From positions 4,290 through 68,289 of the forward strand of contig JAXGWO010000004.1 of assembly GCA_040773245.1 (NCBI GenBank): a DNA stretch of 64,000 nucleotides, in the 5' to 3' direction. The DNA is from PVC group bacterium. GTDB lineage: Bacteria; Auribacterota; Erginobacteria; Erginobacterales; Erginobacteraceae. This document shows, piece after piece, positions 1 to 64,000 of the stretch; the stretch's first letter is position 1, and every line of letters begins with the position of its first letter. The notes beneath the pieces are model-generated. The model was given only the letters and a program-made list of their open reading frames with translations, had not been told where the DNA came from and ran no database searches. Both the position numbers and the translations under genes were made by a program.

Positions 1-786
1 ATTGATGTCGGCCACCGTCATATCCGGGAGGACCCGGGTCGCCGCCACCTCGCCGACCTCCCGGTCGCCGTCAAGGACCCGGAACCGGGTCCCGGAAACC
101 ACCCCGTCACCGCTCCCCCGGTTGATGACCACGAAGTTGTAGTCCGGGTTGACCTTGAGGATGGTGCCCCGGAAAGAGGGAACCGCCTCCCGTCCTTCCT
201 TGACCAGCAGCCCCGGCATCTCGACGGTCCGGGCCGAGGCCAGGCGGTCCTGGAGTTCGCTCTTGTCGGCGAGAAGCTTCTCGATCTGGTCCAGGTAGCG
301 TTTCTGGGCTTCCCGGCTCTCCCGGAACGATTCCCTCAGCTCCGCCAGGGAGGCCTGCTCGGCCTGGAGACGTTCGTCGAGGTCCCGGTTCTGACTCTGG
401 AGGTTCTCCAGCCGGGACTCCAGAAGGATCCGGCCCGACCGCAGTTCGACCACTTCATCCTGGAGCTGACTGCGCCCGGCTTCGGCGAGGCGGAACTGAT
501 CGGCGACGTCGTTGAGCTCCCGGAGCCGGTCGGCGAGGTCCCGTTCCAGGTCCGCCGTCTGCTCCTCGGCCACCCGCCTCGCGCTGGTCTCCTCCTCCAG
601 CCGCCCGGATTGCGAACGGGTCCGGGCGAAGAGCGCGATCACCGCCACCGCCAGCAGGCCGATGATCACGGGGAAGATCAGCCGGGACAGGCCGGCCCGC
701 CCGCCGCCCGCCGGCGGTCCATCGCCGCCGGGGAAAACCTGGTCTGCCGGATTGGTTTCCTGGACCTCGTTCGCTTCGGGAGCCAT
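1..786 (-). CDS. Hypothetical membrane-anchored coiled-coil protein, 3' end truncated by the window edge. The N-terminus has one TM helix followed by a long coiled coil.
   Basis: The reverse-strand ORF starts at the ATG complementary to 784-786, preceded by an AGGAGA RBS. It is absent from the track because it runs off the window. Translation reads MAPEANEV...LIFPVIIGLLAVAVIAL then heptad-rich segments. Confidence 0.55.
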   Translation of the reverse strand, partial: MAPEANEVQETNPADQVFPGGDGPPAGGGRAGLSRLIFPVIIGLLAVAVIALFARTRSQSGRLEEETSARRVAEEQTADLERDLADRLRELNDVADQFRLAEAGRSQLQDEVVELRSGRILLESRLENLQSQNRDLDERLQAEQASLAELRESFRESREAQKRYLDQIEKLLADKSELQDRLASARTVEMPGLLVKEGREAVPSFRGTILKVNPDYNFVVINRGSGDGVVSGTRFRVLDGDREVGEVAATRVLPDMTVADIN

Positions 787-940
787 AGCCTGATCTCCTA
801 TAAATTTTACGGGGAAAAGAATGACGGTATTATCCAACTGCAGTAAGATACTATCCATATCCCGCCCGGTGTCAAGCCGGATGTTGATTTTATCGAATCT
901 TGATTATATTTATCCCGCCCGGCGCGAGGGTGTGACTTTT

Positions 941-2056
941 ATGGAGATTCTGTTCATAGTTTCCCTGGTCTTCATTTTTTACGCCTACCTGGGTTATCCC
1001 CTCCTCCTCCTGGTCCTGACCGCCGGGAAGAGCCCTTGTTTTGCCCCGTCCGGTTCCGTCCGGCCGACGGTCAGCCTCCTGATCCCGGTCTATAACGAGG
1101 AAGCGGTGATCGCCCGGAAGCTGGAAAACACCCTCGCCCTCGATTACCCGGAGGAGCGGCTGGAGATCGTGGTCGCCTCCGACGGTTCGACCGACCGGAC
1201 GGCGGAACTGGTCCGGCCCTTCCTCTCCCCCCGGATCCGCCTGCTGGACTACCCCGAGCACCGGGGGAAGATGAGCGTGATCAACCGGGCGGCGGAGAGA
1301 CTCTCCGGGGAGATCATCGTCTTCACCGACGCCAGCGCCTTCTTCCCCCCGGAAGCCCTCATACTCCTCCTGGCAGGTTTCGCCGATCCGGCGGCGGGGG
1401 CGGTGAGCGGGGCCCTGGTCCTGAGGGAAGAAGCGACGGACGGAGGCGAGCTGACGGTCGACCTCTACTGGCGGCTGGAAAAGCTGATCCGGGAACGGGA
1501 GAGCCGGCTCTACTCCGGCGTCGGCGCCACCGGGGCGATCTACGCCCTGCGCCGGGAGCTCTTCTCCCCCCTTCCCGAGGACACCATCCTCGATGATATG
1601 CTGCTCCCGCTGGAAGCGGTCCGGAGGGGACGGCGGATCCGGTTCGAGAGCCGGGCCCGGGCTTACGAGGAGAGATACACGGATATCCGGTCGGAGTACC
1701 GGCGCAAGGTCCGGACTCTGGCTGGAAATTACCAGGTCTTCGCTCGGGCGCCGTGGCTCTTCCGATCGAAGATCGCCTTCCAGCTGATCTCCCACAAGCT
1801 CTTCCGGCTCCTGGTCCCCTTCGCCCTGGCCGGACTGCTGCTCTCCTCTCTCCTCGGCCCTCCGTTCCTGCGTCCGGTTTTCTCTCTCCAGCTGGTCTTT
1901 TACGGGTTGGCGGCCGCCGGCCTGCTGGTGATCCGCCGGGGACGGGCGCCGGGAAGGTTATTGTCCCTGCCCCTGACCTTCTGCCTCCTTAACGCGGCCG
2001 CCCTGAAGGCGTTTTTCGTCTATTTTTTCGGGCGGCGGAAACCGGCCTGGCGCTGA
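941..2056 (+). CDS. Family 2 glycosyltransferase, a membrane-embedded processive-type enzyme (cellulose/PNAG-synthase-like).
   Basis: N-terminal TM helix, PVYNEE and DGSTD motifs, C-terminal TM helices. The track ORF 821-2056 probably starts at the ATG at 941 (MEILFIV...). Confidence 0.8.
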   Translation: MEILFIVSLVFIFYAYLGYPLLLLVLTAGKSPCFAPSGSVRPTVSLLIPVYNEEAVIARKLENTLALDYPEERLEIVVASDGSTDRTAELVRPFLSPRIRLLDYPEHRGKMSVINRAAERLSGEIIVFTDASAFFPPEALILLLAGFADPAAGAVSGALVLREEATDGGELTVDLYWRLEKLIRERESRLYSGVGATGAIYALRRELFSPLPEDTILDDMLLPLEAVRRGRRIRFESRARAYEERYTDIRSEYRRKVRTLAGNYQVFARAPWLFRSKIAFQLISHKLFRLLVPFALAGLLLSSLLGPPFLRPVFSLQLVFYGLAAAGLLVIRRGRAPGRLLSLPLTFCLLNAAALKAFFVYFFGRRKPAWR

Positions 2057-2189
2057 AAGCCTTTTCGCTGGACTATTCGAAGCGTTTATACTATCAACTT
2101 GTTTCCCGTCCCGGGTTCAACGTCATCTAACCCCGAAGGCGGCAATTCGGCATTCATCGAAGCAAGTCCCTTTCGAGAACGGCCAATCG

Positions 2190-3260
2190 ATGAACGAGTC
2201 ACTGAAGAAAAAACTCTTTCTCTTCCTCCGGCTGGGGATCAGTTTCGGCCTGATCGGCTATATCTTTTGGCGTCTGGCCGGCGAGCACGAACTCGGCGAC
2301 CTGCTCCGCTACTGGTCGGAGATGCGCTGGGGCTGGGTGGCGGGGGCCTTCCTGATCACCTTCGGCCTCCTGGCGGTCGGCTCAATCCGCTGGGGGATGC
2401 TCCTGGCCGCCCGGGGGGTGAAACTGAGCGGGCTGAGTTACTTTATGTACTATATGGTGGGGATGTTCTTCAACAACTTCCTCCCCTCCACGGTGGGGGG
2501 CGACGTGGTCAAGGCCTATTATCTCTCCCGGGCGACCGGGAAGACCGCCGTCGCCTTCATCTCCGTCCTCCTCGACCGTCTGATAGGGATGGGGGGGCTC
2601 TGCGTGGTCGCGCTCGCCTCCTGCCTGATCGGGGGCCGCGCCCTCTGGTCCATCCCCGAGACCCGTCCCTACGCCCTTCCGGTCTTCCTGATCGTGGGCG
2701 GGCTCTCCCTCGCCCTCGGGCTCTTCTTCCTCGTCTCCTTCAACGACCGGGTGATGAACCTGTTCCTCTCCCTCTCCCGCTGGGGGAAGATCGGCGAGAA
2801 GATCCGGGAACTTCACCAGGCGCTCTACCTCTACAAGGGGCAGGCGGGCGTTCTGGTCAGGACCCTCCTCATCTCCGTCGGGATCTGGGTGATGATCATC
2901 ACCGCTTCCTGGATGGTTTCGCTGGCCTTCATCGGGAATATTCCCCGCATCTCCATCGTCTATTTCTTCCTCTTTATGCCCCCGATCTCGGTCATTATGT
3001 CGCTGCCGATCTCCTTCGCCGGCATCGGGACCCGGGAGATGGGCTTCATCATCTTCTTCGGGGCCCTCCAGGGGATCGGCAAGCTTGACGCCCTGGTCAT
3101 CTCCCTGACCTTTTACTTCCTCTACTTAATGGCCTCGCTGATCGGCGGGGTGGTTTACGTATTCAAGGACAGCCTGCGCTTTCACCGCGAGGTCCCGGAT
3201 TTCGATCTCGCCGAAGCGGCCGGCGCGCAGGCAAACGAAGAGGAGCTTACAAGACTATGA
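2190..3260 (+). CDS. Flippase-like / lysylphosphatidylglycerol-synthase-TM-domain family (UPF0104) integral membrane protein.
   Basis: About 8 TM helices and a STVGGDVVKAYYL motif typical of the family. The stop overlaps the next gene's start (ATGA). Confidence 0.7.
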   Translation: MNESLKKKLFLFLRLGISFGLIGYIFWRLAGEHELGDLLRYWSEMRWGWVAGAFLITFGLLAVGSIRWGMLLAARGVKLSGLSYFMYYMVGMFFNNFLPSTVGGDVVKAYYLSRATGKTAVAFISVLLDRLIGMGGLCVVALASCLIGGRALWSIPETRPYALPVFLIVGGLSLALGLFFLVSFNDRVMNLFLSLSRWGKIGEKIRELHQALYLYKGQAGVLVRTLLISVGIWVMIITASWMVSLAFIGNIPRISIVYFFLFMPPISVIMSLPISFAGIGTREMGFIIFFGALQGIGKLDALVISLTFYFLYLMASLIGGVVYVFKDSLRFHREVPDFDLAEAAGAQANEEELTRL

Positions 3261-3994
3261 AAGGAGTCATTCTCGCCGGAGGACTGGGGACCCGCCTGGC
3301 ACCCCTGACCAACATCACCAACAAGCACCTGCTGCCGATCTACGACAAGCCGATGATCTACTACCCGCTCCAGACCCTGGTCAACGCCGGGATCGAGGAC
3401 ATTATGGTGGTGACCGGCGGGAACAACGCCGGAGACTTCCTCCGGCTGCTCGGCAACGGCCGGGCCTTCGGCCTGAAGTGGCTCCGCTACGCCTACCAGG
3501 AAGGGGAAGGGGGGATCGCCGCCGCTCTGGGCCTGGCCGAGCACTTCGCCGAGGGGGAGAAGATCCTGGTGATGCTGGGGGACAACGTGATCGAGAAGGA
3601 CATCATCGGTCCGGTCCGGTCCTTCCGGGAACAGGAGAAAGGGGCCCGGATCCTGCTGAAAGAGGTTCCCAACCCCTCCGACTACGGGGTGGCGGTCCTC
3701 GAGGGGGACCGGGTGAAGACGATCATCGAGAAGCCGAAGGTCCCGCCCACCAACCTGGCGGTGATCGGGATCTATATGTACGACGGCGGGGTCTTCGATC
3801 GGATCAAGAATCTCTCGCCCTCCGCCCGGGGGGAGCTGGAGATCACCGACGTCAACAATATGTATATCGAGGACGGGACGATGGCCTACGACGTCCTCGA
3901 CGGCTGGTGGGCCGACGCCGGCTCGTCGATCGACGGCTGGTTCCGGGTCAACCAGAGGGTGGCCGAGGGGGGGGCGAACCGGGTTTCCGGATGA
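3257..3994 (+). CDS. Short-form sugar-phosphate nucleotidyltransferase, glucose-1-phosphate thymidylyltransferase-like.
   Basis: N-terminal MKGVILAGGLGTRLAPLT...NKHLLPIYDKPMIYYPL nucleotidyltransferase signature. Length 245 aa. Confidence 0.8.
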   Translation: MKGVILAGGLGTRLAPLTNITNKHLLPIYDKPMIYYPLQTLVNAGIEDIMVVTGGNNAGDFLRLLGNGRAFGLKWLRYAYQEGEGGIAAALGLAEHFAEGEKILVMLGDNVIEKDIIGPVRSFREQEKGARILLKEVPNPSDYGVAVLEGDRVKTIIEKPKVPPTNLAVIGIYMYDGGVFDRIKNLSPSARGELEITDVNNMYIEDGTMAYDVLDGWWADAGSSIDGWFRVNQRVAEGGANRVSG

Positions 3995-4040
3995 CCGTTT
4001 CCGGAGGGGAAAAATCCCGAACTGAATAAGGTTATATTCT

Positions 4041-5048
4041 ATGAGCAGAAAAATCCTCGTGACCGGCGGGGCCGGTTTCATCGGCAGCAACTTCATCCAT
4101 TACCTGGTCCGGAATCATCCCGAAGACGAGATCGTCAACCTCGACAAGCTGACCTACGCCGGGAACCTCGACAACCTCAAGGAGGTCGAGGGGAAGGCGA
4201 ACTACCGCTTCGTGAAGGGCGACATCGCCGACCGCGAGCTGGTGGACGGTCTCTTCGGGGAAGGGCTGGACGCGGTGGTCAACTTCGCGGCCGAGACCCA
4301 CGTCGACCGCTCGATCGGCAACCCCGACGATTTCATCCGGACCGATATCTACGGCACCTACACGCTGCTCGAGGCGGCCCGCCGCCGCGGCGCGGGGTGT
4401 TTCGTCCAGATCTCCACCGACGAGGTTTACGGTTCGGTGGAGGAAGGCTTCAGCACCGAGCGCGACCCCCTGATGCCCCGCAACCCCTATGCCGCCTCCA
4501 AGGCCGGCGCCGACCGTCTGGCCTACTCCTACTTCGCCACCTACGGTCTCCCGGTTATCGTCACCCGGGCCTCGAACAACTTCGGCCCCTACCAGTACCC
4601 GGAAAAGGTCATCCCCCTCTTTGTTACCAACGCCCTCGATTCGATCCCCCTGCCGCTCTACGGCGACGGGCTCAACGTCCGCGACTGGCTCTTTGTCGGG
4701 GACCACTGCTCGGCGATCGATCTCCTGATCTCCCGGGGGGTCAGGGGGGAGGTCTACAACATCGGGGGCGGTAACCTCCTCGCCAACCGGGAACTGACCA
4801 CCCGGATCCTGGAGTACCTGGAACTCCCCGAGAGCCTGATCCGCCGGGTGAAGGACCGGGAGGGGCACGACCGGCGCTACGCCCTCGACTCCTCCAAGCT
4901 GAAGGCCCTGGGCTGGAGACCGGAAGCGGACTTCGCCAGCGAACTGAAGGCCACCATCGCCTGGTACCGCGACAACCGCTGGTGGTGGGAGAAGATCAAG
5001 AGCGGCGAGTTCAAGGAGTACTACCGGAAGCAGTACGGCCACCGGTGA
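4041..5048 (+). CDS. rmlB: dTDP-glucose 4,6-dehydratase.
   Basis: VTGGAGFIGSNF Rossmann motif, catalytic YxxxK (YAASKAGAD), 335 aa, typical RmlB. Confidence 0.9.
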   Translation: MSRKILVTGGAGFIGSNFIHYLVRNHPEDEIVNLDKLTYAGNLDNLKEVEGKANYRFVKGDIADRELVDGLFGEGLDAVVNFAAETHVDRSIGNPDDFIRTDIYGTYTLLEAARRRGAGCFVQISTDEVYGSVEEGFSTERDPLMPRNPYAASKAGADRLAYSYFATYGLPVIVTRASNNFGPYQYPEKVIPLFVTNALDSIPLPLYGDGLNVRDWLFVGDHCSAIDLLISRGVRGEVYNIGGGNLLANRELTTRILEYLELPESLIRRVKDREGHDRRYALDSSKLKALGWRPEADFASELKATIAWYRDNRWWWEKIKSGEFKEYYRKQYGHR

Positions 5049-5069
5049 CCGGGGCGGTGGATTCGATGG

Positions 5070-5160
5070 TGATCCCGATCCCGAGTCCGACCCCGATCAA
5101 GCCCGTAATCGTCGAATTCAATTCGGGGTCGGGACCGGTATCGCTATCGGTATCGAAGCC
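5070..5160. repeat. Hexamer-family palindromic repeat array, GATCCC/GGTATC/GCTATC variants.
   Basis: GATCCCGATCCCGAG...GGTATCGCTATCGGTATCGAAG between rmlB and rmlD. Confidence 0.6.
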
Positions 5161-5175
5161 GAATTCCTAATTGTT

Positions 5176-6027
5176 ATGGGCGATGAGCGATCCATTCTGG
5201 TGATCGGCCACCGCGGCCTCCTCGGGAGGGCGTGTCTGGATGTCCTCTCCGGTCGGTTTTCGATCTCCGGGGTCGATCTCGACCGTTGCGATATAACCCG
5301 GCCGGACCGGATCGCGGAGTCCCTGGACGGTTTCCGTCCCCGGTGGGTGATCAACACCGCCGCCGTCACCGACGTCGACGGCTCCGAGGCCGACCCCGAA
5401 CGGGCCTGGGAGGTCAACGCCCGCGGCCCCGGGAACCTGGCCGCGGCCTGCCGCGAGCGGGGGAGCCGGCTTCTCCAGGTCAGCACCGATTTCGTCTTCG
5501 ACGGCCGGAAGGACGAACCTTACCGGGAAGACGATCCCCCGCGCCCGCTCAGCGTTTACGGGGCGAGCAAGCGGGGGGGAGAGGAGGCGGTGGCGGCGGC
5601 CGGGGGAGATTATCTGATCGTCCGGACGTCCTGGCTCTTCGGGCCCGGGGGAAAGAATTTCCCGGACACGATCCTGCGGGCGGCCGGGAGGAACCCCCGG
5701 CTGGAGGTGGTCGCCGACCAGCGGGGGGCGCCCACCTACTCGCGCGACCTGGCCGCGGGGCTGGGAGACCTGATCGAGAAGGACGCCTCCGGGATCGTCC
5801 ACCTCACCAACCGGGGGGACTGCTCCTGGTACGAGTACGCCGTCTTCATCCTCCGGACCGCCGGGATCGATGCCGAGGTCGTCCCGATCTCCAGCGGGAA
5901 ACTGGCCCGCCCGGCTCCCCGTCCCCGCTACTCGGTGCTCTCCCTGGAACGATACCGGGCGATCACCGGGAAGTCCCCCCGCCCCTGGGAGGAAGCCGTG
6001 CGGGAATATTTGGGGAGTGGGGAGTAG
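5176..6027 (+). CDS. rmlD: dTDP-4-dehydrorhamnose reductase.
   Basis: 283 aa. N-terminal ILVIGHRGLLGRA and family-wide similarity (VSTDFVFDG, YGASK). Confidence 0.85.
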   Translation: MGDERSILVIGHRGLLGRACLDVLSGRFSISGVDLDRCDITRPDRIAESLDGFRPRWVINTAAVTDVDGSEADPERAWEVNARGPGNLAAACRERGSRLLQVSTDFVFDGRKDEPYREDDPPRPLSVYGASKRGGEEAVAAAGGDYLIVRTSWLFGPGGKNFPDTILRAAGRNPRLEVVADQRGAPTYSRDLAAGLGDLIEKDASGIVHLTNRGDCSWYEYAVFILRTAGIDAEVVPISSGKLARPAPRPRYSVLSLERYRAITGKSPRPWEEAVREYLGSGE

Positions 6028-6100
6028 GCAGTGGGGAGTGGTCCCGTAACCGATCACCGATTACTGCTTACTGCGCACTGCTTACCGCTCACTGCTCACC
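6012..6100. repeat. Heptamer-family palindromic repeat array: GGGAGT/GGCAGT followed by ACTGCTT/ACTGCGC/ACCGCTC.
   Basis: GGGGAGTGGGGAGTAGGCAGTGGGGAGTGG ... TTACTGCTTACTGCGCACTGCTTACCGCTCACTGCTCACC, overlapping the rmlD stop. Confidence 0.7.
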
Positions 6101-6190
6101 AGCCGTCCCAAAGGATTTTCTTCTCGCCCTGGCCGCCGGCGGGTGTATAATTTCTTGAGAATCATACCCAATCCGGAAAGGAGGGAGACG

Positions 6191-6400
6191 ATGATCGATA
6201 AGGAACTGCTGGAGATACTGGCCTGCCCGGCCTGCAAGTCCGGGCTGCGCTATGACGAGACAAACCAGAAGCTGATCTGTCTCGACGAGAACCGGGAGAC
6301 CCGCGAGTTCAAGCGGGGCGAGCGCTGCGGACTGATCTACTCGATCAAGGACGACATCCCGGTGATGCTGATCGAGGAGGCGGAGAAGCCGGCTGACTGA
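6191..6400 (+). CDS. Trm112/YcaR-like small zinc-finger protein.
   Basis: LLEILACPACKSGL...DIPVML signature. The track ORF 6143-6400 likely starts at the ATG at 6191. Confidence 0.7.
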   Translation: MIDKELLEILACPACKSGLRYDETNQKLICLDENRETREFKRGERCGLIYSIKDDIPVMLIEEAEKPAD

Positions 6401-6448
6401 CAATCTTTTCCGTCCTGGGTAATCTAATACAAGCCGAAGAATGAAATA

Positions 6449-6537
6449 ATCGCTATCGCTATCGGGATCGCTATCGGGATCGAAGATCCGCCCTGCGCCG
6501 GTCGATAGCGATACCGCTAGCGATCCCGATACCGATT
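6449..6537. repeat. Hexamer-family palindromic repeat array.
   Basis: ATCGCTATCGCTATCGGGATCGCTATCGGGATCG ... CGATAGCGATACCGCTAGCGATCCCGATACCGAT, inverted halves around a GC-rich loop. Confidence 0.75.
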
Positions 6538-6569
6538 ATGTCCGGAGCAATTAAGGGGGGGAGGGCGAG

Positions 6570-7025
6570 ATGAAGACCGCGCCAGTTCGAATATTGGTCA
6601 TCCACGGGCCCAACCTGCAGCTGCTGGGCCGGCGGGAGGTGGAGATCTACGGCGCCTTTACCCTGGAGGACATCAACCGCCGGCTGGAGGAGGAAGCCGT
6701 CCGCCTGGGGGTCGAGCTGACGGTGGTCCAGTCCAACCACGAGGGGGAGATCGTCGACCTGATCGGCACGGCGGAAGGCCGGGTTGATGCGATCGTGATC
6801 AACCCGGCCGCCTACACCCATACCAGCGTCGCCATCCGCGACGCCCTGGCCGCGGTCCCGGTCCCGGCGGTGGAGGTCCATCTCTCCAACATCCACCGCC
6901 GGGAGGACTTCCGCCAGCGTTCCCTGGTGGCCCCGGCGGCGGCGGGGCAGATCGCCGGTTTCGGGCCGGAGAGCTACCGGCTGGGGCTGGCCGCCGCGGT
7001 CGGCCTGGTCCGCCGGGAGGGGTAG
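6570..7025 (+). CDS. aroQ: Type II 3-dehydroquinate dehydratase.
   Basis: [16 protein letters not shown]...HLSNIHRRE motifs, 151 aa. Confidence 0.9.
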
Positions 7026-7026
7026 G

Positions 7027-8118
7027 ATGGATTTCGACCACCCCGGGCGGCTGCAGAAGCTCCGCGGCCGGATGGCGGCCTCTTCCCTCGACTCGCTCCT
7101 GGTCTCCGGAAGAGAGAATGTCTATTACTTCTCCGGCTTCACCGGCGGCGAAAGCCTGCTCCTGGTCAAGGAAGAACGGGCCTTCCTGATCACCGACTTC
7201 CGTTACCGGGAACAGGCTCAGGAGGAGCTGGCCCCGGGCTGCGAGCTCCGGTTGCGTTCCGCCTCCGCGGCCGCCGCGGTATCGTCCGTGGCCCGGGAAG
7301 CAAGACTCCGGCGGATCGGGTTCGAGGAGGAACAGCTCAGCTGGGCCGCTCACGGGCGGCTGGAGGCCAAGCTTCCCGGGAAAAGACTCATCCCGGCCGG
7401 GAACCTGATCAGCGGATTGCGGATGGTCAAGGAGCCGGGGGAGATTGACCGGATTCGCGAATCGGCCCGGCGGACCGTCCGGGTCCTCTCCCGGTTTCAG
7501 GGGACGATCAAGCCGGGGAGGACCGAAAAATCCCTCGCCCGCCGGCTGGCGGCGGATTTTTACCGGGCCGGCGGGGAACCGGCTTTCGATCCGATCGTGG
7601 CCGCCTCCGCCCACAGCTCCCACCCTCACGCCGTTCCCTCGGACCGGCGGCTGCGGAGAGGGGAGATCTGCCTGGTCGACCTGGGGGGGAGGTGGGGGCT
7701 CTACAACTGCGACCTGACCAGGACCCTGGCCGGGGGGACCTGCCCCCGCCGGTTCCGGACGGTTTACCGGGCGGTCCTGGCGGCCCAGGAGAAAGCGATC
7801 GGGGCGGTCCGCCCCGGGGTCCGGGCCTCCGAGATCGACCGCCGGGCCCGCGGCTGCCTGAAAGAGAGAGGCCTGGAAGGGTACTTCGGGCACGGTCTCG
7901 GACACGGGGTCGGCCTGGAAGTCCACGAGCGGCCGGCCGTCAACCGCCGCTCCCGGGAGGTCCTGCGGGAGGGGATGGTCTTCACCATCGAGCCGGGGGT
8001 CTATATCCCCGGCTGGGGCGGAGTCCGGATCGAGGACACCGTCCTGGTCACCGCCTCCGGCTGCGAGGTCCTCACCCCGGCCCCGAAAACCCTGGAAAGC
8101 TGCCGGTTGGAGTGGTAG
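7027..8118 (+). CDS. M24-family Xaa-Pro aminopeptidase.
   Basis: Creatinase N-domain plus HGLGHGVGLEVHE metal-binding motif. Confidence 0.85.
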   Translation: MDFDHPGRLQKLRGRMAASSLDSLLVSGRENVYYFSGFTGGESLLLVKEERAFLITDFRYREQAQEELAPGCELRLRSASAAAAVSSVAREARLRRIGFEEEQLSWAAHGRLEAKLPGKRLIPAGNLISGLRMVKEPGEIDRIRESARRTVRVLSRFQGTIKPGRTEKSLARRLAADFYRAGGEPAFDPIVAASAHSSHPHAVPSDRRLRRGEICLVDLGGRWGLYNCDLTRTLAGGTCPRRFRTVYRAVLAAQEKAIGAVRPGVRASEIDRRARGCLKERGLEGYFGHGLGHGVGLEVHERPAVNRRSREVLREGMVFTIEPGVYIPGWGGVRIEDTVLVTASGCEVLTPAPKTLESCRLEW

Positions 8119-8123
8119 AAAGG

Positions 8124-8186
8124 ACAGTGGGCAGTAGGCAGTAGGCAGTGGGCAGTGAATTCTGAATTCTGTATTCTGTATTCTGA
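8124..8186. repeat. Heptamer-family repeat array: GGGCAGT/AGGCAGT x4 then AATTCTG/TATTCTG x4.
   Basis: GTGGGCAGTAGGCAGTAGGCAGTGGGCAGTGAATTCTGAATTCTGTATTCTGTATTCTG between the aminopeptidase and pfk. Confidence 0.75.
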
Positions 8187-8201
8187 CAAGGAGGTCTGAC
8201 A

Positions 8202-9557
8202 ATGGTCAAAAGAATCATCGTCGGGGAGTCGGGAGGGCCGACCCCGGTCATCGACTGGGAAGTCGCCGGGGTGGTGGACGCCGCCCAGAAAGCCGGGGTC
8301 GAGGTTTACGGGATGTTCAACGGCCTGGAGGGGCTGCTCAACGCCAACATCGAGGGGAATATCGTCGATCTCTCGATGATCAACGCGATGTCCTTTACCT
8401 TCACCGGTCCCGGGGCGGGCCTGCGGACCACCCGGATCAAGCCCAAGGCCGAGCAGTACCGGTATATGGCCCGCCACCTGGACGCCCTCGGCATCGACGG
8501 GGTGGTCTACATCGGCGGCAACGACAGCGCCGACCAGCTGCTCGGGTTGACCGCCGAGTGCGAGGTCAAGGCCATCCACGCCATCAAGACGGTGGACAAC
8601 GACCTCCCGGTCACCCACCACTGCCCCGGGTACGGTTCGGCCGCCCTCTACAACGCGATCGCCCTCAAGAACGTCCACAGCGACTTCTCCTCCTACCGGG
8701 TCTGGGGCAATTACCGGGTTGACGGGAAGATCGTCGCCGCCCCCAGCATCATCCCGGTGGTCATCTACCAGGTGATGGGGCGCAAGGCCGGGTGGTTGGC
8801 CCAGGGGACCGCCTTCGCCAAGGTCGACCCCCGGGGCGATCTCCGTCCGGATTATCCGCCGCACATCATCCTCAGCAAAGAGATCCTCTTCGACCCGGAG
8901 GAGTTCCTGGCCGAACTGGAGAGGGTCATCACCAAAAGGAACGAGGCGGTGATCGTGGTCCAGGAGGACCTGACCGACAAGAAGACCGGGAAGGCCCTGG
9001 CCGAGGTTTATTCCGACACGGTGATCACCGATCCCCACGGCAACATCCAGCACGGCCGGGCGGGATCGTTCGCCCCCTGCCTCTTCCTGGCCGGGCTGAT
9101 CAAGAAGGAGCTGAAGATCCCCGGCCTGCTGGGGCAGATCAAGGAGGCCGTCCTCGTCCCCCAGCACATCCAGCGGTCCAACCGGGTCTCCCGGCAGGAC
9201 GCCTGCGAGGCCTATATGGTCGGCTATGCCGCCGTCCGGGCGATGCTCGACGGCGCCGACCGGAAGTCGGTAATCCTGGAGAAGGTCAAGACCCGGGTCA
9301 CCACCGGCCTGACCGACCTGGCCAACATCGCCGCTCGGGAGAGAAAAGTTCCCCTCGAGTACATCGACGGCTACCGGGGCCCGACCCAGGAGTTCATCGA
9401 CGAGTTCATCTACACCATCGGCGGCGCGGGGGCGATCCCCCATTACTCCTACCGGAAGTTCATCAACGTTCCCGTCCCCGAGGCGATCAAGAAAGCGCCG
9501 TACCTTAAGGGAGAGGACGAGTACAAGTGGCCCCTGAAGAGGGACATCATCCAGTAA
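8202..9557 (+). CDS. pfk: 6-phosphofructokinase family protein, likely pyrophosphate-dependent.
   Basis: GGNDS, KTVDNDLP and MGRKAGWLA PFK motifs, 451 aa. Confidence 0.75.
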   Translation: MVKRIIVGESGGPTPVIDWEVAGVVDAAQKAGVEVYGMFNGLEGLLNANIEGNIVDLSMINAMSFTFTGPGAGLRTTRIKPKAEQYRYMARHLDALGIDGVVYIGGNDSADQLLGLTAECEVKAIHAIKTVDNDLPVTHHCPGYGSAALYNAIALKNVHSDFSSYRVWGNYRVDGKIVAAPSIIPVVIYQVMGRKAGWLAQGTAFAKVDPRGDLRPDYPPHIILSKEILFDPEEFLAELERVITKRNEAVIVVQEDLTDKKTGKALAEVYSDTVITDPHGNIQHGRAGSFAPCLFLAGLIKKELKIPGLLGQIKEAVLVPQHIQRSNRVSRQDACEAYMVGYAAVRAMLDGADRKSVILEKVKTRVTTGLTDLANIAARERKVPLEYIDGYRGPTQEFIDEFIYTIGGAGAIPHYSYRKFINVPVPEAIKKAPYLKGEDEYKWPLKRDIIQ

Positions 9558-9575
9558 TTCGGACGGGATCCGACG

Positions 9576-10142
9576 ATGGAAAATAACATTATCGCGGCGC
9601 TGGAAGAGAACCTCCGGCAGGGAGAGAAGCTAAAATCTTTGGCCCCGGCCATCGCCCGGGCGGCCGGGATGATGATCGGCTGTCTCCGTTCCGGGGGGAA
9701 GATCCTGATCTGCGGCAACGGCGGTTCCGCCGCTGATTCCCAGCACATCGCCGCCGAACTGGTCGGAAGGTTCAAGCGGGAACGGAAGGGGCTGGCGGCG
9801 GTCGCCCTGACCACCGACACCTCGATCCTGACCGCCCTGGCCAACGATTACTCCTTCGACGGGGTCTTCCGCCGCCAGGTCGAGGCCCTCGGCCGCCCGG
9901 GCGACCTGCTGCTGCTGCTTTCCACCAGCGGCAACTCCCCCAATCTCTTGCTGGCCGCCCGGGAGGCGAAAGCGGCCGGTTTGGGGACCTGCGCCCTGCT
10001 CGGGAAAGACGGGGGCAAGCTGGCCGGGGAGGTTGACCTCGCCCTGGTCGTCCCATCCTCCGACACCGCCCGGATCCAGGAAGGCCAGGCCCTGATCTAC
10101 CACATCCTCTGCGACCTGGTGGAGGGGGCCTTCGCCGGGTGA
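9576..10142 (+). CDS. gmhA: D-sedoheptulose-7-phosphate isomerase.
   Basis: SIS domain, [17 protein letters not shown] motif, 188 aa. Confidence 0.85.
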
Positions 10143-10633
10143 AGAAGAAGATCACAACCGCGCGGGAACTGCTTCCGATCCTGGAAAAGCGCCGCCGCTC
10201 GGGGAAGAAGATCGTCTTCACCAACGGCTGCTTCGATATCCTCCACGCCGGCCACGTCCGCTACCTCCGGAAGGCCCGGTCGGCGGGGGACCTGCTGGTG
10301 GTCGGCCTGAACAGCGACCGCTCGGTCCGGGGCCTGAAAGGGGAGGGCCGCCCCCTGGTCAGCCAGGAAGAGCGGGCGGAACTGCTGGCCGCCCTGGAGA
10401 TGGTTGACTACGTGGTTATCTTCGACGAGCCCACCCCCCGGGAGCTGATCAAGACCCTCCGTCCCCGGGTCCTGGTCAAGGGCGGTGACTGGAAACGGGA
10501 GGAGATCGCCGGCGCCGAGGAGGTGGAGGCCGACGGGGGCCGGGTCCTGATCGTCCCCCTGGTCCCCGGCCGTTCCACCAGCGGGCTGATCGGAAAGATC
10601 GTCGAGGGAGCCCGCTCCCGGGTGGAGATATGA
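10139..10633 (+). CDS. rfaE2: D-glycero-beta-D-manno-heptose-1-phosphate adenylyltransferase (RfaE/HldE domain II).
   Basis: Cytidylyltransferase-like [18 protein letters not shown] motif. Overlaps gmhA's stop by 4 bp. Confidence 0.85.
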
Positions 10634-11913
10634 CCGCGGTCACCGAGGCGCGCCGAGGCCAACCCATCCCGGGGGTTGAGCTGGCGGCACAGCGGGAGGG
10701 GGTCCGGGCGGAGAAGATCCTGGAGGGTCTGGCCGAGGGGACGATCGTGGTCCCGGCCAATCGGGGTCGGACGGTGAAGAAGCCCTGCGCGATCGGGAAG
10801 GGACTCCGGGTCAAGGTCAACGCCAACCTCGGCACTTCCTCCCAGGCGGTGGACTTCGACCTGGAGCTGGAGAAGGTCCGGGCCGCCGTGGCGGCCGGTG
10901 CCGACACGGTGATGGACCTCTCCACGGGGGGGGATATCAGCGCCCTGAGGGAACTGGTGCTGGAAGCCTCCCCCGTCCCGGTGGGGACCGTCCCCATCTA
11001 CGAGGCGGCGATCCGGGCCGGGGCCGAGAAGGGTTCCATCGCCAGGATGACCGGCGACGAGATGCTGGCCGCCATCGAGCACCAGGCCCGGCAGGGGGTC
11101 GACTATATGACCGTGCACGCCGGGGTCAACCTCCGGACCCTGGAGGCGCTCCGCCGCTCGCCCCGCCTGCTCGGCCCGGTCAGCCGGGGGGGGGCGTTTC
11201 TTTTGGTCTGGATGGCGGTCAACGGGAGCGAGAACCCGCTCTACGAACGCTTCGACGAGGTTCTGGAGATCACCCGGGAGCACGATGTTACCCTCAGCCT
11301 TGGCGACGGCCTGAGGCCGGGCTGCCTGGCCGACTCCACCGACCGCCCCCAGATCCAGGAACTGATCGTCCTCGGAGAGTTGGCCGAGCGCTGCCGGCAG
11401 GCCGGGGTCCAGGTGATGATCGAGGGCCCGGGGCATATCCCGCTGAACCAGATCGCCGAGAACGTCCGGCTGGAAAAATCCCTCTGCCGGGGGGCTCCTT
11501 TCTACGTCCTCGGTCCGCTGGTCACCGACATCGCCCCCGGTTACGACCATATCACCTGCGCCATCGGCGGAGCCCTGGCCGCCTGGCACGGGGCCGACTT
11601 TCTCTGTTACGTCACCCCGGCCGAGCACCTTGGTCTCCCCTCGCCGGAGGATGTCCGCGAGGGGGTGACGGCGACCCGGATCGCCGCTCACGCCGCCGAC
11701 GTCGCCCGCGGACTTCCCTCTGCCCGGGACCGGGACGACCGGATGTCGCGCTGCCGGAAGGCCCGGGACTGGAAGGGCCAGGTCGCCGCCGCCCTTGACC
11801 CCGAAAAGGCGCTCCGCTACCTGGGTGACCTGGAAGGGAAGGAGGATTACTGCACGATGTGCAGCGAGTACTGCGCGATCAAGATTTTGGAACAGAACTT
11901 TCCGGAGAAATAA
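10630..11913 (+). CDS. thiC: Phosphomethylpyrimidine synthase.
   Basis: 427 aa with a C-terminal CTMCSEYC iron-sulfur motif and a conserved ThiC core. Overlaps rfaE2's stop by 4 bp. Confidence 0.9.
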
Positions 11914-11936
11914 TTCTTATCCGTTCCGGGGTTAAT

Positions 11937-12014
11937 TGCTATCGCTATCGGGATCGCTATCGGGATCGGCGGTTAGGCAGTACTTGGATCCCGATAGCGA
12001 TCCCGATAGCGATT
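11937..12014. repeat. Hexamer-family perfect inverted repeat with a heptamer-type motif in the loop.
   Basis: GCTATCGCTATCGGGATCGCTATCGGGATC ... GATCCCGATAGCGATCCCGATAGCGAT, with the loop containing TAGGCAGTA. Confidence 0.8.
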
Positions 12015-12031
12015 TAAATAAGGAGAATGAG

Positions 12032-12931
12032 ATGCCAGTCTTAGTCGTCGGCTCGGTCGCTTTCGATACCGTCACCACCCCCTTCGGCAAGCGGGAGAAG
12101 ATCCTCGGGGGGTCGGCCACCTACTTCTCTTATTCCTGCAGTTTCTTCGCCCCGGTCTGCCTGGTGGCGGTGGTCGGCGAGGATTTCCCGGTTGATTACC
12201 GGCGGTTGCTGGAAGGAAAGGGGGTCAACCTGGAAGGACTCCAGATCGTCCCGGGCAAGACCTTCCACTGGGGAGGCTCCTACCGCTACGATATGAACGA
12301 GGCCGAGACCGAGTTCACCGACCTCAATGTCTTTGAGAATTTCCATCCCCGCCTCCCCCGGTGCTGCCGGGACTGCGAGTACGTGCTCCTGGCCAACATC
12401 GACCCCGATCTCCAGCTCGAGGTTCTGGGGCAGGTGAAGAGACCCCGGCTGGTGGTCGGGGACACGATGAATCTCTGGATCAAACTGAAGCAAGACCGGC
12501 TGCGGGAGGTATTCGGCCGGCTGGATATCCTGATCCTCAACGACGCCGAGGCCCGGCAGTTCACCGGCCGGGTTGCCTTGAAGAGCGCCGCCGCGCAGCT
12601 CCTCGAGCTCGGGCCCCGGGCGGTAGTGATCAAGAAGGGGGAACACGGGGCCCTGCTCTTTTGCCGCGACGGAATGTTCTTCGCCCCTGGATTGCCCCTG
12701 GAGAAGGTGGTCGATCCCACCGGGGCGGGGGACAGTTTCGCCGGCGGTTTTATGGGTTGCCTGGCGAAAACCGGGGAGACGGATTTTCCCGCCTTGAAGA
12801 AAGCGATGATTTACGGTAGCGTGATGGCGTCCTTCAACGTCGAGGATTTCAGCCTGGAACGCTTGAAAAGAGTCAGCCCCGGTGATATAAAGGAACGCTA
12901 TCGCCAGTTTCAAGCACTGGTGGATTTCTGA
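12032..12931 (+). CDS. PfkB/ribokinase-family carbohydrate kinase.
   Basis: DPTGAGDSFAGGF PfkB signature near the C-terminus. The track ORF starts inside the repeat array at 11936; the true start is likely the ATG at 12032 (MPVLVVG). Confidence 0.75.
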   Translation: MPVLVVGSVAFDTVTTPFGKREKILGGSATYFSYSCSFFAPVCLVAVVGEDFPVDYRRLLEGKGVNLEGLQIVPGKTFHWGGSYRYDMNEAETEFTDLNVFENFHPRLPRCCRDCEYVLLANIDPDLQLEVLGQVKRPRLVVGDTMNLWIKLKQDRLREVFGRLDILILNDAEARQFTGRVALKSAAAQLLELGPRAVVIKKGEHGALLFCRDGMFFAPGLPLEKVVDPTGAGDSFAGGFMGCLAKTGETDFPALKKAMIYGSVMASFNVEDFSLERLKRVSPGDIKERYRQFQALVDF

Positions 12932-12938
12932 CTGTCGC

Positions 12939-13010
12939 GCGGGTGTAGCTCAATGGCAGAGCTCCAGCTTCCCAAGCTGGCTACGAGGGTTCGATTCCCT
13001 TCACCCGCTT
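12939..13010 (+). tRNA. tRNA-Gly (anticodon CCC).
   Basis: Cloverleaf folded by hand. Acceptor GCGGGTG/CACCCGC, D-stem GCTC/GAGC, anticodon stem CCAGC/GCTGG with loop TTCCCAA, T-arm GGTTCGATTCC. Confidence 0.8.
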
Positions 13011-13084
13011 ATAAATTCGCTCGTTCCGCTCGCGTCTTGATGGGGCGCGGGCTTCGTCCGTGTTTTGGACTCGGCGAAACCTGA

Positions 13085-13114
13085 ATCGCTGTCGGTATCG
13101 GGATCGGTATCGAA
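13085..13114. repeat. Hexamer-family repeat fragment.
   Basis: CGCTGTCGGTATCGGGATCGGTATCGAAG downstream of tRNA-Gly. Confidence 0.55.
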
Positions 13115-13167
13115 GCCCAGCCGGGGGCGATGACCGGAAAGCCCCCGGCCGGGAGACCGGGGCAAAG

Positions 13168-13698
13168 ATGACGGGGAAAAAACTCTTATGGGCCCCCTGG
13201 CGGATGGGGTATATTAACGGGGAGAAGGAAGACGGCTGCCTCTTCTGCCGGAAGGCCGCAGGGTTGGACGATGTCGCGGATCACGTGGTGGCCCGCGGAC
13301 AGAGGAGTTTTGTCCTCCTCAACCTCTTTCCGTACAACAGCGGCCACCTGATGGTCGCTCCCTACCGGCACACCGGGGATCTGGAGGGTCTCTCCCCGGA
13401 GGAGGCCGCCGATCTGATGGCCCTGGTCGGAAGGTCGGTCGGAGTGCTGAAGCGGTGCCTGCATCCGGAGGGCTTCAATGTCGGGTTCAACCTCGGCCGG
13501 GCCGCCGGGGCCGGGATTGCCGATCACATCCATCTGCATATCGTCCCCCGCTGGTCGGGGGACACGAACTTTATGCCGGTTATCTCCGACACCCGGGTGG
13601 TGCCCCAGGCCCTGGCCGAGACCGGCCGGCTGCTGCGGGAAGCCTTTGCCGAAGAGGAATCAGGTGATCAGCGGGCAAAAGACAAACCGGAAGAATAG
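13168..13698 (+). CDS. HIT-family nucleotide hydrolase/transferase.
   Basis: Histidine triad HIHLHIVPRW. The track ORF begins in the repeat at 13060; the likely start is the ATG at 13168. Confidence 0.75.
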   Translation: MTGKKLLWAPWRMGYINGEKEDGCLFCRKAAGLDDVADHVVARGQRSFVLLNLFPYNSGHLMVAPYRHTGDLEGLSPEEAADLMALVGRSVGVLKRCLHPEGFNVGFNLGRAAGAGIADHIHLHIVPRWSGDTNFMPVISDTRVVPQALAETGRLLREAFAEEESGDQRAKDKPEE

Positions 13699-13720
13699 AT
13701 CTGCCGGGAGGAGAAATGAT

Positions 13721-14287
13721 ATGAGCCGAAAGAGTATTCCCTTTGGAGCCCATCCGGCCGTCCGGGCGGCGGCCGCGGCCGTTGCCTTCGGGCTGCTGCT
13801 GCTGCCCGTCGTCGGAATGGCCGCCGAGGAAAACCCGGAGCCGATCGCCCGGACCCGGGCCATCGGCGAGGGGGGGGACGTGGATGACTTCCTCCTCGAT
13901 GTCGTCCCCGAGTGGCCGGGCTGGAGCCGCCGCTGGTGGACGGACAAGGAACTGTGGGGGAACCAGGGGTATATCATCGGCGGCCCCCGGGCCCGACTGC
14001 GGGAGGAAGGCCTGGTGGAAGCCGGCTTGAGCGAGGATCTTGACGCCCTGCTCGAGTTCCCGCCGGCGCCCGAGCCCCCCCTGGAGAAGGTCGACCTCGA
14101 TCTCGCCGCCCGGAAACCCGCCACCCACCGGGTGGTCAAGGGCGAGTGTCTCTGGTACATCGCCGGGTACGACCATATCTACGGCAACCCCCTTCAGTGG
14201 CCGATCATCTACAAGGCCAATACCGACCGGATCAAGCACCCGGACCTGATCTACCCGGGCCAGGTCTTTATCATCCCCCGCGACTGA
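13721..14287 (+). CDS. Secreted LysM-domain protein.
   Basis: N-terminal signal peptide and a C-terminal LysM domain (VKGECLWYIAGY...LIYPGQVFIIP). It is the in-frame later start of track ORF 13478-14287. Confidence 0.7.
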   Translation: MSRKSIPFGAHPAVRAAAAAVAFGLLLLPVVGMAAEENPEPIARTRAIGEGGDVDDFLLDVVPEWPGWSRRWWTDKELWGNQGYIIGGPRARLREEGLVEAGLSEDLDALLEFPPAPEPPLEKVDLDLAARKPATHRVVKGECLWYIAGYDHIYGNPLQWPIIYKANTDRIKHPDLIYPGQVFIIPRD

Positions 14288-14394
14288 ATCCGCCCCGGCC
14301 GGGGGACGGTGCCGGTTACTCCTCCCGGGCTTTTTCCGGCGGCGGGGAGGGCAAGCCGGGAGAACCGGACCGGCCGCGGCGCCCGTAATTTCAC

Positions 14395-15354
14395 GTGAAG
14401 GCCACCCTGAATCTCCCGTCACCGGAAATGGTCCGGGACCTCTTCGCCCGGGAAGAGAAGAATCTCCGCCTCCTCGAGGAATCCTTCCGGGTCCAGATGG
14501 CGGCCCGGGACAACTTTGTCCGGATCTCCGGCCCCGAGGCCGCCGTGCGGGAGACCGAGAAGCTGCTGCGCGACCTCGCCCGGATCCTGGAGACCGGCGA
14601 GGCGATCACCGACTCGGAGTTCCGGCGGCTGGTCCGGATCTACTCGGGCGGCGGCGGGGCGTCGATCGACGATCTCTACGGGGACAAGATCGAGGTGGAC
14701 TCCCGCCAGGGTTTTGTCCGCCCCCGGACGGTCAACCAGAAGAAGTATGTCGAGGCGATCCGCCGCCACGACCTGACCTTTGCCATCGGCCCGGCCGGGA
14801 CCGGGAAGACCTACCTGGCGATGGCCCTGGCGGTCTCGGCCCTCCTCCAGGGACAGGTCAAGCGGCTGATCCTGACCCGCCCCGCCCTGGAGGCCGGCGA
14901 GAAACTGGGTTTTCTGCCCGGGGACCTCTATCAGAAGATCACCCCTTACCTTCGCCCCCTTTACGACGCCCTCTACGATATGATGGACGGGGAGAGGATC
15001 CGCAAATACGAGGAGGAGGGGGTGATCGAGGTGGCGCCGCTGGCCTTTATGCGGGGCCGGACCCTCAACCACGCCTTCATTATCCTTGACGAGGCCCAGA
15101 ACACCACCCCGGAACAGATGAAGATGTTCCTGACCCGGCTGGGCTTCAATTCCCGGGCGGTGATCACCGGCGACGTCACCCAGGTCGATCTGCCACCCCG
15201 CCAGGTCTCGGGCCTGAAATCGGCCCGTTCGGTATTGAAGGGGATCCCCGAGATTCCCTTCATCCACCTGACCCGGGAAGACGTGATCCGCCACCCCCTG
15301 GTCCAGAAGATCGTCCGGGCCTATGAACGGGAGGAGAAGACGGACGGTCTATGA
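14395..15354 (+). CDS. phoH: PhoH-family ATPase.
   Basis: Walker A GPAGTGKTYLAMA, PhoH core, GTG start. Confidence 0.9.
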   Translation: MKATLNLPSPEMVRDLFAREEKNLRLLEESFRVQMAARDNFVRISGPEAAVRETEKLLRDLARILETGEAITDSEFRRLVRIYSGGGGASIDDLYGDKIEVDSRQGFVRPRTVNQKKYVEAIRRHDLTFAIGPAGTGKTYLAMALAVSALLQGQVKRLILTRPALEAGEKLGFLPGDLYQKITPYLRPLYDALYDMMDGERIRKYEEEGVIEVAPLAFMRGRTLNHAFIILDEAQNTTPEQMKMFLTRLGFNSRAVITGDVTQVDLPPRQVSGLKSARSVLKGIPEIPFIHLTREDVIRHPLVQKIVRAYEREEKTDGL

Positions 15355-17594
15355 TCGGGGCGGCGTCCAGCAAACGATTATTTTCCGGGAAGAAGAGCCG
15401 GAAGAAGAGGAGGAAACGGGGAAGGATCCCGGGGATCCTGGAAGAGGGGTCGTTCGGGCGCTGGTCCCTGGGGGTTGCCGTCTTCGCGGCCAGCGTCCTG
15501 GTCATATCCTGGCGGGGGGTGCCGATCCGGATCCCCACCGTGGGGAGGATATCCGAGCGGGACGTTATCGCCACCTGTGACTTCGCTTTTCCCGACCGGG
15601 CCCGGACCGAGGGGGAGAGAGAGGCGGCGGTCAACCGCCAGCCGGTCGCCTACCGGGTGGACGGTTCCATCCCCGCGGAGAAGATCGCCCGGCTGGAAGA
15701 TCTGCTCCGCCGGTTCTCCCCTCCCGGGCCGCCTCCCCGGGCCGCGGTCCCCGGGGTTGTTTTTTCCCATCCCTCCCGGGTTCTCGCCCGTCTCGGCTCC
15801 GCTTGCTCGCCGCCCGACCTGGCCGAGCAAGCGGTGGTGATCCTGGCCGAAGCCTACCACAAGGGGATCTTGGCCTCGGACGTCAAGAACACCCTGCTCA
15901 ACACCCGCCAGGAGAATATTCTGGTCGGCGACCGGTCGGCGGGAACCGAGGTCCGGTCCCGGATCGCCGATCATCCCGACGAGGGAGCCGCCCGCCGGCG
16001 GGCGGCCGCCGCCCTCCAGGATGTCTTCCCGGCGTCCGGGCCTTTTGCCGGGGAGATAGTCTCCCTGCTGATTGGGCCGAACCTGGTCTTCGATCCGGAG
16101 AAGACCGCCGAACTGCGCGACGCCGCCCGGCGCTCGGTTCCGACGGTGATGACCGATGTCTTCCGGGGCGATAAGATCATCCGGCAGGGAGAGGAGGTGC
16201 GCCCCCTCCACATCCAGAAACTCCGGGCTTACCTGGATGAATTCTACCGGATCCAGCCGCCGATCTCCTTCCTCCGATACACCCTGGGGATCGCCCTCCT
16301 GCTCATCCTGCTCTATCTGGTGACGGCCAGCTTTCTCCACCGGTATCACCGGGCGGTTCTGCGGAGCAATTCCCGTCTGCTGCTGATCTCCACCATAGTT
16401 ATCCTGGTCCTGGTCTTCTCCCGGGGGCTCCGCCAGGCGGCCTGGGTCCTTCCCCCCGGCCTGATGGAAGCCGTCCGCTTCCTCTCGCCGGCGGCCTTCG
16501 GGGCCATTCTGCTCGCCCTGCTGATCGGGGTGCGGCTGGCCCTGTTCTTCACGGTCATCCTCTCCTTCCAGGCCGCCCTGATCCAGGGGGGCGGCGAGGC
16601 TTATCTCCTGGTGGGGATAATCGGGGGGATGACCGCGGTTCTGGGCCTCCGGTTCGCCCGCCGCCGCCGGGATCTGTTCCGGGCCGGAGCGCTCTCGGCC
16701 GGGGCCGGGATCCTGGCCATCGCCGCCCTCGGCCTGGCCGAACAGGCGCCGCCGGGCCTGATCGCCGCCCAGACCCTGGGGGCGGGCGGGGCCGGCATCC
16801 TCTCCGCGCTGGTCGCCCTGGTCGCCCTGGGTCTCTTCGAACCGCTCTTCCGGATCTCCTCCAACATCGGCCTGCTGGAACTCTCCGATCTCAATCACCC
16901 CCTGCTCCGGACCCTGATGGTCCTGGCCCCGGGGACCTACCACCACTCCCTGATGGTGGCCAACCTGGCCGAAGGGGCGGCCGAAGCCGCCGGGGGCAAC
17001 CCCCTCCTGGCCCGGGTCAGTTCCTACTTCCACGACATCGGCAAGACGGTGAAGCCGGAGTACTTCTCGGAGAACGAGGCCCCCGGGGCCAGCCGGCACG
17101 ACGATCTCAGCCCCAGCCTGTCCAGCCTGATCCTGATCGCCCACGTCAAGGAAGGGGCGGCCCTGGCCCGCCGGCACAAGCTCGACCGCCGGATCGTGGC
17201 GATCATCGAGCAGCATCACGGGACCGGGCTGATCTCCTATTTTTACGACCGGGCCGAGCGCGCTCTCCAGCTGAACTTCAAGCTGCTGGAAAAGGAATTC
17301 CGTTACCCCGGGCCCAAGCCCCGCGACCGGGAAGCGGCGATCGTGATGCTGGCCGACGCCGCGGAGGCGGCCTCGGTCGCCCTCGAGCGCCGGACCCCGG
17401 CCCGCCTGAGGGCCCTGGTCAGGGAGATCATCCAGCAGCGCTTCACCGACGGCCAGCTCGACGAGTGCGATTTGACGATGACCCACCTGAAGAAGATCGA
17501 GGAGGCCTTCGTCCGGATCCTCTCCGCCCGCTACCACACCCGGGTCAAGTACCCCGAGGCGAACGGGAAGAAAAGCAAGTCCCGCCAGCGATAA
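15351..17594 (+). CDS. 7TM receptor with intracellular HD hydrolase domain (YqfF-like, 7TMR-HD).
   Basis: Extracellular N-domain, 7 TM helices and an HD domain with the FHDIGK motif. Conserved position between phoH and ybeY. Confidence 0.85.
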   Translation: MIGAASSKRLFSGKKSRKKRRKRGRIPGILEEGSFGRWSLGVAVFAASVLVISWRGVPIRIPTVGRISERDVIATCDFAFPDRARTEGEREAAVNRQPVAYRVDGSIPAEKIARLEDLLRRFSPPGPPPRAAVPGVVFSHPSRVLARLGSACSPPDLAEQAVVILAEAYHKGILASDVKNTLLNTRQENILVGDRSAGTEVRSRIADHPDEGAARRRAAAALQDVFPASGPFAGEIVSLLIGPNLVFDPEKTAELRDAARRSVPTVMTDVFRGDKIIRQGEEVRPLHIQKLRAYLDEFYRIQPPISFLRYTLGIALLLILLYLVTASFLHRYHRAVLRSNSRLLLISTIVILVLVFSRGLRQAAWVLPPGLMEAVRFLSPAAFGAILLALLIGVRLALFFTVILSFQAALIQGGGEAYLLVGIIGGMTAVLGLRFARRRRDLFRAGALSAGAGILAIAALGLAEQAPPGLIAAQTLGAGGAGILSALVALVALGLFEPLFRISSNIGLLELSDLNHPLLRTLMVLAPGTYHHSLMVANLAEGAAEAAGGNPLLARVSSYFHDIGKTVKPEYFSENEAPGASRHDDLSPSLSSLILIAHVKEGAALARRHKLDRRIVAIIEQHHGTGLISYFYDRAERALQLNFKLLEKEFRYPGPKPRDREAAIVMLADAAEAASVALERRTPARLRALVREIIQQRFTDGQLDECDLTMTHLKKIEEAFVRILSARYHTRVKYPEANGKKSKSRQR

Positions 17595-17604
17595 CCGATC
17601 CAAT

Positions 17605-18051
17605 ATGACCGCGATAATCCGTATCAACGACCGCCAGCGGCGGCTGGCTCTCGACCCGGGGCGGGTCGCGGGTCTGGCCCGGTGGGTCCTGGAGCGGGAA
17701 GAGTGCCGGGGAGGGGAGCTGAGCCTTCTCTTCACCAATAACCGGCGGATCCGGGAACTCAACCGGCGATACCTGGGCCGCGACCGCCCGACCGATGTTC
17801 TCGCCTTCCCCCAGGACGGACCCGGCGGCCTGCTGGGCGACGTGGCGGTCTCCACCGAGCGGGTGATCTCGCAGTCCGGGCGGTTCTCCCAGTCCCCGGA
17901 AGGCGAGCTGGCCCTCTGCCTGATCCACGGCATCCTCCATCTTCTTGGCTGGAGAGATGACCCGGAGACCGCCCGGGAAGAGATGCGGCGGCGGGAAGAA
18001 AAACTGATCAAGTCCTGGAAGAGGAGGAAACGATGGTCCCTCACAAAGTGA
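17605..18051 (+). CDS. ybeY: rRNA maturation endoribonuclease YbeY.
   Basis: HGILHLLGWRDD metal-binding motif, 148 aa. Confidence 0.9.
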   Translation: MTAIIRINDRQRRLALDPGRVAGLARWVLEREECRGGELSLLFTNNRRIRELNRRYLGRDRPTDVLAFPQDGPGGLLGDVAVSTERVISQSGRFSQSPEGELALCLIHGILHLLGWRDDPETAREEMRRREEKLIKSWKRRKRWSLTK

Positions 18052-18752
18052 TCGACAGCTTCAACGCCGCGGTCGCCGGGATCGTTCACGTCCTGAAGAC
18101 CCAGCGGAATATGCGGTTCCATTTCCTGGCCGCGGTCGGGGTCCTGATCGCCAGTGTCATCCTGGGGATGGCCTTCGAGGATCTGCTCTTCCTCCTCTCC
18201 GCCATCGTCCTCGTCCTCCTGGCGGAGATGTTCAACACCGCGATCGAGATGGCGGTCGACCTGGCCCAGGACGGCTACCACCCGCTGGCCAAGGCCGCCA
18301 AGGATGTCGGCGCGGGGGCGGTCTTCCTGGTCTCGCTCTACGCCGTTGCCGTCGGTTACCTGGTCTTCTTCACCCGGGGCTACCTGGTTCGGCCGCTGGA
18401 GATCTCCCTGGGGGCGATCCGGAGCTCCCAGTGGGACGTTGCCTTCATCACCCTGGCCGTGGTCTCGATCCTGACCATCATCGTCAAGGTGGTCTCCCGC
18501 CGGGGCACCCCCTTCCGGGGCGGTCTGCCCAGCCTCCACGCCGCCCTGGCCTTCTCCGTCTTCACCCTGTCCGCCCTGCTTCCCGGGACGCCGCTGCTGG
18601 TCGCGGTCCTGGTCTTCGCCCTCGCCTTCCTGGTCTCCCAGTCCCGGATCGCCAGCCGGATCCACACCTTCGCCGAGGTCGTCTCCGGGGCGGCCTGGGG
18701 GTCGGCCCTGACCTTCCTCATCTACAAGCTGATCATCGGCCCTGCCCCCTGA
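18033..18752 (+). CDS. dgkA: Diacylglycerol/undecaprenol kinase DgkA fused to a PAP2-like phosphatase domain.
   Basis: N-terminal half aligns with DgkA (EMFNTAIEMAVD). C-terminal half carries PAP2-like PSLH and SRxxxxxH motifs. Confidence 0.7.
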   Translation: MVPHKVIDSFNAAVAGIVHVLKTQRNMRFHFLAAVGVLIASVILGMAFEDLLFLLSAIVLVLLAEMFNTAIEMAVDLAQDGYHPLAKAAKDVGAGAVFLVSLYAVAVGYLVFFTRGYLVRPLEISLGAIRSSQWDVAFITLAVVSILTIIVKVVSRRGTPFRGGLPSLHAALAFSVFTLSALLPGTPLLVAVLVFALAFLVSQSRIASRIHTFAEVVSGAAWGSALTFLIYKLIIGPAP

Positions 18753-18886
18753 ACCCCTCGCCGGCGGTTTCCCGGTGGAAGCAAATTCCCGTTGGGTAAT
18801 ATTTTCCCCTGCCTTACAATCCCCGGGATAACGGGTTTCACGTCACCGCTGTCAACAGAGCCGGAAGCGGCCGGACGGATGGGGAG

Positions 18887-19636
18887 ATGCCACCGACTAA
18901 AACCAGGGGAATCGTGGTCAGGAGCCGGGACTTCAGCGAGACCAGCCGGCTGGTCAACTTTCTCACCCCGGACTCCGGGCTGGTCCGGACCTTGGCCAAG
19001 GGGGCGCGGCGGCCGTCCAGCGGGCTGAGGGGGAAGCTGGAGGCCCTGAATTACGGCCACCTGGTCTATTATCCCAGCCGCTCGAGCGATCTCCACGTGC
19101 TGGCCCAGTTCGACCTGATCGAGCATTTCCCGGTCTCCGTCTCCACCCTGGAACGGTCGGCGTTCTTTCACTACCTGGCGGAACTCGTCGCGGCGGCCGC
19201 CTTCGGCCCGGAGCTTTCCGGGGGACTCTTCCAGCTTATCCTCCACACCCTCCGCCGGGCGGACCGGCTTGGATCCCTGCCCCAGGCCCGGATCTGGTTC
19301 GAGATCCGCTTCCTCCACCTGCTCGGGGTCCTCCCCCCGCTGGCCTACTGCGCCGCCTGCGGCCGCCCGATGGAGGGAGCGGTGAGGTTCTCCCCGGAGG
19401 AGTCGCGCTGGCTCTGCCCGGACTGCGCCGCCGGCCGCCCGACGGTCGCGGTCGAGCCCGGGGTGATCGCCGCCGTCCGCTACATCCAGGACAACCGCCT
19501 GGAGCGGGCGTTGAACCTCCGGCTCTCCCCCCGCCAGCTGGGGACCATCCGGGGCCTGTTGAGATCTCTCGTTGACAGTTCGGTGGGCAAACAGTTAAAG
19601 TCCCGCCGGTTTCTGGATCAGGTCGTCCGTACCTGA
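18887..19636 (+). CDS. recO: DNA repair protein RecO.
   Basis: RecO N-terminal OB fold and C-terminal zinc finger CAACG...CPDC. Confidence 0.85.
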   Translation: MPPTKTRGIVVRSRDFSETSRLVNFLTPDSGLVRTLAKGARRPSSGLRGKLEALNYGHLVYYPSRSSDLHVLAQFDLIEHFPVSVSTLERSAFFHYLAELVAAAAFGPELSGGLFQLILHTLRRADRLGSLPQARIWFEIRFLHLLGVLPPLAYCAACGRPMEGAVRFSPEESRWLCPDCAAGRPTVAVEPGVIAAVRYIQDNRLERALNLRLSPRQLGTIRGLLRSLVDSSVGKQLKSRRFLDQVVRT

Positions 19637-19678
19637 AGCACCCGGCCGGAAAACTCCCTGAACAGTCAGGTCCCGATA

Positions 19679-20542
19679 ATGGATTTTCAAACCCTGATCC
19701 TCACCCTCGAAGAATACTGGAAGAAGATGGGCTGCCTCCTGGTCCAGCCTTACGATCTCGAAGTCGGGGCGGGGACCTTCGCCCCCGCCACCTTCTTCTC
19801 GGTGCTGGGGCCCGCCGCCGCCCGCACGGCCTACGTTCAGCCGGCCCGCCGCCCGGCCGACGGGCGTTACGGGGAGAACCCCAACCGGCTCTACCAGCAT
19901 CACCAGTATCAGGTGATCCTCAAGCCCGCCCCGGAGGATGTCCAGGAGGTTTATCTGGAGAGTATGCGGGCCCTGGGGATCGACCCGAAGCTCCACGACC
20001 TGAGATTCGTCGAGGACGACTGGGAGTCGCCCACCCTGGGAGCCTCCGGATTGGGTTGGGAGGTCTGGTGCGACGGCCTGGAGGTGACCCAGTTCACCTA
20101 CTTCCAGCAGATGGGCGGGTTCGAACTCGACCCGGTCCCGGTCGAACTGACCTACGGGCTGGAGAGGATCGCGATGTTCCTCCAGGGGGTGGAGAACGTC
20201 TTCGACCTGGAGTGGGCCCCCGGCGTCAGTTACGGCCGGATGCGCAAGCGCCAGGAGTACGAGTTCTCCCGCTACAGCTTCGAGGAAGTCCCGGCGGCAA
20301 GCTATCCGGAACTCTTCCGACGGTTCGAGGAGGAGGGAGCCGCCCTGCAGAAGGCCGGCCTGGTCTTCCCGGCCTACGACTTCGTGCTCAAGTGTTCCCA
20401 CGTCTTCAACCTGCTCGACGCCCGGGGGGCGGTCAGCGTCAGCGAGCGGGCGAATTACATCGCCCGGGTCCGCCGGCTGGCCCGGGGCTGCGCGGCGCTC
20501 TACCTCGGGGGGACCGCCCCGGAAGCGGGAACTGATGGCTGA
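19679..20542 (+). CDS. glyQ: Glycine--tRNA ligase alpha subunit.
   Basis: [14 protein letters not shown]...GAGTF highly conserved GlyQ sequence. Confidence 0.95.
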
Positions 20543-22634
20543 GAAGAAAAATTTTCTCCTGGAGATCGGGACCGAGGAACTCCCCCCGTCCTTCCTCCAT
20601 CCGGCCCTCGTCCAGCTCCAGGCCTGGGCGGAAGATTTCTCCCCCGGGGTGAAGTCCACGGTCCTGGCGACCCCGCGGCGGCTGGTCCTCTTCCTGGAGG
20701 GGCTTCCCCTCCACCGCGAGGAGACGGTCTTCGGGCCCCCCCTCGAACGGGCCCGGGACGAATCCGGCCGCTGGAACCGGCAGGCGGAAGGGTTCGCCCG
20801 CGGGCGGGGAAAGACCGCCGCCGACCTCGGGACCGGAAGCCGCAACGGCCGGGAGTACTGCCTGCTGACCATCCGGCGCCGGATCGAGGCCGACCTGGCG
20901 GCGGAGATCCCGCCGCTGCTCGGCCGCCTGGCCTTCCCCAAGTCTATGCGCTGGATCACCGGTGATCCCTTCCGCTTCGGCCGCCCGGTTCGCTGGCTGC
21001 TCTGCCTCCTCGGAACCCGGGTCGTCCCGGTGGAGGCGGCGGGGCTGCGGGCCGGACGGGAGACCCGGGGGCTGCGGTTCTTCTCCCCCGGCCGTCTTGA
21101 AGTGCCCCGGGCCGACCTGGGGGAGTTCATCGGGCTGCTCCGGAAGAACTTCGTCCTGGTCGATCCCGCCGAGCGGAGGAGGAAGATCGAGGAGGGACTC
21201 CTCCGCCGGATCCGCCGCCGCTCCCCCGGCGCCGGGAGGGAAGGGATCGATTCCGAACTCCTGGCCGAGGTGGCGGGGCTGGTGGAGTTCCCCCGGGTGA
21301 TCCCGGGCGGCTTCGACCCCCGTTTCGCCTCCCTCCCGCCCGAGGTCCTGGTCACGGTGATGAAGGTCCACCAGCGTTACTTCCCGGTCTTCCTCCCCGG
21401 CGGCGAACCGTCGCCGGAATTTCTCCTGGTCGCCAACGGCCCCTTCCGGAGAATCGCGGCGATCCGGAAGAACAACGAGAGGGTGCTGAAAGCCCGGCTG
21501 GACGACGCCGAGTTCTTCTGGCGGGAGGATTTGAAACGAGCGTTAGCCGACCGGGTGAAGGACCTGGAGGGGATCGTCTTCTACCGGGGACTGGGGACCT
21601 ACCGGGACAAGACCCGGCGGCTGGCTTCCCTGGCCGGAACCATCGTGCGGCGGCTGGGAGCTTCTCCCGGCGAGGTGAAGGACGCCGAGCGGGCCGGCTT
21701 CCTCTCCCGGGCCGACCTCACCACCGCGATGGTGAAGGAGTTCACCGATCTCCAGGGGGTGATGGGGCGGGAGTACGCCCGGCTCCAGGGGGAAGGGGAG
21801 GGGGCGGCCCGGGCCCTGGCCGAGCAGTACCTCCCCCGGCGGGCGGATGACGGGTGCCCCCAGTCCCGGCCCGGGGTCGCCCTCGCCCTGGCCGACCGCC
21901 TCGATACCCTGGCCGCCTTCTTCAGCGGCGGGTTTTCGCCTTCCGGCTCTTCGGATCCCTACGGGGTCCGGCGCCAGGCTCTCGGGGTGGTCCGGATCCT
22001 GGTCGAGCGGGATCTCTCCCTCCCGCTCTCCGAACTGGTGGCCGCGGCGGTTTCCGGCCTGGAGATCCCCGGGGGGAAATCCGCCGGCCTGGCCGCCGCG
22101 ATCCTGGACTTCCTCCGGGGCCGCCTGGAAGCTTACCTGGATGACCGGGACTTCCCCGTCGATATGATCCGGGCGGTCTTCGCCTCCGGCTGGGACGACC
22201 TTCCCGACACCGTGAACCGGATCGGGGTTCTGGAAAAGCTGCGGGGGAGCCGGGAGTTGCTGGCGGCGGCCACGGTGGTCGAGCGGACCGCCAACATCGT
22301 CCGCGGGAGCGCCGTGACCGGGGAGGAGGAGTGGCGGGACGGGCCTTCCGTCCCCCCGGAGGAGAAAGCCCTGGCCCGGGCTTGGGCTGAACGGGCGGAA
22401 GAGATCCGCCGTCTGATCGGGGAGCGGAGCTACGCCAAGGCCACCGGGGAGTACGCCCAGACCTTCTCCCGCCGCCTGAGCGATTTCTTCGACCGGGTCC
22501 TGGTCAACGTGGAGGATGAAAAACAGCGGGAGAACCGGATGATCCTGTTAAAAAAGATCAACCGTGTCTATACTGACCGCCTGGCCGACCTCTCCCTCCT
22601 CCAGTTCGAGAGGGGGGAACACATTCTGGATTAA
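20535..22634 (+). CDS. glyS: Glycine--tRNA ligase beta subunit.
   Basis: 699 aa; starts by overlapping glyQ's stop. Typical GlyS domain content. Confidence 0.9.
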
Positions 22635-22818
22635 TTTTCGCCTTCGGCGAAAATCTGAAAAACATTCTGGATTCATAATCTCAGGCGTCGCGGCGGGTAC
22701 GATAGACCGCAAACGCAAGAGTTAAATCCACCAGACCTGCAAATAACCAACCGCTCCGGCGCAGCCGGAGCCAATAACTGTTTTCGCCTCCGGCGAAAAC
22801 AGTCAGGAGGAGCAAAAG

Positions 22819-25578
22819 ATGACCAAGTACGTTTACTTCTTCGGCGGCGGCAAGGCGGAGGGAAACCAGAAGATGAAGGCCCTGCTCGGGGGCAAGGGCG
22901 CCAACCTGGCCGAGATGGCCAACGCCGGCCTTCCCGTCCCCCCCGGATTCACCATCAGCACCGAGGCCTGCAACTACTACTCCGCCCACCGGCACACCTA
23001 CCCGAAGGGCCTGGTCGACCAGATCAAGAAGAACCTGGCCCGGCTGGAGAAACTGATGGGGAAGAAACTGGGCGCGGCCCACGATCCCCTGCTGGTCTCG
23101 GTCCGGTCCGGGGCCGCGGTCTCGATGCCGGGGATGATGGACACCGTCCTCAACCTGGGGATGAACGACCGCTCGGTCCTCGGCTTCATCGAGAAGTCGG
23201 GCCACGAGCGGACCGGCTGGGACAGCTACCGCCGGTTCATCGATATGTTCGGCGACGTGGTGATGGGGCCGGCGACCGGCCTGACCCACCACGATTTCGA
23301 GGTCGAGCTCACCCGGATCAAGAAGAAGCACGGGGCGAAGGTTGACACCGATCTCACCGCCGGGCAGCTCAAGGAGCTGGTCGAGGCTTACAAGAAAGTC
23401 TACCGGAAGAAGGTCAAAAAACCTTTCCCGGAGGACCCGATGGAGCAGCTCCTGCTCTCCGTCAACGCCGTCTTCAATTCCTGGGACTCCGAGCGGGCGG
23501 TCAAGTACCGCCAGCTGAACAAGATCGGCGGGCTGAAGGGTACCGGGGTCAACGTCCAGGCGATGGTCTTCGGGAATATGGGCGAGGACTCCGGGACCGG
23601 GGTCGGCTTCACCCGCAACCCGGCCACCGGGGATAAGGAGCCGATGGGGGAGTACCTGGTCAACGCCCAGGGCGAGGACGTGGTGGCCGGGATCCGCAAC
23701 CCCCACCCGATCGCCGATATGCCGAAGGAGAGGAACCAGGTCTGGAAACGGGTCCACCGGGAACTGACGGCGATTATGCGTAAACTGGAGGAGCATTACC
23801 GCGAGACCCAGGACGTGGAGTTCACCATCCAGGAAGGCAGGCTCTTTATGCTCCAGACCCGGACCGGGAAACGGACCGGGCTGGCGGCGGTCAAGATCGC
23901 TTGCGATATGGTCCGGGAGAAGCTGATCACCCCCCGCGAGGCGGTCAGCCGGATCGAGGGCGATCACCTGGCCCAGCTCCTCTTCCCGATCTTCAGCCCC
24001 CGGGACGAGGAGGCCGCCCGGAAGAAGGGCCTGGATCAGGCCTACGGCCTCCCTGCCGGCCCCGGGGCCGCCGCCGGCAGGGTGGTCTTCACCGCCGCCG
24101 AGGCGGAGAAGATCTTCAACCGCGACCCTTCCTCCCGCCTGATCCTGGTCCGGCACGAGACCAGCCCCGAAGACGTCGGCGGGATGTGGTCGGCCCGGGG
24201 GGTCCTGACCAGCACCGGCGGGATGACCAGCCACGCGGCGGTAGTGGCCCGGGGCTGGGGGAAGTGCTGCGTGGCCGGGGCCGGGGCGGTGACGATCGAT
24301 TACGCCAAGCGGCAGTTCACGATCGGCAAGCTCACCGTCAGGGAGGGGCAGTACATCAGCCTCAACGGTTCGACCGGGGCGATCTTCTGCGATCACCGCC
24401 GGGACGTCGATATCCCGACCACCGCTTCGCCGGTGGTGGCGGCGGTGGTCGACGGGGCGGCCTGGGCGAAGAAACACCCGATCTACCGGATGTACCACCG
24501 GGTCAGTTCCTGGGCGGACGAATTCCGGAAGATGGGGGTGAGGACCAACGCCGACACCCCGGCCGACGCGGCCGCCGCCCGGGCCTTCGGGGCCGAGGGG
24601 ATCGGGCTCTGCCGGACCGAGCATATGTTCTTCGAGAGCGACCGGATCCTGGCCGTCCGGGAGTTCATCCTGGCCGATGACTCGGCCAGCCGCCGGAAGG
24701 CCCTGAGGAAGCTGCTGCCCTACCAGCGCAAGGATTTCCAAGGAATCTTCAAGGCGATGAAGGGCCTGCCGGTCACCATCCGGCTCCTCGATCCGCCGCT
24801 CCACGAGTTCGTCCCCCACGGGGCGAAGGAGCAGGCGGAGGTGGCCCGGGCCCTCCGGGTCCCGCTGAAGAAGGTCCGGGACCGGGTCCTGGCCCTGCGG
24901 GAGATGAACCCGATGCTCGGCCACCGCGGCTGCCGGCTCTCCATCTCCTACCCGGAGCTCTGCCGGATGCAGACCCGGGCGATCATCGAGGCCGCCTGCC
25001 AGGTGGCCGGGAAGGGGATAACCGTCCTGCCGGAGATTATGATTCCCCTGATCGGAACTCCGGAAGAGTTCAATTTCCTCGAGGAGATCATCCGGCAGGT
25101 CGCCGATGAGATCATCCGGGAGAGGCAGGCGAAAGTGAAATACCTGGTGGGGACGATGATCGAGATCCCCCGGGCCTGCCTGGTCGCCGGCGAGATCGCC
25201 CGGCGGGCGGAGTTCTTCAGCTTCGGGACCAACGACCTGACCCAGATGACCTTCGGTTACAGCCGCGACGACGCCGGGGTCTTTCTCCCCGATTACCTGG
25301 AGAAGAAGATCCTCCCCTCCGACCCGTTCGGGGCCCTGGACCAGGTCGGGGTCGGCCGCCTGGTCGAGCTGGGGATCCAGGAGGGCCGTTCCGTCCGCAA
25401 GGCCCTCAAGGTCGGGATCTGCGGCGAGCACGGCGGCGAGCCGAGCTCGGTGAAATTCTGCTACCGGGCGGGGATGAACTACGTCAGCTGCTCCCCCTAC
25501 CGGGTTCCGATCGCCCGCCTGGCCGCGGCGCAGGAAGCGATCGCGGAGGAGGAGAACAAGAAGGCGAAAACCAAGTAA
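22819..25578 (+). CDS. ppdK: Pyruvate, phosphate dikinase.
   Basis: 919 aa. N-terminal GGKGANLAEM, phosphohistidine domain GGMTSHAAVVARGWG and a PEP-utilising C-domain. Confidence 0.95.
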   Translation: MTKYVYFFGGGKAEGNQKMKALLGGKGANLAEMANAGLPVPPGFTISTEACNYYSAHRHTYPKGLVDQIKKNLARLEKLMGKKLGAAHDPLLVSVRSGAAVSMPGMMDTVLNLGMNDRSVLGFIEKSGHERTGWDSYRRFIDMFGDVVMGPATGLTHHDFEVELTRIKKKHGAKVDTDLTAGQLKELVEAYKKVYRKKVKKPFPEDPMEQLLLSVNAVFNSWDSERAVKYRQLNKIGGLKGTGVNVQAMVFGNMGEDSGTGVGFTRNPATGDKEPMGEYLVNAQGEDVVAGIRNPHPIADMPKERNQVWKRVHRELTAIMRKLEEHYRETQDVEFTIQEGRLFMLQTRTGKRTGLAAVKIACDMVREKLITPREAVSRIEGDHLAQLLFPIFSPRDEEAARKKGLDQAYGLPAGPGAAAGRVVFTAAEAEKIFNRDPSSRLILVRHETSPEDVGGMWSARGVLTSTGGMTSHAAVVARGWGKCCVAGAGAVTIDYAKRQFTIGKLTVREGQYISLNGSTGAIFCDHRRDVDIPTTASPVVAAVVDGAAWAKKHPIYRMYHRVSSWADEFRKMGVRTNADTPADAAAARAFGAEGIGLCRTEHMFFESDRILAVREFILADDSASRRKALRKLLPYQRKDFQGIFKAMKGLPVTIRLLDPPLHEFVPHGAKEQAEVARALRVPLKKVRDRVLALREMNPMLGHRGCRLSISYPELCRMQTRAIIEAACQVAGKGITVLPEIMIPLIGTPEEFNFLEEIIRQVADEIIRERQAKVKYLVGTMIEIPRACLVAGEIARRAEFFSFGTNDLTQMTFGYSRDDAGVFLPDYLEKKILPSDPFGALDQVGVGRLVELGIQEGRSVRKALKVGICGEHGGEPSSVKFCYRAGMNYVSCSPYRVPIARLAAAQEAIAEEENKKAKTK

Positions 25579-25660
25579 TCATCCACCCCAACCCGTACTC
25601 GCCCTTGTACTTGAGTCCCAGCGGGGGCTTTCGAGTACGAGTTGGAAGCACGATCATCGT

Positions 25661-26530
25661 ATGGCATCTTCACCATCCCAAGACCAGAAGGGTAAGATCC
25701 TCGACCGGCAGATCCAGGCGCTGAAGATCTACCTCCGGGAGATCGGGGAGTTCCCTCTCCTGACCCTGGAGGAGGAGAAGAAACTGGCCGCCCGCCTAAC
25801 CGAGGGCGACGAGGAGGCCCGCAAGGAGCTGATCCGTTCCAACCTGCGCCTGGTGGTGAAGATCGCCAAGAAATACGAGCACCTGGGGCTGCCCCTGCTC
25901 GATTTGATCGAGGAGGGCAACCTCGGCCTGATGAAGGGGGTCGAGCGGTACAACAGCGCCAAGGGCGCCAAGCTCAGCACTTACGCCGCCTGGTGGATCA
26001 AGCAGTCGATTATGCGGGCCCTGGCCAACAAGGGGAAGATGATCCGGATCCCGGTGTATATGCAGGAGAAGGTCAACACCTACCGGAAAAAGGTGGAGAA
26101 ACTCGGGCAGAAGTTCGGCCGCACCCCGACCGAGGGGGAGATCGCCGAGAATCTGGGGATGACCCGGGAGGAGATCGACCACCTGGCCAAGGTGGCCCAG
26201 ATCCCCAGCTCGCTCGATGCCTCGATCGACCGGGACGGGGTGAGCAAGCTAGCCGACCTGGTCCAGGATAACGACTTGGTCCCTCCCGACCAGGCCGTCG
26301 ATACCGCCGATCTTCACCGGGACCTCCTGGAGCTGATCGAGGAACTCCCGGGTCGGGAGAAGGCGATTCTCAAGGTCAGGTTCGGATTGGAGGGCAAGAC
26401 CCCCCGGACCCTCTCGGCGATCGGGGAGAAGTTCGGAATCAGCCGGGAACGGGTCAGGCAGATCATCAACCAGGCGACCCGGAGACTGCACCAGGTCATC
26501 CAGGAACGCAATCTGGATATGAACGAATAA
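25661..26530 (+). CDS. Sigma-70 family RNA polymerase sigma factor, compact RpoD/RpoS-like with regions 2-4.
   Basis: Region 2 IRSNLRLVVKIAKKY...YAAWWIKQ and a region 4 HTH at the C-terminus. 289 aa. Confidence 0.85.
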   Translation: MASSPSQDQKGKILDRQIQALKIYLREIGEFPLLTLEEEKKLAARLTEGDEEARKELIRSNLRLVVKIAKKYEHLGLPLLDLIEEGNLGLMKGVERYNSAKGAKLSTYAAWWIKQSIMRALANKGKMIRIPVYMQEKVNTYRKKVEKLGQKFGRTPTEGEIAENLGMTREEIDHLAKVAQIPSSLDASIDRDGVSKLADLVQDNDLVPPDQAVDTADLHRDLLELIEELPGREKAILKVRFGLEGKTPRTLSAIGEKFGISRERVRQIINQATRRLHQVIQERNLDMNE

Positions 26531-26576
26531 AGCGAAGCGCCGGCCAACCCGGTTGATTTCGCAAGGAGGAAAGCCG

Positions 26577-27098
26577 ATGAGCATAGCGGATTTAACCAAG
26601 GCCATCCGGGATATCCCCGACTTCCCGGCCCCGGGGGTGATCTTCAAGGATATCACCACCCTGCTCAAGGAAGGGAAACTCTTCCGGGAAGCGGTCGATC
26701 TGATGGCCGGGGAGTTTATCGGGAAGAAGATCGACCTGGTGGTCTGCGTGGAGGCCCGGGGATTCATCTTCGGTTCCGCCCTGGCCTACAAGCTGGGGGC
26801 GGGGGTGGTCCCGGTCCGGAAGGAAGGGAAACTTCCCCACCGGACCCGGAAGATCGGCTATGCCCTGGAGTACGGGACGGCCACGGTGGAGATCCACGAG
26901 GACGCCATCGCCAAAGGCCGCCGGGTCCTGATCGTTGACGACCTCCTCGCCACCGGGGGGACCCTGGCGGCGGCGGTCGACCTGGTCCGGGGTCTGGGGG
27001 GCCAGGTCGAAGCGGTCGCGGTGCTGATCGAGCTCGATTTTCTCCAGGGGCGGGAGAAACTGAAAGACGTCCCGATCTTCTCCCTGATCCATTATTAA
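26577..27098 (+). CDS. apt: Adenine phosphoribosyltransferase.
   Basis: PRPP-binding LIVDDLLATGGT motif. ATG at 26577 (MSIADL). Confidence 0.9.
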   Translation: MSIADLTKAIRDIPDFPAPGVIFKDITTLLKEGKLFREAVDLMAGEFIGKKIDLVVCVEARGFIFGSALAYKLGAGVVPVRKEGKLPHRTRKIGYALEYGTATVEIHEDAIAKGRRVLIVDDLLATGGTLAAAVDLVRGLGGQVEAVAVLIELDFLQGREKLKDVPIFSLIHY

Positions 27099-27130
27099 TC
27101 CCCATCGTCTCGGGATTCATCATAATCTCT

Positions 27131-27160
27131 ACCGGGATCGCTATCGCTATCGGGATCGAA
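27131..27160. repeat. Hexamer-family repeat fragment.
   Basis: ACCGGGATCGCTATCGCTATCGGGATCGAAC between apt and the phosphomutase. Confidence 0.6.
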
Positions 27161-27211
27161 CGGTTTCTGACCCCCGCGGCCTTCCGCCGCGGGTGAATGA
27201 GTTCAAAAGCT

Positions 27212-28546
27212 ATGGGGATCTTCAAAGCCTACGATGTTAGGGGGGTGGTCCCCGAGGACTTCAACGAGGAGATCGCCTGCCGGGTCGGCAACGCTTTCGC
27301 CCGCTTCCTCCAGGCGAAAACCATCGTGGTCGGGCGGGATATGCGGCTCAGTTCGCCGGAGATCGCCGCCGCCGCCCGGCGGGGGATCCGGGATGCCGGC
27401 GCGGACGTGGTCGATATCGGGCTCTGCTCGACCCCCGCGCTCTACTTCGCCGACGGAAAGGGGGGGTACAGCGGGGCCCTGATGGTGACCGCTTCCCACA
27501 ACCCCGCCCGTTACAACGGGCTGAAGTTCTGCCGTGAGGATGCCATCCCCCTGAGCTACGAGACGGGGATCGGGGAGATCGAGGAGATCTTCCGCCGGGG
27601 GGAGGTCTTCCGGGCCCCGCGGGCCGGAAAAGAGAGCGCGGACGACATCACCGGGCGGTACCTGGAACACGTCCTGAGTTTTTCCCAGTACATCCGCCCC
27701 CTGACCGTCGCCGTTGACGGGGGCAACGGGATGGCGGGAAAGTACCTGCCCCTGCTCTTCGAGCGGCTGCCCTGCCGGCTGGTCCCGCTCTACCTCGAGC
27801 CGGACGGCCGCTTCCCCCACCACGAGGCCGACCCGCTCAAGGAGGAGAACCTGGCCGATCTCAAACGGCTGGTGGTGGCCAATGGCGCCGACCTGGGGGC
27901 GGCCTTCGACGGCGACGGCGACCGGATCGCCTTCGTCGACGAGACGGGGCGGACCATCTCCAACGACCTGACCACCGCCCTGATCGCCCGGGAGACCCTG
28001 GAGCGCCGCCCCGGCTCGACCGTGATCTACGACCTGAGGTCCTCCCAGGTCGTCCCCGAGGAGATCGAGCGGGCGGGGGGGAAGGCCCTGGAGTCCCGGG
28101 TCGGCCACTCCTACATCAAGGCCCTGATGCGGGAGGAGGACGCGGTCTTCGCCGGGGAGCTCTCCGGCCACTACTACTTCCGGGCCAACTTCTTCGCCGA
28201 CAACGCCGAGATCGCCCTGGTCAAGATGCTCAACCTGCTCAGCTCCCGCTCCGAGCCGCTCTCGAAGATCGTCGCGCCGCTGCGGAGATACTCCGCCACC
28301 GGGGAGATCAACTTCCCCGTTGACGACCCGGACGGGAAGATCGAGGCCCTGGCCGAGGAGTTCTCCGACGGGGAAGTTTATTTTCTCGACGGGGTCTCGG
28401 TCCGCTGGCCCGGCCGCTGGTTCAACGTCCGCAAGTCGAACACCGAGCCGCTGCTCCGCCTCAACCTGGAGGCCCCCACCGCGGCCGAGCGGGACGCGCT
28501 GCGGGAGAAGGTGGAGCGGGTGATCAGGGGAGGGAGTGGGCAGTAG
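27212..28546 (+). CDS. Phosphomannomutase/phosphoglucomutase-family enzyme.
   Basis: Active-site TASHNPARYNG loop and four alpha-D-phosphohexomutase domains. Confidence 0.85.
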   Translation: MGIFKAYDVRGVVPEDFNEEIACRVGNAFARFLQAKTIVVGRDMRLSSPEIAAAARRGIRDAGADVVDIGLCSTPALYFADGKGGYSGALMVTASHNPARYNGLKFCREDAIPLSYETGIGEIEEIFRRGEVFRAPRAGKESADDITGRYLEHVLSFSQYIRPLTVAVDGGNGMAGKYLPLLFERLPCRLVPLYLEPDGRFPHHEADPLKEENLADLKRLVVANGADLGAAFDGDGDRIAFVDETGRTISNDLTTALIARETLERRPGSTVIYDLRSSQVVPEEIERAGGKALESRVGHSYIKALMREEDAVFAGELSGHYYFRANFFADNAEIALVKMLNLLSSRSEPLSKIVAPLRRYSATGEINFPVDDPDGKIEALAEEFSDGEVYFLDGVSVRWPGRWFNVRKSNTEPLLRLNLEAPTAAERDALREKVERVIRGGSGQ

Positions 28547-28576
28547 GCAGTGGGCAGTGGGCAACAGGCAGTTATG
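28532..28576. repeat. Heptamer-family repeat array, GGGCAGT x5.
   Basis: GGGAGTGGGCAGTAGGCAGTGGGCAGTGGGCAACAGGCAGT spanning the phosphomutase stop and uppP start. Confidence 0.7.
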
Positions 28577-29383
28577 ACGGCGATAGAAGCGATCATACTC
28601 GGGGTGGTCCAGGGGCTGACCGAGTTCCTCCCCGTCTCCAGTTCCGGCCACCTGGTCCTGGCCGAGCGGCTGCTCGGGGTGACCGGGGAGAACCTCCGCT
28701 TCATCGTCGCCGTCCACCTGGGGACCCTGCTGGCGGTGCTGGCCGTCTATCGGGCCCAGGCTGCCCGTCTGCTGGCGGGAGCCTTCTCCGGGCGGATCCG
28801 CCGGGTCAACGGCCGGTGGCGTTTCTCCAATCCCGACACCCGGCTCTTCCTCCTCCTGGCCGTCGCCACCGTCCCGGCGGTGCTCTTCGGTTTGCTGGCC
28901 GGTGGGTGGATCAGGGAGGCCTTCGCCCAACCCCGGGTGGTCGGTCTGGCCCTGCTGGTAACCGGGGCTGTTCTCTTCGGCCTGAGGTTCGCCGGGGACC
29001 GGGCGGGACAACCGACATTTCTCCGGTCCCTCATCGTCGGAATTGCCCAGGCGCTGGCGATCTTCCCCGGGGTCTCCCGCTCGGGTGTGACCATCTCGGC
29101 GGGGATCTACTCCGGGATCGAGCGGACCCGGGCCGCCGACTTCTCCTTCCTCCTCTCGATCCCAATCATCCTCGGCGCCGGGCTCTATGAACTGAGGGGG
29201 GTGGCCGGCGAAGGGATCCCCCGCACCGAGGTTGTGACCCTGCTGGCCGGCGTGCTGACCGCTGCCCTCTCGGGATACCTGGCGATTAAATTTCTCCTCC
29301 GGGTGATCAAGAAGAGGGGACTCCATTACTTCGCCTGGTACTGCTGGCTGGCCGGTCTGGCCATCCTGCTGTTGATCCGGTAG
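28574..29383 (+). CDS. uppP: Undecaprenyl-diphosphatase.
   Basis: GLTEFLPVSSSGHL motif. Start ATG at 28574, just past the heptamer repeat array. Confidence 0.9.
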   Translation: MTAIEAIILGVVQGLTEFLPVSSSGHLVLAERLLGVTGENLRFIVAVHLGTLLAVLAVYRAQAARLLAGAFSGRIRRVNGRWRFSNPDTRLFLLLAVATVPAVLFGLLAGGWIREAFAQPRVVGLALLVTGAVLFGLRFAGDRAGQPTFLRSLIVGIAQALAIFPGVSRSGVTISAGIYSGIERTRAADFSFLLSIPIILGAGLYELRGVAGEGIPRTEVVTLLAGVLTAALSGYLAIKFLLRVIKKRGLHYFAWYCWLAGLAILLLIR

Positions 29384-29402
29384 CGCGGGGACCGGAACGC
29401 TG

Positions 29403-30284
29403 ATGAGAGAACATCCCCGGCCGTTGTTGGAAGCTTCCCTCCCGGGAGTCCCGCTCTTCGACCGGGGCAAGGTCCGGGACGTCTTCGCCGCCGGGAACGA
29501 CGTCCTGGTCGTGACCACCGACCGGGTCTTCCTCTTCGAGCAGGTCTGGCCGCAGGGGCTGGCCGGGAAGGGGGAGGTGCTGACCGCCCTGACGCTCCGC
29601 ACCTTCGAGGAGGTCCGCGGCCTGGTCCCCAACTATGTCGTCACCTCCCGGATCGAGGAGTATCCGGAGCCGTTCAACCGCTTCCCCGAAATTCTCTCCG
29701 GCCGGAGTTACCTTACCGCCAAGGTCGATCCGATCCGGGTGGAGTGCGTGATCCGGGGTTACCTCTATGGCCAGGCCTGGAAGGCCTACGAGGAGGGTGA
29801 CCGCTCCTGGCTCCCCGCCATCCCCTCGGGTCTGAGCCTGGCGGAGGAACTCCCCCGGCCCGTCTTCACCCCGGCCCGGAAGAACCGGCAGGGGGACGAC
29901 GAGAACCTCGGCCGGGACGGCCTGGTTGAGATGCTGGGGGAGGGGAGGGCGGACGAACTGAAAAGCCTCTCCCTGGCGATTTACGGCCGGATGCGGGAGG
30001 TCTTCGCCCGGTCCGGTTTCATCCTCGCCGACAGCAAGTTCGAGTTCGGGGAGAAGGACGGCCGGCTGCTGCTGATCAACGAGGCCTGCACCCCCGACTC
30101 CTCCCGGATCTGGAAGGCAGCCCGCCACCGCCCCGGCCGGGCCCAGGACCCCTGGGACAAGGAGATCCTCCAGGATTACCTGACGGCCGGAAGATGGTCG
30201 CCGGGCGATCCCTTCATACCCCTCCCTGCAGGCTTGCTCTCTGAAGCCGTCCGCCGCTTCCGGGAACTCCTGGTCGGCATCTGA
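29403..30284 (+). CDS. purC: Phosphoribosylaminoimidazole-succinocarboxamide synthase.
   Basis: SAICAR synthetase motifs GKVRDVF, ECVIRGYLYG and LADSKFEFG. Confidence 0.8.
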   Translation: MREHPRPLLEASLPGVPLFDRGKVRDVFAAGNDVLVVTTDRVFLFEQVWPQGLAGKGEVLTALTLRTFEEVRGLVPNYVVTSRIEEYPEPFNRFPEILSGRSYLTAKVDPIRVECVIRGYLYGQAWKAYEEGDRSWLPAIPSGLSLAEELPRPVFTPARKNRQGDDENLGRDGLVEMLGEGRADELKSLSLAIYGRMREVFARSGFILADSKFEFGEKDGRLLLINEACTPDSSRIWKAARHRPGRAQDPWDKEILQDYLTAGRWSPGDPFIPLPAGLLSEAVRRFRELLVGI

Positions 30285-30338
30285 CCGGCGGGCCAGGACT
30301 CCCAGTCTCTGCCCGGAACTTATTTGCTCTTATTACCG

Positions 30339-31433
30339 CTACGGATGATTGGTCGAGTCAGGGTCTACAGAGCTGCAATTAATCCAATTATTTGTACAGC
30401 CGGTTGCATATGAACTTGAGACATACCAACACTCGTTGAAACCGCTTGCGGTAGTAGAGTTCCCATCTACTCGGCAGCTGCTCAGAAAGTCACACTGATA
30501 GAATCCATTTGTCGTACAGTTATAGGCATAACAGGAGGAAGTGTTGCTGCAAACCTGTAAGCCCGAGGTGGTGCAGCCACTCGCATAGCAGGAAGAGAGG
30601 TTGTGGCATCTGAGAAAGCCGTAGGAGCATCCGTCGGCCGAGCAGCCGACCAGGCGGGAGGTGAGGTTGGAATCCACGCCCCGAAAACCGGCGTTGGCGG
30701 CGGTCCGGACCACGCAGTTGACGAAGCTCACGAACTCGGCGTCGGCGGTGTAGTGGAATCCGGAGTAGAGGCTGTTCACCGAGCGGCAGTTCTGGAGTGT
30801 CGCGTACGAGTTGGTCAGGTAAACCGTCCCGATACTCGAAGCGGTGCTCCCGCCGCCGTCGAAACGCAGGTTCTCCAGGTGGCAGTTCGGCCCCGTGACC
30901 GCGAAGTAGTAACCGTCCGCCGAGAACTGGATGATCGAGGAGTTGCTCTCCCCGACCACGTGCTTGATGTTGATGGGGACAGTGATCACCTGGCTCACGG
31001 GGTAGGTCCCGGCGGGGATGAAGACGCTGTTGTAGGTGGTGTTCTGCAGCGCTGCCACCAGGTCGGCGCCGTCGTCGGCCTTCACCACGTAGTCGTAAAG
31101 CCGCTGGCCCCCGCCGCCGCCGGTCAGGGCGGTGTCTCCCGAACTCCCGAAGTAGATCCGACTCACCCCGCGGATCGTCCAGAGGCCGGTCGTCGGCCGG
31201 AAGACCCCGATCTCGGCGACACCGTCGCCGGTGTAGTCCCCGGCGGCGGGGGTGTCCCCGAAGGTGCCGAAGTAGACCCGGGTCAAACCCCGGACCACCC
31301 AGAGCCCGGTCGAGGGCCGGAAGACGGCGATGTCGTCCCGGGAGTCGCCGTCGAAGTCGGCGGCGGGCACCGGGCCGGTCCCGGCCAGCAGGACCAGGGC
31401 CAGTACGGCGATGATGGCGGTTATCGTCCTCAT
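30339..31433 (-). CDS. Secreted protein with duplicated FG-GAP-like N-terminal repeats and a Cys-rich parallel beta-helix-like C-terminal region.
   Basis: Signal peptide; two copies of VFRPxTGLWxxRGxxRxYFGxxGD; C-terminal repeats such as CYASGCTTSGLQVC and CYAYNCTTNGFYQC. Markedly lower GC than neighbours. Confidence 0.7.
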   Translation of the reverse strand: MRTITAIIAVLALVLLAGTGPVPAADFDGDSRDDIAVFRPSTGLWVVRGLTRVYFGTFGDTPAAGDYTGDGVAEIGVFRPTTGLWTIRGVSRIYFGSSGDTALTGGGGGQRLYDYVVKADDGADLVAALQNTTYNSVFIPAGTYPVSQVITVPINIKHVVGESNSSIIQFSADGYYFAVTGPNCHLENLRFDGGGSTASSIGTVYLTNSYATLQNCRSVNSLYSGFHYTADAEFVSFVNCVVRTAANAGFRGVDSNLTSRLVGCSADGCSYGFLRCHNLSSCYASGCTTSGLQVCSNTSSCYAYNCTTNGFYQCDFLSSCRVDGNSTTASGFNECWYVSSSYATGCTNNWINCSSVDPDSTNHP

Positions 31434-31517
31434 CCTCTCTTCCTCCTTCCCGCCCGCCGGGTCTCCCGGGAGCGGATTGCGGTTAAGGGGAACGTATACC
31501 CCGGAAGCATCTTCCCC

Positions 31518-31649
31518 TCAGTTGCAGGAATGGCCGTGGCCCGGGAAGCCGCGGATGAAATCGTCGCCGTTGTATTCGTTGACGCGGGGCTGCACCCGGC
31601 CGGCGGCGAGAAGAAAGGGAATAACGACGGCAGCCAGTATCTGCATCAT
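31518..31649 (-). CDS. Small secreted peptide of 43 aa: signal peptide plus a Gly/His/Cys-containing tail.
   Basis: Strong RBS GGGAGGAGGGAAAT before the ATG. Hydrophobic N-terminus, then RVQPRVNEYNGDDFIRGFPGHGHSCN. Confidence 0.4.
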   Translation of the reverse strand: MMQILAAVVIPFLLAAGRVQPRVNEYNGDDFIRGFPGHGHSCN

Positions 31650-31738
31650 ATTTCCCTCCTCCCGACGCCAGGGCGACGGGAAAGTTAACGGGAGCAAATC
31701 AGTGGATGGGTTCTTGACTGCCCGAGCTATGTAAACCA

Positions 31739-32872
31739 CTAGCAAAAATTCTGCAAGAATTTTTGGTAGATCCGGTACTTCTTGTAGAGGGTGCCGCCCA
31801 TCATCTCGGCGGCGCGGATGACCAGGAGGTTGTCCTCCAGCAGCCAGGAGATCTCGGAGTCGACGTAGCCGAGGTCGCGGGTGGTCCGGGCCGACTCCAG
31901 GTAGAGCATACCGTCCAGCCCCTTCCTCCGGTACTCCTCCTCGATCCCGGCCATCATCAGCCGGACGGCGTCAATTTTTTTCCGCCCGAGGAGGAAACGG
32001 ATGATCCCGAGCGGACCCATCCTCCCGTTCATCTTCCTGATCACCTGGTTGTAGTCGGGGAGGACCAGGTAGAAGCCGACCGGCTTCCCCCGGTACTCGG
32101 CGAAGAAGACCAGCTCGGGTACGACCAGGGGTTTGAGCTCCCTGGCCATCGCCGCGATCTCGGCCCCGGTGATGGGGACGAAACCCCAGTTCTCCGCCCA
32201 GGCCGAGTTGTAGATCTCCCGGACGAGCTTGAGCTCGTTGTGGAAGTCGTCCATCCGGATGTTCCGGATGGCCAGCCCCTTCTCCTGGAGGACGGCCGAG
32301 AGCCTCTCCAGCCGGGGGTTCATCTCCCTCGGCACCGGGATCCGGTAGGCGAGCAGGTCCTTGGCCTTTGCCAGTCCGGCGTCCGCCATCAGGCCGTGGT
32401 AGTAGGGAAGGTTGTAGGGCATCATAAAGCGGGGCGGGGAGTCGTAGCCCTCGAGGAGAAGCCCGCAGATCCCGTTGGTGGAGGGGTTGAGGGGACCGAT
32501 CATCCTCTCCAGTCCCCGGGACCGCAGCCAATCTTCGGCGGATTTGAAGAGGGCCCGGGCCGCTTCCCGGTCGTCGAAACACTCGAAGTAACCGAAGTAA
32601 CCGGTCTTCTCCCGGTGGTACTCTATGTAATCCCGGTCCGCGATCGCCGCGATCCGTCCCGCCGGTTTCCCATCGCGGAGGGCAAGGAAGAGCGCCCGCT
32701 CGGCGTGTTCCCAGAAGGGGTGGCGGCCGGGGGTGAGGGTCTTGCGGTCCTCCCGGAGCAAGGGAGGGACCCAGTGGGGATTTCCCCGGTAGACCGCCCA
32801 GGGAAAGGTGAGAAACCGCTTCCGGTCCCGGCGGGTGGTGACTTCTTTAACCTGGAGAACGGGGGTTCCCAT
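31739..32872 (-). CDS. BioF2-like/FemAB-like GNAT-superfamily N-acyltransferase; candidate lipid N-acyltransferase.
   Basis: 377 aa. The C-terminal acyltransferase fold resembles GNAT proteins found beside alpha-oxoamine synthases. Confidence 0.7.
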   Translation of the reverse strand: MGTPVLQVKEVTTRRDRKRFLTFPWAVYRGNPHWVPPLLREDRKTLTPGRHPFWEHAERALFLALRDGKPAGRIAAIADRDYIEYHREKTGYFGYFECFDDREAARALFKSAEDWLRSRGLERMIGPLNPSTNGICGLLLEGYDSPPRFMMPYNLPYYHGLMADAGLAKAKDLLAYRIPVPREMNPRLERLSAVLQEKGLAIRNIRMDDFHNELKLVREIYNSAWAENWGFVPITGAEIAAMARELKPLVVPELVFFAEYRGKPVGFYLVLPDYNQVIRKMNGRMGPLGIIRFLLGRKKIDAVRLMMAGIEEEYRRKGLDGMLYLESARTTRDLGYVDSEISWLLEDNLLVIRAAEMMGGTLYKKYRIYQKFLQNFC

Positions 32873-32915
32873 CCGGGGTATCCTGTCGCCGGTTGCCGCT
32901 CAAGGGGAGTTCGAT

Positions 32916-32990
32916 TGCGATAGCGATACCGATAGCGATCCCGACCGGTTGCCTCTGTCCTACTCCCCACTCCCCACTGCCCACTCCCTA
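32916..32990. repeat. Adjacent hexamer-family and heptamer-family arrays (composite locus).
   Basis: GCGATAGCGATACCGATAGCGATCCCGACC followed by CTGTCCTACTCCCCACTCCCCACTGCCCACTCCC, between the SPT-like and GNAT genes. Confidence 0.7.
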
Positions 32991-34181
32991 TATAATCCCC
33001 AGCTTCTTCCCCACCTTCGCGAAAGTCTCGAGGGCGAAGTCGAGCTGCTCGTCGGTGTGGGTGGCCATAAAGCTGGTCCGGATCAGGGTCTGCTCCGGGG
33101 GGACGGCCGGGGGGACGACCGGGTTGACGAAGATCCCGGCGTCGAAGAGGAGCTTGCGCATCAGGAAGGCCTTCTCCAGGTCGCCGATGAAGATGGGGAT
33201 GATCGGGGTCTCGCTATCACCCGTGTGGAACCCCGCGGCCTTGAAACCCTGGAGCATCTTGTGGGTGATGTCCCAGAGCCGGAAACGGCGCTCCGGTTCC
33301 CCCTCGACGATGTCGAGACAGGCCGTCACCGTCGCCACCGCCGACGGGGGGAGGCTGGCGGAGAAGATCAGGGACCGGGCGAAGTGCTTGAGGTAGTGGA
33401 TCACCGACTCGGTTCCGGCCACGCAGCCCCCGATCGAGGCCAGCGACTTGCTGAAGGTGATCATAATCAGGTCGACCTCGTCCTCGAGGCCGAAATGCTC
33501 GGCCGTTCCCCGCCCGGTCTTGCCCAGCACCCCGACCGAGTGGGCGTCGTCGACCAGGACCCGGGCGTTGTATTCCCGGGCCAGCTCGACGATCCGGGGG
33601 AGGGGGGCGATGTCCCCTTCCATACTGAAGATCCCGTCGATGACGATCAGCTTGCCGTTCTCCCCGCAGCGGGAGAGGACCCGCTCGAGATCGTCCATAT
33701 CGCCGTGGGTGAACTTCTTGATCTTGCCGAAAGAGAGCCTGGTGCCGTCGATGATGCTGGCGTGGTCGAGGCGGTCGATCAGGACGGTGTCGTTCTTGCC
33801 GACCAGGGCGGAGATCGCACCCAGGTTGGCCTGGAAGCCGGTGGAGAAGACCAGGGCCGCCTCTTTCCGGAAGAAGGCGGCCAGCCGTTCCTCCAGCTGC
33901 CGGTGGATGTCGAGGGTGCCGTTGAGGAAGCGGGAGCCGGCGCAACCGGTCCCGTACTTCTCCAGGGCGGCGATGGCCGCCTCCTTGACCTTCGGATGGC
34001 AGGTCAGCCCCAGGTAGCTGTTGGAGCCGAGCATCAGGATCTTCCGGCCCTCGATCATCACCTCGGTCTCCTGGGCCGAGGCGATCTCGGTGAAGTAGGG
34101 GTAGAGCCCCGCGGCCATAATTTCCCGGGCCCGGGTGAATTCGTCGCACTTGGTGAAGAGATCAGCCATTGAATTATTCAC
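32988..34181 (-). CDS. PLP-dependent alpha-oxoamine synthase, serine palmitoyltransferase / 8-amino-7-oxononanoate synthase family.
   Basis: PLP lysine in TFSKSLAS, glycine-rich GSNSYLGL and HS/DDAHS motifs. 397 aa. Confidence 0.85.
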
Positions 34182-34224
34182 TCCCTGTGAAGAGGTCTTT
34201 TCCCGGTTGCCCGGGCAACCGGGG

Positions 34225-35208
34225 TCAGAGCCAACCGGCCTCCCGGTACCATTCGATAGTCTTCCGCAGGCCTTCCGGAAGTTGGTAACGGGGGGAAAAT
34301 CCCAGTTCGGTCCGGGCCCGGGTTATGTCGCAAACCCAGTACTTATGGCTCATCTCCCGGACTTTGTCCAGATAAAATGCCGCCGGGGAGCGGGGGAGGA
34401 GCCCGGCCACGAACCGGATGGCCGCACTCCCGGCCGTCCAGGGCACCTTGAATCGGCCGGTCCGTTTCCCCAGGTTGTCGCGCAGCAGATCGAACGTGTC
34501 TTCCCAGGTGTAGACGTTCCCGTCGGCCAGGAAATAGGTGGCCGGCTCTTCCCCCGTCCTGGCCGCCGCCAGGAGAATCCCCTCGACAACGTCCCGGACG
34601 TGGACCGCGGAGAAGGTCGAGCCCCGGCCTCCCGGCTGGAATCTCCAGCCCCGGCCGGCCATCCGGATCAGCTGGAGGGTCTCCCGGTCTCCCGGCCCGT
34701 AAACGGCCGCCGGTCTCAGGATGGTTACCGCGAAACTGTCCCGGAAACGGCCGGCCTCCTCCTCCGCCGCCAGCTTGCTCTCCCCGTAAAGGCTGACCGG
34801 ATGGGGGGCTTCCTCCTCCCGCCGGGGACGGCCGTCGGGACTGGGGCCGGCGGCGGAGAGACTGGAGACGAAAATAAACCGTTTGACCTGGCGGGTTTCC
34901 CGGGCCGCTTCCAGGAGGTTCCCGGTCCCTTCGAGGTTGGCCGCCAGGAACTCCCTTCGGCTCCGCCCCCGGACGCGGCCCGCCAGGTGGAATACCGTGT
35001 CCATCCCCTCCAGGGCGTCCCGCAGGGAAGCCCGGTCCCCCAGCTCCCCGATCGCCACCTCCACGCCTTCCCGGGGGAGGCGTTCCCGGGAACTGGCCGC
35101 GCGGAGCAGGCAGCGGACCTGCCAGCCCCGGCTCCGGAGACTTCCGGCCAGATGGCTGCCGATAAACCCGCTGGCCCCCGTGATCAGGGCCAATTTTTCC
35201 TCGCCCAT
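34225..35208 (-). CDS. NAD-dependent epimerase/dehydratase-family (extended SDR) reductase.
   Basis: [12 protein letters not shown] Rossmann motif and YGESK catalytic dyad. 327 aa. Confidence 0.85.
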
Positions 35209-35379
35209 ATCGGTAACACCTCCGCCCGGCTGTCTGATTGCCGGGAGAATACGAAAGTAGTATAAAGACCGGTCCGGGGCAAGGCAAAAGGGGTTTGCCG
35301 TTATCCGGTCCGGGCGGGATTCTCTCTTGCCGCCGCCGGGGGGATGTAATATTGTCTTTCCGGGTGGCAGACTGCCTCT

Positions 35380-36021
35380 ATGAAGACGATCCTCCTGATC
35401 CTGCTGGCCGGCCTGGTCGGCCAGACCGAGTACATCGAGGTTTCCGGCGACCGCCTGGGCCGGGACCCGGCCCAGTACATCGGGGTCCCGATCAAGCTCA
35501 AGTGCCGGTTCCTCAAAGAGGACTCGACCTGGCTCAACGACGCCGACGTCCCCCGGCCCTCGGGCCGGTACGCGGGTTTCTTCGTCGAGGCCGAAAACCG
35601 GATCTTCGCCCAGCTCTTCTTCCCCCGGGAGCAGGCGGCCCAGCTGCAGAGATTTGAGCGGGGCGACCGGCTGATCATCTACGGGAAGGTCTTCAGCGCG
35701 CGGTTCAACTTTCCCTGGATCGACGTGGAGAAGATTACCGAGGGCTGGGTGATCGGCGAGGAACCGGAGCCGGTCCGGGAGGAGCGGGTCCGGGTGGCCA
35801 AGGAGTACGAGGACTTCGTCACCGCCCGCCGGCGGATCCTGGAGGAGCTGGAGCTGGACGATGTCCGGGATATCTACATCCGGCAGGAAGCGCTGATCAA
35901 GCTCCTGACCGAGAAGGGGATCTTCACCGCCGACGAGCTTGACCGGGAACTCCTGCTCCGGAAGGTCCGGCCGACCCCGGTCCCCTACATCGACCTGATC
36001 CTCGATCCGGAGAAGAGGTGA
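35380..36021 (+). CDS. Hypothetical protein with an N-terminal signal-like hydrophobic segment.
   Basis: 213-aa ORF with stop/start overlap to xdhC. No family recognised. Confidence 0.5.
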   Translation: MKTILLILLAGLVGQTEYIEVSGDRLGRDPAQYIGVPIKLKCRFLKEDSTWLNDADVPRPSGRYAGFFVEAENRIFAQLFFPREQAAQLQRFERGDRLIIYGKVFSARFNFPWIDVEKITEGWVIGEEPEPVREERVRVAKEYEDFVTARRRILEELELDDVRDIYIRQEALIKLLTEKGIFTADELDRELLLRKVRPTPVPYIDLILDPEKR

Positions 36022-36836
36022 GCGGGATGGACGGGGACGTCTTCAGCTTCATCGAGGAGAGGAAACGGTCGGGAGAGGGTGTGGTCCTGGCCACCGTGGT
36101 CAGGAGCCGGGGGTCGGCGCCGGTCCCCGCGGGGACCAGGATGGCGGTAACCGCCGGGGGAACTTGCGGCACCGTGGGCGGCGGTCCCCTGGAGGCGAGG
36201 GTGATTTCGGCCTCCCGGGAGGCCCTCGCCGCCGGAAAGCCGCGGCTCCTGAGCTTTCGTCTCGACGGGGAGGAAGCGGCCGGGCTGGGGATGCTCTGCG
36301 GCGGGGAGCAGGAGATCTTCCTCGACGTGGTCAACCCGGTTGCCGGGCTGCTGATCTTCGGCGGGGGACACGTCGGCCGGGCCCTGGCCCGGGTGGCGGC
36401 GGCGGCCGGGTTCCCCTCCACCGTGATCGACGACCGGGAGGAGTTCGCCGATCCCTCCCGCCTGCCGGCGGGCTGCCGGGCGGTCCGGCTCGATTTCGCC
36501 GGCGACTGGGGCGGTCTGCCGATCACCGCCGACTCCCTGATCGTCATCGTCACCCGGGGACATAAGTTCGACCGGATCTGCCTGGAGAAGTCCCTGGCCA
36601 CCCCGGCCCGCTACATCGGGATGATCGGCTCCCGGAAAAAGGTGGCCGCCGCCCTGGCCGAACTGGCGGCGGCGGGGGTTCCGGCCGGGGAAGACCGGCG
36701 GGTCTACGCTCCGGTGGGGCTCGACCTTGGCGGACGAACCCCGGAAGAAATCGCGGTCAGCATCCTGGCCGAGGTCATCGCCGTCCTCCGAGGGGGGGCC
36801 GGGGGTCACCTGCGGGGGGAACCAGGAAAACCCTGA
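36018..36836 (+). CDS. xdhC: XdhC/CoxI-family molybdoenzyme maturation protein.
   Basis: N-terminal XdhC_CoxI domain (VLATVVRSRGSAPVPAGTRMAV) and a C-terminal Rossmann-like domain (LLIFGGGHVGRALA). Confidence 0.85.
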   Translation: MSGMDGDVFSFIEERKRSGEGVVLATVVRSRGSAPVPAGTRMAVTAGGTCGTVGGGPLEARVISASREALAAGKPRLLSFRLDGEEAAGLGMLCGGEQEIFLDVVNPVAGLLIFGGGHVGRALARVAAAAGFPSTVIDDREEFADPSRLPAGCRAVRLDFAGDWGGLPITADSLIVIVTRGHKFDRICLEKSLATPARYIGMIGSRKKVAAALAELAAAGVPAGEDRRVYAPVGLDLGGRTPEEIAVSILAEVIAVLRGGAGGHLRGEPGKP

Positions 36837-36918
36837 TTGCCGGTTTCAACGTTCACCATCGTTTCCGGTCATTCCCGGAGCCTGTTTCCGGGCCGGCAAT
36901 CATAATCCCCGAAACCAG

Positions 36919-37599
36919 GTGAAACCACCGCCCAGATCGGTTTACGCGGTTGTCCTGGCGGCCGGGGAGTCCCGCCGCTGCGCCCCCCGCAACAAGCTCT
37001 TCCTCCCCTGGAATGGTTCGACCATCCTGGAGGCGGTGGTCTCCGCGGTCCTGGCCTCCCCGGTGGCGGGGACGGCGGTGGTCGTCGGGCATCAGGCTGA
37101 AAGGGTCACCAGGTTCCTGGAGAAGTTACCCTGCCGGGCGGTTCTCAACCCGGACTATCGGACGGGGATGGGATCATCTCTGGTCGCCGGACTTGACTCC
37201 TGGCTGGCTCTCCCGGATTTGCCCGCCCAGGCCGGCTTCCTGATCGTCCTCGGCGACCAGCCCTTCATCTCCCCCGGGATCATCGCGCAGGTGGTCGCGG
37301 CTTACCGGGGTTCGGCGGCGGAGATCGTCGTCCCGGTCTTCCGGGGCCGCCGGGGCCATCCCCCGATCTTTCACCGGAACCTGGCCGGGGAGATCCGGGA
37401 AGTCGCCGGCCGGTACGGTGCCCGCGAACTCTTCCGCCGTCATCCGGAGAAGATCCTCCCGGTGGAGGCGGGAGGCGGGGAGATCCTCCTCGACATTGAT
37501 ACCTGGGAGAGTTACCGGCGGCTGGCGCCGCCGGTATCGGTTGACCGGCCCGGGTTCAAATCTTCCCCCCGTCCGCGCGGTCTTCGGCCGGAACGGTGA
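36919..37599 (+). CDS. MobA-like nucleotidyltransferase, probably molybdenum cofactor cytidylyltransferase MocA.
   Basis: AVVLAAGESRR...LGDQPFI motifs. The track ORF begins at 36727, but that N-terminus is low-complexity overlap with xdhC. A GTG at 36919 is the likely start. Confidence 0.65.
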   Translation: MKPPPRSVYAVVLAAGESRRCAPRNKLFLPWNGSTILEAVVSAVLASPVAGTAVVVGHQAERVTRFLEKLPCRAVLNPDYRTGMGSSLVAGLDSWLALPDLPAQAGFLIVLGDQPFISPGIIAQVVAAYRGSAAEIVVPVFRGRRGHPPIFHRNLAGEIREVAGRYGARELFRRHPEKILPVEAGGGEILLDIDTWESYRRLAPPVSVDRPGFKSSPRPRGLRPER

Positions 37600-39301
37600 A
37601 GGTGATTTTCTCGCCCATCCGGGGAGTGTGAAAGCGGATGCCGGGGAGTTCCCGGCGGTAGTAGTCGGACAGGAGGGGGGCGTTTTCGGGGTCGGTGTGG
37701 ACGATCAGGACATCCCGGAGACCATCGATCCCGGAGAGGAAGTCCCGGATCTGGTCCGGGGTGCCGTGCCCGCTGAAAGAGCCCATCCGGGCGATTTCGG
37801 ACCGGACCGGGTAGACCTGGCCGTCGATGGTCACCGAGGCGGCGGGCCGGCGGGTGACAATGTTCCCCCGGGGGACGGCGCGCCGCCCGGACCCGGTCTC
37901 CAGGAGGAGGACGGCCGCGTTCTCCCCCTCCACCGTCCCCCGCAGGGCGGTACCGTCCTTCAGGACCAGTTCCTCGATCTCCCCCAGGCGGGTGAGCTGC
38001 CCGCCCACCGTCGCCGGCGACTGGTAGCCGACGAAGATGAAGACGGTCCGGGGGTCCCCGACCCACTTCTTCACGAACTCCTTGGCGAAGCCGGCGTCGG
38101 CCATCCCGGAGGAACAGGAGGCGATCTCCCCATAGCCGACGTCCTCGTCATCCCGCTGAGGTATCACGGCGATATCATCGAAAGGACCCACCGCGGCGTA
38201 ATCAGCGGCGAAGAAGGGGGCGAGTTGCTCGTCGCGGAAGGCGGTCGAGTAGATGCGGTTGATCTCCTCGATGCTGGGGCTGAAGACCTTGACCTTCCGG
38301 CCCTCCGGGATCACGCCTTCCCGGATCCCCCGGGAAACCTCGTGGATGACCTGCTGGGCGCGGTCGAGGACGAACGAAGGGATAATGACCCGCTTCCCTT
38401 CCCGGACCTTCTCCCCGACGAAGCGGCGGAATTCCTCCCGGGGTTCCCGGCTCTGCTCCTCCGGTCCGTAGGTCCCCTCGATGATCGCCCAGGCGGCGCG
38501 GTCGACCCGGTCCTGTTTCCTCAGGAAAGGGGAAAGACCACTGCCGTAATCCCCGGTAAAGAGCAGGGCCGCCCCGGTCTGGGGGTTGCGGATCCGGGCC
38601 ATCAGCGAACCAGGGAGGTGGGGAGTGTGGAAGAATTCGGCGGTCAGGCGGTCGGTGATCCGGTAACTCCGTCCCGGCCGGACCAGCTCGACCATCTTCA
38701 GTACCTCCTCGATCTCCATCCGGGCGCAGTTCCGGCACATATAGAACCCCCGGTCTTCCAGTTCCGGCCGGGAGCAGGTGACGGTAGCCTGATCCCGGAT
38801 CCGGTCCCCCCAGGAACAGTCCGGGAAGAGGTGGGCGATGGTGTTTCTTCCCTGGCGCCCTTCTCTCCGCTGGGTGGTCCGGGAGTAATAAAATCTCTCC
38901 CGGCCGAAATCCGAGTGCCGGGCCGATATCGCCAGCATCACCGGCATCAGTTCCCGGCTGGGCGGCGAGCAGTAGATCTTCCCCCGGAACCCCTTCTTCA
39001 CCAGTTCCGGGATTCTCCCCGCGTGGTCGGCGTGGATGTGGCTGAGGATGATCGCCGGGATGCGGTCCAGCAACTCTCCGGGAAAGTCGGGGGCCTCTTC
39101 CCCGTCCCGTCCCGCGAACTGTCCTGCGTCGAGGATCAACAGGTCACCATCAAAGGAGACCAGGTGGAGCGATCCGGTCACGACCCGCCCGGCTCCGTAA
39201 CTGGTGTATTCGAGGACGGAGGCCGGCGGGGTCCGCTCCGCGGAGACGGCGATCAAGGGAAACAGCAGGAACGGGAAGAGCAGACGGCGGAAAATTTTCA
39301 T
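37556..39301 (-). CDS. Secreted metallo-beta-lactamase-fold beta-CASP family hydrolase, probably a nuclease, with an inserted Cys4 zinc-ribbon.
   Basis: Signal peptide MKIFRRLLFPFLLFPLIAVSA, HxHxDH motif (HIHADHAG), beta-CASP region, and an inserted C-x2-C...C-x2-C cluster. Start taken at the internal ATG complementary to 39299-39301. Confidence 0.75.
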   Translation of the reverse strand: MKIFRRLLFPFLLFPLIAVSAERTPPASVLEYTSYGAGRVVTGSLHLVSFDGDLLILDAGQFAGRDGEEAPDFPGELLDRIPAIILSHIHADHAGRIPELVKKGFRGKIYCSPPSRELMPVMLAISARHSDFGRERFYYSRTTQRREGRQGRNTIAHLFPDCSWGDRIRDQATVTCSRPELEDRGFYMCRNCARMEIEEVLKMVELVRPGRSYRITDRLTAEFFHTPHLPGSLMARIRNPQTGAALLFTGDYGSGLSPFLRKQDRVDRAAWAIIEGTYGPEEQSREPREEFRRFVGEKVREGKRVIIPSFVLDRAQQVIHEVSRGIREGVIPEGRKVKVFSPSIEEINRIYSTAFRDEQLAPFFAADYAAVGPFDDIAVIPQRDDEDVGYGEIASCSSGMADAGFAKEFVKKWVGDPRTVFIFVGYQSPATVGGQLTRLGEIEELVLKDGTALRGTVEGENAAVLLLETGSGRRAVPRGNIVTRRPAASVTIDGQVYPVRSEIARMGSFSGHGTPDQIRDFLSGIDGLRDVLIVHTDPENAPLLSDYYRRELPGIRFHTPRMGEKITFTVPAEDRADGGKI

Positions 39302-39374
39302 ATGTTTCACTCCAAGTGCGGAGTCAACATAACATAGGGACAACGGCGCCGGGAAAATAAATCCGGCGGCCCGG

Positions 39375-39405
39375 GTTGACAAGCTCCGGGAGGTTGCTAT
39401 ATGAT
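39375..39405 (+). promoter_or_regulatory. Sigma-70-type promoter for tRNA-Val and the downstream genes.
   Basis: TTGACA at 39375-39380, a 17-bp spacer, then TATATG/TATGAT. Located about 15 nt upstream of the tRNA 5' end. Confidence 0.5.
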
Positions 39406-39422
39406 GGACCGGCTTCAAGATC

Positions 39423-39495
39423 GGGCGATTAGCTCAGCGGGAGAGCACCTGGATCACAACCAGGGGGTCACTGGTTCAATCCCAGTATCGCCCAT
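39423..39495 (+). tRNA. tRNA-Val (anticodon CAC).
   Basis: GGGCGATTAGCTCAGCGGGAGAGC D-arm, anticodon stem CCTGG/CCAGG with loop ATCACAA, T-arm GGTTCAATCC, acceptor GGGCGAT/ATCGCCC. Confidence 0.8.
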
Positions 39496-39514
39496 AATCA
39501 GGGGACAAGCATCG

Positions 39515-40228
39515 ATGAGGGAAGAGATCAAGGCGCTGCTGGAGATCCAGGACCTGGATATGGAGATCCGGGAACTGAAGGCTCGCTCCCGGGCGATCGA
39601 AGAGGGCCTCGCTGCCATCCGCGCCGATATCGAGCGGGACGAGCGGTCGATCAGGGAGGAGAAGGAGAAGAGTCTCTCCGCCCGGGTCCGCAGCAAGGAA
39701 CTGGAACTGGAGGTCGAAGAGAAGAAGAGCCAGATCGTCAAATACGAAGGACAGCTCTTCAAGGTCAAGAACAACAAGGAGTACACCGATCTGATCCACG
39801 AGATCGAGGGTTTCAAGGCCGACATCAGGGTGCTGGAAGACCGGATACTGGGGCTGATGGAAGAGGGGGAAGGGGAGCGGAACCTGATGGAAGAAGCCCA
39901 GTCCAACCTGGAGCGGGACCGCCAGCATTACCGGGAAGAAGAGGAAAAGGCCGGGGGGGAAACGAGCCGGATTGAGAGCTCGGTCAGGGAGAAAGAACGG
40001 CTTCGTACGGAAAAGGCGGAGAGGATCAATCCGGAACTGAGGGAACGTTACGAGATCATCTTCGCCCGGAAGCCCGACCGGGCGGTGACGCCGGTCCGTA
40101 GCGGTGTCTGCACCGGGTGCAATATGGAGCTGACCGCCCAGGTTCTCAATGACCTGGCCCGGGAAGAGATGGTCTGCCACTGTGAAAACTGCGGGCGCTT
40201 TATTTTCTTTCCCGAGGAGGAAGCTTAA
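39515..40228 (+). CDS. Zinc-ribbon coiled-coil protein (COG1579-like).
   Basis: Long coiled coil followed by C-terminal CTGCNMEL...CHCENCGRFIF Cys4. The track ORF 39401 starts inside the tRNA; ATG at 39515. Confidence 0.75.
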   Translation: MREEIKALLEIQDLDMEIRELKARSRAIEEGLAAIRADIERDERSIREEKEKSLSARVRSKELELEVEEKKSQIVKYEGQLFKVKNNKEYTDLIHEIEGFKADIRVLEDRILGLMEEGEGERNLMEEAQSNLERDRQHYREEEEKAGGETSRIESSVREKERLRTEKAERINPELRERYEIIFARKPDRAVTPVRSGVCTGCNMELTAQVLNDLAREEMVCHCENCGRFIFFPEEEA

Positions 40229-40283
40229 ACGGGATTTCCGGGATCCCCGGACGCGCGGGACCCGGCATATTTTTCATCGGCAG

Positions 40284-40688
40284 AACGGGGAGAGGTAGAT
40301 GGTCGCCTCCCGCCGCCGCCTTAAGGCGAAGGCGGGGGGAGGAAAGTCCGAACTCCGCAGGGCAGGGCGCCCCGAGAAGATCGGGGGCCCCGGGGGGGAG
40401 ACCCCCCGGGGACGGAAAGTGCCGCAGAAAACAGACCGCCGATGGTCCCGATCCCCGGATCGGGGCACAGGCAAGGGTGAAAAGGTGCGGTAAGAGCGCA
40501 CCGCCCGGCGCGTGAGCGCCGGGGCAGGGCAAACCCCGCCCGGAGCAAGGCCAAATAGGGGCCGAGGTGCTGCCCGCACCGTTCGAGGCCCGGGTAGGCC
40601 GCACTGAGCCCGAGGGCAACCGAGGGCCGAGATAGATGACCATCGCCCCTTAAAGGGGGACAGAATTCGGCTTATTCCTCTCCCCGTC
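40284..40688 (+). ncRNA. rnpB: RNase P RNA, bacterial type A.
   Basis: Universally conserved rnpB blocks are all present: GGAAAGTCCGAACTCC...CAGGGCAGG, GGAAAGTGCCGCAGAAAACAGACCGCC, GGTAAGAGCGCACC, GGGCAAACCCCGCCCGGAGCAAGGCCAAATAGGGG, AGATAGATGA and the P4 3' strand ACAGAATTCGGCTTA. P1 pairs ACGGGGAGAGG with CCTCTCCCCGT. Confidence 0.85.
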
Positions 40689-40709
40689 CTGCCGATCTTT
40701 TCCCTGCCG

Positions 40710-40743
40710 CCCGGCCGGTTTTCCGGCCGGGAATTTTTTTTTC
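40710..40743 (+). terminator. Rho-independent terminator downstream of rnpB.
   Basis: GC hairpin CCCGGCCGG-tttt-CCGGCCGGG followed by a T9 tract. Confidence 0.7.
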
Positions 40744-40906
40744 TGCAAAAATTTCCCCACCGCTCTCTCTACCGGCCGCCCCGCTTTCCGGTCCGCCGCT
40801 CGTCGCAGCTCTTTGCCCGGCAATGGATAAAGATCGAGCGCCGCCGGCGCCGGTTTCGCCTCCCGCCGCCCCCCGCGAGAAAAATCAAAAAATATTGATT
40901 TTCCTG

Positions 40907-40936
40907 TTGACAGGTTTCCGCCGGCGGTCCTATATT
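40907..40936 (+). promoter_or_regulatory. Sigma-70 promoter of the mraZ/dcw operon.
   Basis: TTGACA, an 18-bp spacer, then TATATT. Located about 80 nt upstream of mraZ. Confidence 0.6.
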
Positions 40937-40944
40937 GTAGCCGA

Positions 40945-40974
40945 GTGGTGAATAGTGGGTAATTGTGGTGAATA
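40945..40974 (+). promoter_or_regulatory. Putative MraZ operator: three direct GTGG(T/G) repeats at 10-bp spacing.
   Basis: GTGGTGaata GTGGGTaatt GTGGTGaata lies immediately downstream of the -10, matching the known MraZ binding-repeat architecture. Confidence 0.55.
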
Positions 40975-41014
40975 ACCTGTTCGGAGCAGGCGTCAGCGGA
41001 AGGAGCTGAAGACA

Positions 41015-41437
41015 ATGTTCCTGGGCGAGTACCGGCATACCATTGACAGCAAGGGCCGCGTCTTCATCCCGGCCCGGTTCCGGGAACACGAGAACCAGAG
41101 GTTCTTCGTCAACCGGGGGCTGGACGGCTGCCTGGGGGTCTATAACGAGGAGGGGTGGGCGGCTCAGCAGACCAAGATCAACTCGATGGATATGCTGAAG
41201 AAGGCCGCCCGGGACTTCAAGCGGCTCTATTTCGCCAAGGCCGGGGAGGCGGTCTGCGACCGGCAGGGGCGGATCAACCTCCCCGGGCCGCTGCTGGAAG
41301 AAGCCGGTCTCCAGCGGGAAGTGGTGGTGGTCGGGGTCTCCGATCATATCGAAATCTGGGACGCGGCGCGCTGGGACGAGTACCAGCGGGAAGCCGGCAC
41401 CCGTTACGAGGCAATCGCCGAAAACCTGGCGGAATAA
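41015..41437 (+). CDS. mraZ: Transcriptional regulator MraZ.
   Basis: MFLGEYRHTIDSKGRVFIP and a second DxxxR repeat. 140 aa. Confidence 0.9.
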   Translation: MFLGEYRHTIDSKGRVFIPARFREHENQRFFVNRGLDGCLGVYNEEGWAAQQTKINSMDMLKKAARDFKRLYFAKAGEAVCDRQGRINLPGPLLEEAGLQREVVVVGVSDHIEIWDAARWDEYQREAGTRYEAIAENLAE

Positions 41438-41559
41438 AAGAGAGGGGAGATTGATGAAAAACAGTTCCCGGACCTTGATCGACCTGTTGAGCATGAACAA
41501 GAGCCTGAAGCCGGCCCGGAGATTGAGCGTAAGGTTGAGAGTCCCGAAGAAGAAACGTC

Positions 41560-42462
41560 GTGGCAACGACCGGTAGCCGTCCGGCGTCCGGCCACCTCCC
41601 GGTGATGGCCTCCGAGGTGGCGGAGTACCTCGATCCGCGGCCGGGAAAGATCATTCTCGACTGCACGCTGGGGGAGGGCGGGCACGCGGCCCGGCTGCTC
41701 CCCCGGCTGGTTCCGGGAGGGGTTCTGGTCGGGATGGACCGGGACGGATCGGTCCTGGAGGCCGCCCGGCGGAAGCTGGCCGGATACGGGGAGGCGGTCA
41801 GGATCTTACAAGCCAATTACGCGGACCTGCGGGAGGTGCTGGAGAAGGCGGGGATCGCTGCGGCGGACGGGGTTCTCTTCGACCTCGGGGTCAACTCCGC
41901 CCAGCTCGACAACCCGGCGCGCGGTTTCAGTTTCCTCCAGGACGGTCCTCTGGATATGCGGATGGACGCCGAAAGCGGTCGGCCGGCGGCCGACCTGGTG
42001 AACAAGCTGGGCCGGCGGGAACTGGAATGGCTGATCCGCCAGTACGGGGAAGAGCGGTTCGCCGGCCGGATCAGCCGCCGGATCGTGGAGGAGCGGGAGA
42101 AGTCCCCGATCCGGACCACCGGACGCCTGGCCCGGATCGTGGCCGGGGCGGTCCGGGGCCGGGGGAAGATCCACCCGGCGACCCGGACCTTCCAGGCCCT
42201 GAGGCTGGCGGTCAATGAGGAACTGGAGAACCTGGGCCGGGCCCTGGAGCGGGTCCTGGAGATACTTCGGCCGCAGGGAAGGATTTGCCTGATCGCCTTC
42301 CATTCCCTGGAGGACCGGATGGTGAAACATTCCTTCCGGCGCTGGGCGGGCGAGGGCCGGGTCCGGATCCTGACCGCCAAGCCGGTCCGTCCGGGAGAGG
42401 AAGAGATCAGCCGCAACCCCCGGGCCCGTTCGGCCCGGCTGCGGGCGGCGGAAAGACTGTGA
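41560..42462 (+). CDS. rsmH: 16S rRNA (cytosine1402-N4)-methyltransferase.
   Basis: HLPVMASEV...DCTLGEGGH SAM-binding motif. The start may be a later Met. Confidence 0.9.
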   Translation: MATTGSRPASGHLPVMASEVAEYLDPRPGKIILDCTLGEGGHAARLLPRLVPGGVLVGMDRDGSVLEAARRKLAGYGEAVRILQANYADLREVLEKAGIAAADGVLFDLGVNSAQLDNPARGFSFLQDGPLDMRMDAESGRPAADLVNKLGRRELEWLIRQYGEERFAGRISRRIVEEREKSPIRTTGRLARIVAGAVRGRGKIHPATRTFQALRLAVNEELENLGRALERVLEILRPQGRICLIAFHSLEDRMVKHSFRRWAGEGRVRILTAKPVRPGEEEISRNPRARSARLRAAERL

Positions 42463-42538
42463 GTGCCCGGGAGCGGCGGCGCTCCCGTTCGCTGTTGTCG
42501 CCGGGCGGTCGGCAACCCCGCCGCCAGGGAGGTAGCTG

Positions 42539-42928
42539 ATGAACGAGAATAATTTCGCCTGCCCCGGGCGGCTGGAGATCGGCCGCCTCTGTATCCAGGG
42601 TCTCTGGACCGCGCTGCTGGGCGGGGTCCTGCTCGGGATGTCCTACCTCTGGATTTACTCGCAGGTCATCCAGACCAGCAACGCCCTGGAAATTCACGAA
42701 AACCGCGCCGCCTACCTGGCGGATCGGGCCCTGACCCTGCAGAGCCAGCTGGAAGCGCTGCAGTCGCCCCACTCCATCGCCCGGATGCTGCGGGACCGGG
42801 AGATCGCCCTGGCCGACCCCGATCCCCGCCAGATCGTCCGGGTGCGGCGGGAGGAGTTCCCGGAGGTTTCGCGTCCGCCCCGCGCGGCCGCGCCCGGGGA
42901 CCTGGTTATCCTGAGCATCGCCCGGTAA
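42539..42928 (+). CDS. ftsL: Cell division protein FtsL-like, bitopic with a coiled coil.
   Basis: Single TM helix plus coiled coil, 129 aa, at the conserved position between rsmH and ftsI. Confidence 0.7.
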   Translation: MNENNFACPGRLEIGRLCIQGLWTALLGGVLLGMSYLWIYSQVIQTSNALEIHENRAAYLADRALTLQSQLEALQSPHSIARMLRDREIALADPDPRQIVRVRREEFPEVSRPPRAAAPGDLVILSIAR

Positions 42929-43042
42929 GCTTGTCCTCCCCCGGCCGGCCGGGGGAGGGAAACCGCTGACGGCCCCCGGGTGACCCGGGGGCGGTGAAGA
43001 TTCACGCCGGAAGGGATTAACGCCAGGGATCCTCCCGATTAG

Positions 43043-44755
43043 ATGCATGACGGAATTTATAAGAAAAGATCCCGGACCGTCTTCGGTGTATTTTTGATTT
43101 TTTCCTTCCTCCTCCTCACCCGGCTCTTCGGGCTCCAGTGCCTCCAGCATTCCCGCTACCGCCTCCAGGCCCGGGACCAGCAGCAGAGCACCCACTACCT
43201 CCCCCCCCGCCGCGGGGTGATCTATGACTGCCGGGGGAATATGCTGGCCGCCAGCATCCCCTCCTTCTCCCTCTACGCCGTCCCCCGCGAGGTCCCCCCC
43301 GAGCGGGTCGGCGAGATCGCGGAGCTCCTGGCCCCGGTGGTCGGGCAGGAGCCGGAGACCATCCGCGCCCGGCTCACCGGCGACCGGTGGTTCGCCTGGC
43401 TGAAACGCCACCTGGAGGATGCGGAGGTCGAACGGATCCGGCAGCTCGCCCTCCCCGGGATCGCGCTCCGGGAGGACCGGCGGCGGGTTTATCCGAAGGG
43501 GATCCTGCTCAGCCAGGTGCTGGGGTTCACCGATCCCGACGGCAACGGACTGGAGGGGCTGGAGGCGAAGTTCGACCGGCAGCTCAAGGGTAGGCCCGGC
43601 TGGCTGCTGACCGAGAGGGATGGTGCGCGGCGGGAGGTGACCTGGCACCGTTCCCACTCCCTCGATCCGATCGACGGCTGCAACATCCACCTGACGGTGG
43701 ACGAGGTCATCCAGTCGATCGCCGAGGAGGCGGTGGAAGGGGTCTATCACCGTTACGGGGCGGGCTGGGCCCTGGTCCTGGTGATGGAGCCGGCGACCGG
43801 AAAGATCCTGGCCCTGGCCAACCGCCCTACCTTCGACCCCAACTTCTACGCCCGCTCCACCGCCGAGCAGAGGCGCAACCGGGCGATCACCGACCCGATC
43901 GAGCCCGGCTCGACCTTCAAGGTCTTCCCCGCCGCCGCCGCCCTGGAAGCCGGGCTGGTCGCCCCCGAGACCGAGTTCTACTGCGAGGACGGAGCCTACT
44001 GGATCGGGGGACGGCTGCTGAGGGACAGCAGCCCTCACGGCATCCTCCGTTTCGAGGAGATACTACATAAATCCAGCAACATCGGGATGGCCAAGGTGGG
44101 GGCGATGATGGGGGCGGAGAAGCTCCACCGGTCCCTGGTCCGGTTCGGGATCGGGCGTTCCTACGGGTTTGAGCTTCCCGGCGAGTCGCCGGGGGTGCTC
44201 CGCCCCCCCCGGGAATGGTCCGCGCTCTCGCTGCGGTCCATCACGATGGGGCACGAGGTCTCGATGACCGCCCTCGGACTTCTCACCGCCTTCTCCGCCC
44301 TCGGCAACGGCGGGGTGCTGGTCCAGCCCCGGATCGTCGACCGGGTGGAGACCCCCGCCGGCGAGGTCATCCACCGCTACCCGGTGAAAGAACGGGGCCG
44401 GGTGGTCTCGGAGAGGACCGCCCGCCAGATGCTGGATATCCTGAGCCGGGTGGCGACCGAGGCCGGGACCGCGCGGCGGGCCGCCATCGAAGGTTTCACG
44501 GTGGCGGGGAAGACGGGGACCGCCCAGAAACTTTCCCCGGAGGGGGGGTATTCCCACGATCTTCACCGGGCGCTGTTTATGGGGCTGATCCCGGCCGAAC
44601 GGCCGCAGCTGGCGATCTTGGTGGTGGTCGACGAGCCGCGTCCGGAGTATTACGGTGGGGTGGTGGCGGCCCCCGTCTTCCGGGAAGTCGGGGAGAGGAT
44701 CATCCGCTACCTGGACCTGGCCGCGGCTTCGGCGGACCGGGGGGCCCGATCGTGA
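43043..44755 (+). CDS. ftsI: Penicillin-binding protein transpeptidase FtsI (PBP3).
   Basis: N-terminal TM helix, dimerisation domain, STFK (GSTFKVF), SSN and KTGT motifs. Confidence 0.9.
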   Translation: MHDGIYKKRSRTVFGVFLIFSFLLLTRLFGLQCLQHSRYRLQARDQQQSTHYLPPRRGVIYDCRGNMLAASIPSFSLYAVPREVPPERVGEIAELLAPVVGQEPETIRARLTGDRWFAWLKRHLEDAEVERIRQLALPGIALREDRRRVYPKGILLSQVLGFTDPDGNGLEGLEAKFDRQLKGRPGWLLTERDGARREVTWHRSHSLDPIDGCNIHLTVDEVIQSIAEEAVEGVYHRYGAGWALVLVMEPATGKILALANRPTFDPNFYARSTAEQRRNRAITDPIEPGSTFKVFPAAAALEAGLVAPETEFYCEDGAYWIGGRLLRDSSPHGILRFEEILHKSSNIGMAKVGAMMGAEKLHRSLVRFGIGRSYGFELPGESPGVLRPPREWSALSLRSITMGHEVSMTALGLLTAFSALGNGGVLVQPRIVDRVETPAGEVIHRYPVKERGRVVSERTARQMLDILSRVATEAGTARRAAIEGFTVAGKTGTAQKLSPEGGYSHDLHRALFMGLIPAERPQLAILVVVDEPRPEYYGGVVAAPVFREVGERIIRYLDLAAASADRGARS

Positions 44756-46248
44756 AACTGGCCCGGCTGATCAAGGATCTGGAGCCGGTCGAAACCCGGG
44801 GCAATCTCGGGGTCGAGGTGACCGGTCTCGCCGCCGACTCCCGGCGGGTCTCTCCGGGCGATCTCTTCGTCGCCGTCCCCGGCGCCCGCCGCAACGGGCT
44901 GGAGTTCCTCTTTGAGGCCCGCGACCGGGGCGCGGTGGGGGTGGTGGCGGCCGAGTTCCCTTCCGCCGCCAACGGCAACCTGGTTCAGGTGAAGGTGGAG
45001 GACCCCCGCCGGGCCCTGGGCCTGCTGGCCAACCGGTTCTTCGACTACCCGGCCGCCGGCCTGAAACTGATCGGGGTGACCGGGACCAACGGCAAGACCA
45101 CCGTCTCCATCCTCGCCCGGGCGGTGCTGGAGGAGGCCGGGATACCGACCGGTCTGCTGGGCACCATCTACTACGGGATCGGCCAGCGGCAGATCCCCTC
45201 CAGCCTGACCACGCCGGAACCTCCCCGCCTCCAGGAACTCCTGGCGGAGATGAAGCGGGCGGAGGTCACCCACGCCATTCTCGAGGTCTCCTCCCACGCC
45301 GTCGCCCAGGAACGGCTGGCCGGGATCGAGTTCTCCACCGGTGTCTTCACCAACCTCTCCCGGGAACACCTGGATTTCCACCGGACGATCGACGAGTACC
45401 GGGCCGCCAAGCTCCGGTTCTTCTCCTCCCTCCACCGGGGTTCCCCGGCCCCGGAGGAGAAGACGGTGATCGTCAACATCGACGATCCCCTGTCGGAGAA
45501 GATTCTCCACCGTCTCCCGGTCCCGGCGGTCACCTACGGCTTCTCCCCCCGGGCCGACCTCGCCGCCTCCCGGCTGGCCCCGACCCGGACCGGCACCCGG
45601 TTCACGGTCCGCTGGCGGGACGGACTCATCCCGGTCCGGATAAATCTGCCCGGCCGGCACAACGTCCTCAACGCCCTGGCGGTCTTCGCCCTGGGGCGGA
45701 GCGAGGGGGTCGCCCCGGAGGCGATCGCGCGGACCCTGGAGAATCACCCGGGGATACCCGGCCGCCTGGAACGGGTCGAGACCGGGCGGGGCTTCGATCT
45801 CTTCGTCGATTACGCCCACACCCCGGACGGCCTGGAGAACGTTCTCCCGGCTCTCCGCCGCCTGTACAGGAAGCGGTTGATCCTGGTCTTCGGCTGCGGA
45901 GGGGACCGCGACCCCGGGAAGCGTCCCCTGATGGGGAAGGCGGCCGCCCGCTGGGCGGACCGAGTCATCATCACCTCGGACAACCCGCGCTCGGAAAACC
46001 CCGGCGGGATCATCGCGCAGATCAAGGCCGGGATCCCCCGGGGGTCGCGGGGGGTGAAGGCGATCGAGGACCGGAGGGAGGCGATCGCCGAGGCCTGCCG
46101 GACGGCCCGGCCCGGCGACGCCGTCCTGATCGCCGGGAAGGGGCACGAGCGGGAGCAGATCTTCGCCGACCGGGTCATCCCCTTCGACGACCGGGAGGCC
46201 GTTCGGAAGATCCTGGCCGAACTGCCGAAGAAATATGCCGGGAAGTGA
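44752..46248 (+). CDS. murE: UDP-N-acetylmuramoyl-L-alanyl-D-glutamate--2,6-diaminopimelate ligase.
   Basis: Mur ligase domains, GVTGTNGKTT P-loop. The GTG start overlaps ftsI's stop; track ORF 44215-46248 has a spurious 5' extension. Confidence 0.9.
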   Translation: MKLARLIKDLEPVETRGNLGVEVTGLAADSRRVSPGDLFVAVPGARRNGLEFLFEARDRGAVGVVAAEFPSAANGNLVQVKVEDPRRALGLLANRFFDYPAAGLKLIGVTGTNGKTTVSILARAVLEEAGIPTGLLGTIYYGIGQRQIPSSLTTPEPPRLQELLAEMKRAEVTHAILEVSSHAVAQERLAGIEFSTGVFTNLSREHLDFHRTIDEYRAAKLRFFSSLHRGSPAPEEKTVIVNIDDPLSEKILHRLPVPAVTYGFSPRADLAASRLAPTRTGTRFTVRWRDGLIPVRINLPGRHNVLNALAVFALGRSEGVAPEAIARTLENHPGIPGRLERVETGRGFDLFVDYAHTPDGLENVLPALRRLYRKRLILVFGCGGDRDPGKRPLMGKAAARWADRVIITSDNPRSENPGGIIAQIKAGIPRGSRGVKAIEDRREAIAEACRTARPGDAVLIAGKGHEREQIFADRVIPFDDREAVRKILAELPKKYAGK

Positions 46249-46254
46249 ACGATT

Positions 46255-47706
46255 ATGGAATCGCAGCGGATCAGGACCATCGCCGGCTGGACGAAGGGCA
46301 ATCTGGAGCGGGGCGACCCGGAAGGGACGGCGTCCGGGGTCGCCATCGACAGCCGGACCATCCGTCCCGGGGAGATCTTCCTCGCCCTGGCGGGAGGGAG
46401 GTATGACGGTCACGACTACGCCGCCGCCGCCCTCGATTCCGGGGCGGCCGGGGTGATCCTCTCCCGACCGGCGGCGGAGATCGAGCGGCGGGAGGGAGAG
46501 TTCGCCCTGATCCGGGTCGGGGCCGGACTCCCGGCGCTGGCCGGTCTGGCCCGGGGTTACCGGAGACTGTTCAGCCCGGCGGCCATCGCCGTCACCGGGA
46601 GCAACGGGAAGACCACGACCAAGAACCTGATCGGGCTCTTCCTGGGGGAGGATAGGGCGACCCTGACCGCCCCCGCCAGCTACAACAACCTGATCGGCGT
46701 CTCCCTGACCATCCTCCGGCTCTCCGGGACGGACCGGGCGGCGGTCTTCGAGCTGGGCACCAACCATCCCGGGGAGATCGGGGAACTGGCCCGCCTCTGC
46801 CGTCCCTCGCGGGCGGTGATCACCAATATCGGCCCCGCCCACCTCGGCCGTTTCGGCAGCCTGGAGGCGGTCGCCGCCGAGAAGGGGCAGGTGCTGGAGG
46901 CCCTGGAAGGAGAGAAGACAACCTTCCTCAACACCGACGATCCGCGGGCGGCGGCCCTGGCCGGCCGGGCCCCCGGGGAGGTGATCGGTTTCGGTCTGGA
47001 GCCGCCGGCCCGGGTCCGCGCCCTGGATATCCGCCGCCGCCCCGGCGGGGTCAGTTTCCGGGCCACCCTCCGGGGAGGCGAACTTCCGATCGAGGCCCCG
47101 CTGCCCGGGCGGCACAATATCCTCAACCTGCTGGCCGCCCTGGCGGTTGGGGATCACTTCGGGGTCGATCCCGAGGCGATGCGCCAGGCGGCGCTGAAGG
47201 CCGCCCTTCCCCCCGGACGGATGGAGAGAATCAGGCTGGGTGGGGCGGAGGTCATCAACGACGCCTACAACGCCAACCCGGTCTCGATGACGGCGGCCCT
47301 GGCGGCCTGGCTGGAGATGGACTGCCCGGGAAGAAGGATCCTGGTCAGCGGGGATATGAACGAACTGGGCGATTTCTCCGAAGCCGCCCATCGGGAATGG
47401 GGAGAGCGGTTGTCCGGATCGGGGCTCGACACCCTGATTTTTCTCGGTCCCCTCTCCCGGGCGGCGGCCGAAGCCGCCCGGGCCACCGGCGGGACCGTCC
47501 GGGTGGAGACCGTCGATGACTGCCGGGAAGCGGCGGAGATTTTAAATGCCATCGTCCGTCCCGGGGACAGCGTCCTGCTCAAGGGCTCGCGGAAGATGGG
47601 GCTGGAGGAGATCGTGGAGATACTGAGAAGTCAGAAGTCGGAGGTCAGAAGTCAGAATACAGAATACAGAATTCAGAAGGGGGAGCCGGGGGCCGGGTCA
47701 TTCTGA
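46255..47706 (+). CDS. murF: UDP-N-acetylmuramoyl-tripeptide--D-alanyl-D-alanine ligase.
   Basis: GSNGKTTTKNLI P-loop and Mur ligase domains. The C-terminal approximately 25 aa read into the heptamer repeat array. Confidence 0.9.
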   Translation: MESQRIRTIAGWTKGNLERGDPEGTASGVAIDSRTIRPGEIFLALAGGRYDGHDYAAAALDSGAAGVILSRPAAEIERREGEFALIRVGAGLPALAGLARGYRRLFSPAAIAVTGSNGKTTTKNLIGLFLGEDRATLTAPASYNNLIGVSLTILRLSGTDRAAVFELGTNHPGEIGELARLCRPSRAVITNIGPAHLGRFGSLEAVAAEKGQVLEALEGEKTTFLNTDDPRAAALAGRAPGEVIGFGLEPPARVRALDIRRRPGGVSFRATLRGGELPIEAPLPGRHNILNLLAALAVGDHFGVDPEAMRQAALKAALPPGRMERIRLGGAEVINDAYNANPVSMTAALAAWLEMDCPGRRILVSGDMNELGDFSEAAHREWGERLSGSGLDTLIFLGPLSRAAAEAARATGGTVRVETVDDCREAAEILNAIVRPGDSVLLKGSRKMGLEEIVEILRSQKSEVRSQNTEYRIQKGEPGAGSF

Positions 47707-47745
47707 CTTCTGAATTCTGTATTCTGAATTCTATATTTCAACAAG
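47621..47745. repeat. Heptamer-family palindromic array: CAGAAGT/CAGAATA x8, inverted as ACTTCTG/TATTCTG.
   Basis: AGAAGTCAGAAGTCGGAGGTCAGAAGTCAGAATACAGAATACAGAATTCAGAAG ... CATTCTGACTTCTGAATTCTGTATTCTGAATTCTA between murF and mraY. Confidence 0.8.
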
Positions 47746-47755
47746 GACTTTAACT

Positions 47756-48862
47756 ATGTTCTACCACATCTTCTACCCGCTCCGCGATCTCTGGTTCGGC
47801 TTCAATATCTTCCGCTACATCACCTTCCGGTCGGCCGCGGCGGCCCTGACCGCCTTCCTGATCAGCGTGATCTTCGGTCCCGCCCTGATCCGGAAGCTGC
47901 GGGAGCTGAAGGTCGGGGAGAAGGTCCGGAACGGGAAGTGCTATGAAGAACTCTACCGCCGCCACAAGGACAAGGAGGGGACCCCGACGATGGGCGGGCT
48001 GATCATCATCCTGGCGGTGATGGCGGCCACGGTTCTCTGGGCCCGCCTGGAGACGACCCAGGTGATCATCATCGTGATCTCCTCCCTCTGGCTGGGAACC
48101 ATCGGTTTCATCGACGATTGGATCAAGCTGAAGCGGCTCGGCCGGCGGGGGCTGCGGGGCCGGGTCAAGCTGGCCGGGCAGGTGGTCCTCGGGCTGGCGA
48201 TCGGTCTCTTTCTCACCTACCATCCCGAGACTTCCGCTTACGCCGGTCACCTCTGGGTCCCCTTCTACAAGCACGCCGTCCTGGAGAACATCGGCCTCTT
48301 CTCCATCCCCCTGGTCATCCTGGTCCTGGTCGGTTCGACCAACGCCGTCAACCTGACCGACGGCCTCGACGGCCTGGCCGTCGGCTGCCTGGCGATCGCC
48401 GCCCTCGCCTTCGCGGCGCTGGCCTACCTGATCGGCCACATCGAGTTCGCCGCCTACCTCCAGGTACCCTACATCCCGGGGGCCGGGGAACTGACGGTCT
48501 TCTGCGCCGCCCTGGGTGGCGCCGGCCTCGGCTTCCTCTGGTTCAACGCCTACCCGGCCGAGATCTTTATGGGCGACACCGGGGCCCTGGCCTGCGGGGG
48601 AGCGATCGGAACGGTGGCGGTGCTCCTGAAGAAGGAACTCTTCCTCCTCCTGATCGGGGGGGTCTTCGTGGTCGAGGCCCTCTCGGTGATCCTCCAGGTG
48701 GCCAGCTTCCGCCTCCGGGGCGGGAAGCGGATCTTCCTGATGGCCCCGCTCCACCATCACTTCCAGATCAAGAACATCCCGGAGAACAAGATCACCGTCC
48801 GCCTCTGGATCTGCGCGGTGATCTGCGCCCTGATCGGACTGGGGGCGCTGAAGATGCGATGA
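47756..48862 (+). CDS. mraY: Phospho-N-acetylmuramoyl-pentapeptide transferase.
   Basis: 10-TM MraY with conserved DD and HHH motifs (NAVNLTDGLDGLA). Confidence 0.95.
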   Translation: MFYHIFYPLRDLWFGFNIFRYITFRSAAAALTAFLISVIFGPALIRKLRELKVGEKVRNGKCYEELYRRHKDKEGTPTMGGLIIILAVMAATVLWARLETTQVIIIVISSLWLGTIGFIDDWIKLKRLGRRGLRGRVKLAGQVVLGLAIGLFLTYHPETSAYAGHLWVPFYKHAVLENIGLFSIPLVILVLVGSTNAVNLTDGLDGLAVGCLAIAALAFAALAYLIGHIEFAAYLQVPYIPGAGELTVFCAALGGAGLGFLWFNAYPAEIFMGDTGALACGGAIGTVAVLLKKELFLLLIGGVFVVEALSVILQVASFRLRGGKRIFLMAPLHHHFQIKNIPENKITVRLWICAVICALIGLGALKMR

Positions 48863-50232
48863 AAATCGGGGATGCCGCCATAATCGGACTGGGCCGAAGC
48901 GGCGAGGCGGCGGCGGAACTGCTCCTGGAGAGGGGGGCCGCAGTGACCGTCTTCGACGACCGGGCCGGGCCCGCCCAGCAGGAGAGAGCCGTCCGGCTGA
49001 AGGAGAAGGGAGCGGTTCTTCACCTGGGAGCGGAGTCGGGGAAGGGGTGGGGCGGCTTCCGGACGGTGATCGCCAGCCCCGGGGTCCCCCCCGGCCATCC
49101 GCTGCTGGCCCGGGCGCGGCGGGAAAAGGTCCCGGTCATCTCCGAGGTCGAACTGGCCGGCCGCTTCCTGAAAGGACGGCTGATCGCGGTCACCGGGACC
49201 AACGGCAAGACGACCACGGTCAGCCTGCTGGTCGAGATCTTCCGCCGGGCGGGGGCGAAGGCCGCGGCGGCGGGCAATATCGGCTACCCGCTCTGCCGGC
49301 TGGTCCGCGAAGGCAATGATTGCGCGGTGGTGGTGGCGGAGATCAGTTCCTTCCAGCTGGAACAGGTCGAAACCTTCCGGCCGGGGAGCGCGGTCTTTCT
49401 CAACCTGGCGCCCGATCATCTCGACCGCTACCCGGGGATGAAGGAGTACGGGGAGGCGAAGCTGAAGATCTTCGCCCGCCAGGGGAGGGGGGATCGGGCG
49501 ATCTACCCCGAGTCCCTGGCCGCTTTCGTGGAGCGGACCCTGCCCCCCGGCGTGGAGAAGGTAACCTGGGGCGGGAAACGGGGAACGGTACGGTTCGAGC
49601 GGGGTGAACTTCGTTACTATTCCCCCGGCGGCGGGGGAACGATCTGCCGCGAAGAAGATATCGCGGGCCGGGGCGCGGCCTTCCGCGAGAACGTCCTGGC
49701 CGCCGCCGCCGTCGCCCTCCGGGAAGGGGTGGCGGCGGGGGATATCGCCGCCGTCCTGGGGACCTTTGCCGGCATCCCCCACCGGCTGGAGTACGTCGCC
49801 GGGGCGGCGGGGGTGGAGTTCTACAACGACTCCAAGGCCACCAACCCGGCGGCGGTGGCCGCGGCCCTGGAGTCTTTCTCCCGTCCGGTCATCTGGCTGG
49901 CCGGGGGGAGCGACAAGAGTCTCGACTTCTCCCCCCTGGGGCCGCTTCTGCCGGGACGGGTGAAGCGGGCGATTCTCCTGGGAGAGACCCGGGAGAAGCT
50001 GCGTTCCCTGGCGGAGGGGAGAGTAGCCTTCCAGGTTGTCTCCAGTCTCCCGGAGGCGGTCGGCGCGGCCTGGCAGGCAGCCGCCCCGGGGGACGTGGTC
50101 CTTCTCTCCCCCGGGTGCGCCAGTTTCGATATGTTCCCCGACTACCGGGCCCGGGGGGAGCTCTTCAAATCCCTGGTCGGGGAACTGGTGTCCCGGGCCG
50201 GAAAGGCCCAACGGAGTCAATGTCCCCGGTAA
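48859..50232 (+). CDS. murD: UDP-N-acetylmuramoylalanine--D-glutamate ligase.
   Basis: N-terminal Rossmann GLGRSGEAAA and GTNGKTTT P-loop. ATG overlaps mraY's stop. Track ORF 48118-50232 has a spurious 5' extension. Confidence 0.9.
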   Translation: MKIGDAAIIGLGRSGEAAAELLLERGAAVTVFDDRAGPAQQERAVRLKEKGAVLHLGAESGKGWGGFRTVIASPGVPPGHPLLARARREKVPVISEVELAGRFLKGRLIAVTGTNGKTTTVSLLVEIFRRAGAKAAAAGNIGYPLCRLVREGNDCAVVVAEISSFQLEQVETFRPGSAVFLNLAPDHLDRYPGMKEYGEAKLKIFARQGRGDRAIYPESLAAFVERTLPPGVEKVTWGGKRGTVRFERGELRYYSPGGGGTICREEDIAGRGAAFRENVLAAAAVALREGVAAGDIAAVLGTFAGIPHRLEYVAGAAGVEFYNDSKATNPAAVAAALESFSRPVIWLAGGSDKSLDFSPLGPLLPGRVKRAILLGETREKLRSLAEGRVAFQVVSSLPEAVGAAWQAAAPGDVVLLSPGCASFDMFPDYRARGELFKSLVGELVSRAGKAQRSQCPR

Positions 50233-50253
50233 AACCGGGCTGATTTATCCGGG

Positions 50254-50356
50254 GTCGGTATCGCTATCGGGATCGGAATCGAAGGTGTTCGCGGTTCGAT
50301 AGCGATAGCGATAGCGATACCGATACCGATAGCGATAGCGATTCCGATAGCGATTG
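50254..50356. repeat. Hexamer-family palindromic array, the largest in the window with about 15 units.
   Basis: GGTATCGCTATCGGGATCGGAATCGAAG ... CGATAGCGATAGCGATAGCGATACCGATACCGATAGCGATAGCGATTCCGATAGCGATTG between murD and the LysM lipoprotein. Confidence 0.8.
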
Positions 50357-50395
50357 TTGATGGGAACAATACCCCCAAGGGGGGAGGAGGGAGAG

Positions 50396-50830
50396 ATGAT
50401 GAATAAGACCAGGATGGTATTTTACGGATCGCTGGGAGCCCTGGTGTCGGTGCTGATCTGGAGTTTTATCGGCGGCTGCCACACTTCTTCCCGGCCGCTG
50501 CCCCCGGTGCCTCCGGCCGAAGAACCGGCCCCCGAAGAGATCGCCCCGCCGGCCCCGGTCAGCCAGGAGACCCTGATCGAGGAGGGGATCACGGCCGGCG
50601 ACCAACCACCGGTTGCGGCCGAACCTCCGCCGGCCCCGAAGGAAGCGCCGGCGGCCGAAGCGGTCGAAGCCCCAGCGCCGGCTCCTTCCCGGACCCACAC
50701 GGTGGCCAAGGGCGATACCCTCTGGGGGATCAGCAAGCAGTACGGGGTGACCACGAAAGCGATCGAAGAGGCGAACAAACTCGCGGATCCCGACCGCCTC
50801 TCGGTGGGGCAGCAGCTGGTCATCCCCTGA
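50396..50830 (+). CDS. LysM-domain lipoprotein with a Pro/Ala-rich linker, inserted in the dcw cluster.
   Basis: Signal peptide with a lipobox-like FIGGC, a PAPEE-rich low-complexity linker and a C-terminal LysM (HTVAKGDTLWGISKQYGV...VGQQLVIP). GGAGG RBS. Confidence 0.7.
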   Translation: MMNKTRMVFYGSLGALVSVLIWSFIGGCHTSSRPLPPVPPAEEPAPEEIAPPAPVSQETLIEEGITAGDQPPVAAEPPPAPKEAPAAEAVEAPAPAPSRTHTVAKGDTLWGISKQYGVTTKAIEEANKLADPDRLSVGQQLVIP

Positions 50831-50858
50831 ACCCCGGGATGAAGAGACGGACGGAGAT

Positions 50859-52055
50859 TTGATGCGCGCCGCAATCCAGACCGGGAGCGAAAGCTGGCGG
50901 CCCGGCAATCATCTGCCGCTGATCCTGATCTCCCTGGTGGCCGGCCTGATCGGGCTCGGCCTGCTGATGATCTACAGCTCTTCCGCCGTCTATTCCCTCG
51001 ACACCTACGGCGACCGCTACTTCATCATCCGGCGCCAGCTGCTCTGGCTGGGGGCGGGACTGGCCGCCGCCGTCGCCGCCGCCCGGATCGATTACCGCCG
51101 GCTCCAGGGGAAGAGCCGGCTGCTGCTCCTGGCCGGGGTCGTTCTCCTGGCGGCGGTCTTCGTCCCCGGCTTGGGCCGGAGCGGGGGCGGCGCCCGGCGC
51201 TGGCTGGCGGCGGGGGTGATCAGTTTCCAGCCCGCCGAACTGGTGAAGTACCTGGTGGTCATCTATCTGGCCGACCTCCTCTCCCGCCGCCAGCGGGAGA
51301 TAACCCGCTTCGGCACCGGTTTTCTCCCCCCGCTGGCGGTGATCGGGCTGCTCAGCGGCCTGGTGCTGATCCAGCCCGACCTGGGGACCGCCCTCTCCAT
51401 CGCCGCCATCGGCCTGCTCCTGCTCTATCTCGGCGGGGCCCGGCCGGCCCATCTCGGAGCCCTCTGCCTTACGGCCCTCCCGGTGCTGGCGGTGATGGTG
51501 GTCCGGGTCGGTTACCGGATGCGGAGGATCCTGGCCTTCGTCGATCCCTGGGCCGATCCCCGGGGGGCCGGTTTCCAGATCATCCAGTCGCTGATCGCGC
51601 TGGGCTCGGGCGGTCCGACCGGACTGGGACTGGGCGAGAGCCGGCAGAAGCTCTTCTACCTCCCGGCGGCGACCACCGACTTCATCTTTTCCATCCTTGG
51701 CGAGGAACTGGGTTTCCTCGGCAGCGCCCTGACCGTCGCTCTCACGGCGGGGATACTGATAACCGGTTTCCGGATCGCCGGCCGTTCGAGCGATCTCTTC
51801 GGGCAGCTCCTGGCCCGGGGAGTGACCGCGATGCTGGTTCTCCAGGCTTTGATCAATATGGGGGTCTCCTGCGGGATGCTTCCGACCAAGGGGCTGCCTT
51901 TCCCCTTCATCAGTTACGGCGGCTCCAACCTTTTGGCCAGCTGCCTGGCGGTGGGGCTGCTGATCTCCGTCGCCGTTCACTCCGACAACGAATGCCGCCG
52001 GCGGGGCCGCCGGCAGGCGATCCGTCTCTTTCAACCAAGGACCGGGGGACAGTGA
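50859..52055 (+). CDS. ftsW: SEDS-family peptidoglycan glycosyltransferase FtsW.
   Basis: 10-TM SEDS protein; track ORF 50859-52055. Start is TTG at 50859 or ATG at 50862. Confidence 0.9.
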   Translation: MMRAAIQTGSESWRPGNHLPLILISLVAGLIGLGLLMIYSSSAVYSLDTYGDRYFIIRRQLLWLGAGLAAAVAAARIDYRRLQGKSRLLLLAGVVLLAAVFVPGLGRSGGGARRWLAAGVISFQPAELVKYLVVIYLADLLSRRQREITRFGTGFLPPLAVIGLLSGLVLIQPDLGTALSIAAIGLLLLYLGGARPAHLGALCLTALPVLAVMVVRVGYRMRRILAFVDPWADPRGAGFQIIQSLIALGSGGPTGLGLGESRQKLFYLPAATTDFIFSILGEELGFLGSALTVALTAGILITGFRIAGRSSDLFGQLLARGVTAMLVLQALINMGVSCGMLPTKGLPFPFISYGGSNLLASCLAVGLLISVAVHSDNECRRRGRRQAIRLFQPRTGGQ

Positions 52056-52234
52056 TGAAAGACCACGAGCTCTGCCCGTACTTCGAAACCTGCCTGATCA
52101 GCAACCTCCTCAAGACCATCGATGTCCCGGAGGTCCTGCGCTACTGCGCCGGCAATTATCAAAACTGTCGCTACCTTCCGCGGTCGGCCCGGAGCCGGCC
52201 GTTCGCGGATAAACGGGAGCCCGCCAAGGTATGA
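52055..52234 (+). CDS. Small four-cysteine protein of 59 aa, translationally coupled between ftsW and murG.
   Basis: ATG at 52055 overlaps the ftsW stop; its stop overlaps the murG ATG (ATGA). Sequence MKDHELCPYFETCLISNLLKTIDVPEVLRYCAGNYQNCRYL. Confidence 0.5.
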   Translation: MKDHELCPYFETCLISNLLKTIDVPEVLRYCAGNYQNCRYLPRSARSRPFADKREPAKV

Positions 52235-53346
52235 GACTGGCCCTGGCCGGAGGCGGCACCGGGGGACACCTGGCCCCGGCCATCGCGCTCCTCGAAGAAC
52301 TGGGGAACCGGGGGGGAGTTCCCGGGGGCCTCGTCCTGACCTCCGGCCCGCCCGCCGCCGCGCTGGAGCGGTCCGCCCCCGGCAGCCGGGTCGTCTCCAT
52401 CGACTCCGCCCCCCTCGTCCTGAGCCGTCCCTGGCGGCTCCCGGCCCGGCTGCTGAGGATCCGGCGGGGGTACCGCCGGTCGCTCGCGGCCCTGCGGAAG
52501 TTCCGGCCCGACCTGGTGATCGGGTTGGGGGGATACGTCTCCGCCCCCCCTCTCCTGGCCGCCCGGCGGCTGAAGATCCCGGCGGTCTGCCACGAGCAGA
52601 ACCGGGTGCCGGGCCGGGCCAACCGTCTTCTGGCCCGGGGCCCGGTCCGGGTTATCTCCGCCTTCCCCCTGCTCCCGGGGAGGATCGACCCCGCCCGGGT
52701 GACCTGCCTGGGTGCGCCGGTCCGCCGGGCGGCGCTGGCCCCGGCCCCGGAGGGGACCGCCGGGGCCTGGGGCCTGGAACCGGGGAGGTTCACCCTCCTG
52801 GTCCTCGGGGGGAGCCGGGGGGCGAGGGCGATCAACCGGCTGCTGGAGACGTCGGCCGGCGCGCTGGCCGGTCCCTGCCCGCCGGAGCAAGTCCAGGTTA
52901 TCCACTGCGCCGGCGCGGAGGACTCCGAACGGCTGCAGCGGGCTTACCGGGTGGCGGGGCTGGCGGCCGCCGTCTTCCCCGGCCTGGAGGAGATCGGCTG
53001 GGCTTACTCCCTGGCCGACCTGGCGGTGAGCCGGGCCGGGGGGGCGACCCTGAGCGAGCTGGCCGCCTGGGGGCTGCCCTCCCTCCTCATCCCCTATCCC
53101 TTCGCCACCGAGAACCACCAGATGGAGAACGCTCTCTATTTCCGGGCGGCGGGGGCCGCGGTGGTCTTCCCGGAAGGGGAGATCGGCGCACCGGTTCTGG
53201 CCCGGGAGATTTTCCGGATCCGCTCCGACGGGGAACTCCGCCGGAAGATGTCCGCCGCAGCCCGGAGTCTGCATCGCCCCGCCGCGGCGGAAAAGATCAT
53301 CGATTGCCTGGAGAAAATGCTGGAGGAGTATGATCAACCGCGATGA
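52231..53346 (+). CDS. murG: Undecaprenyldiphospho-muramoylpentapeptide beta-N-acetylglucosaminyltransferase.
   Basis: LAGGGTGGHLAPAIAL motif and GT28 fold. Confidence 0.9.
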   Translation: MRLALAGGGTGGHLAPAIALLEELGNRGGVPGGLVLTSGPPAAALERSAPGSRVVSIDSAPLVLSRPWRLPARLLRIRRGYRRSLAALRKFRPDLVIGLGGYVSAPPLLAARRLKIPAVCHEQNRVPGRANRLLARGPVRVISAFPLLPGRIDPARVTCLGAPVRRAALAPAPEGTAGAWGLEPGRFTLLVLGGSRGARAINRLLETSAGALAGPCPPEQVQVIHCAGAEDSERLQRAYRVAGLAAAVFPGLEEIGWAYSLADLAVSRAGGATLSELAAWGLPSLLIPYPFATENHQMENALYFRAAGAAVVFPEGEIGAPVLAREIFRIRSDGELRRKMSAAARSLHRPAAAEKIIDCLEKMLEEYDQPR

Positions 53347-54766
53347 CAGGATGCTGCTCTTCGGCCGGCCCGACGTCGTCTCCGTCCACCTGGTCGGGGC
53401 CGGCGGAGCCGGGATGAACGTCCTGGCTCGGATCCTGCTCACGCTCGGTTTGGAGGTCAGCGGATCCGACGTCCGGCTCACCCCGGTGACCGAGCGGCTG
53501 GCCCGCCGGGGGGCACGGATCGTCCCCGGGCACCGGGACAGTCTCCCCGGGCGGCCCGACCTGGTGGTTTACTCCTCCGCGGTCGCCGCCGACAACCCGG
53601 AACTCGCCCGGGCCCGGCAACTGGGGATCCCGATCCTCCACCGGTCGCAGGTCCTGGCCGGCCTGACCCGCCTGAAGCCTTCGGTGGCGATCGCCGGAAG
53701 CCACGGGAAGACCACCACCGCCGCCCTGATCGCCTGGATCCTGGTCTCCGCCGGCCGCCGGCCCTCCCTGGCCCTGGGCGGGGAGGCGATCGGCCTGGAA
53801 GACCACCCCGGCTGGGACGAGGGCGGTCTCCTGGTGGCGGAGGCGGACGAGAGCGACGGTTCGCTGGAGCGTCTCTCCCCCCGGGCGGAGGTGATCACCG
53901 GGCTCGACCTCGACCACGTCGATTACTATTCCAGCTGGGAGAAGCTGATCCTGACCTTTTCCCGGTTCACCGAGCGCCTTCCCCGCGACGGGCTGCTGGT
54001 GGTGAACGAGAGCACTCCCCATCTCCACCGCCTGATCCGGGGCGGCTTCCGGGTGGTCTCCTACGGGCTCGGGGAGGGGGCGAACCTGCGCGGCCGGGTG
54101 GTCTCCCTCGACGCCGAGGGGAGCCGCTTTACGGTCTGGCGGGGCGGCTGGCAGCTGGGGGAGGCGCGGCTGCCCCAGCTCGGCCTCTGCGGGGTGGTCA
54201 ACGGCCTGGGGGCGATCGCCTTCTGCCGGGAGGCGGGGGTCTCCTTCGAGGAGATCGCCCGGGGGCTGGAGACCTTCCCGGGCGTGAGGCGGAGGCTGGA
54301 GATCAGGTCCCGCCGCCCGTTCCTCCTGGTCGAGGATTACGCCCATCACCCGGTCGAGATCGCCGCCGCATTGGCGGCGGTCCGCTCGGCGAACCCGGTC
54401 CGGATCTGGTGCGTCTTCCAACCCCACCGCTACAGCCGGACCCGGCACTTCGCCCGGGCCCTGGCCGAGTCCCTGCTGGGTGCGGACCGGATTATCCTGG
54501 CCGACCTCTACCCGGCCTTTGAGCAGCCGTTGCCGGGGGTGAGTTCCCGGCTCATTCTCGAGACCCTCAACCAGCGGGGGCGGGCCGACGCCCGGCTGCT
54601 GGAAAAGCCGGCCATCCGTTCACTTCTCGAACGGGAGGCCGCCCCGGGCGACGCGGTGGTGATTATGGGGGCGGGTGATATCGGCTCCCTGGCCGGGGAA
54701 CTGGCGCGGTCCGGGGCCGGCTCCCCGTCCTCCCTTCCGGGGGCTGGAGAAGAAGTTGAAGAATAA
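53330..54766 (+). CDS. murC: UDP-N-acetylmuramate--L-alanine ligase.
   Basis: GAGMNVLARIL Rossmann, GSHGKTTT P-loop and Mur ligase domains. Confidence 0.9.
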   Translation: MINRDDRMLLFGRPDVVSVHLVGAGGAGMNVLARILLTLGLEVSGSDVRLTPVTERLARRGARIVPGHRDSLPGRPDLVVYSSAVAADNPELARARQLGIPILHRSQVLAGLTRLKPSVAIAGSHGKTTTAALIAWILVSAGRRPSLALGGEAIGLEDHPGWDEGGLLVAEADESDGSLERLSPRAEVITGLDLDHVDYYSSWEKLILTFSRFTERLPRDGLLVVNESTPHLHRLIRGGFRVVSYGLGEGANLRGRVVSLDAEGSRFTVWRGGWQLGEARLPQLGLCGVVNGLGAIAFCREAGVSFEEIARGLETFPGVRRRLEIRSRRPFLLVEDYAHHPVEIAAALAAVRSANPVRIWCVFQPHRYSRTRHFARALAESLLGADRIILADLYPAFEQPLPGVSSRLILETLNQRGRADARLLEKPAIRSLLEREAAPGDAVVIMGAGDIGSLAGELARSGAGSPSSLPGAGEEVEE

Positions 54767-55736
54767 GGCAGCAACAGGGTCAAGGCCCGATTCTCTCCCG
54801 GATCCCGGCGCGGTCGGGCTGGTCGGGGTTCTCCTCGGCGGACCCTCGGCCGAGCGGGAGATCTCCCTGAAATCGGGCCGGGCGGTCTCCCGGGCCCTCC
54901 GGGAGGCCGGGTACTCCGTGGTGGAGATCGGGGAGGAGGGGGATATCGGGGCCGGGATCAGGTCGCATCCCCTGGCCGCGGCCTTCATCTCCCTCCACGG
55001 CCGGTTCGGGGAGGACGGGACGGTCCAGGGGATGCTGGAGGAGATGAATATCCCCTATACCGGTTCGGGGGTGGAGGCCAGCCGCCGGGCGATGAACAAG
55101 GCCGCCGCCCGCCGGCTGTTCGAGCGGGCGGGTCTTCCGGTCCCGCCGGGCCGGGTTTACGGCCCCGGATCCGGCCCCCGGAACTCTCCCTTTCCGCTTC
55201 CGGTGGTGGTGAAGCCGGCCCGGGAAGGATCAAGCATCGGTCTCAGCCTGGCCCGGACCCCGGACGAGTTCCGGGCGGCGGTCGCCCGGGCCCGGGAGCA
55301 CGACCGGGAGATCCTGGTCGAAGAGTACATCCCGGGGCGGGAACTGACGGTCGGGGTGCTCGACGACCGGCCGCTCCCCCTGGTCGGGATCCGGCCGGGA
55401 AACCAATTCTTCGATTTCGAGGCCAAGTACGTCCCGGGAAAATCCCGGTTTGAAGTCCCGGCGCATCTCCCCGACCCTCAGTACCGGGAGATCCAGAGAC
55501 TGGGCCTGGCGGCCCACCGGGTTCTGGGTTGCTTTTCCTACTCCCGGGCGGATATCATCCTCGGACCCGGCGGCCGGCCCTTTCTCCTGGAGGTGAACAC
55601 GATCCCCGGTTTCACCGCGACCAGCCTCCTGCCCCAGGCGGCGGCCGCCGCCGGCATCGACTTCACCAGCCTCTGCCGCCGCCTGCTGGCGGCGGCCCTG
55701 ACCCGGGGGAACTACCGCGGCCGAAGGGACAAATGA
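54756..55736 (+). CDS. ddl: D-alanine--D-alanine ligase.
   Basis: ATP-grasp with GEDGTVQG and EVNTIPG motifs. The start is uncertain (TTG at 54756 assumed); track ORF 54675 begins inside murC. Confidence 0.8.
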   Translation: MKNKAATGSRPDSLPDPGAVGLVGVLLGGPSAEREISLKSGRAVSRALREAGYSVVEIGEEGDIGAGIRSHPLAAAFISLHGRFGEDGTVQGMLEEMNIPYTGSGVEASRRAMNKAAARRLFERAGLPVPPGRVYGPGSGPRNSPFPLPVVVKPAREGSSIGLSLARTPDEFRAAVARAREHDREILVEEYIPGRELTVGVLDDRPLPLVGIRPGNQFFDFEAKYVPGKSRFEVPAHLPDPQYREIQRLGLAAHRVLGCFSYSRADIILGPGGRPFLLEVNTIPGFTATSLLPQAAAAAGIDFTSLCRRLLAAALTRGNYRGRRDK

Positions 55737-55903
55737 ACCGCGGATTTAGCGGATGGGGCGGATTAGAGAAAAGCATTCCGTTCCAGCTTCTTAGTCCGCG
55801 ACATCTGAAGATTTTGGAAAAAAACTCAACTGTTGATTAAAAATCAGAAACAATCCGCTTAATCCTCATAATCCGCGGTTAAATATCCTCAAGGAGGGAG
55901 AAG

Positions 55904-56740
55904 ATGAAGTGGCTGATCCTGAGCAGCAAGGTAACCCGGCCCCCCCGGCGGCTGCGGGCCGCCGCCCCGGCCCGCCGGCGGCGGAAGAAGGACCCGGTCC
56001 CGGATCGGGGCTCCGTCTCCCGGCCGCGATCGGCCGGCGGTGCGGTCCTGGTCCTGATCCTACTGGCCGCGCTGGTGGGGGGGCTCTGGTGGTACTTCCG
56101 CCACTCGGAACTCTTCACGGTCGAGGAGATCGAGGTTGTCAACTCCCACGTCTACTCCCCCGAGGAGATCATCGAGATGGCCGGGATCGAGACCGGGGGG
56201 AATATATTCCCGCTGGATTCCGCTGCCGCCCGGGAGGCGATTATCCGGCACCAGGATTTCCGCGAAGCCCACGTCCGGAAGATCTTTCCTTCCACCGTTC
56301 GGATCGAGGTGATGGAACGGGAGCCCCGGGCCCGGGTCATCTTCGGTCAATACTACACCATCGACGAAGAGGGGGTGGTGCTCGGTCCCAAGAAGTCGTC
56401 CTCGGAGCGGAACCTCCCCGCGATCCGCGGGCTGAAGCTGGTGAACAAATCGAACGATCTCTATCCTCCGGAGAAGCGGGCCGCCTCGCTGGAGCTGCTG
56501 AAGGAACTGGAACGGCTGGAGATCGAGAACCTGATCCGGATCGAGGAGATCAGCGTCGATTTTTCCGACCGGATTGAATTGAAGGCGGAAGGCAGGCTGG
56601 ACATCACCCTGGGGCCGGAAAGTTACGGCGAGCAGCTGCTGAGATTGAAAGCGGTCCTGGAGAAACTGGGGCCGGACCTTGCCCGCGCCCCCCAGATCGA
56701 TCTCCGTTACTCCAAGGTCCCGGTGCGATTCCGGGATTGA
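55904..56740 (+). CDS. ftsQ: Cell division protein FtsQ.
   Basis: Basic N-terminus, single TM helix and a POTRA domain (FTVEEIEVVNSHVYSPEEI). Confidence 0.8.
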   Translation: MKWLILSSKVTRPPRRLRAAAPARRRRKKDPVPDRGSVSRPRSAGGAVLVLILLAALVGGLWWYFRHSELFTVEEIEVVNSHVYSPEEIIEMAGIETGGNIFPLDSAAAREAIIRHQDFREAHVRKIFPSTVRIEVMEREPRARVIFGQYYTIDEEGVVLGPKKSSSERNLPAIRGLKLVNKSNDLYPPEKRAASLELLKELERLEIENLIRIEEISVDFSDRIELKAEGRLDITLGPESYGEQLLRLKAVLEKLGPDLARAPQIDLRYSKVPVRFRD

Positions 56741-56776
56741 ATAATAATCCGCATAATCCGCGGTTGCCTAATTAAG

Positions 56777-58003
56777 ATGAGCAAGAAAGGGGAGATTGTC
56801 GCCGGTCTCGACGTGGGGACGACCAAGATCTGTCTCCTGGTCGGCGAACGGACGGGGGAGGATGAAGTGCGCATCCTCGGCGTGGGCAGTCAGCCCTCGT
56901 TCGGGATGCGGAAGGGAGAGGTGGTGAACGTGGAGCGGACCGTGGAGTCGATCCGCAAGGCTCTCGAACAGGCCGAGGACACCTGCGGGATGAAGATCGA
57001 TTCGGCCTACGTCGGGATCGCCGGGGGCCACGTGGAAAGTTATAACCGCCGGGCGATCCTGCCGATCGTCAACCCCGCGGCCGGCGTCAGCCGGAAGGAT
57101 ATGTCCGCCGCGGTGGAGGCGGCCGGCCGGATCTCGCTTCCCCCGGACCGGGAGATTATCCACGTCCTGGCCCAGGACTACTCGGTCGATGACCGGACGG
57201 GGATCATCGAACCGGAGGGGATCCAGGGTTCGCGGCTGGAGGCCAACGTCCACCTGGTGACCGCGCGGACGCCGGCGGTGGAGGATATCCTCAACTGCGT
57301 CCGGCAGGCCGGCCTGGGAGTGGCGGAGATTATGCTCCAGCAGCTGGCCTCCAGCCTGGCGGTGATGACGGACGAGGAGCAGGAGTCGGGGGCGATCCTG
57401 ATCGATATCGGGGGGGGCACCACCGACTACGTCTTCTTCCGCAACAACATAGTCCGCCACACCCGGGTTCTCCCGGTGGGCGGAGACCACGTGACCAACG
57501 ACATCAGCCTGGGGATGAAGCTGCGGATCCCCCAGGCCGAGGAGTTGAAGAAGAGATCCGCCTCGGCCCTCTCCGCCCGGGTGGGGGAGGACGAGCAGCT
57601 CTCCCTCCCCGCGGCCCTGGTCCGTTCGTCCGGCGGGCCGTCGCGGAAGACCCTCTGCCGGATCGTCGAGCTGAGACTCGCCGAACTCTTCCAGCTGATC
57701 CGCCGGGATCTGGAAAAGGCCGAACTCTTCCAGAACATCGGCAGCGGGATCGTCCTGACCGGGGGAGGGGCCCTGCTCGGGGATATCGCGCTGCTGGCGG
57801 AGCGGGAAACGGAGCTCCCGGTGCGGCTCGGCCTCCCCCACGGCTTCTGCGGCCTGAGGGAGGTGATCGACAGCCCGGTTTTCGCGACCGCGGCGGGCCT
57901 GGTCAAGTACGGCCTGAATTGCGGGCAGACCCGCTCGACCCGGCCGCCCGGCCGGGGGAGCGTCTTCGGCGTACTCCGGCGGTGGCTGGATCGTTATTTT
58001 TAA
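56777..58003 (+). CDS. ftsA: Cell division protein FtsA.
   Basis: Actin-like ATPase, GLDVGTTKICLLVG phosphate-1 motif, 408 aa. Confidence 0.9.
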   Translation: MSKKGEIVAGLDVGTTKICLLVGERTGEDEVRILGVGSQPSFGMRKGEVVNVERTVESIRKALEQAEDTCGMKIDSAYVGIAGGHVESYNRRAILPIVNPAAGVSRKDMSAAVEAAGRISLPPDREIIHVLAQDYSVDDRTGIIEPEGIQGSRLEANVHLVTARTPAVEDILNCVRQAGLGVAEIMLQQLASSLAVMTDEEQESGAILIDIGGGTTDYVFFRNNIVRHTRVLPVGGDHVTNDISLGMKLRIPQAEELKKRSASALSARVGEDEQLSLPAALVRSSGGPSRKTLCRIVELRLAELFQLIRRDLEKAELFQNIGSGIVLTGGGALLGDIALLAERETELPVRLGLPHGFCGLREVIDSPVFATAAGLVKYGLNCGQTRSTRPPGRGSVFGVLRRWLDRYF

Positions 58004-58027
58004 CTGTGATCAGCGTCGGGAGGGATT

Positions 58028-59188
58028 ATGAGCAAGCAGGAGGAACCAGGCAAGTTAGCCCTCTGGGGGGTCGGCGATCAGGGGATCCGGGTCATCTCCT
58101 CCCTGCCGGAAGAGGTCCGGCGGCGGGTCCGGCCGGCGGCGGTCGACTCCGACCTCCAGTCCCTGATCTGCGGGCCGACCGTGCAGAAGATCAGGATCGG
58201 GTCCAAGTCCGGCCCCGCCAACGGTCCGGGCGGGGATCCGGAAAAACTGCTGAAGGCATTCCGGGAGAGCGAGGAGAAGATCCGGGAGAAACTCTCCGAG
58301 GCCCAGATCCTGCTCGTGGTCGGCGGACTCGGGGGAGGGGTGGGGAGCGTCCTGATCCCCGCCCTCTGCCGCTGCGCCCGGCAGCGCAAGATCATCACCC
58401 TTGTCTTCGCCACCCGCCCTTTTGCCTTTGAGGGGAAGAAGAGAAGCCGGATCTACCAGCAGGCGAGAAAGGAGATCGAGGAGAGCGGGGTCGGGATGGC
58501 CTGTTTCTCCCTCGACCGGCTGGTCGGCCGGATCGAGGAAGAAATACCCCACCAGGAGGTCTTCCATCGCTGCGACCGGATCCTGAGGGACGCGGTGGAG
58601 TGCGCCGTCGCCTACCTCTTGTCCCCGCCCGACCAGGGCGGCGATCGGTCCTCCCTGGGGGACGTTTTCGCCGCCTCCGGGGAGGCGGTGATGGGCGTGG
58701 AAGAGGCGGCCGGGCCGGAGGAATTGGTGAAGTCGGCCAAGGCGGCGCTTTCCTCCCTGTCGCTCTCCGCCGCCGAACTGGCCGGGGTCCGGGGGGTGCT
58801 GGTCCAGATCGACGGACCGGAAGCGATCCCCTTCCGCCGGGTGCAGGAGGCGATCGGTTCGATCTCCCGGCTGCTCGGCGAAGAGACCGACCTGCTTTAC
58901 ACCGTCACCCGGCGGGAAGAGCCCGGGTGGAAGATCAGTTTCCGCCTTTTGGCCGGGGGGATCGCCTCCGGCCCGCCCCGCGGCGCGGGCTCCCCGATCC
59001 CGGTGACCCTGAACCGCGACGGCCACCGCCCCCGGCAGGAGAAGATGGATTTCGACAAGTTCACCCGGGGAGTGTTCGCCCCGACCGAGCCGACCTCCCG
59101 GGACGGCGAGGACCTGGATATCCCGACCTTCATCCGGCAGGGCGTCCAGCTGGAAGGGGAAGGAAAAGACGCCCGGTCGGTGCCATGA
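58028..59188 (+). CDS. ftsZ: Divergent FtsZ homologue with degenerate GTP-binding and catalytic motifs but a conserved C-terminal peptide.
   Basis: Aligns along its length with FtsZ (AVDSDLQSL, TRPFAFEGKKR, GVRGVLVQI, C-terminal DLDIPTFIR). The G1 box reads GVGDQGIRV instead of GVGGGGGNA, and the T4 loop reads GGLGGGVGS instead of GGGTGTG. Confidence 0.8.
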   Translation: MSKQEEPGKLALWGVGDQGIRVISSLPEEVRRRVRPAAVDSDLQSLICGPTVQKIRIGSKSGPANGPGGDPEKLLKAFRESEEKIREKLSEAQILLVVGGLGGGVGSVLIPALCRCARQRKIITLVFATRPFAFEGKKRSRIYQQARKEIEESGVGMACFSLDRLVGRIEEEIPHQEVFHRCDRILRDAVECAVAYLLSPPDQGGDRSSLGDVFAASGEAVMGVEEAAGPEELVKSAKAALSSLSLSAAELAGVRGVLVQIDGPEAIPFRRVQEAIGSISRLLGEETDLLYTVTRREEPGWKISFRLLAGGIASGPPRGAGSPIPVTLNRDGHRPRQEKMDFDKFTRGVFAPTEPTSRDGEDLDIPTFIRQGVQLEGEGKDARSVP

Positions 59189-59904
59189 TCCTGGTCAAAG
59201 CCGGCAAGATCCTGCTCGGGATTCTCCTCCTCCCGGCCTGCGTGGCGGCCACGGCGGCCTTCGGCCGGGAAGTCTTCCCGGTCCTCTTCCGGGAGATCTG
59301 GTTTCTCGCCGGCCTGTTCGCCTACCTGCTCCTCCTGGGAATCTTCCAGCAGCCGATCCGGACCTACATCTTCGGCCACGAGCTGACCCACGTCCTCTGG
59401 GTCTGGCTCTTCGGCGGGCAGGTCAAGGGTTTCAAGGCGGCGGCGCGGGGGGGCGAGGTGAGGACCACCCGCTCGAATTTCCTGATCTTCCTCTCCCCCT
59501 ATTTCTTCCCGCTCTACAGCGCCCTGGCGATCGGGATCTACCTCCTCCTCGGCCTGATCTGGGAGCTGCCCCCGGCGTCGCGCGGCTACCTGAGTTTCGC
59601 CCTCGGCTTCACCTGGGCCTTCCACCTGACCCTGACCATCTACGTGATCATCCAGGGGCAGCCCGACATCTGGGCGGCGGGACGGGTCTTCTCCTTCCCC
59701 TTCATCTACCTGGTGAACGTGGTGATCCTGGCCGCCCTGATCATCTTCGTCACCCCGCGATCCCCCACCCGCTTTTTCTTCGCCTCGCTCTGGGAACAGA
59801 CCCGCGAAGATTACCTCTCGATCTGGAACGATGGGCCCCAGTTCTGCCGCCGGCACTACCAGCTCTTCCGGGACAAGGCTTCCGCATTCCTGGCCGGAAG
59901 CTGA
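59185..59904 (+). CDS. Polytopic membrane protein with an intramembrane HExxH motif; putative zinc metalloprotease, DUF3267/M50-like.
   Basis: ATG overlaps the ftsZ stop. About 6 TM helices and FGHELTHVLW within a TM segment. Confidence 0.65.
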   Translation: MILVKAGKILLGILLLPACVAATAAFGREVFPVLFREIWFLAGLFAYLLLLGIFQQPIRTYIFGHELTHVLWVWLFGGQVKGFKAAARGGEVRTTRSNFLIFLSPYFFPLYSALAIGIYLLLGLIWELPPASRGYLSFALGFTWAFHLTLTIYVIIQGQPDIWAAGRVFSFPFIYLVNVVILAALIIFVTPRSPTRFFFASLWEQTREDYLSIWNDGPQFCRRHYQLFRDKASAFLAGS

Positions 59905-60036
59905 ACCGCCGTCCCTTCCCCGGCGATGATTCCCGGGAAAATACTATCTCCGGGGGACGGTCTTCTCTTATAATCCCTCTTCCACCGGCCTGATCCCCGG
60001 CCGGGGACAGGAAATTATATTCAGGAGGAAGAAGAT

Positions 60037-60540
60037 ATGAAGATCAAGTCGATGGCGGTTGTTGCCGCTCTGGGAGCGGTTCTCTTCGTTCCCGTCCCCC
60101 GGGCGGAAGGGCGGGACCTGGTTTCCATCCGGAGGGTCCGGACCATACCCAACCCGGCCCCGGATAAGGTGCCGGGGGAAGAAGTCCTGGAGGTGACCTT
60201 CTCGCTCGATACCCCGGGTTGGGCGGGAGGGATGGGCTGGTGCCTGAAGTACTACGGCCCGGATAAGGGACTGCGGGGAGAGGAGACGGAGGCCTACATC
60301 GATCCGGCGAGGAACCCGATGTCCCGGATCCGCGATCGCCGCTTCAAGGGCCAGACCGTCTTCACCCTGCTCTTCCCCCTGCGGGAAGGAGCGGAATACA
60401 CGGTCCTGCTTCTGGGCAACGTAATCAGCAGTTCGGTCATCCTCCATCCCTACACCGCCCTGCTGGAGGATTTCAACGTTCCGACCGGCGAACTGAACGC
60501 CGCCCTCGCCCGCTCCCGCCTGACCGTGCTGGAGAACTGA
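60037..60540 (+). CDS. Hypothetical secreted protein.
   Basis: Signal peptide MKIKSMAVVAALGAVLFVPVPRA and a GGAGG RBS. No family recognised. Confidence 0.55.
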   Translation: MKIKSMAVVAALGAVLFVPVPRAEGRDLVSIRRVRTIPNPAPDKVPGEEVLEVTFSLDTPGWAGGMGWCLKYYGPDKGLRGEETEAYIDPARNPMSRIRDRRFKGQTVFTLLFPLREGAEYTVLLLGNVISSSVILHPYTALLEDFNVPTGELNAALARSRLTVLEN

Positions 60541-60583
60541 CCGGCTTTTTCCGACGGGATGACGGGATCTCAAGGATTTTTTT

Positions 60584-60750
60584 GACAGGATAACAGGGTA
60601 AACAGATATTTTAGACAGGATAACAGGATCAACTGGATTGTTTTAGGGAAGTTGGGATTGAGTCTTTAGTTGTGTGGCAATCATAGGTTTGGCGCGGAAT
60701 CTCTATTCCCCATTCCCCAAACACCATCCTGTCAATCCTGTTATCCTGTC
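60584..60750. repeat. Low-GC element bounded by GACAGGATAACAGG repeats: two direct copies plus one inverted copy.
   Basis: GACAGGATAACAGG at 60584-60597 and 60614-60627; CCTGTTATCCTGTC at 60737-60750. The interior is about 40% GC. Confidence 0.6.
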
Positions 60751-60814
60751 TAAAAAGGGGGTGAGGTAGGGGGAATATATAGAAATTCCCGACTATCTGC
60801 TCACAGAGAAGAGC

Positions 60815-62668
60815 ATGAATTTTATCGAAGAGATCGGAAACCGGATCCTGGTCGGGGACGGGGCGATGGGGACCTACCTCCTCGCCCGGGGGGTCTCTCC
60901 CGGCCAGAATTTCGAGGCTCTCTGTCTGACCGACCCGGAGCTGATCCGGAGCGTCCACCGGGAGTACGTGGCCGCCGGGGCCGACCTAATCGAGACCAAC
61001 ACCTTCGGGGCCAACCGGATCCGTCTCCGCCCGGCCGGTTACGGGCGCCAGGCGGCCAGGATCAACCGGGAGGCGGCCCAACTCGCCCGGTCGGCCGCCG
61101 GGGACGCGGTCCTGGTCGCCGGGGCGGTGGGGATGATCCCGGCTCCGGACCGGGAACCGCCCGCCCCGGGCGGTCCCGCCGGGGAGGAACTGCTGGAGGC
61201 CTACCGGGAGCAGATCGCGGCCCTGGCCGAGGGCGGGGTGGACCTGATCATCCTGGAGACTTTCGAGGAGTGGGAGAACCTCTCCCTTGCCCTCCGGGCG
61301 GCCCGGGAAGCTTCGCCGCTCCCGGTGGTCGCCCAGATGGCCCATTCCAACCGGGGGATCTCCATCTTCGGGGCCACGGCCGAGGAGTGCTGCCGCCGGG
61401 CGCTGGATTCCGGGGCGGCGGTCTTCGGCAGCAACTGCGGCGGGGGCTTCGCTTCGGTGGAGGCGGTCCTGCGGGGGGCGGCCCGGGTGGAGGGAGCGAC
61501 CCTTTCGGCCTTCCCCAACGCCGGGGTCCCGGAGCTGGTCCAGGGGAGGATAATCTATCCCTCCGGTCCGGATTACTTCGCCGGCAAGTGCCGGGAGCTG
61601 ATCGATCTCGGCGCCCGGCTGATCGGCGGCTGCTGCGGTACCAGCCCCCGCCACATCCGCGCCCTGCGCCGGACCCTTGACGGGAGGGTTTCCCCGCCGG
61701 TTCGGCCCCGTCCGCGGCTCGCCGCCGCCCCGGCGCCGGCCCTCCGGCTTTCGGTCGAGGGGGGATTCCTCGCCGGACTGCGGGGAGACCGTCTCCCGAT
61801 CATCGTCGAGATCGATCCCCCGACGGCTCCTGACCTGGAAAAGGTGGTGGAGGGGGCGGTGGCGGTGAAGAACGCCGGGGCGGACGCGGTCTCGATGGCC
61901 GAGAACCCCCTGGCCGCCCTCCGGGTCTCGCCGGTCTCCGCCGGGGCCGAGGTCCGTCGCCGGGCGGGGATCCAGGTCATACCCCACCTGACCGCGCGGG
62001 ATCACAGCGTCCTCGGTCTCCAGTCGCTTTTGCTGGGGGCGGCGGTCTCCGGGCTGGAGGCGGTCCTGGCGGTGACCGGCGACCCGGCGGGGAAGGGGGA
62101 CGGGACCGGGGAACGGGGGGTCTTCGCCGTCAACAGCGTCCACCTGGCCGGCCTGGCCGACCAGCTCAACCGGGGCCACCTCCTCTCGGGGCAGGACCTG
62201 GCCCGGCCGACCGACCTCTCGATCGGGGTGGCCTTCAACGCCAACGCCGCCAACCTCCCGGCCGAGGCCGACCGGCTGCGGAAGAAGGCGGCGGCCGGCG
62301 CCCGCTTCGCGATGACCCAGCCGGTCTTCTCCGCCGCCCGGGCGCGGGAAGTGATCGCCGCCGGCGAGGGGATCGGGGTCAGGATCTTCATCGGGGTCTA
62401 TCCCCTCCTCTCGCTGAGAAACGCCGACTTTATGGCCAACGAGGTCCCCGGGATTACCATCCCGGGGGAGGTCCGGAAACGGCTGGAAGATTCCGGAGAC
62501 CGGGCCGCCCAGCGCCGGGCCGGTTTGGAGATTGCCTGGGAACTGATCGAGGAGGTCCGGGTGGAGATCGACGGACTCTACCTGGTCAGCCCCCTCAACA
62601 TCTGGTCCCTCCCCCGGGAACTGGTCCGGAGGGTCCGGGCCGCGGAAAAAACTAAAAGCCTTGACTGA
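60815..62668 (+). CDS. Bifunctional homocysteine S-methyltransferase / 5,10-methylenetetrahydrofolate reductase.
   Basis: N-terminal Hcy-binding pterin-type barrel (VGDGAMGT, Cys ligands GSNCGGG...GGCCGT) and a C-terminal MetF-like domain. Confidence 0.85.
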   Translation: MNFIEEIGNRILVGDGAMGTYLLARGVSPGQNFEALCLTDPELIRSVHREYVAAGADLIETNTFGANRIRLRPAGYGRQAARINREAAQLARSAAGDAVLVAGAVGMIPAPDREPPAPGGPAGEELLEAYREQIAALAEGGVDLIILETFEEWENLSLALRAAREASPLPVVAQMAHSNRGISIFGATAEECCRRALDSGAAVFGSNCGGGFASVEAVLRGAARVEGATLSAFPNAGVPELVQGRIIYPSGPDYFAGKCRELIDLGARLIGGCCGTSPRHIRALRRTLDGRVSPPVRPRPRLAAAPAPALRLSVEGGFLAGLRGDRLPIIVEIDPPTAPDLEKVVEGAVAVKNAGADAVSMAENPLAALRVSPVSAGAEVRRRAGIQVIPHLTARDHSVLGLQSLLLGAAVSGLEAVLAVTGDPAGKGDGTGERGVFAVNSVHLAGLADQLNRGHLLSGQDLARPTDLSIGVAFNANAANLPAEADRLRKKAAAGARFAMTQPVFSAARAREVIAAGEGIGVRIFIGVYPLLSLRNADFMANEVPGITIPGEVRKRLEDSGDRAAQRRAGLEIAWELIEEVRVEIDGLYLVSPLNIWSLPRELVRRVRAAEKTKSLD

Positions 62669-62802
62669 GCTCGAGAGCGTAGTAGTATGGCGAAGTGGGA
62701 AGTGCCTAAAGTTCAAAGTTCGAAGTTATCCAATCCCCGCTGCCGCCCATCTGGCTCGGGTGGAAGCAATCAGCAAAACCAACACCCAAAGGGAGGAAAT
62801 TA

Positions 62803-63810
<1,008 letters not shown>

Positions 63811-63863
63811 GAAGTTGTCCCCGGCGTCCTTTGGGTCCTTTGGTTGTTAAACACTGAAAGCCT

Positions 63864-64000
63864 ATGAAAAAGCTCGGCATCCAGGATCTGGATTTAAAGG
63901 GCAAGCGCGCCCTCATCCGCGTCGACTTCAACGTGCCGCTCGACGGGACGGGGAAGATCACCGACGACACCCGGATCCGGGCGGCCCTGCCCACCATCCG
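63864..64000 (+). CDS. pgk: Phosphoglycerate kinase, N-terminal fragment truncated by the window end.
   Basis: [26 protein letters not shown] conserved Pgk N-terminus. Confidence 0.8.

Follow-up and report, generated by a model that had tools for sequence, protein, structure and literature searches.

What the short open reading frame lodged between ftsW and murG encodes, and whether it encodes anything at all, is the question raised by this part of the 64,000-nt stretch of DNA that was analysed (the window). The frame, here called gene X, spans 59 codons at positions 52055-52234 of the + strand, and its translated product of 59 aa is MKDHELCPYFETCLISNLLKTIDVPEVLRYCAGNYQNCRYLPRSARSRPFADKREPAKV. 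It overlaps the genes on either side: the ftsW stop codon (TGA, 52053-52055) shares one nucleotide with the X start codon (ATG, 52055-52057) in the sequence TGATG, and the X stop codon (TGA, 52232-52234) lies over the murG start codon (ATG, 52231-52233) in an ATGA junction at 52231-52234 (+ strand). The ATGA arrangement is probably one of translational coupling between X and murG. An earlier, sequence-only reading of the locus had described a short frame that fills the ftsW-murG gap, overlaps both neighbours and encodes four Cys residues arranged as CxxxxxC...CxxxxxxC. Both descriptions are correct, as the junctions can be read directly in the DNA and the translation places the residues at Cys7, Cys13, Cys31 and Cys38, giving a spacing of CX5C...CX6C.

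The neighbours themselves are readily assigned. The upstream gene, at 50859-52055 on the + strand (start at 50862 in the public gene call), encodes the SEDS glycosyltransferase FtsW, with scores of 363 bits for PF01098 and 385.7 bits for TIGR02614. The downstream gene, at 52231-53346 on the + strand, encodes the lipid II synthase MurG and contains both GT28 domains (PF03033 and PF04101), with 249.1 bits against TIGR01133 (cut-off 250.25). A later end of ftsW had been named as a finding that would undo the assignment of X, and this is now excluded: ftsW stops at 52055 and does not extend further, since the FtsW profile match is already complete by residue 373-375 of 398. The public contig L001, which is 100% identical to window positions 46055-58234, gives the gene order murE-murF-mraY-murD-LysM protein-ftsW-X-murG-murC-ddl-ftsQ-ftsA-ftsZ. 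No terminator-like site was found on the + strand among ftsW, X and murG in the window.

The length of the X frame is weak as evidence for a gene, because long spurious frames are abundant in DNA of 66% GC; the window holds many of them, including one of 403 aa in the wrong frame of murG. The ftsW, X and murG genes occupy three different reading frames, and the GC content by codon position in the X frame is 0.57/0.43/0.80, with the same GC3 bias as the adjacent genes. The ORF listing also permits an 80-aa reading of X from an ATG at 51992, inside ftsW. We prefer the start at 52055, as the homologues share the same Met, are 56-59 aa long and have a Shine-Dalgarno-like motif upstream. In the window the candidate ribosome-binding region (52040-52057, + strand) sits within the final ftsW codons and presents GGGGGA 5 nt ahead of the start codon at 52055. 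Across 50-68% GC, a similar purine-rich motif (GGAGG, AGGAG, GGGAG, GAGGA or GGGGA) precedes the X ATG in each of the relatives' loci examined, lying 5-9 nt upstream in most loci and being weak in L005 and L020-L022 (GGGGAA, GGGGAG). The X motif occurs once in a six-frame translation of the window, which contains no X paralogues. The protein is hydrophilic (GRAVY -0.55), and no transmembrane segment or DNA-binding motif was found in it.

Homologues were sought in two very large sequence collections. A first search of 5.8 billion protein clusters returned 7 clusters, each of 59 aa and 64-100% identical, and a profile built from these matched solely proteins of 56-59 aa among 1.84 billion representative proteins. 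Iterating the profile search produced 27 homologue clusters, again all of 56-59 aa, and a further iteration gained just P0034, a 42-aa shortened gene call of the same ORF. There were no fusions or larger proteins with the X motif among the 1.84 billion representatives, and no FtsW or MurG carries it. By these searches, the X family is small, closed and never fused to a larger protein. Its members come from metagenomes only; one is labelled ‘Proteobacteria bacterium’ in NCBI, which we regard as an unreliable MAG label. A metagenome scan made with the group-B alignment only recovered 6 loci, and a scan of species-representative genomes using patterns specific to the close group recovered 2. Eight positions are invariant in the 27-sequence alignment (M1, C7, P8, C13, Y30, C31, C38 and Y40), with P25 and R39 conserved in at least 90% of sequences. 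The family signature can be written as C-P-x4-C-x17-Y-C-x6-C-[R/K/V]-Y, and the window protein matches it throughout. Both the CX5C and the CX6C spacings are kept in 27/27 members.

The pattern of substitution was then compared with that of the flanking genes. Between the window and L007, dN/dS is 0.14 for X (0.07 for core codons 1-42), 0.24 for ftsW and 0.36 for murG, and between the window and L005 the corresponding values are 0.08, 0.25 and 0.43. Across close pairs the ranges are 0.08-0.14 for X, 0.18-0.25 for ftsW and 0.32-0.43 for murG. Variable sites in codons 1-42 fall at codon positions 1/2/3 as 12/7/34 in group A (6 sequences; chi-square p = 8e-6) and as 14/8/26 in group B (5 sequences; p = 0.005). 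The sequence-only reading had taken X for a real operon member and had proposed conservation of the frame, assessed at synonymous sites, as the decisive check. The frame is indeed conserved in relatives, and the concentration of core changes at third positions together with the low dN/dS of 0.08-0.14 strongly favours coding. Judged by these ratios, purifying selection bears more strongly on the X core than on FtsW or MurG, and we regard it as practically certain that X is a genuine protein-coding gene and represents a real family.

This constraint is confined to part of the protein. The conserved core covers approximately residues 5-42, and the tail, residues 43-59, is variable. The tail codons (52181-52231, + strand) show no periodicity, with variable sites of 12/13/14 by codon position in group A and 10/8/6 in group B, and the predicted pI of the tail ranges from 4.1 to 11.8 across the family, its charge being unconserved. 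Tail length is nearly fixed (14 or 17 residues), and in no member does the frame close before the murG start. Selection on the tail may act mainly to carry ribosomes on to murG.

The position of X is conserved too. X follows ftsW in all loci examined, and directly precedes murG wherever the contig extends to murG (loci read: window, L001-L011, L013, L014, L016-L023 and L026-L028). The order murD-LysM-ftsW-X-murG holds across loci that range from 50 to 68% GC, with FtsW identities of 57-85%; in the divergent X-bearing lineages, FtsW is 57-67% and MurG 33-52% identical to the window protein. A 4-nt overlap between the X stop and the murG start is present in 15/15 distinct relatives' loci with the junction on the contig (L005, L007, L009, L011, L013, L014, L016-L021, L023, L024 and L026). 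The overlap reads ATGA, GTGA or TTGA, so that murG starts there with ATG, GTG or TTG. A folded RNA element or hairpin occluding the murG start at this junction was considered and rejected, as the MFE z-score was 0.09, the covariation term was positive (unfavourable) and there was no Rfam family.

The upstream junction behaves quite differently. The overlap between ftsW and X is 1 nt in the window, L005 and L009, 4 nt in L011 and L017, and 8 nt in L016. Elsewhere the two genes are separated, by 14 nt in L007, 69 nt in L028, 121 nt in L018, 312 nt in L019, approximately 350-390 nt in L021, L022, L026 and L027, and about 800 nt in L020, where the intervening DNA appears to be non-coding. The earlier suggestion that X is tightly coupled to ftsW as a feature of the operon does not survive this comparison, in which the junction varies from an 8-nt overlap to a gap of about 800 nt. 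As only the murG overlap is invariant and the distance to ftsW is variable, X appears tied to murG rather than to FtsW and MurG as a pair.

Structure prediction gives some indication of what the core might look like. An AF2 model of the window protein, built with the 27-sequence alignment, has a mean pLDDT of 70, with core blocks at around 83, and contains helices at residues 14-21 and 27-37. In this model C7-P8 lies in the N-terminal loop and C13 just before the first long helix, and C31 and C38, seven residues or about two turns apart, lie in and just after the second helix. The predicted arrangement could gather four thiolates. A model of a group-B member has a mean pLDDT of 60, with helices at approximately 13-21 and 24-32, in rough agreement with those of the first model, and an extra tail helix, and is too weak to use. 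Neither Foldseek with the X model nor a sequence-profile search with X found a match in the PDB.

Neither the window protein nor any of the 27 members scored above threshold against a Pfam or NCBIfam model. DUF5651 and poliovirus P3A recur as sub-threshold Pfam signals, and zf-TRAF and zf-CCCH appear below threshold in 2/27 members each. The literature searched on Auribacterota, DUF5651 and PVC dcw clusters does not mention a gene between ftsW and murG. The statement in the sequence-only reading that model dcw clusters have no equivalent of X can accordingly be extended to Pfam, NCBIfam, the PDB and the searched literature. By the same searches, X belongs to an undescribed protein family.

Several known systems nonetheless offer points of comparison. 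Small zinc-finger miniproteins often act via a larger partner protein, and X is like the CPxCG zinc-finger miniproteins and YacG in that it is shorter than 70 aa, soluble, and has four Cys as its sole invariant polar residues, presumably for one metal; the likeness to zinc ribbons is one of kind only. Zinc ribbons have two CxxC (CPxCG) knuckles on beta-hairpins, whereas the Cys pairs of X are spaced CX5C and CX6C and sit in a core predicted to be helical, and this departure from the CxxC knuckles of classical zinc ribbons counts against a metal site. The Wbl proteins are redox-sensitive cofactor holders tied to cell division, WhiB2/WhmD being linked to septation. X resembles these [4Fe-4S] proteins in being small and, by prediction, mostly helical with four invariant Cys, including a CX5C pair. 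However, the C-Xn-C-X2-C-X5-C arrangement, G[V/I]WGG turn and basic C-terminus of Wbl proteins are all absent from X, and none of the 27 X members has a Pfam Whib match at E <= 1. Wbl proteins, which occur only in Actinobacteria and the phages of these bacteria, also bind DNA and a sigma factor. The twin-CX9C/CHCH miniproteins share with X a helix-turn-helix carrying one Cys pair per half, which for X is a prediction from a moderate-confidence model. CHCH proteins form CX9C (or CX3C) disulphides in an oxidising eukaryotic compartment, whereas X has CX5C and CX6C and is a presumably cytoplasmic protein of anaerobic bacteria.

A different kind of precedent is offered by the small, lineage-specific accessory proteins of the dcw cluster and divisome, which act by binding core machinery. 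X is like FtsL, FtsB, SepF, MciZ, CrgA and SidA in being small, encoded in a division and wall cluster and presumably co-transcribed with its core genes, but it differs from them in its Cys4 motif, which is missing from these membrane-anchored coiled coils and peptides that bind FtsZ or FtsW. We know of no small accessory protein whose gene lies between ftsW and murG or is coupled to murG. Taking these comparisons together, X is an undescribed, lineage-restricted family of a familiar general kind, namely a Cys4 miniprotein whose gene stands next to that of its likely partner.

The lineage in question seems to be a narrow one. Locus L013, with a 64% identical X and an 80% identical FtsW, comes from a MAG of Candidatus Erginobacter occultus, within Candidatus Auribacterota of the PVC group. 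FtsW identities of 57-85% suggest that the X-bearing loci belong to Candidatus Auribacterota or near relatives, and the family is probably confined to this uncultured phylum and its close relatives. The published description of Candidatus Auribacterota is of anaerobes that live by fermentation and produce hydrogen or sulfide (PMC9324843). In hosts of this kind, a metal site is the likelier role for the cysteines and a cytoplasmic disulphide is unlikely.

The invariance of the four Cys fits a metal or redox site, and on balance we think that X probably does bind a metal. The small metal- or redox-sensing accessory to the FtsW-MurG lipid II machinery that the sequence-only reading proposed would be a deduction from the gene neighbourhood and the cysteine spacing. 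The core would fold as a pair of short helices bearing the four cysteines, and would hold a single metal centre, either a structural Zn(II) or an Fe-S cluster, between which sequence cannot discriminate. A metal site shared with a neighbouring protein was considered as well and rejected, as the FtsW tail Cys is missing in 4/13 lineages and MurG has no invariant Cys.

How X might work in its cluster can be sketched from the gene arrangement. X would be translated from its own Shine-Dalgarno site, and ribosomes would finish X on the murG start codon, such that X and MurG would be made together from one mRNA, with the variable tail serving chiefly to bring ribosomes as far as the murG start. At the cytoplasmic face of the membrane, the small protein would then work with MurG as an accessory or regulatory partner. 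We hold a specific partnership with MurG to be a tentative proposal, with somewhat less than an even chance of being right, and no obvious lineage-specific partner feature co-conserved in MurG or the FtsW tail was found. Adjacency and coupling can also be explained by shared expression needs, without a complex. The complete account, in which X is a cytoplasmic Cys4 metal-binding miniprotein that is co-translated with MurG and serves as its accessory or regulatory partner, is the explanation that we favour, if only slightly beyond an even chance.

Of the competing explanations, the one that fares best keeps X as a functional Cys4 miniprotein and gives it a target other than MurG, such as FtsW, MraY or FtsZ/FtsA, or makes it a redox or metal regulator riding in the dcw operon. 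We consider this the less likely reading, although it has points in its favour: X is always found downstream of ftsW inside the dcw cluster, the targets of several small cell-division regulators are not encoded next to them, and our comparison of MurG proteins brought up no MurG-specific co-varying feature. Against it, murG is the sole invariant linkage, the distance to ftsW varying between an overlap of 8 nt and a gap of about 800 nt, and the protein has neither a DNA-binding motif nor a membrane segment.

A bolder version of the MurG partnership would make X a metal- or redox-switch subunit, in which oxidation of a Cys4 Fe-S or Zn centre, or loss of its metal, alters binding to MurG and gates lipid II synthesis. 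We give this only a small chance of being correct. If true, it would let the redox or metal status of strict anaerobes govern their septal and lateral wall growth, and no small regulatory subunit of MurG would have been described before X.

Slimmer still, in our estimation, is the chance that X serves chiefly as a coupling or leader ORF that delivers ribosomes to murG, its peptide having little or no function. Such a role would account for the invariant 4-nt stop/start overlap and for murG genes that often begin with GTG or TTG behind a poor Shine-Dalgarno sequence; it would also account for a tail that lacks codon periodicity and yet stays open to murG, as selection for coupling alone predicts. 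A coupling ORF would need no specific sequence, however, and X is fixed in length at 56-59 aa, its core codons 1-42 are more constrained than FtsW or MurG, and eight of its residues, including the four Cys, are invariant among lineages whose MurG proteins are merely 33-50% identical. The remaining alternative, that X is not a gene and is instead a chance frame in a GC-rich spacer or a piece of ftsW or murG mis-split by a frameshift, can draw on the abundance of long spurious ORFs in the 66% GC window and on three genes that overlap at their ends and each use a different frame, an arrangement that a frameshift artefact might give, but it has next to no chance of being right and on the comparative data is refuted, since an ORF with the same start and length was assembled independently from many samples, and in lineages of 50-68% GC, X stands alone behind a spacer of 69-800 nt in several lineages, substitutions are frame-specific, FtsW and MurG match full-length profiles without X, and the motif is in no FtsW, MurG or longer protein among 1.84 billion representatives.

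Returning to X as a metal-binding partner of MurG, its significance depends on how much of that account is correct. The product of MurG is lipid II, from which peptidoglycan is universally built, and we know of no dedicated small MurG partner in model bacteria. Here, a narrow candidate phylum appears to keep a 59-aa Cys4 protein that is more constrained than MurG and whose translation seems locked to that of MurG. Should X bind MurG, it would provide a natural handle on the regulation or scaffolding of lipid II synthesis, possibly one linked to redox or metal status. If X is merely a structural zinc miniprotein, the gain is a modest and lineage-restricted one of annotation. X adds a small-protein family that domain databases have missed, and the 42-aa public call illustrates that gene callers can shorten such genes.

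Two smaller observations concern a weak sequence resemblance and the C-terminus of the protein. DUF5651 (PF18892) is an uncharacterised family, on which the searched literature is silent, with a 53-position profile to which 10/27 X members match weakly over C13...C38-Y40 (profile positions 25-51); the window protein scores 13.3 bits against a gathering threshold of 27, and the best member has E = 0.048. The resemblance may be a coincidence of Cys and aromatic pattern, and we treat it as a lead rather than as membership. At the C-terminus of X, the near-terminal Glu-x-Ala codons read GAG GCx in many relatives, and the weakly conserved E-x-A-x-V ending may be an imprint of the murG Shine-Dalgarno sequence (GAGG) and start codon.

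The gene for the 59-aa four-cysteine protein is not the only unusual member of this dcw cluster. The interval between murD and ftsW in the window encodes a LysM-domain protein of approximately 143-158 aa (window 50354-50830, + strand; the public gene call spans 50399-50830; PF01476, E = 1.9e-17), whose hydrophobic N-terminal anchor is joined to the C-terminal LysM domain by a linker rich in Pro and Ala. We see this gene in the same place in all loci bearing the four-cysteine gene whose contig covers the interval, and it is a second lineage-specific insert of the cluster. FtsN is a SPOR-domain protein, and by analogy the LysM protein is possibly a peptidoglycan-binding, FtsN-like divisome protein.

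Overlap alone does not set the four-cysteine gene apart, since genes overlap densely across most of the window's dcw operon. Downstream of the four-cysteine gene, murG and murC overlap by 17 nt (window 53330-53346), as they do in every group-A locus (those with the closest four-cysteine sequences) covering that junction, while the murC/ddl overlap, 11 nt here (window 54756-54766), ranges from 4 to 11 nt among those loci. In the distant relative L016, gene order after murG is broken (L016:8365-10946), with two small ORFs, an inverted murC-like ligase and a PagL-like gene lying between murG and ddl. Despite this, the 4-nt stop/start overlap coupling the four-cysteine gene to murG is kept.

On the ftsW side, the distance to the four-cysteine gene is 121 to ~800 nt in lower-GC (~51%) relatives. 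No convincing ORF was found in these spacers (L020:2202-3000, L019:2497-2808, L018:1726-1846 and the equivalent intervals of L021, L022, L026 and L027), which may hold a dedicated promoter or regulatory region for the four-cysteine gene and murG.

Within the four-cysteine gene, codons 43-59 (window 52181-52231) show substitutions without a third-position excess, and the reading frame through them always stays open. A GC-rich palindrome, GGTCGGCC...GGCCG, lies in this stretch; the alignment fold draws it as a hairpin with weak support, neither energy nor covariation reaching significance. Protein P0034, from L022/L027 (Ga0208279_1002352), illustrates how small genes are mis-annotated: public gene calls place the start at an internal Met of this 59-aa ORF and annotate a product of just 42 aa.

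Elsewhere in the window, a bacterial class A RNase P RNA lies upstream of the dcw region (window 40286-40690, + strand, 233.5 bits), and tRNA-Gly(CCC) and tRNA-Val(CAC) genes are found at 12939-13009 and 39423-39494, respectively, both on the + strand.

Follow-up and report, generated by a model that had tools for sequence, protein, structure and literature searches.

A divergent dcw-encoded FtsZ of Candidatus Auribacterota with degenerate GTPase motifs

The open reading frame (ORF) at 58028–59188 of the window, as we call the whole stretch of 64,000 nucleotides analyzed here, is an FtsZ by sequence and predicted fold. It lies in the dcw cluster of a member of Candidatus Auribacterota (PVC group), and we take it to be the FtsZ orthologue of this organism. 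Its sequence suggests that the machinery for hydrolysis and gamma-phosphate sensing is degenerating in a gene that is intact and under selection. According to the reading that we favor, to which we give an about even chance, guanine nucleotide would still be bound and the protein would serve as an FtsA-tethered scaffold with very slow or absent GTP turnover. The sequence, the fold, the synteny, the conservation across the clade and the relaxation at particular sites are shown here, and from them nucleotide binding, a low GTPase activity and the scaffold role are inferred. In model bacteria, treadmilling is powered by the GTP hydrolysis of FtsZ and distributes septal wall synthesis. The universal need for this hydrolysis is still debated and has been probed so far mainly with laboratory mutants. 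The clade described here has a natural, selected FtsZ that lacks the T4 Thr, the T6 Asn and, among the three conserved residues of T7, the Asn and the second Asp, and may represent a natural case of division by a slow or non-hydrolyzing FtsZ.

The ftsZ gene and its dcw cluster

The dcw cluster of the window is complete, with ftsZ at its 3' end after ftsQ and ftsA, and the genes concerned are the following:

41015..55736, + strand: rest of the dcw cluster, namely mraZ, mraW, a small ORF, ftsI, murE, murF, mraY, murD, ftsW, murG, murC and ddl (Pfam, ddl excepted)
55904..56740, + strand: ftsQ (Pfam POTRA_1, FtsQ_DivIB_C)
56777..58003, + strand: ftsA, canonical (TIGR01174 371 bits, cutoff 176; Pfam FtsA, SHS2_FTSA)
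58028..59188, + strand: ftsZ, divergent Auribacterota type (ORF call, 386 aa, ATG start)
59185..59904, + strand: dsTM, a conserved HExxH membrane protein (FGHELTH) with an ATG that overlaps the ftsZ stop (ATGA)

The ddl gene was assigned through tblastn matches of 54–80% to related-locus genes with Dala_Dala_lig domains. A Shine-Dalgarno-like GGGAGGG lies immediately 5' of the ftsZ start, and the codon-position GC of ftsZ (0.69/0.48/0.88) is similar to that of the neighboring genes. The order murC-ddl-ftsQ-ftsA-ftsZ-dsTM-...-gapdh is kept as far as each related contig extends. The related locus L001 belongs to Ca. Erginobacter occultus, phylum Auribacterota. Wherever upstream DNA is present, the ftsQ-ftsA-ftsZ position is maintained (9 of 10 loci, plus L083, L086 and L087), and ftsZ and dsTM are adjacent in 10 of 10 loci of the first related-locus set and 12 of 12 of the second. 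The dsTM gene adjoins the ftsZ 3' end in all 12 Auribacterota-type loci and is missing from the other loci searched; its product matches Peptidase_M50B weakly (E=0.028). The family of this membrane protein is widespread.

The ftsZ product matches Pfam Tubulin (PF00091) with 62.3 bits (GA 33), followed by FtsZ_C (PF12327) with 26.0 bits, marginally below its GA of 27, that is, the GTPase-domain fold of the Tubulin/FtsZ type and then the FtsZ C-terminal domain. Against the curated equivalog TIGR00065 it scores 129.6 bits, far below the cutoff of 295.2. It matches FtsZ in the PDB (E=1e-34), the core of the AF2 model has a pLDDT mostly above 85, and the top Foldseek matches of this model are all FtsZ, with TM scores of 0.85–0.88 over ~305 residues. 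The protein shares with canonical FtsZ (TIGR00065; S. aureus, B. subtilis, E. coli) the fold, the order of Tubulin and FtsZ_C domains, the linker, the C-terminal FtsA-binding peptide and the position after ftsA, but it is only 25–30% identical to them, whereas canonical FtsZ proteins across phyla reach 42–54%. Assignment to the FtsZ-like families FtsZl-1/2 (Makarova and Koonin 2010), which reportedly have a Tubulin_2 domain, lack FtsZ_C and the C-terminal peptide and lie in a non-dcw context, was rejected, as the Pfam matches are Tubulin and FtsZ_C, not Tubulin_2, and the gene lies in a dcw context.

Nucleotide pocket, T7 loop and C-terminal peptide

The motifs of the protein were located as follows:

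58067..58090, + strand: T1 loop GVGDQGIR (canonical GVGGGGxN), residues 14–21
58145..58159, + strand: T2 loop DSDLQ (canonical NTDxQ), D42 and Q44 retained
58223..58240, + strand: T3 loop GPGGDP, intact in the window protein, scrambled in its closest relatives
58331..58351, + strand: T4 loop GGGVGSV, replacing the tubulin signature GGGTG[ST]G, residues 102–108
58415..58444, + strand: T5 loop RPFAFEGKKR, conserved, with the ribose contact E135 and with R139 (S. aureus R143)
58505..58519, + strand: T6 FSLDR, residues 160–164, guanine-contacting Asn replaced by Leu (L162)
58562..58576, + strand: H7 start FHRCD, in which the Phe that stacks and the Asp that binds the base are kept and the Cys is specific to the clade
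58631..58657, + strand: T7 synergy loop DQGGDRSSL (canonical LxNxDFADV), residues 202–210
59036..59137, + strand: C-terminal extension (Q..DF.K.TRG.F...EPT) and FtsA-binding peptide GEDLDIPTFIR, conserved in the clade

In E. coli numbering, which was based on a reference sequence of 382 rather than 383 residues and compared for control solely with the S. aureus positions given in PMC8936486 (offset of one), the changes are G20 to D, G21 to Q, G23 to I, N24 to R, T108 to V, G111 to V, N165 to L, N207 to G and D212 to S, with D209 kept as D206. T1, T4 (Thr to Val), T6 (Asn to Leu) and T7 (Asn to Gly, second Asp lost) thus differ from canonical FtsZ, whereas the T2 D/Q, the T5 PFxFEG..R and the H7 F...D are common to both. 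The T4 loop fails the PROSITE pattern PS00227 in the form quoted in PMC1845146, [SAG]GGTG[SAT]G, and the T6 Asn that is replaced (N165) is a guanine-binding residue that both FtsZ and tubulin conserve (PMC8456036). In T7, the GxxNxDxxD pattern has lost its Asn and second acidic residue and kept the first. Among the residues concerned with hydrolysis, N207 and D212 are lost and D209, D45, Q47 and R142 (E. coli numbering) are kept. The contacts to nucleotide in T2, T5 and H7 (D42, Q44, E135, R139, F179 and D183) are intact, as is the T3 loop, so that the pocket is only partly degenerate.

Alignments to S. aureus and canonical FtsZ run without gaps through motifs T1–T7, and the motifs are therefore degenerate rather than shifted, which rules out an alignment artefact. 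The initial annotation had left room for glycine loops intact at shifted positions; these ungapped alignments speak against them. Its full-length FtsZ alignment and the location of the ORF directly after ftsA are borne out by Pfam, PDB, the AF2 fold and the ftsA gene at 56777..58003. All the peptides that it quoted (AVDSDLQSL, TRPFAFEGKKR, GVRGVLVQI and DLDIPTFIR) are present at the checked residues. Moreover, the replacements of GGGGGN by GDQGIR in T1 and of GGGTGTG by GGGVGSV in T4 (residues 102–108), as well as that of the NDKL Asn by Leu in T6, were confirmed, its count of at most one Asp in T7 agrees with the retention of D209 alone, and these per-site losses stand alongside the Pfam Tubulin and FtsZ_C scores given above.

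At the C-terminus, GEDLDIPTFIR aligns with the DIPxF peptide of S. aureus and with DYLDIPAFLR of E. coli, in keeping with a putative FtsA/ZipA binder. Residues Q337, R347, G348, F350, P355, G360, E361, D362, D364–T367 and R370 of this region are invariant in the clade, and L363 and F368 nearly so.

Conservation, relaxation and selection in the clade

A discrete clade with common substitutions comprises about 32 clusters when grouped at 90% identity and about seven at 50%; it is composed of Candidatus Auribacterota and PVC-group MAGs at 37–100% identity, beyond which scores fall sharply to canonical FtsZ. As identical changes are present in these ~32 independent clusters, sequencing error or a private defect was ruled out and the loss of motifs is a trait of the lineage. 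Across the clade 39 residues are invariant, among them G14, G16, G19, D42, Q44, G103, P131, F132, F134, E135, G136, D163, R164 and D183 in the pocket. In T1, positions 17 and 18 between the invariant glycines are D/G/N and W/Q, and D42 and Q44, equivalent to S. aureus D46 and Q48, are present in 32 of 32. The T4 Thr is V, L, I, F or A in 31 of 32 members (T only in P0017), and in some close relatives the third Gly is replaced by Q, L, C or A (e.g. GGLVAS, GGQVAS). The P, F, F, E and G of T5 are invariant, with K (19/32) or R (12/32) at position 139. The T6 position is L in 31 of 32, against N in 79 of 87 of the canonical set, and the H7 start keeps F in 31, C in 31 and D in all 32. The T7 loop, of canonical length, has N207 changed to G in 29 of 32 and D209 kept in 25 of 32, with D212 variable (S/A/G/L/E), and a new motif, G204-G205-D206...L210, is itself conserved. 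As to nucleotide binding, the sequence gives mixed signs: the predicted base and ribose contacts are invariant, and those of T108 and N165 are lost.

In the window's subclade, T3, G107, G109, G111 and D209 lie at the 79th–99th percentile of core variability (T3 sites at the 80th–96th in P0001–P0012), whereas the same sites lie at the 0–36th percentile in canonical FtsZ. The dN/dS of ftsZ is 0.32–0.35, with ftsA, ftsQ and murG alike in the same genome pairs, values usable as a relative comparison only, since a GC3 of ~0.88 lowers dS and inflates all genes. A faster evolution of FtsZ than of FtsA was not discriminating as a clade-specific signal in a core identity comparison, where FtsZ minus FtsA identity averaged −7.3 in Auribacterota pairs and −4.7 in control loci that are mostly verrucomicrobial and thus biased to divergent FtsZ.

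Nucleotide binding and turnover, and comparison with known systems

The invariance of the residues on the guanine, ribose and Mg side argues that a ligand is probably still bound, and the relaxation that the window's subclade shows at T3, T4 and T7 fits a loss of hydrolysis and gamma-phosphate sensing. The protein retains the fold of FtsZ, its FtsA-binding peptide and that half of the pocket which faces base, ribose and Mg; it lacks the hydroxyl of the T4 Thr, the Asn of T6 and both the Asn and the second Asp of T7, and has bulky residues in T1. Guanine nucleotide would then still be bound, mainly as a structural cofactor and less as a switch, FtsA would tether FtsZ, as a division scaffold, to the membrane, and GTP turnover would be very slow or absent, and for this reason treadmilling too. 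The initial annotation expected that the protein could neither bind nor hydrolyze GTP normally. Abnormal use of GTP is in line with clade-wide motif losses at residues of documented role (Ruiz et al.), and for hydrolysis the relaxed T3, T4 and T7 of the subclade support it, but the Asp of the catalytic water (S. aureus D210) is retained. Inability to bind GTP was overstated, given that D42, Q44, E135, D183, G14, G16, G19 and G103 are invariant down to 37% identity.

A fully working dynamic FtsZ, in which a remodeled T7 (GGD) and a tubulin-like G-x-x-G in T1 would compensate and treadmilling would be essentially normal, seems to us unlikely, although D206, whose S. aureus counterpart D210 swings to place the catalytic water, is found in 25 of 32 members, D42 and Q44 are invariant and position 139 is R or K. 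Through the conserved G204-G205-D206...L210 motif, D206 together with D42, Q44 and R139 could sustain a real GTPase. Tubulin also has a G-x-x-G in T1 with non-Gly middle residues, and the two places in T1 where the clade has given up Gly are presumably those that are non-Gly there (GQCGNQ); an hhalign comparison of the clade profile with a beta-tubulin sequence aligned T3–T4 only, and weakly. Among Verrucomicrobiota, MAGs placed in Chthoniobacter and Terrimicrobiaceae likewise have a non-canonical T7, and cultured members of these groups divide normally. In the window's subclade, however, the remaining Asp, the T3 loop and the glycines of T4 rank with the most variable positions of the core, which is unexpected in an active catalytic site; the T6 Asn and T4 Thr are gone though near-universal in FtsZ and tubulin, and D212 has no conserved replacement. 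We regard as comparably improbable a true pseudo-GTPase, which would bind no nucleotide and would connect FtsA with the divisome, as scaffold or adaptor, independently of GTP. The changes of T108 to V and N165 to L, the bulky D/Q/W in T1, the scrambled T3 of close relatives, the Q, L, C or A that these have for the third T4 Gly and the score far under the TIGR00065 cutoff point that way, and T4 loops such as GGLVAS and GGQVAS suggest that nucleotide binding itself may be failing in some members; the E. coli T108A change reportedly abolishes GTP binding. However, the invariant E135, D183, D42, Q44 and T1/T4 glycines and an F179 kept in 31 of 32 would be hard to explain without a ligand, and T3 (GPGGDP) and T4 (GGGVGS) of the window protein retain glycines.

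That the gene is a specialized paralogue, with a canonical FtsZ elsewhere in the genome performing division, is quite improbable. Divergent second FtsZ copies have been reported in some CPR genomes (PMC9871819), but here the ancestral ftsQ-ftsA-ftsZ position is occupied wherever upstream DNA is present, the FtsA-binding peptide is kept and no second tubulin-family ORF was found in the window plus ten related loci (186 kb). P0034/P0124, the nearest canonical FtsZ to the clade, was rejected as a hidden Auribacterota paralogue, since another assembly carries it, within a dcw cluster of its own. Least probable of all, to the point of being nearly dismissed, is a decaying gene heading for loss as in Planctomycetota and Chlamydiota. 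Repeated loss of ftsZ in the PVC group (PMC5147048) and the relaxed catalytic sites would agree with decay, but the ORF is intact in ~32 clusters with 39 invariant residues across 37–100% identity, its dN/dS (~0.33) is that of neighboring essential genes, its codon-position GC is normal, its start has a Shine-Dalgarno-like sequence and its stop codon shares bases with the ATG of dsTM.

The favored reading, a nucleotide-bound scaffold of slow or absent turnover, has counterparts in mutant proteins. In S. aureus FtsZ, D210 positions the catalytic water and D213 and N208 shape the site; N208L, D210N and D213N abolish assembly, whereas R143K and Q48A assemble with ~6-fold lower GTPase and stabilized filaments (PMC8936486). 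These positions are also altered in the clade, and the R143K state is natural in 19 of 32 members. Since N208L or D213N alone blocks assembly, polymerization of the window FtsZ is not to be assumed. The mutants are single laboratory changes, whereas those of Auribacterota are combined, natural and selected. The E. coli alleles of impaired catalysis ftsZ2 (D212G) and ftsZ3 (T108A) affect the same positions. In tubulin, the beta-subunit T7 lacks the catalytic acid and the GTP of the alpha subunit is structural and unhydrolyzed (N-site); by analogy, the Auribacterota protein would also have bound nucleotide and an incoming T7 unable to activate hydrolysis, but at every interface of a presumed homopolymer rather than at one interface of a heterodimer.

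Verrucomicrobial FtsZ proteins rank among the most divergent (PMC9871819, PMC12283558). Those of Chthoniobacterales, Terrimicrobiaceae and Opitutales, likewise of the PVC group and in dcw position, have a GEDLD[IV]PTF peptide, a Ser in the tubulin signature, an F starting T6, an H7 Cys (FAACD) and a non-canonical T7; they differ in keeping T108 and N165, in T1 (GxGNAG against GxG[DGN][WQ]G) and in a T7 that has lost N207 and D209 and kept D212, the opposite Asp from Auribacterota. Other uncultured lineages (P0110, P0114–P0120; P0033/L081) also have a GEDLDIPTF peptide, and the P0115 group lies in ddl-ftsQ-ftsA-ftsZ; they show either N165 changed to L or M with D212 changed to R, or T108 changed to V with N207 and D209 lost. 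Their substitution sets are different (the P0114 group lacks the H7 Asp) and their identity to the Auribacterota clade is 24–29%. As these lineages and Verrucomicrobiota have degenerate T7 loops in dcw position, the Auribacterota case, which the initial annotation called unusual, is extreme but not unique.

Our literature search found no paper on a degenerate Auribacterota FtsZ or combining FtsZ, the T7 loop and PVC, and the Auribacterota papers examined were silent on FtsZ. Tentatively, Auribacterota would have a single FtsZ without GTP hydrolysis and, in some members, without gamma-phosphate sensing, acting as a static FtsA-tethered scaffold; this is a possibility that we rate below the favored reading. 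The bacterium that divides with such a scaffold would contain peptidoglycan and have a full FtsW/FtsI divisome. If so, hydrolysis-driven treadmilling would not be universally required for FtsZ-based division, and together with the graded T7 decay of Verrucomicrobiota these proteins would be surviving intermediates on the PVC path to dispensing with FtsZ (Planctomycetota, Chlamydiota). The graded series from canonical FtsZ through Opitutales and Chthoniobacterales/Terrimicrobiaceae to Auribacterota provides an evolutionary frame for a dependence on FtsZ that was loosened in the PVC group and lost in some of its phyla. The clade FtsZ, which has kept the tail for FtsA binding and is still encoded in a complete dcw cluster, is ready-made for biochemical tests. 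As curated FtsZ models miss these proteins, surveys may wrongly call such genomes FtsZ-less; the clade member P0017 carries the NCBI label 'hypothetical protein'.

An altered ftsZ closing the dcw cluster

The ftsZ ORF, with a Shine-Dalgarno-like GGGAGGG close upstream of its ATG, is the last gene of a complete dcw cluster ordered mraZ, mraW, small ORF, ftsI, murE, murF, mraY, murD, ftsW, murG, murC, ddl, ftsQ, ftsA, ftsZ, in which ddl was called by homology to annotated ddl genes of related loci. Its GC content by codon position (0.69/0.48/0.88) follows the pattern of the adjacent genes, and the FtsA of the window is canonical (TIGR01174, 371 bits vs a cutoff of 176). The features concerned are:

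50354–50830 (+), small ORF between murD and ftsW, within the dcw cluster
58028–59188 (+), ftsZ, ATG start, 386 aa
59036–59104, codons for FtsZ residues 337–359
59185–59904 (+), polytopic membrane protein of 239 aa carrying an HExxH motif (FGHELTH)
60815–62668 (+), 617-aa fusion of homocysteine S-methyltransferase and MTHFR

A LysM-domain gene of 140–157 aa occupies the equivalent murD-ftsW slot in three related loci (L083 2082–2504, L086 1943–2377 and L087 1936–2409).

The initial annotation had described an FtsZ with degenerate GTP-binding and catalytic motifs but a conserved C-terminal peptide. The ORF and its degenerate motifs were confirmed, with every listed peptide found where it had been placed. 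The protein matched Pfam Tubulin with 62 bits (GA 33), FtsZ_C with 26.0 bits, slightly below the GA of 27, and the NCBI FtsZ equivalog model with just 129.6 bits (cutoff 295.2). Its top solved-structure matches were all FtsZ (S. aureus, E = 1e-34 over residues 10–371), and an AlphaFold2 model built from 32 relatives, confident in the core, was superposed by Foldseek onto FtsZ structures with TM 0.85–0.88. Alignments through the loops were ungapped, revealing that the glycine-rich motifs are not displaced but substituted, whereas the first T7 Asp (D209 in E. coli) is retained as D206.

Table. Nucleotide-pocket elements of the window protein and their conservation among 32 clade members. Changes are in E. 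coli numbering, from an approximate reference (382 aa, one residue short) cross-checked against the S. aureus alignment and residues in PMC8936486. Percentiles are of variability within P0001–P0012.
T1: changed G20D, G21Q, G23I, N24R; glycines G14, G16, G19 invariant
T2: intact (D42, Q44); both invariant
T3: intact (GPGGDP); 80th–96th percentile
T4: changed T108V, G111V; G103 invariant; Thr position branched or hydrophobic in 31/32; G107 84th, G109 79th, G111 99th percentile
T5: intact (PFAFEG including E135, then R139); P131, F132, F134, E135, G136 invariant
T6: changed N165L; D163, R164 invariant; Leu for Asn in 31/32
H7: intact (F179, D183); D183 invariant, F179 in 31/32; Cys preceding the Asp in 31/32
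T7: changed N207G, D212S; G204 and G205 in 29/32 each; D209 97th, D212 91st percentile

In T1, the two positions that have lost Gly presumably coincide, from structure-based alignments, with those that are non-Gly in tubulin GQCGNQ; an hhalign comparison addressing this equivalence stopped short of T1.

Distribution and conservation of the Auribacterota type

A search of 5.8 billion proteins returned 32 clusters (P0001–P0032) with 37–100% identity to the window FtsZ, below which identity fell sharply to 25–30%, corresponding to canonical FtsZ. Among 1.84 billion representatives searched with a profile, no more than about seven clusters (at 50% identity) scored above 424 bits, and all matches below that score had canonical motifs. 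Ten loci of this type were found in a GTDB species-genome scan, labeled Candidatus Erginobacter occultus (one; phylum Candidatus Auribacterota, PVC group), "PVC group bacterium" (three) and "uncultured bacterium" (six). On this distribution, the degenerate motifs are a lineage trait. The order murC-ddl-ftsQ-ftsA-ftsZ-membrane protein-ORF-metH/MTHFR-gapdh is kept to the limits of each locus. The canonical FtsZ most like the clade (P0034/P0124), considered as a hidden paralogue, was rejected because its gene belongs to a separate murG-murC-murB-ddl-ftsQ-ftsA-ftsZ cluster, carried by another assembly; the protein shares 42–54% identity with FtsZ from unrelated phyla.

Thirty-nine positions are invariant across the 32 members, among them the majority of the C-terminal peptide, and clade-specific replacements are conserved too, including W13 and an invariant C114; the second T7 Asp site has no favoured residue (S, A, G, L or E). 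The deeper members (P0013–P0032) still conserve T3 (GxGxGGD), the glycines of T4 and the first Asp of T7. In the window subclade (P0001–P0012, at least 61% identity), the T3, T4 and T7 sites with percentiles in the Table rank among the most variable of the globular core; in canonical FtsZ the same sites lie at the 0–36th percentile. Base, ribose and Mg-side residues are invariant in both subclades. The phosphate-sensing and catalytic elements have thus specifically been released from selection, apparently in two steps.

Two cysteines, C114 (58367–58369, in LCR after T4) and C182 (58571–58573, in FxxCD of H7, beside the nucleotide pocket), are invariant or near-invariant in the clade, and the H7 Cys also occurs in Terrimicrobiaceae FtsZ (FAACD). 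Upstream of the FtsA-binding peptide, residues 337–359 form a conserved block (Q..DF.K.TRG.F...EPT) common to other GEDLDIPTF-bearing FtsZ (RGRF.K.EPT in P0033, P0034, P0124 and P0128), and may represent an extended tail for partner binding, characteristic of PVC-like lineages.

The ATG of the membrane-protein gene overlaps the ftsZ stop (ATGA). All 12 of the 12 Auribacterota-type loci have this gene directly 3' of ftsZ, and no other locus searched does. Its product, with 53–87% identity across loci, is more conserved than FtsZ. Only a weak Peptidase_M50B match and no NCBIfam match were obtained; the family is widespread (537 matches, all "hypothetical"). One possibility is that the protein partners or regulates the divergent FtsZ specifically in this lineage. 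Most of the longer Auribacterota loci have the methyltransferase-MTHFR fusion 3' of the division genes.

Nucleotide binding, hydrolysis and competing explanations

In S. aureus FtsZ filaments, swinging D210 places the catalytic water in an environment formed by D213 and G72, N208 coordinates K+ and bridges to lower-subunit D46 and Q48, and R143 is arginine-finger-like; N208L, D210N and D213N abolish assembly, while R143K and Q48A keep assembly, with a GTPase about six-fold slower and stabilised filaments (PMC8936486). T2 and T3 touch the beta- and gamma-phosphates, T4 the alpha- and beta-phosphates, and H7 recognises the base (PMC8456036). By mapping from S. aureus, the window protein retains its base and ribose contacts as well as the active-site half contributed by the lower subunit (D42, Q44, R139); the Asn and second Asp of upper-subunit T7 are gone, and the pocket lacks both the hydroxyl of the Thr and the Asn of T6.

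The explanation that we favour, at roughly even probability, is that this FtsZ binds guanine nucleotide, has very slow or no GTP hydrolysis, and would act as an FtsA-tethered scaffold. Binding is probably retained, since without it the invariance of D183 and E135 would be difficult to account for. The initial proposal that such a protein should neither bind nor hydrolyse GTP normally thus holds in part: impaired hydrolysis is likely, but loss of binding is not established. Complete loss of binding, compatible with the altered T1 and T4, is unlikely in view of those same two residues. Normal activity through compensation is equally unlikely.

That this is a paralogue partnering a canonical FtsZ encoded elsewhere in the genome is more improbable still: across the 186 kb of the window plus the ten loci, an FtsZ profile matched a single tubulin-family ORF in each. 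Gene decay is very unlikely. The dN/dS of ftsZ against two relatives (0.32–0.35, Nei-Gojobori) falls inside the range of ftsA (0.28–0.38), ftsQ and murG, all values being inflated by strong GC3 bias, and together with the conservation this means that selection maintains the gene.

Altered FtsZ motifs in other lineages

Tabulation of motifs in all fetched loci revealed that a non-canonical T7 at the dcw position is common in the PVC group. FtsZ from Terrimicrobiaceae, Chthoniobacterales and "Spartobacteria" MAGs has T7 PMAVAVPDL, PLPIAVNDL, PMPIGLADL or LIHLGFDDL, having lost N207 and D209 and retained D212, with T1 GxGNAG; in Opitutales (L069, L072) T7 is LINQDFGSL, the second Asp missing. The loci whose FtsZ lacks the T7 Asn and first Asp comprise L010–L026, L029, L030, L035, L038–L043, L045–L048, L050, L052, L053, L057, L058, L060, L062, L073 and L077, with FtsZ mostly at ~10001–11200. 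An uncultured group (P0110, P0114–P0120; ~370 aa) has N165L/M, no guanine-binding Asp or Phe in H7, and T7 YIxLDxERx (D212R); its member P0115 (L085 6983–8089, assembly GCA_965354415.1) lies within ddl-ftsQ-ftsA-ftsZ. FtsZ of the L081/L071 type joins T4 GGGVGSG with T7 P.xVSLGDL. The Auribacterota FtsZ is the most extensively altered of those tabulated and the only one here combining T1, T4, T6 and T7 changes; by these comparisons it stands at the end of a series and is not an isolated oddity.

Verrucomicrobial FtsZ has been ranked among the most divergent (PMC9871819; PMC12283558), and Verrucomicrobium FtsZ has a Ser in the tubulin signature (PMC1845146). Literature searches found nothing on FtsZ catalytic-loop loss or Auribacterota FtsZ, and no paper describing the Verrucomicrobiota T7 Asn/Asp losses.

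In L081, a 293-kb contig with a murC-murB fusion in the cluster, ftsZ (P0033, 10001–11299; T4 GGGVGSG, T7 PISVSLGDL) is preceded by an ftsA (8751–9970) apparently split across two frames, which could reflect a frameshift or a long-read indel.

Follow-up and report, generated by a model that had tools for sequence, protein, structure and literature searches.

A putative S2P-clan intramembrane metalloprotease encoded directly after ftsZ in an Auribacterota-like lineage

The window analysed here, the whole stretch of 64,000 nucleotides, contains directly after ftsZ the gene of a polytopic membrane protein with an HExxH motif (hereafter the HExxH protein). The contigs derive from sequencing runs SRR27544747, SRR27544753, SRR27544757 and SRR27544761. 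The explanation that we favour, with moderate confidence, is a divergent, catalytically competent intramembrane zinc metalloprotease of the S2P clan, from its DUF3267/Peptidase_M50B-like branch, whose gene closes the dcw operon of an Auribacterota-like lineage. The S2P-clan assignment is partly supported, by lines of evidence that are each weak alone and that converge. The gene context is new; the kind of protein is already known.

Results

The gene of the HExxH protein and its overlap with ftsZ

The gene of the HExxH protein comes after a dcw cluster that is complete from mraW through ftsZ (Table 1). The ATG of this 239-residue polytopic protein had been predicted to overlap the ftsZ stop codon, and this is read directly from the DNA: in the context ...GGTGCC-ATG-A-TCC..., the ATG (59185-59187) and the ftsZ stop TGA (59186-59188) have 4 nt in common. 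Alignment places the start at the same residue in homologues, which begin with MILIKAGK, MIFVKAGK or VIVVKTGK. With both the family and its start position conserved, a spurious open reading frame is ruled out.

Table 1. Positions in the window of the gene of the HExxH protein, its neighbours and its main sequence features.
Feature	Position	Strand	Remarks
Divergent ftsZ	58028..59188	+	G-box GGLGGGVGS; C-terminal DLDIPTFIR peptide kept
HExxH membrane-protein gene	59185..59904	+	239-aa ORF; stop TGA at 59902-59904
ATGA start/stop overlap with ftsZ	59185..59188	+	Direct sequence reading
HELTH (H65, E66, H69), putative zinc-binding/catalytic motif	59377..59391	+	Residues 65-69
Predicted basic beta-hairpin, residues 80-94	59422..59466	+	Immediately follows the HExxH helix, as it does in S2Ps
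N98-x4-L103-x-P105-Y106-F-F-P109-x-Y111	59476..59517	+	Family-specific motif, kinked helix after the hairpin
H147, candidate extra or alternative metal ligand	59623..59625	+	In TM 132-157; conserved in 246/247
Q159-P160-D161, distal acidic residue, putative third zinc ligand	59659..59667	+	D161 in 247/247, Q159 in 245/247
Long C-terminal amphipathic helix, residues 194-236	59764..59892	+	AlphaFold helix H194-236
Possible weak intrinsic terminator 3' of the HExxH gene	59908..59972	+	10-bp stem, then CUUCUCUUAUA
167-aa orphan, hydrophobic N-terminus (signal peptide or signal anchor)	60037..60540	+	Predicted exported

An ATGA overlap of 4 nt is nothing unusual for an operon; within this cluster, murG and murC overlap by 17 nt and murC and ddl by 11 nt. 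No Shine-Dalgarno-like motif was found 5-10 nt upstream of the start, the nearest GGAAGG lying more than 20 nt away, and a promoter scan detected no promoter-like site on the + strand between ftsQ and the HExxH gene. The overlap and this lack of an upstream promoter-like site suggest that the gene is co-transcribed with ftsZ. The proposal that it is also translationally coupled to ftsZ agrees with the overlap seen here, but among the relatives compared no other species keeps it: their spacers range from 5 nt to about 500 nt, and are of 90-500 nt in loci L008-L012 and L014. Downstream, the hairpin at the end of the gene (-25.3 kcal/mol, z = -1.74) is weakly better than its shuffled versions, 12 of 200 of which were equally good, and it was not picked up by a terminator consensus scan.

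The neighbouring FtsZ is indeed atypical, as had been claimed. It scores 129.6 bits with TIGR00065, below the cut-off of 295.2 bits, and 62 and 26 bits with the Pfam Tubulin and FtsZ_C profiles, and its G-box departs from the canonical GGGTGTG. These Pfam scores, and matches to FtsZ proteins of the PDB at 1e-34, nonetheless mark the gene as a real, though divergent, ftsZ. In two relatives, L012 and L014, FtsZ has the canonical GGGTGTG, and the HExxH gene follows ftsZ there as well; the adjacency is therefore independent of the atypical FtsZ.

Architecture and invariant residues of the family

Searches of a database of 5.8 billion proteins returned 537 homologues, and the family, which has no name, comprises 2373 clusters at 50% identity, mostly from Verrucomicrobiota, Nitrospirota and other PVC-related phyla. 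All 247 aligned members share H65, E66, H69, P105, Y106, P109 and D161, so that a chance HExxH is ruled out. L103 (246/247), N98 (96%) and Y111 (98%) are almost as well conserved, and L012 and L014 have E at the D161 position.

Five strongly hydrophobic helices (at about residues 8-28, 38-53, 99-125, 132-157 and 167-189) were delineated from Kyte-Doolittle windows and AlphaFold secondary structure. The HExxH helix (residues 58-75), predicted to lie between TM2 and the hairpin, is less hydrophobic, with a mean Kyte-Doolittle value of 0.68. The suggestion that HELTH sits inside a TM helix is reasonable, because the active-site helices of S2Ps are amphipathic, as helix 58-75 appears to be, but this helix escapes a plain hydropathy cut-off for transmembrane segments. 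The AlphaFold model (pLDDT 89, pTM 0.82) gives the order HExxH helix, beta-hairpin, TM, TM, D, as in S2Ps. Two independent AlphaFold models predict the hairpin strands (80-86 and 89-94), and five K/R residues are found in segment 76-99. The C-terminal helix is about 20 residues longer than in relatives that are not linked to ftsZ, the extension occurring only in the first 13 aligned sequences, which form the ftsZ-linked clade.

Relationship to site-2 proteases

The HExxH protein had been proposed to be an M50/site-2 protease-like or DUF3267-type metalloprotease, to be checked with the corresponding profiles. The protein itself matched no Pfam or NCBIfam profile at E <= 1, but when 30 relatives were scanned against Pfam, PF13398 (Peptidase_M50B) matched 24, PF11667 (DUF3267) matched 13 and PF02163 (Peptidase M50) matched one. 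Three relatives exceeded the PF13398 cut-off of 26 bits (P0105, 27.2; P0087, 27.1; P0120, 26.5), and the ftsZ-linked P0015 (15.7 bits) and P0032 (11.7 bits) were below it. With PF11667, whose matches spanned positions 2-102 of 108, none reached the gathering cut-off of 27.1 bits, the best relative being P0038 with 19.2 bits. Genuine SpoIVFB proteins match both PF13398 and PF02163, which indicates that these two models are related. Peptidase_M50B is the best-scoring curated family: its matches cover positions 2-110, approximately, of the 201 of the profile, corresponding to the stretch from the TM that precedes HExxH, through the HExxH helix and the hairpin, to the TM that follows. No match extended over the C-terminal half of the profile, and members of the ftsZ-linked clade score at most 15.7 bits or not at all.

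Comparisons with solved structures pointed in the same direction. The family profile gave no match to PDB sequences at E <= 10. When the full model was compared with the PDB using Foldseek, SpoIVFB (8vjl/8vjm) and mjS2P (3b4r) came out on top, with E-values of 0.04-0.2, below significance; with a core-only AlphaFold model (residues 36-192) they ranked 1, 3 and 5, with TMq values of 0.34-0.37 and worse E-values. Over both models the fold matches had TM-scores of 0.26-0.37 and rmsd values of 8-15 Å and were not significant. ZIP metal transporters were present among the low-ranking matches, with transporter probabilities of at most 0.08. Using hhalign with a 25-sequence alignment of the SpoIVFB family, residues 60-104 aligned with SpoIVFB 38-89 (P = 0.0015, probability 17%). 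Both with this alignment and with a single SpoIVFB, the aligned part ran from the HExxH helix through the hairpin to the beginning of the next helix and no further, at low probability, HELTH being paired with the HELGH of SpoIVFB and the hairpin with SpoIVFB hairpin residues 57-73. This coverage is restricted to the N-terminal half of the core, the D161 region not being aligned with SpoIVFB.

Like the canonical S2Ps of family M50 (SpoIVFB, RseP, RasP and mjS2P), the HExxH protein has a predicted basic beta-hairpin after its HExxH helix, and an acidic residue lies some 90 residues further on, where the second TM after this helix ends. The distance is 92 residues from H69 to D161, versus 90 from H47 to D137 in SpoIVFB. 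In contrast to these enzymes, it has no PDZ or CBS domain and no NxxPxxxxDG (LDG) motif, neither DG nor LDG being found in its sequence, and its TM-scores with them are below 0.4. Q159-x-D161 of the family stands at the equivalent spacing, but in a different sequence context.

A second point of comparison is TmcP, a DUF3267 protein of the TMcin RiPP pathway, which mutagenesis identified as an S2P-clan intramembrane protease with H68 and D158 required for cleavage; the spacing between H72 and D158 is 86 residues, and 88% of DUF3267 proteins have four TM helices (PMC13252029). The HExxH protein is likewise small and polytopic, with HExxH in a predicted membrane helix and a distal Asp some 86-92 residues further on. 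It differs from DUF3267 proteins, most of which have four TMs, by its predicted total of about six TMs, two of them ahead of the HExxH helix, by its own invariant PYFFPxY and H147, and by its location outside a RiPP cluster. The proposed metalloprotease class is partly supported by the Pfam matches of the relatives, the S2P ranks in the fold searches and the hhalign pairing, but each of these is weak and the protein itself has no HMM match.

Linkage to ftsZ across relatives

Conservation of the ftsZ-HExxH adjacency in related genomes had been put forward as a check. The adjacency does recur in the immediate lineage: ftsZ is directly upstream in all 10 GTDB species representatives of the Auribacterota-like clade (L005-L014) and in two metagenome contexts (L089 and L091), down to 44% identity. 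Outside the clade it is absent: neither ftsZ nor ftsA was nearby in any of the 62 loci whose upstream flank measured 1.9 kb or more, from Verrucomicrobiota, Nitrospirota, Omnitrophota and Kiritimatiellia. Among relatives with at least 56% identity the whole region is syntenic, GAPDH included, and part of the adjacency may therefore be inherited gene order and not a linkage kept by selection. L012 and L014, which a crude NJ tree sets on a separate branch, keep the adjacency to ftsZ with every gene downstream of the HExxH gene different. To look for a functional partner outside the clade, all ORFs up to 4 kb away were clustered all-against-all for 70 loci; only housekeeping synteny emerged, with EF-P (efp), a KpsF-like isomerase and ArgRS (argS), and three Pfam-annotated outside contexts had nothing recurrent. 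Since the family at large has no specific tie to division, the ftsZ linkage is best interpreted as an operon arrangement particular to this lineage. A role of the protein in cell division is possible but unproven, given that the gene keeps its place behind ftsZ within this lineage and not elsewhere.

Regulated proteolysis of a divisome component had been suggested, and we considered the possibility that the putative protease is a dedicated regulator, which from the end of the dcw cluster would cleave a bitopic FtsL-like protein (42539-42928), FtsQ or FtsI and thereby control divisome stability, and which may compensate for the degenerate FtsZ of the lineage. This is a credible but minor possibility in our estimation. 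The retention of ftsZ across a deep clade, including the separately branching L012 and L014 with their differing downstream genes, speaks for such a regulator, as does the helix extension confined to the linked clade; ftsZ and the HExxH gene are also the most tightly joined pair of the distal dcw cluster, bitopic candidates are encoded in the same cluster, and RasP provides a precedent, this S2P of Bacillus subtilis controlling a divisome protein by cleaving FtsL. Yet the substrates are conjectural, the 90-500 nt spacers of L008-L012 and L014 permit independent expression, and most of the family, namely its members in Verrucomicrobiota and Nitrospirota, shows no linkage to division genes. The adjacency is moreover seen with canonical and degenerate FtsZ alike, and the C-terminal helix may be periplasmic, according to a tentative topology.

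The downstream 167-residue protein

The protein encoded after the HExxH gene matched no Pfam or NCBIfam profile and is a lineage-restricted orphan, for which only 13 clusters were found. Its gene also lies downstream of the HExxH gene in L005, L006, L008, L010, L013, L090 and L091, with identities down to 37-38%. We regard it as a candidate substrate as good as any divisome protein.

In an alternative that we judge to be quite unlikely, the HExxH protein would be its processing partner, cutting the N-terminal signal anchor so as to release or mature the exported domain, and the ftsZ neighbourhood would be incidental. The recurrence of the 167-aa gene in seven other loci is consistent with this, as is L091, in which this gene and the HExxH gene share 4 nt at the stop of the latter and ftsZ is 190 nt away. 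The hydrophobic N-terminus and restricted distribution of the orphan also fit, and TmcP takes the leader off a membrane-embedded precursor (PMC13252029), while S2Ps clear signal peptides. L012 and L014 can be cited on either side: a different small lipoprotein-like gene occupies the same position there, but its product has no detectable relation to the 167-aa protein and is ruled out as its homologue. Against such a partnership, most members of the HExxH family are without this neighbour, the two genes are separated here by a 132-nt gap with a GGAGG of its own and the weak hairpin, and the N-terminus of the 167-aa protein may be no more than a Sec signal peptide that signal peptidase I removes.

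Discussion

If the HExxH protein is the S2P-clan protease that we favour, H65 and H69 on the amphipathic membrane helix would, together with D161 and possibly H147, bind a zinc ion close to the cytoplasmic face, and E66 would activate the water molecule. The basic beta-hairpin after this helix would dock an extended strand of the substrate, as in RseP and SpoIVFB, and the cut would be made within or beside the TM segment of a protein that spans the membrane once. As substrates, two candidates would be the most plausible, the 167-aa exported protein and a bitopic divisome protein (the FtsL-like protein, FtsQ or FtsI). In the Auribacterota-like lineage, the gene would have become the last of the dcw operon. 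In this species, where the start codon overlaps the ftsZ stop and no separate Shine-Dalgarno sequence is present, translation of the gene would probably proceed by termination-reinitiation, and the dose of protease may then follow FtsZ synthesis.

A non-proteolytic protein, in which the metal bound by the conserved His, Glu and Asp would serve in transport, sensing or scaffolding, for instance in a membrane tether or assembly factor that cleaves no peptides, would be in keeping with the missing LDG motif, the non-significant fold and sequence matches to solved proteases and the low-ranking ZIP transporters, but we find it very improbable, as the full HExxH is invariant in 247/247, catalytic Glu included, the hairpin, the S2P-like acidic spacing and the Pfam links are, like this invariance, features usual in zincin proteases, and the transporter fold matches have probabilities of at most 0.08.

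Should the protein be an active protease, the residues H65, E66, H69 and D161 offer a catalytic hypothesis, and a name, for an unannotated family of about 2400 clusters. Its linkage to the end of the dcw cluster, beside an FtsZ with degenerate GTP motifs, would also be a lead on division in an uncultivated PVC phylum. Going further, one may suppose that in Auribacterota and a neighbouring unclassified lineage, the FtsZ of which is losing its canonical GTP-binding motifs, the S2P-clan protease is a genuine divisome component, which in step with FtsZ synthesis would cleave a bitopic protein of the division machinery or the 167-aa exported protein, the latter then being a division factor of the periplasm. 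We consider this improbable; if true, it would represent a previously undescribed layer of proteolytic control in the cytokinesis of the PVC group. If the linkage is only inherited gene order, the gene would be that of an ordinary hypothetical membrane protease ending an operon.

Our literature search found no paper on division in Auribacterota and none combining 'dcw cluster' with 'site-2 protease', and the essential-genome paper on V. spinosum does not mention the HExxH family. To our knowledge, the cleavage of divisome proteins by intramembrane proteases has so far been described mainly for RasP and FtsL in Bacillus. Another comparison with Bacillus was drawn in the original prediction, according to which the gene after ftsZ encodes SpoIIGA, a membrane protease of a different class. 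The class does differ: SpoIIGA, the pro-sigma-E protease, which acts in sporulation sigma-factor activation, is an aspartic protease of unrelated fold. The immediate adjacency does not hold, however, in B. subtilis 168, where bpr lies between ftsZ and spoIIGA. The likeness of SpoIIGA to the HExxH protein is positional only, a membrane protease gene being located near ftsZ.

Position of the HExxH gene behind ftsZ

The HExxH gene, which encodes a polytopic membrane protein with an HELTH motif, is preceded in the window by a complete dcw cluster of cell-division and cell-wall genes (table). Direct reading of the junction (...GGTGCC ATG ATC CTG...) confirmed the overlap claimed in the original prediction: the ATG at 59185 and the ftsZ stop codon TGA (59186-59188) share an ATGA tetranucleotide. 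The ORF ends at 59904 and its product has 239 aa. The start codon at 59185 is supported by the homologues, which begin at the same residue (MILIKAGK, MIFVKAGK, VIVVKTGK). Overlapping genes are nothing special in this cluster, murG and murC overlapping by 17 nt and murC and ddl by 11 nt. Since nothing like a Shine-Dalgarno sequence precedes the gene where one would normally lie, since no + strand promoter-like site occurs between ftsQ and the gene, and since a weak hairpin that runs into a U-rich stretch lies directly 3' of it, we may reasonably infer that the dcw operon ends with this gene and that it is translated by termination-reinitiation. At the other end, the gene at 39401-40228 (~1.3 kb 5' of mraW) codes for a protein in which a CT398-like coiled-coil hairpin is combined with a C4 zinc ribbon.

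The FtsZ of this lineage is divergent. Its GTP-binding motifs are degenerate in the window (T1 loop GVGDQG; G-box GGLGGGVGS versus GGGTGTG) and it scores 129.6 bits against TIGR00065, versus a cut-off of 295.2; the C-terminal DLDIPTFIR peptide is kept. The protein that occupies the place of FtsZ in a sister lineage (356 aa, no Pfam match on record) has LGGGMAA as G-box and is shorter by ~22 residues in the T3 loop region, its C-terminal end still being DLDIPTFIR.

Coordinates of the genes, ftsZ-HExxH junctions and predicted protein segments (L-numbers, homologous loci in other genomes or metagenomes, with their own coordinates)
Feature	Location	Remark
mraW	41560	
FtsL-like ORF	42539-42928	129 aa; between mraW and ftsI, the usual ftsL place; one TM segment, then coiled-coil-like region
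ftsI	43043	
murE, murF, mraY, murD, ftsW, murG		between ftsI and murC
murC	53330	
ddl		between murC and ftsQ
ftsQ	55904	
ftsA	56777	
ftsZ, window	58028-59188	degenerate motifs
ftsZ position, L089	3886-4956	degenerate motifs
ftsZ position, L013	81-1166	degenerate motifs
167-aa protein gene, window	60037-60540 (+)	
167-aa protein gene, L091	5702-6280	
167-aa protein gene, L090	1306-1812	
HExxH and next gene, L012	7983-8666; 8763-9446	
HExxH and next gene, L014	7983-8669; 8854-9432	
Junction, window		ATGA overlap
Junction, L005-L007		5 nt
Junction, L013		22 nt
Junction, L010, L011		about 90-110 nt
Junction, L008, L009, L012, L014		about 280-510 nt
Two hydrophobic helices	N-terminal	AlphaFold
HExxH helix	residues 58-75	AlphaFold
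Beta-hairpin	residues 80-94	AlphaFold; five Lys/Arg
Kinked helix	residues 99-125	AlphaFold; PYFFPxY motif
Helix with H147	residues 132-157	AlphaFold
Short helix	begins at D161	AlphaFold
Last TM	residues 167-189	AlphaFold
Long amphipathic helix	residues 194-236	AlphaFold; C-terminal

Probable relationship to site-2 proteases

Scans of the window protein against Pfam and NCBIfam gave no match even at E <= 1. That it is an orphan was ruled out by a word-indexed search (537 homologues) and an exhaustive profile search (2373 clusters at 50% identity with E <= 1e-3, 519 of them with E <= 1e-30). Every named match is labelled 'hypothetical protein', the nearest being from Candidatus Erginobacter occultus (phylum Candidatus Auribacterota, PVC group; 83% identity). 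Among 247 near-full-length family members, H65, E66, H69, P105, Y106, P109 and D161 are invariant, and H147, G90, L103, G141 and Q159 nearly so.

The AlphaFold model, built on a 30-sequence alignment, was confident (pLDDT 89, pTM 0.82). Hydropathy indicated five clearly transmembrane helices; the HExxH helix has a mean KD of 0.68 and is therefore amphipathic. If the basic hairpin is assigned to the cytoplasmic side, following the positive-inside rule and the arrangement in site-2 proteases (S2Ps), a self-consistent model results in which H65/H69 and D161 would lie near the cytoplasmic face. This tentative topology would make both termini periplasmic.

The original prediction had proposed an M50/S2P-like or DUF3267-type protease. 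Thirty relatives gave weak matches to PF13398 (Peptidase_M50B; 24/30), PF11667 (DUF3267; 13/30) and PF02163 (M50; 1/30). Three Verrucomicrobia-type relatives just passed the PF13398 gathering score of 26 bits (27.2, 27.1 and 26.5 bits), and the ftsZ-linked relatives scored 15.7 bits or less. Genuine SpoIVFB proteins often match both PF13398 and PF02163, so that the two models describe related folds. When the family was compared by hhalign with a 25-sequence SpoIVFB alignment, residues 60-104 (HExxH helix, hairpin and start of the next helix) aligned with SpoIVFB 38-89 (P = 0.0015, probability 17%). In a Foldseek search of 350,542 PDB chains, the three best matches of the full model were to SpoIVFB (8vjl, 8vjm) and mjS2P (3b4r), with E 0.04-0.2 and TM 0.26-0.29 (not significant); with a separately predicted core, these structures came at ranks 1, 3 and 5 (TMq 0.34-0.37, E 0.5-2; not significant). 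The predicted fold thus appears consistently nearest to these proteases in both models, with scores below significance. The spacing from the HExxH motif to the acidic residue is 92 residues, compared with 90 in SpoIVFB (H47 to D137) and 86 in TmcP, a DUF3267 protein identified by H68A/D158A mutagenesis as an S2P-clan intramembrane leader peptidase (2026 preprint, PMC13252029). Unlike canonical S2Ps, the HExxH protein is missing the LDG motif; it has no PDZ or CBS domain.

From sequence and models, we conclude that the HExxH protein is probably a divergent member of the S2P clan, on its M50B-like/DUF3267 side. It is a demonstrable member of no curated family. The family is unannotated; in biochemical terms, it would be one more small protease of the S2P clan, with relatives already touching PF13398.

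Linkage to ftsZ in other genomes

When GTDB was scanned with one genome for each species, at least 579 loci were found to encode relatives; the neighbours of the best 80 were analysed by phmmer with the window FtsZ, FtsA, FtsQ, Ddl and MurC. Within these 80, ftsZ lies directly upstream of the HExxH gene in 10/10 of loci L005-L014 (44-84% identity); two further metagenome contexts, L089 and L091, also show the linkage. The other 70, from Verrucomicrobiota, Nitrospirota, Omnitrophota, Kiritimatiellia and Victivallales, have neither ftsZ nor ftsA within 8 kb (62/70 with 1.9 kb or more of sequence upstream). A canonical FtsZ would have been detected there, since phmmer matched the canonical L012/L014 proteins with about 1e-37 and PDB FtsZs with 1e-34. 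Adjacency to ftsZ, which the original prediction wanted checked in related genomes, is present in the first two groups and absent from the third. We found no description of this linkage in the searchable literature.

Relatives with at least 56% identity are syntenic over the entire region, as far as the HcyMT-MTHFR fusion and GAPDH, which is a counter-argument to a meaning beyond inherited gene order. The best argument for such a meaning is provided by L012/L014, two unclassified MAGs. A crude NJ tree splits the linked genes into a main clade and this separate pair, in which FtsZ has the canonical G-box GGGTGTG, the genes after the HExxH gene differ, and Glu replaces the otherwise invariant D161 (QAE, QTE). 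As the junction varies between lineages and overlaps in the window alone, translational coupling of the two genes would be peculiar to this species. The L010 (7910-8000) and L011 (7892-8000) spacers consist largely of tandem CTGATCA/TGATAA-like heptamer repeats.

Outside the linked clade, the genes next to it vary or are housekeeping genes. In 24-26 unlinked loci (L015-L084; Chthoniobacterales and other Verrucomicrobiota), genes for EF-P and a KpsF/GutQ-like SIS-CBS isomerase lie upstream on the same strand, often with an arginyl-tRNA synthetase gene downstream. This neighbourhood is more suggestive of lineage synteny than of function.

Possible roles and downstream neighbours

Taken together, the HExxH protein is probably an active S2P-clan intramembrane zinc protease, whose expression in this lineage is linked to the dcw operon. 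By analogy with RasP and FtsL, it might cleave a bitopic division protein, though such a divisome-specific role is unlikely; a division-specific reading of the gene is, on the whole, quite doubtful. By analogy with TmcP, it might instead mature the exported 167-aa protein encoded downstream, which we regard as rather improbable. A non-proteolytic, metal-binding role is very unlikely, because the catalytic Glu is invariant.

As candidate partner or substrate of the putative protease, the 167-aa protein is at least as good as a divisome protein, because its gene is co-conserved after the HExxH gene and overlaps the HExxH stop by 4 nt in L091, where ftsZ is 190 nt upstream. The gene is found downstream throughout the main clade, with homologues of 37-38% identity at its far end (L090, L091). 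The protein has a hydrophobic N-terminus, no Pfam or NCBIfam match, and only 13 clusters in a 5.8-billion-protein database. After the HExxH gene, L012/L014 carry an unrelated gene for a lipoprotein-like product (listed with 227 aa in L012; about 190 aa in L014) and then an acyl-CoA synthetase-like gene. Further downstream in the window, domains for homocysteine S-methyltransferase and methylenetetrahydrofolate reductase are fused in one 617-aa ORF (60815-62668), which is syntenic in L005, L006 and L008.
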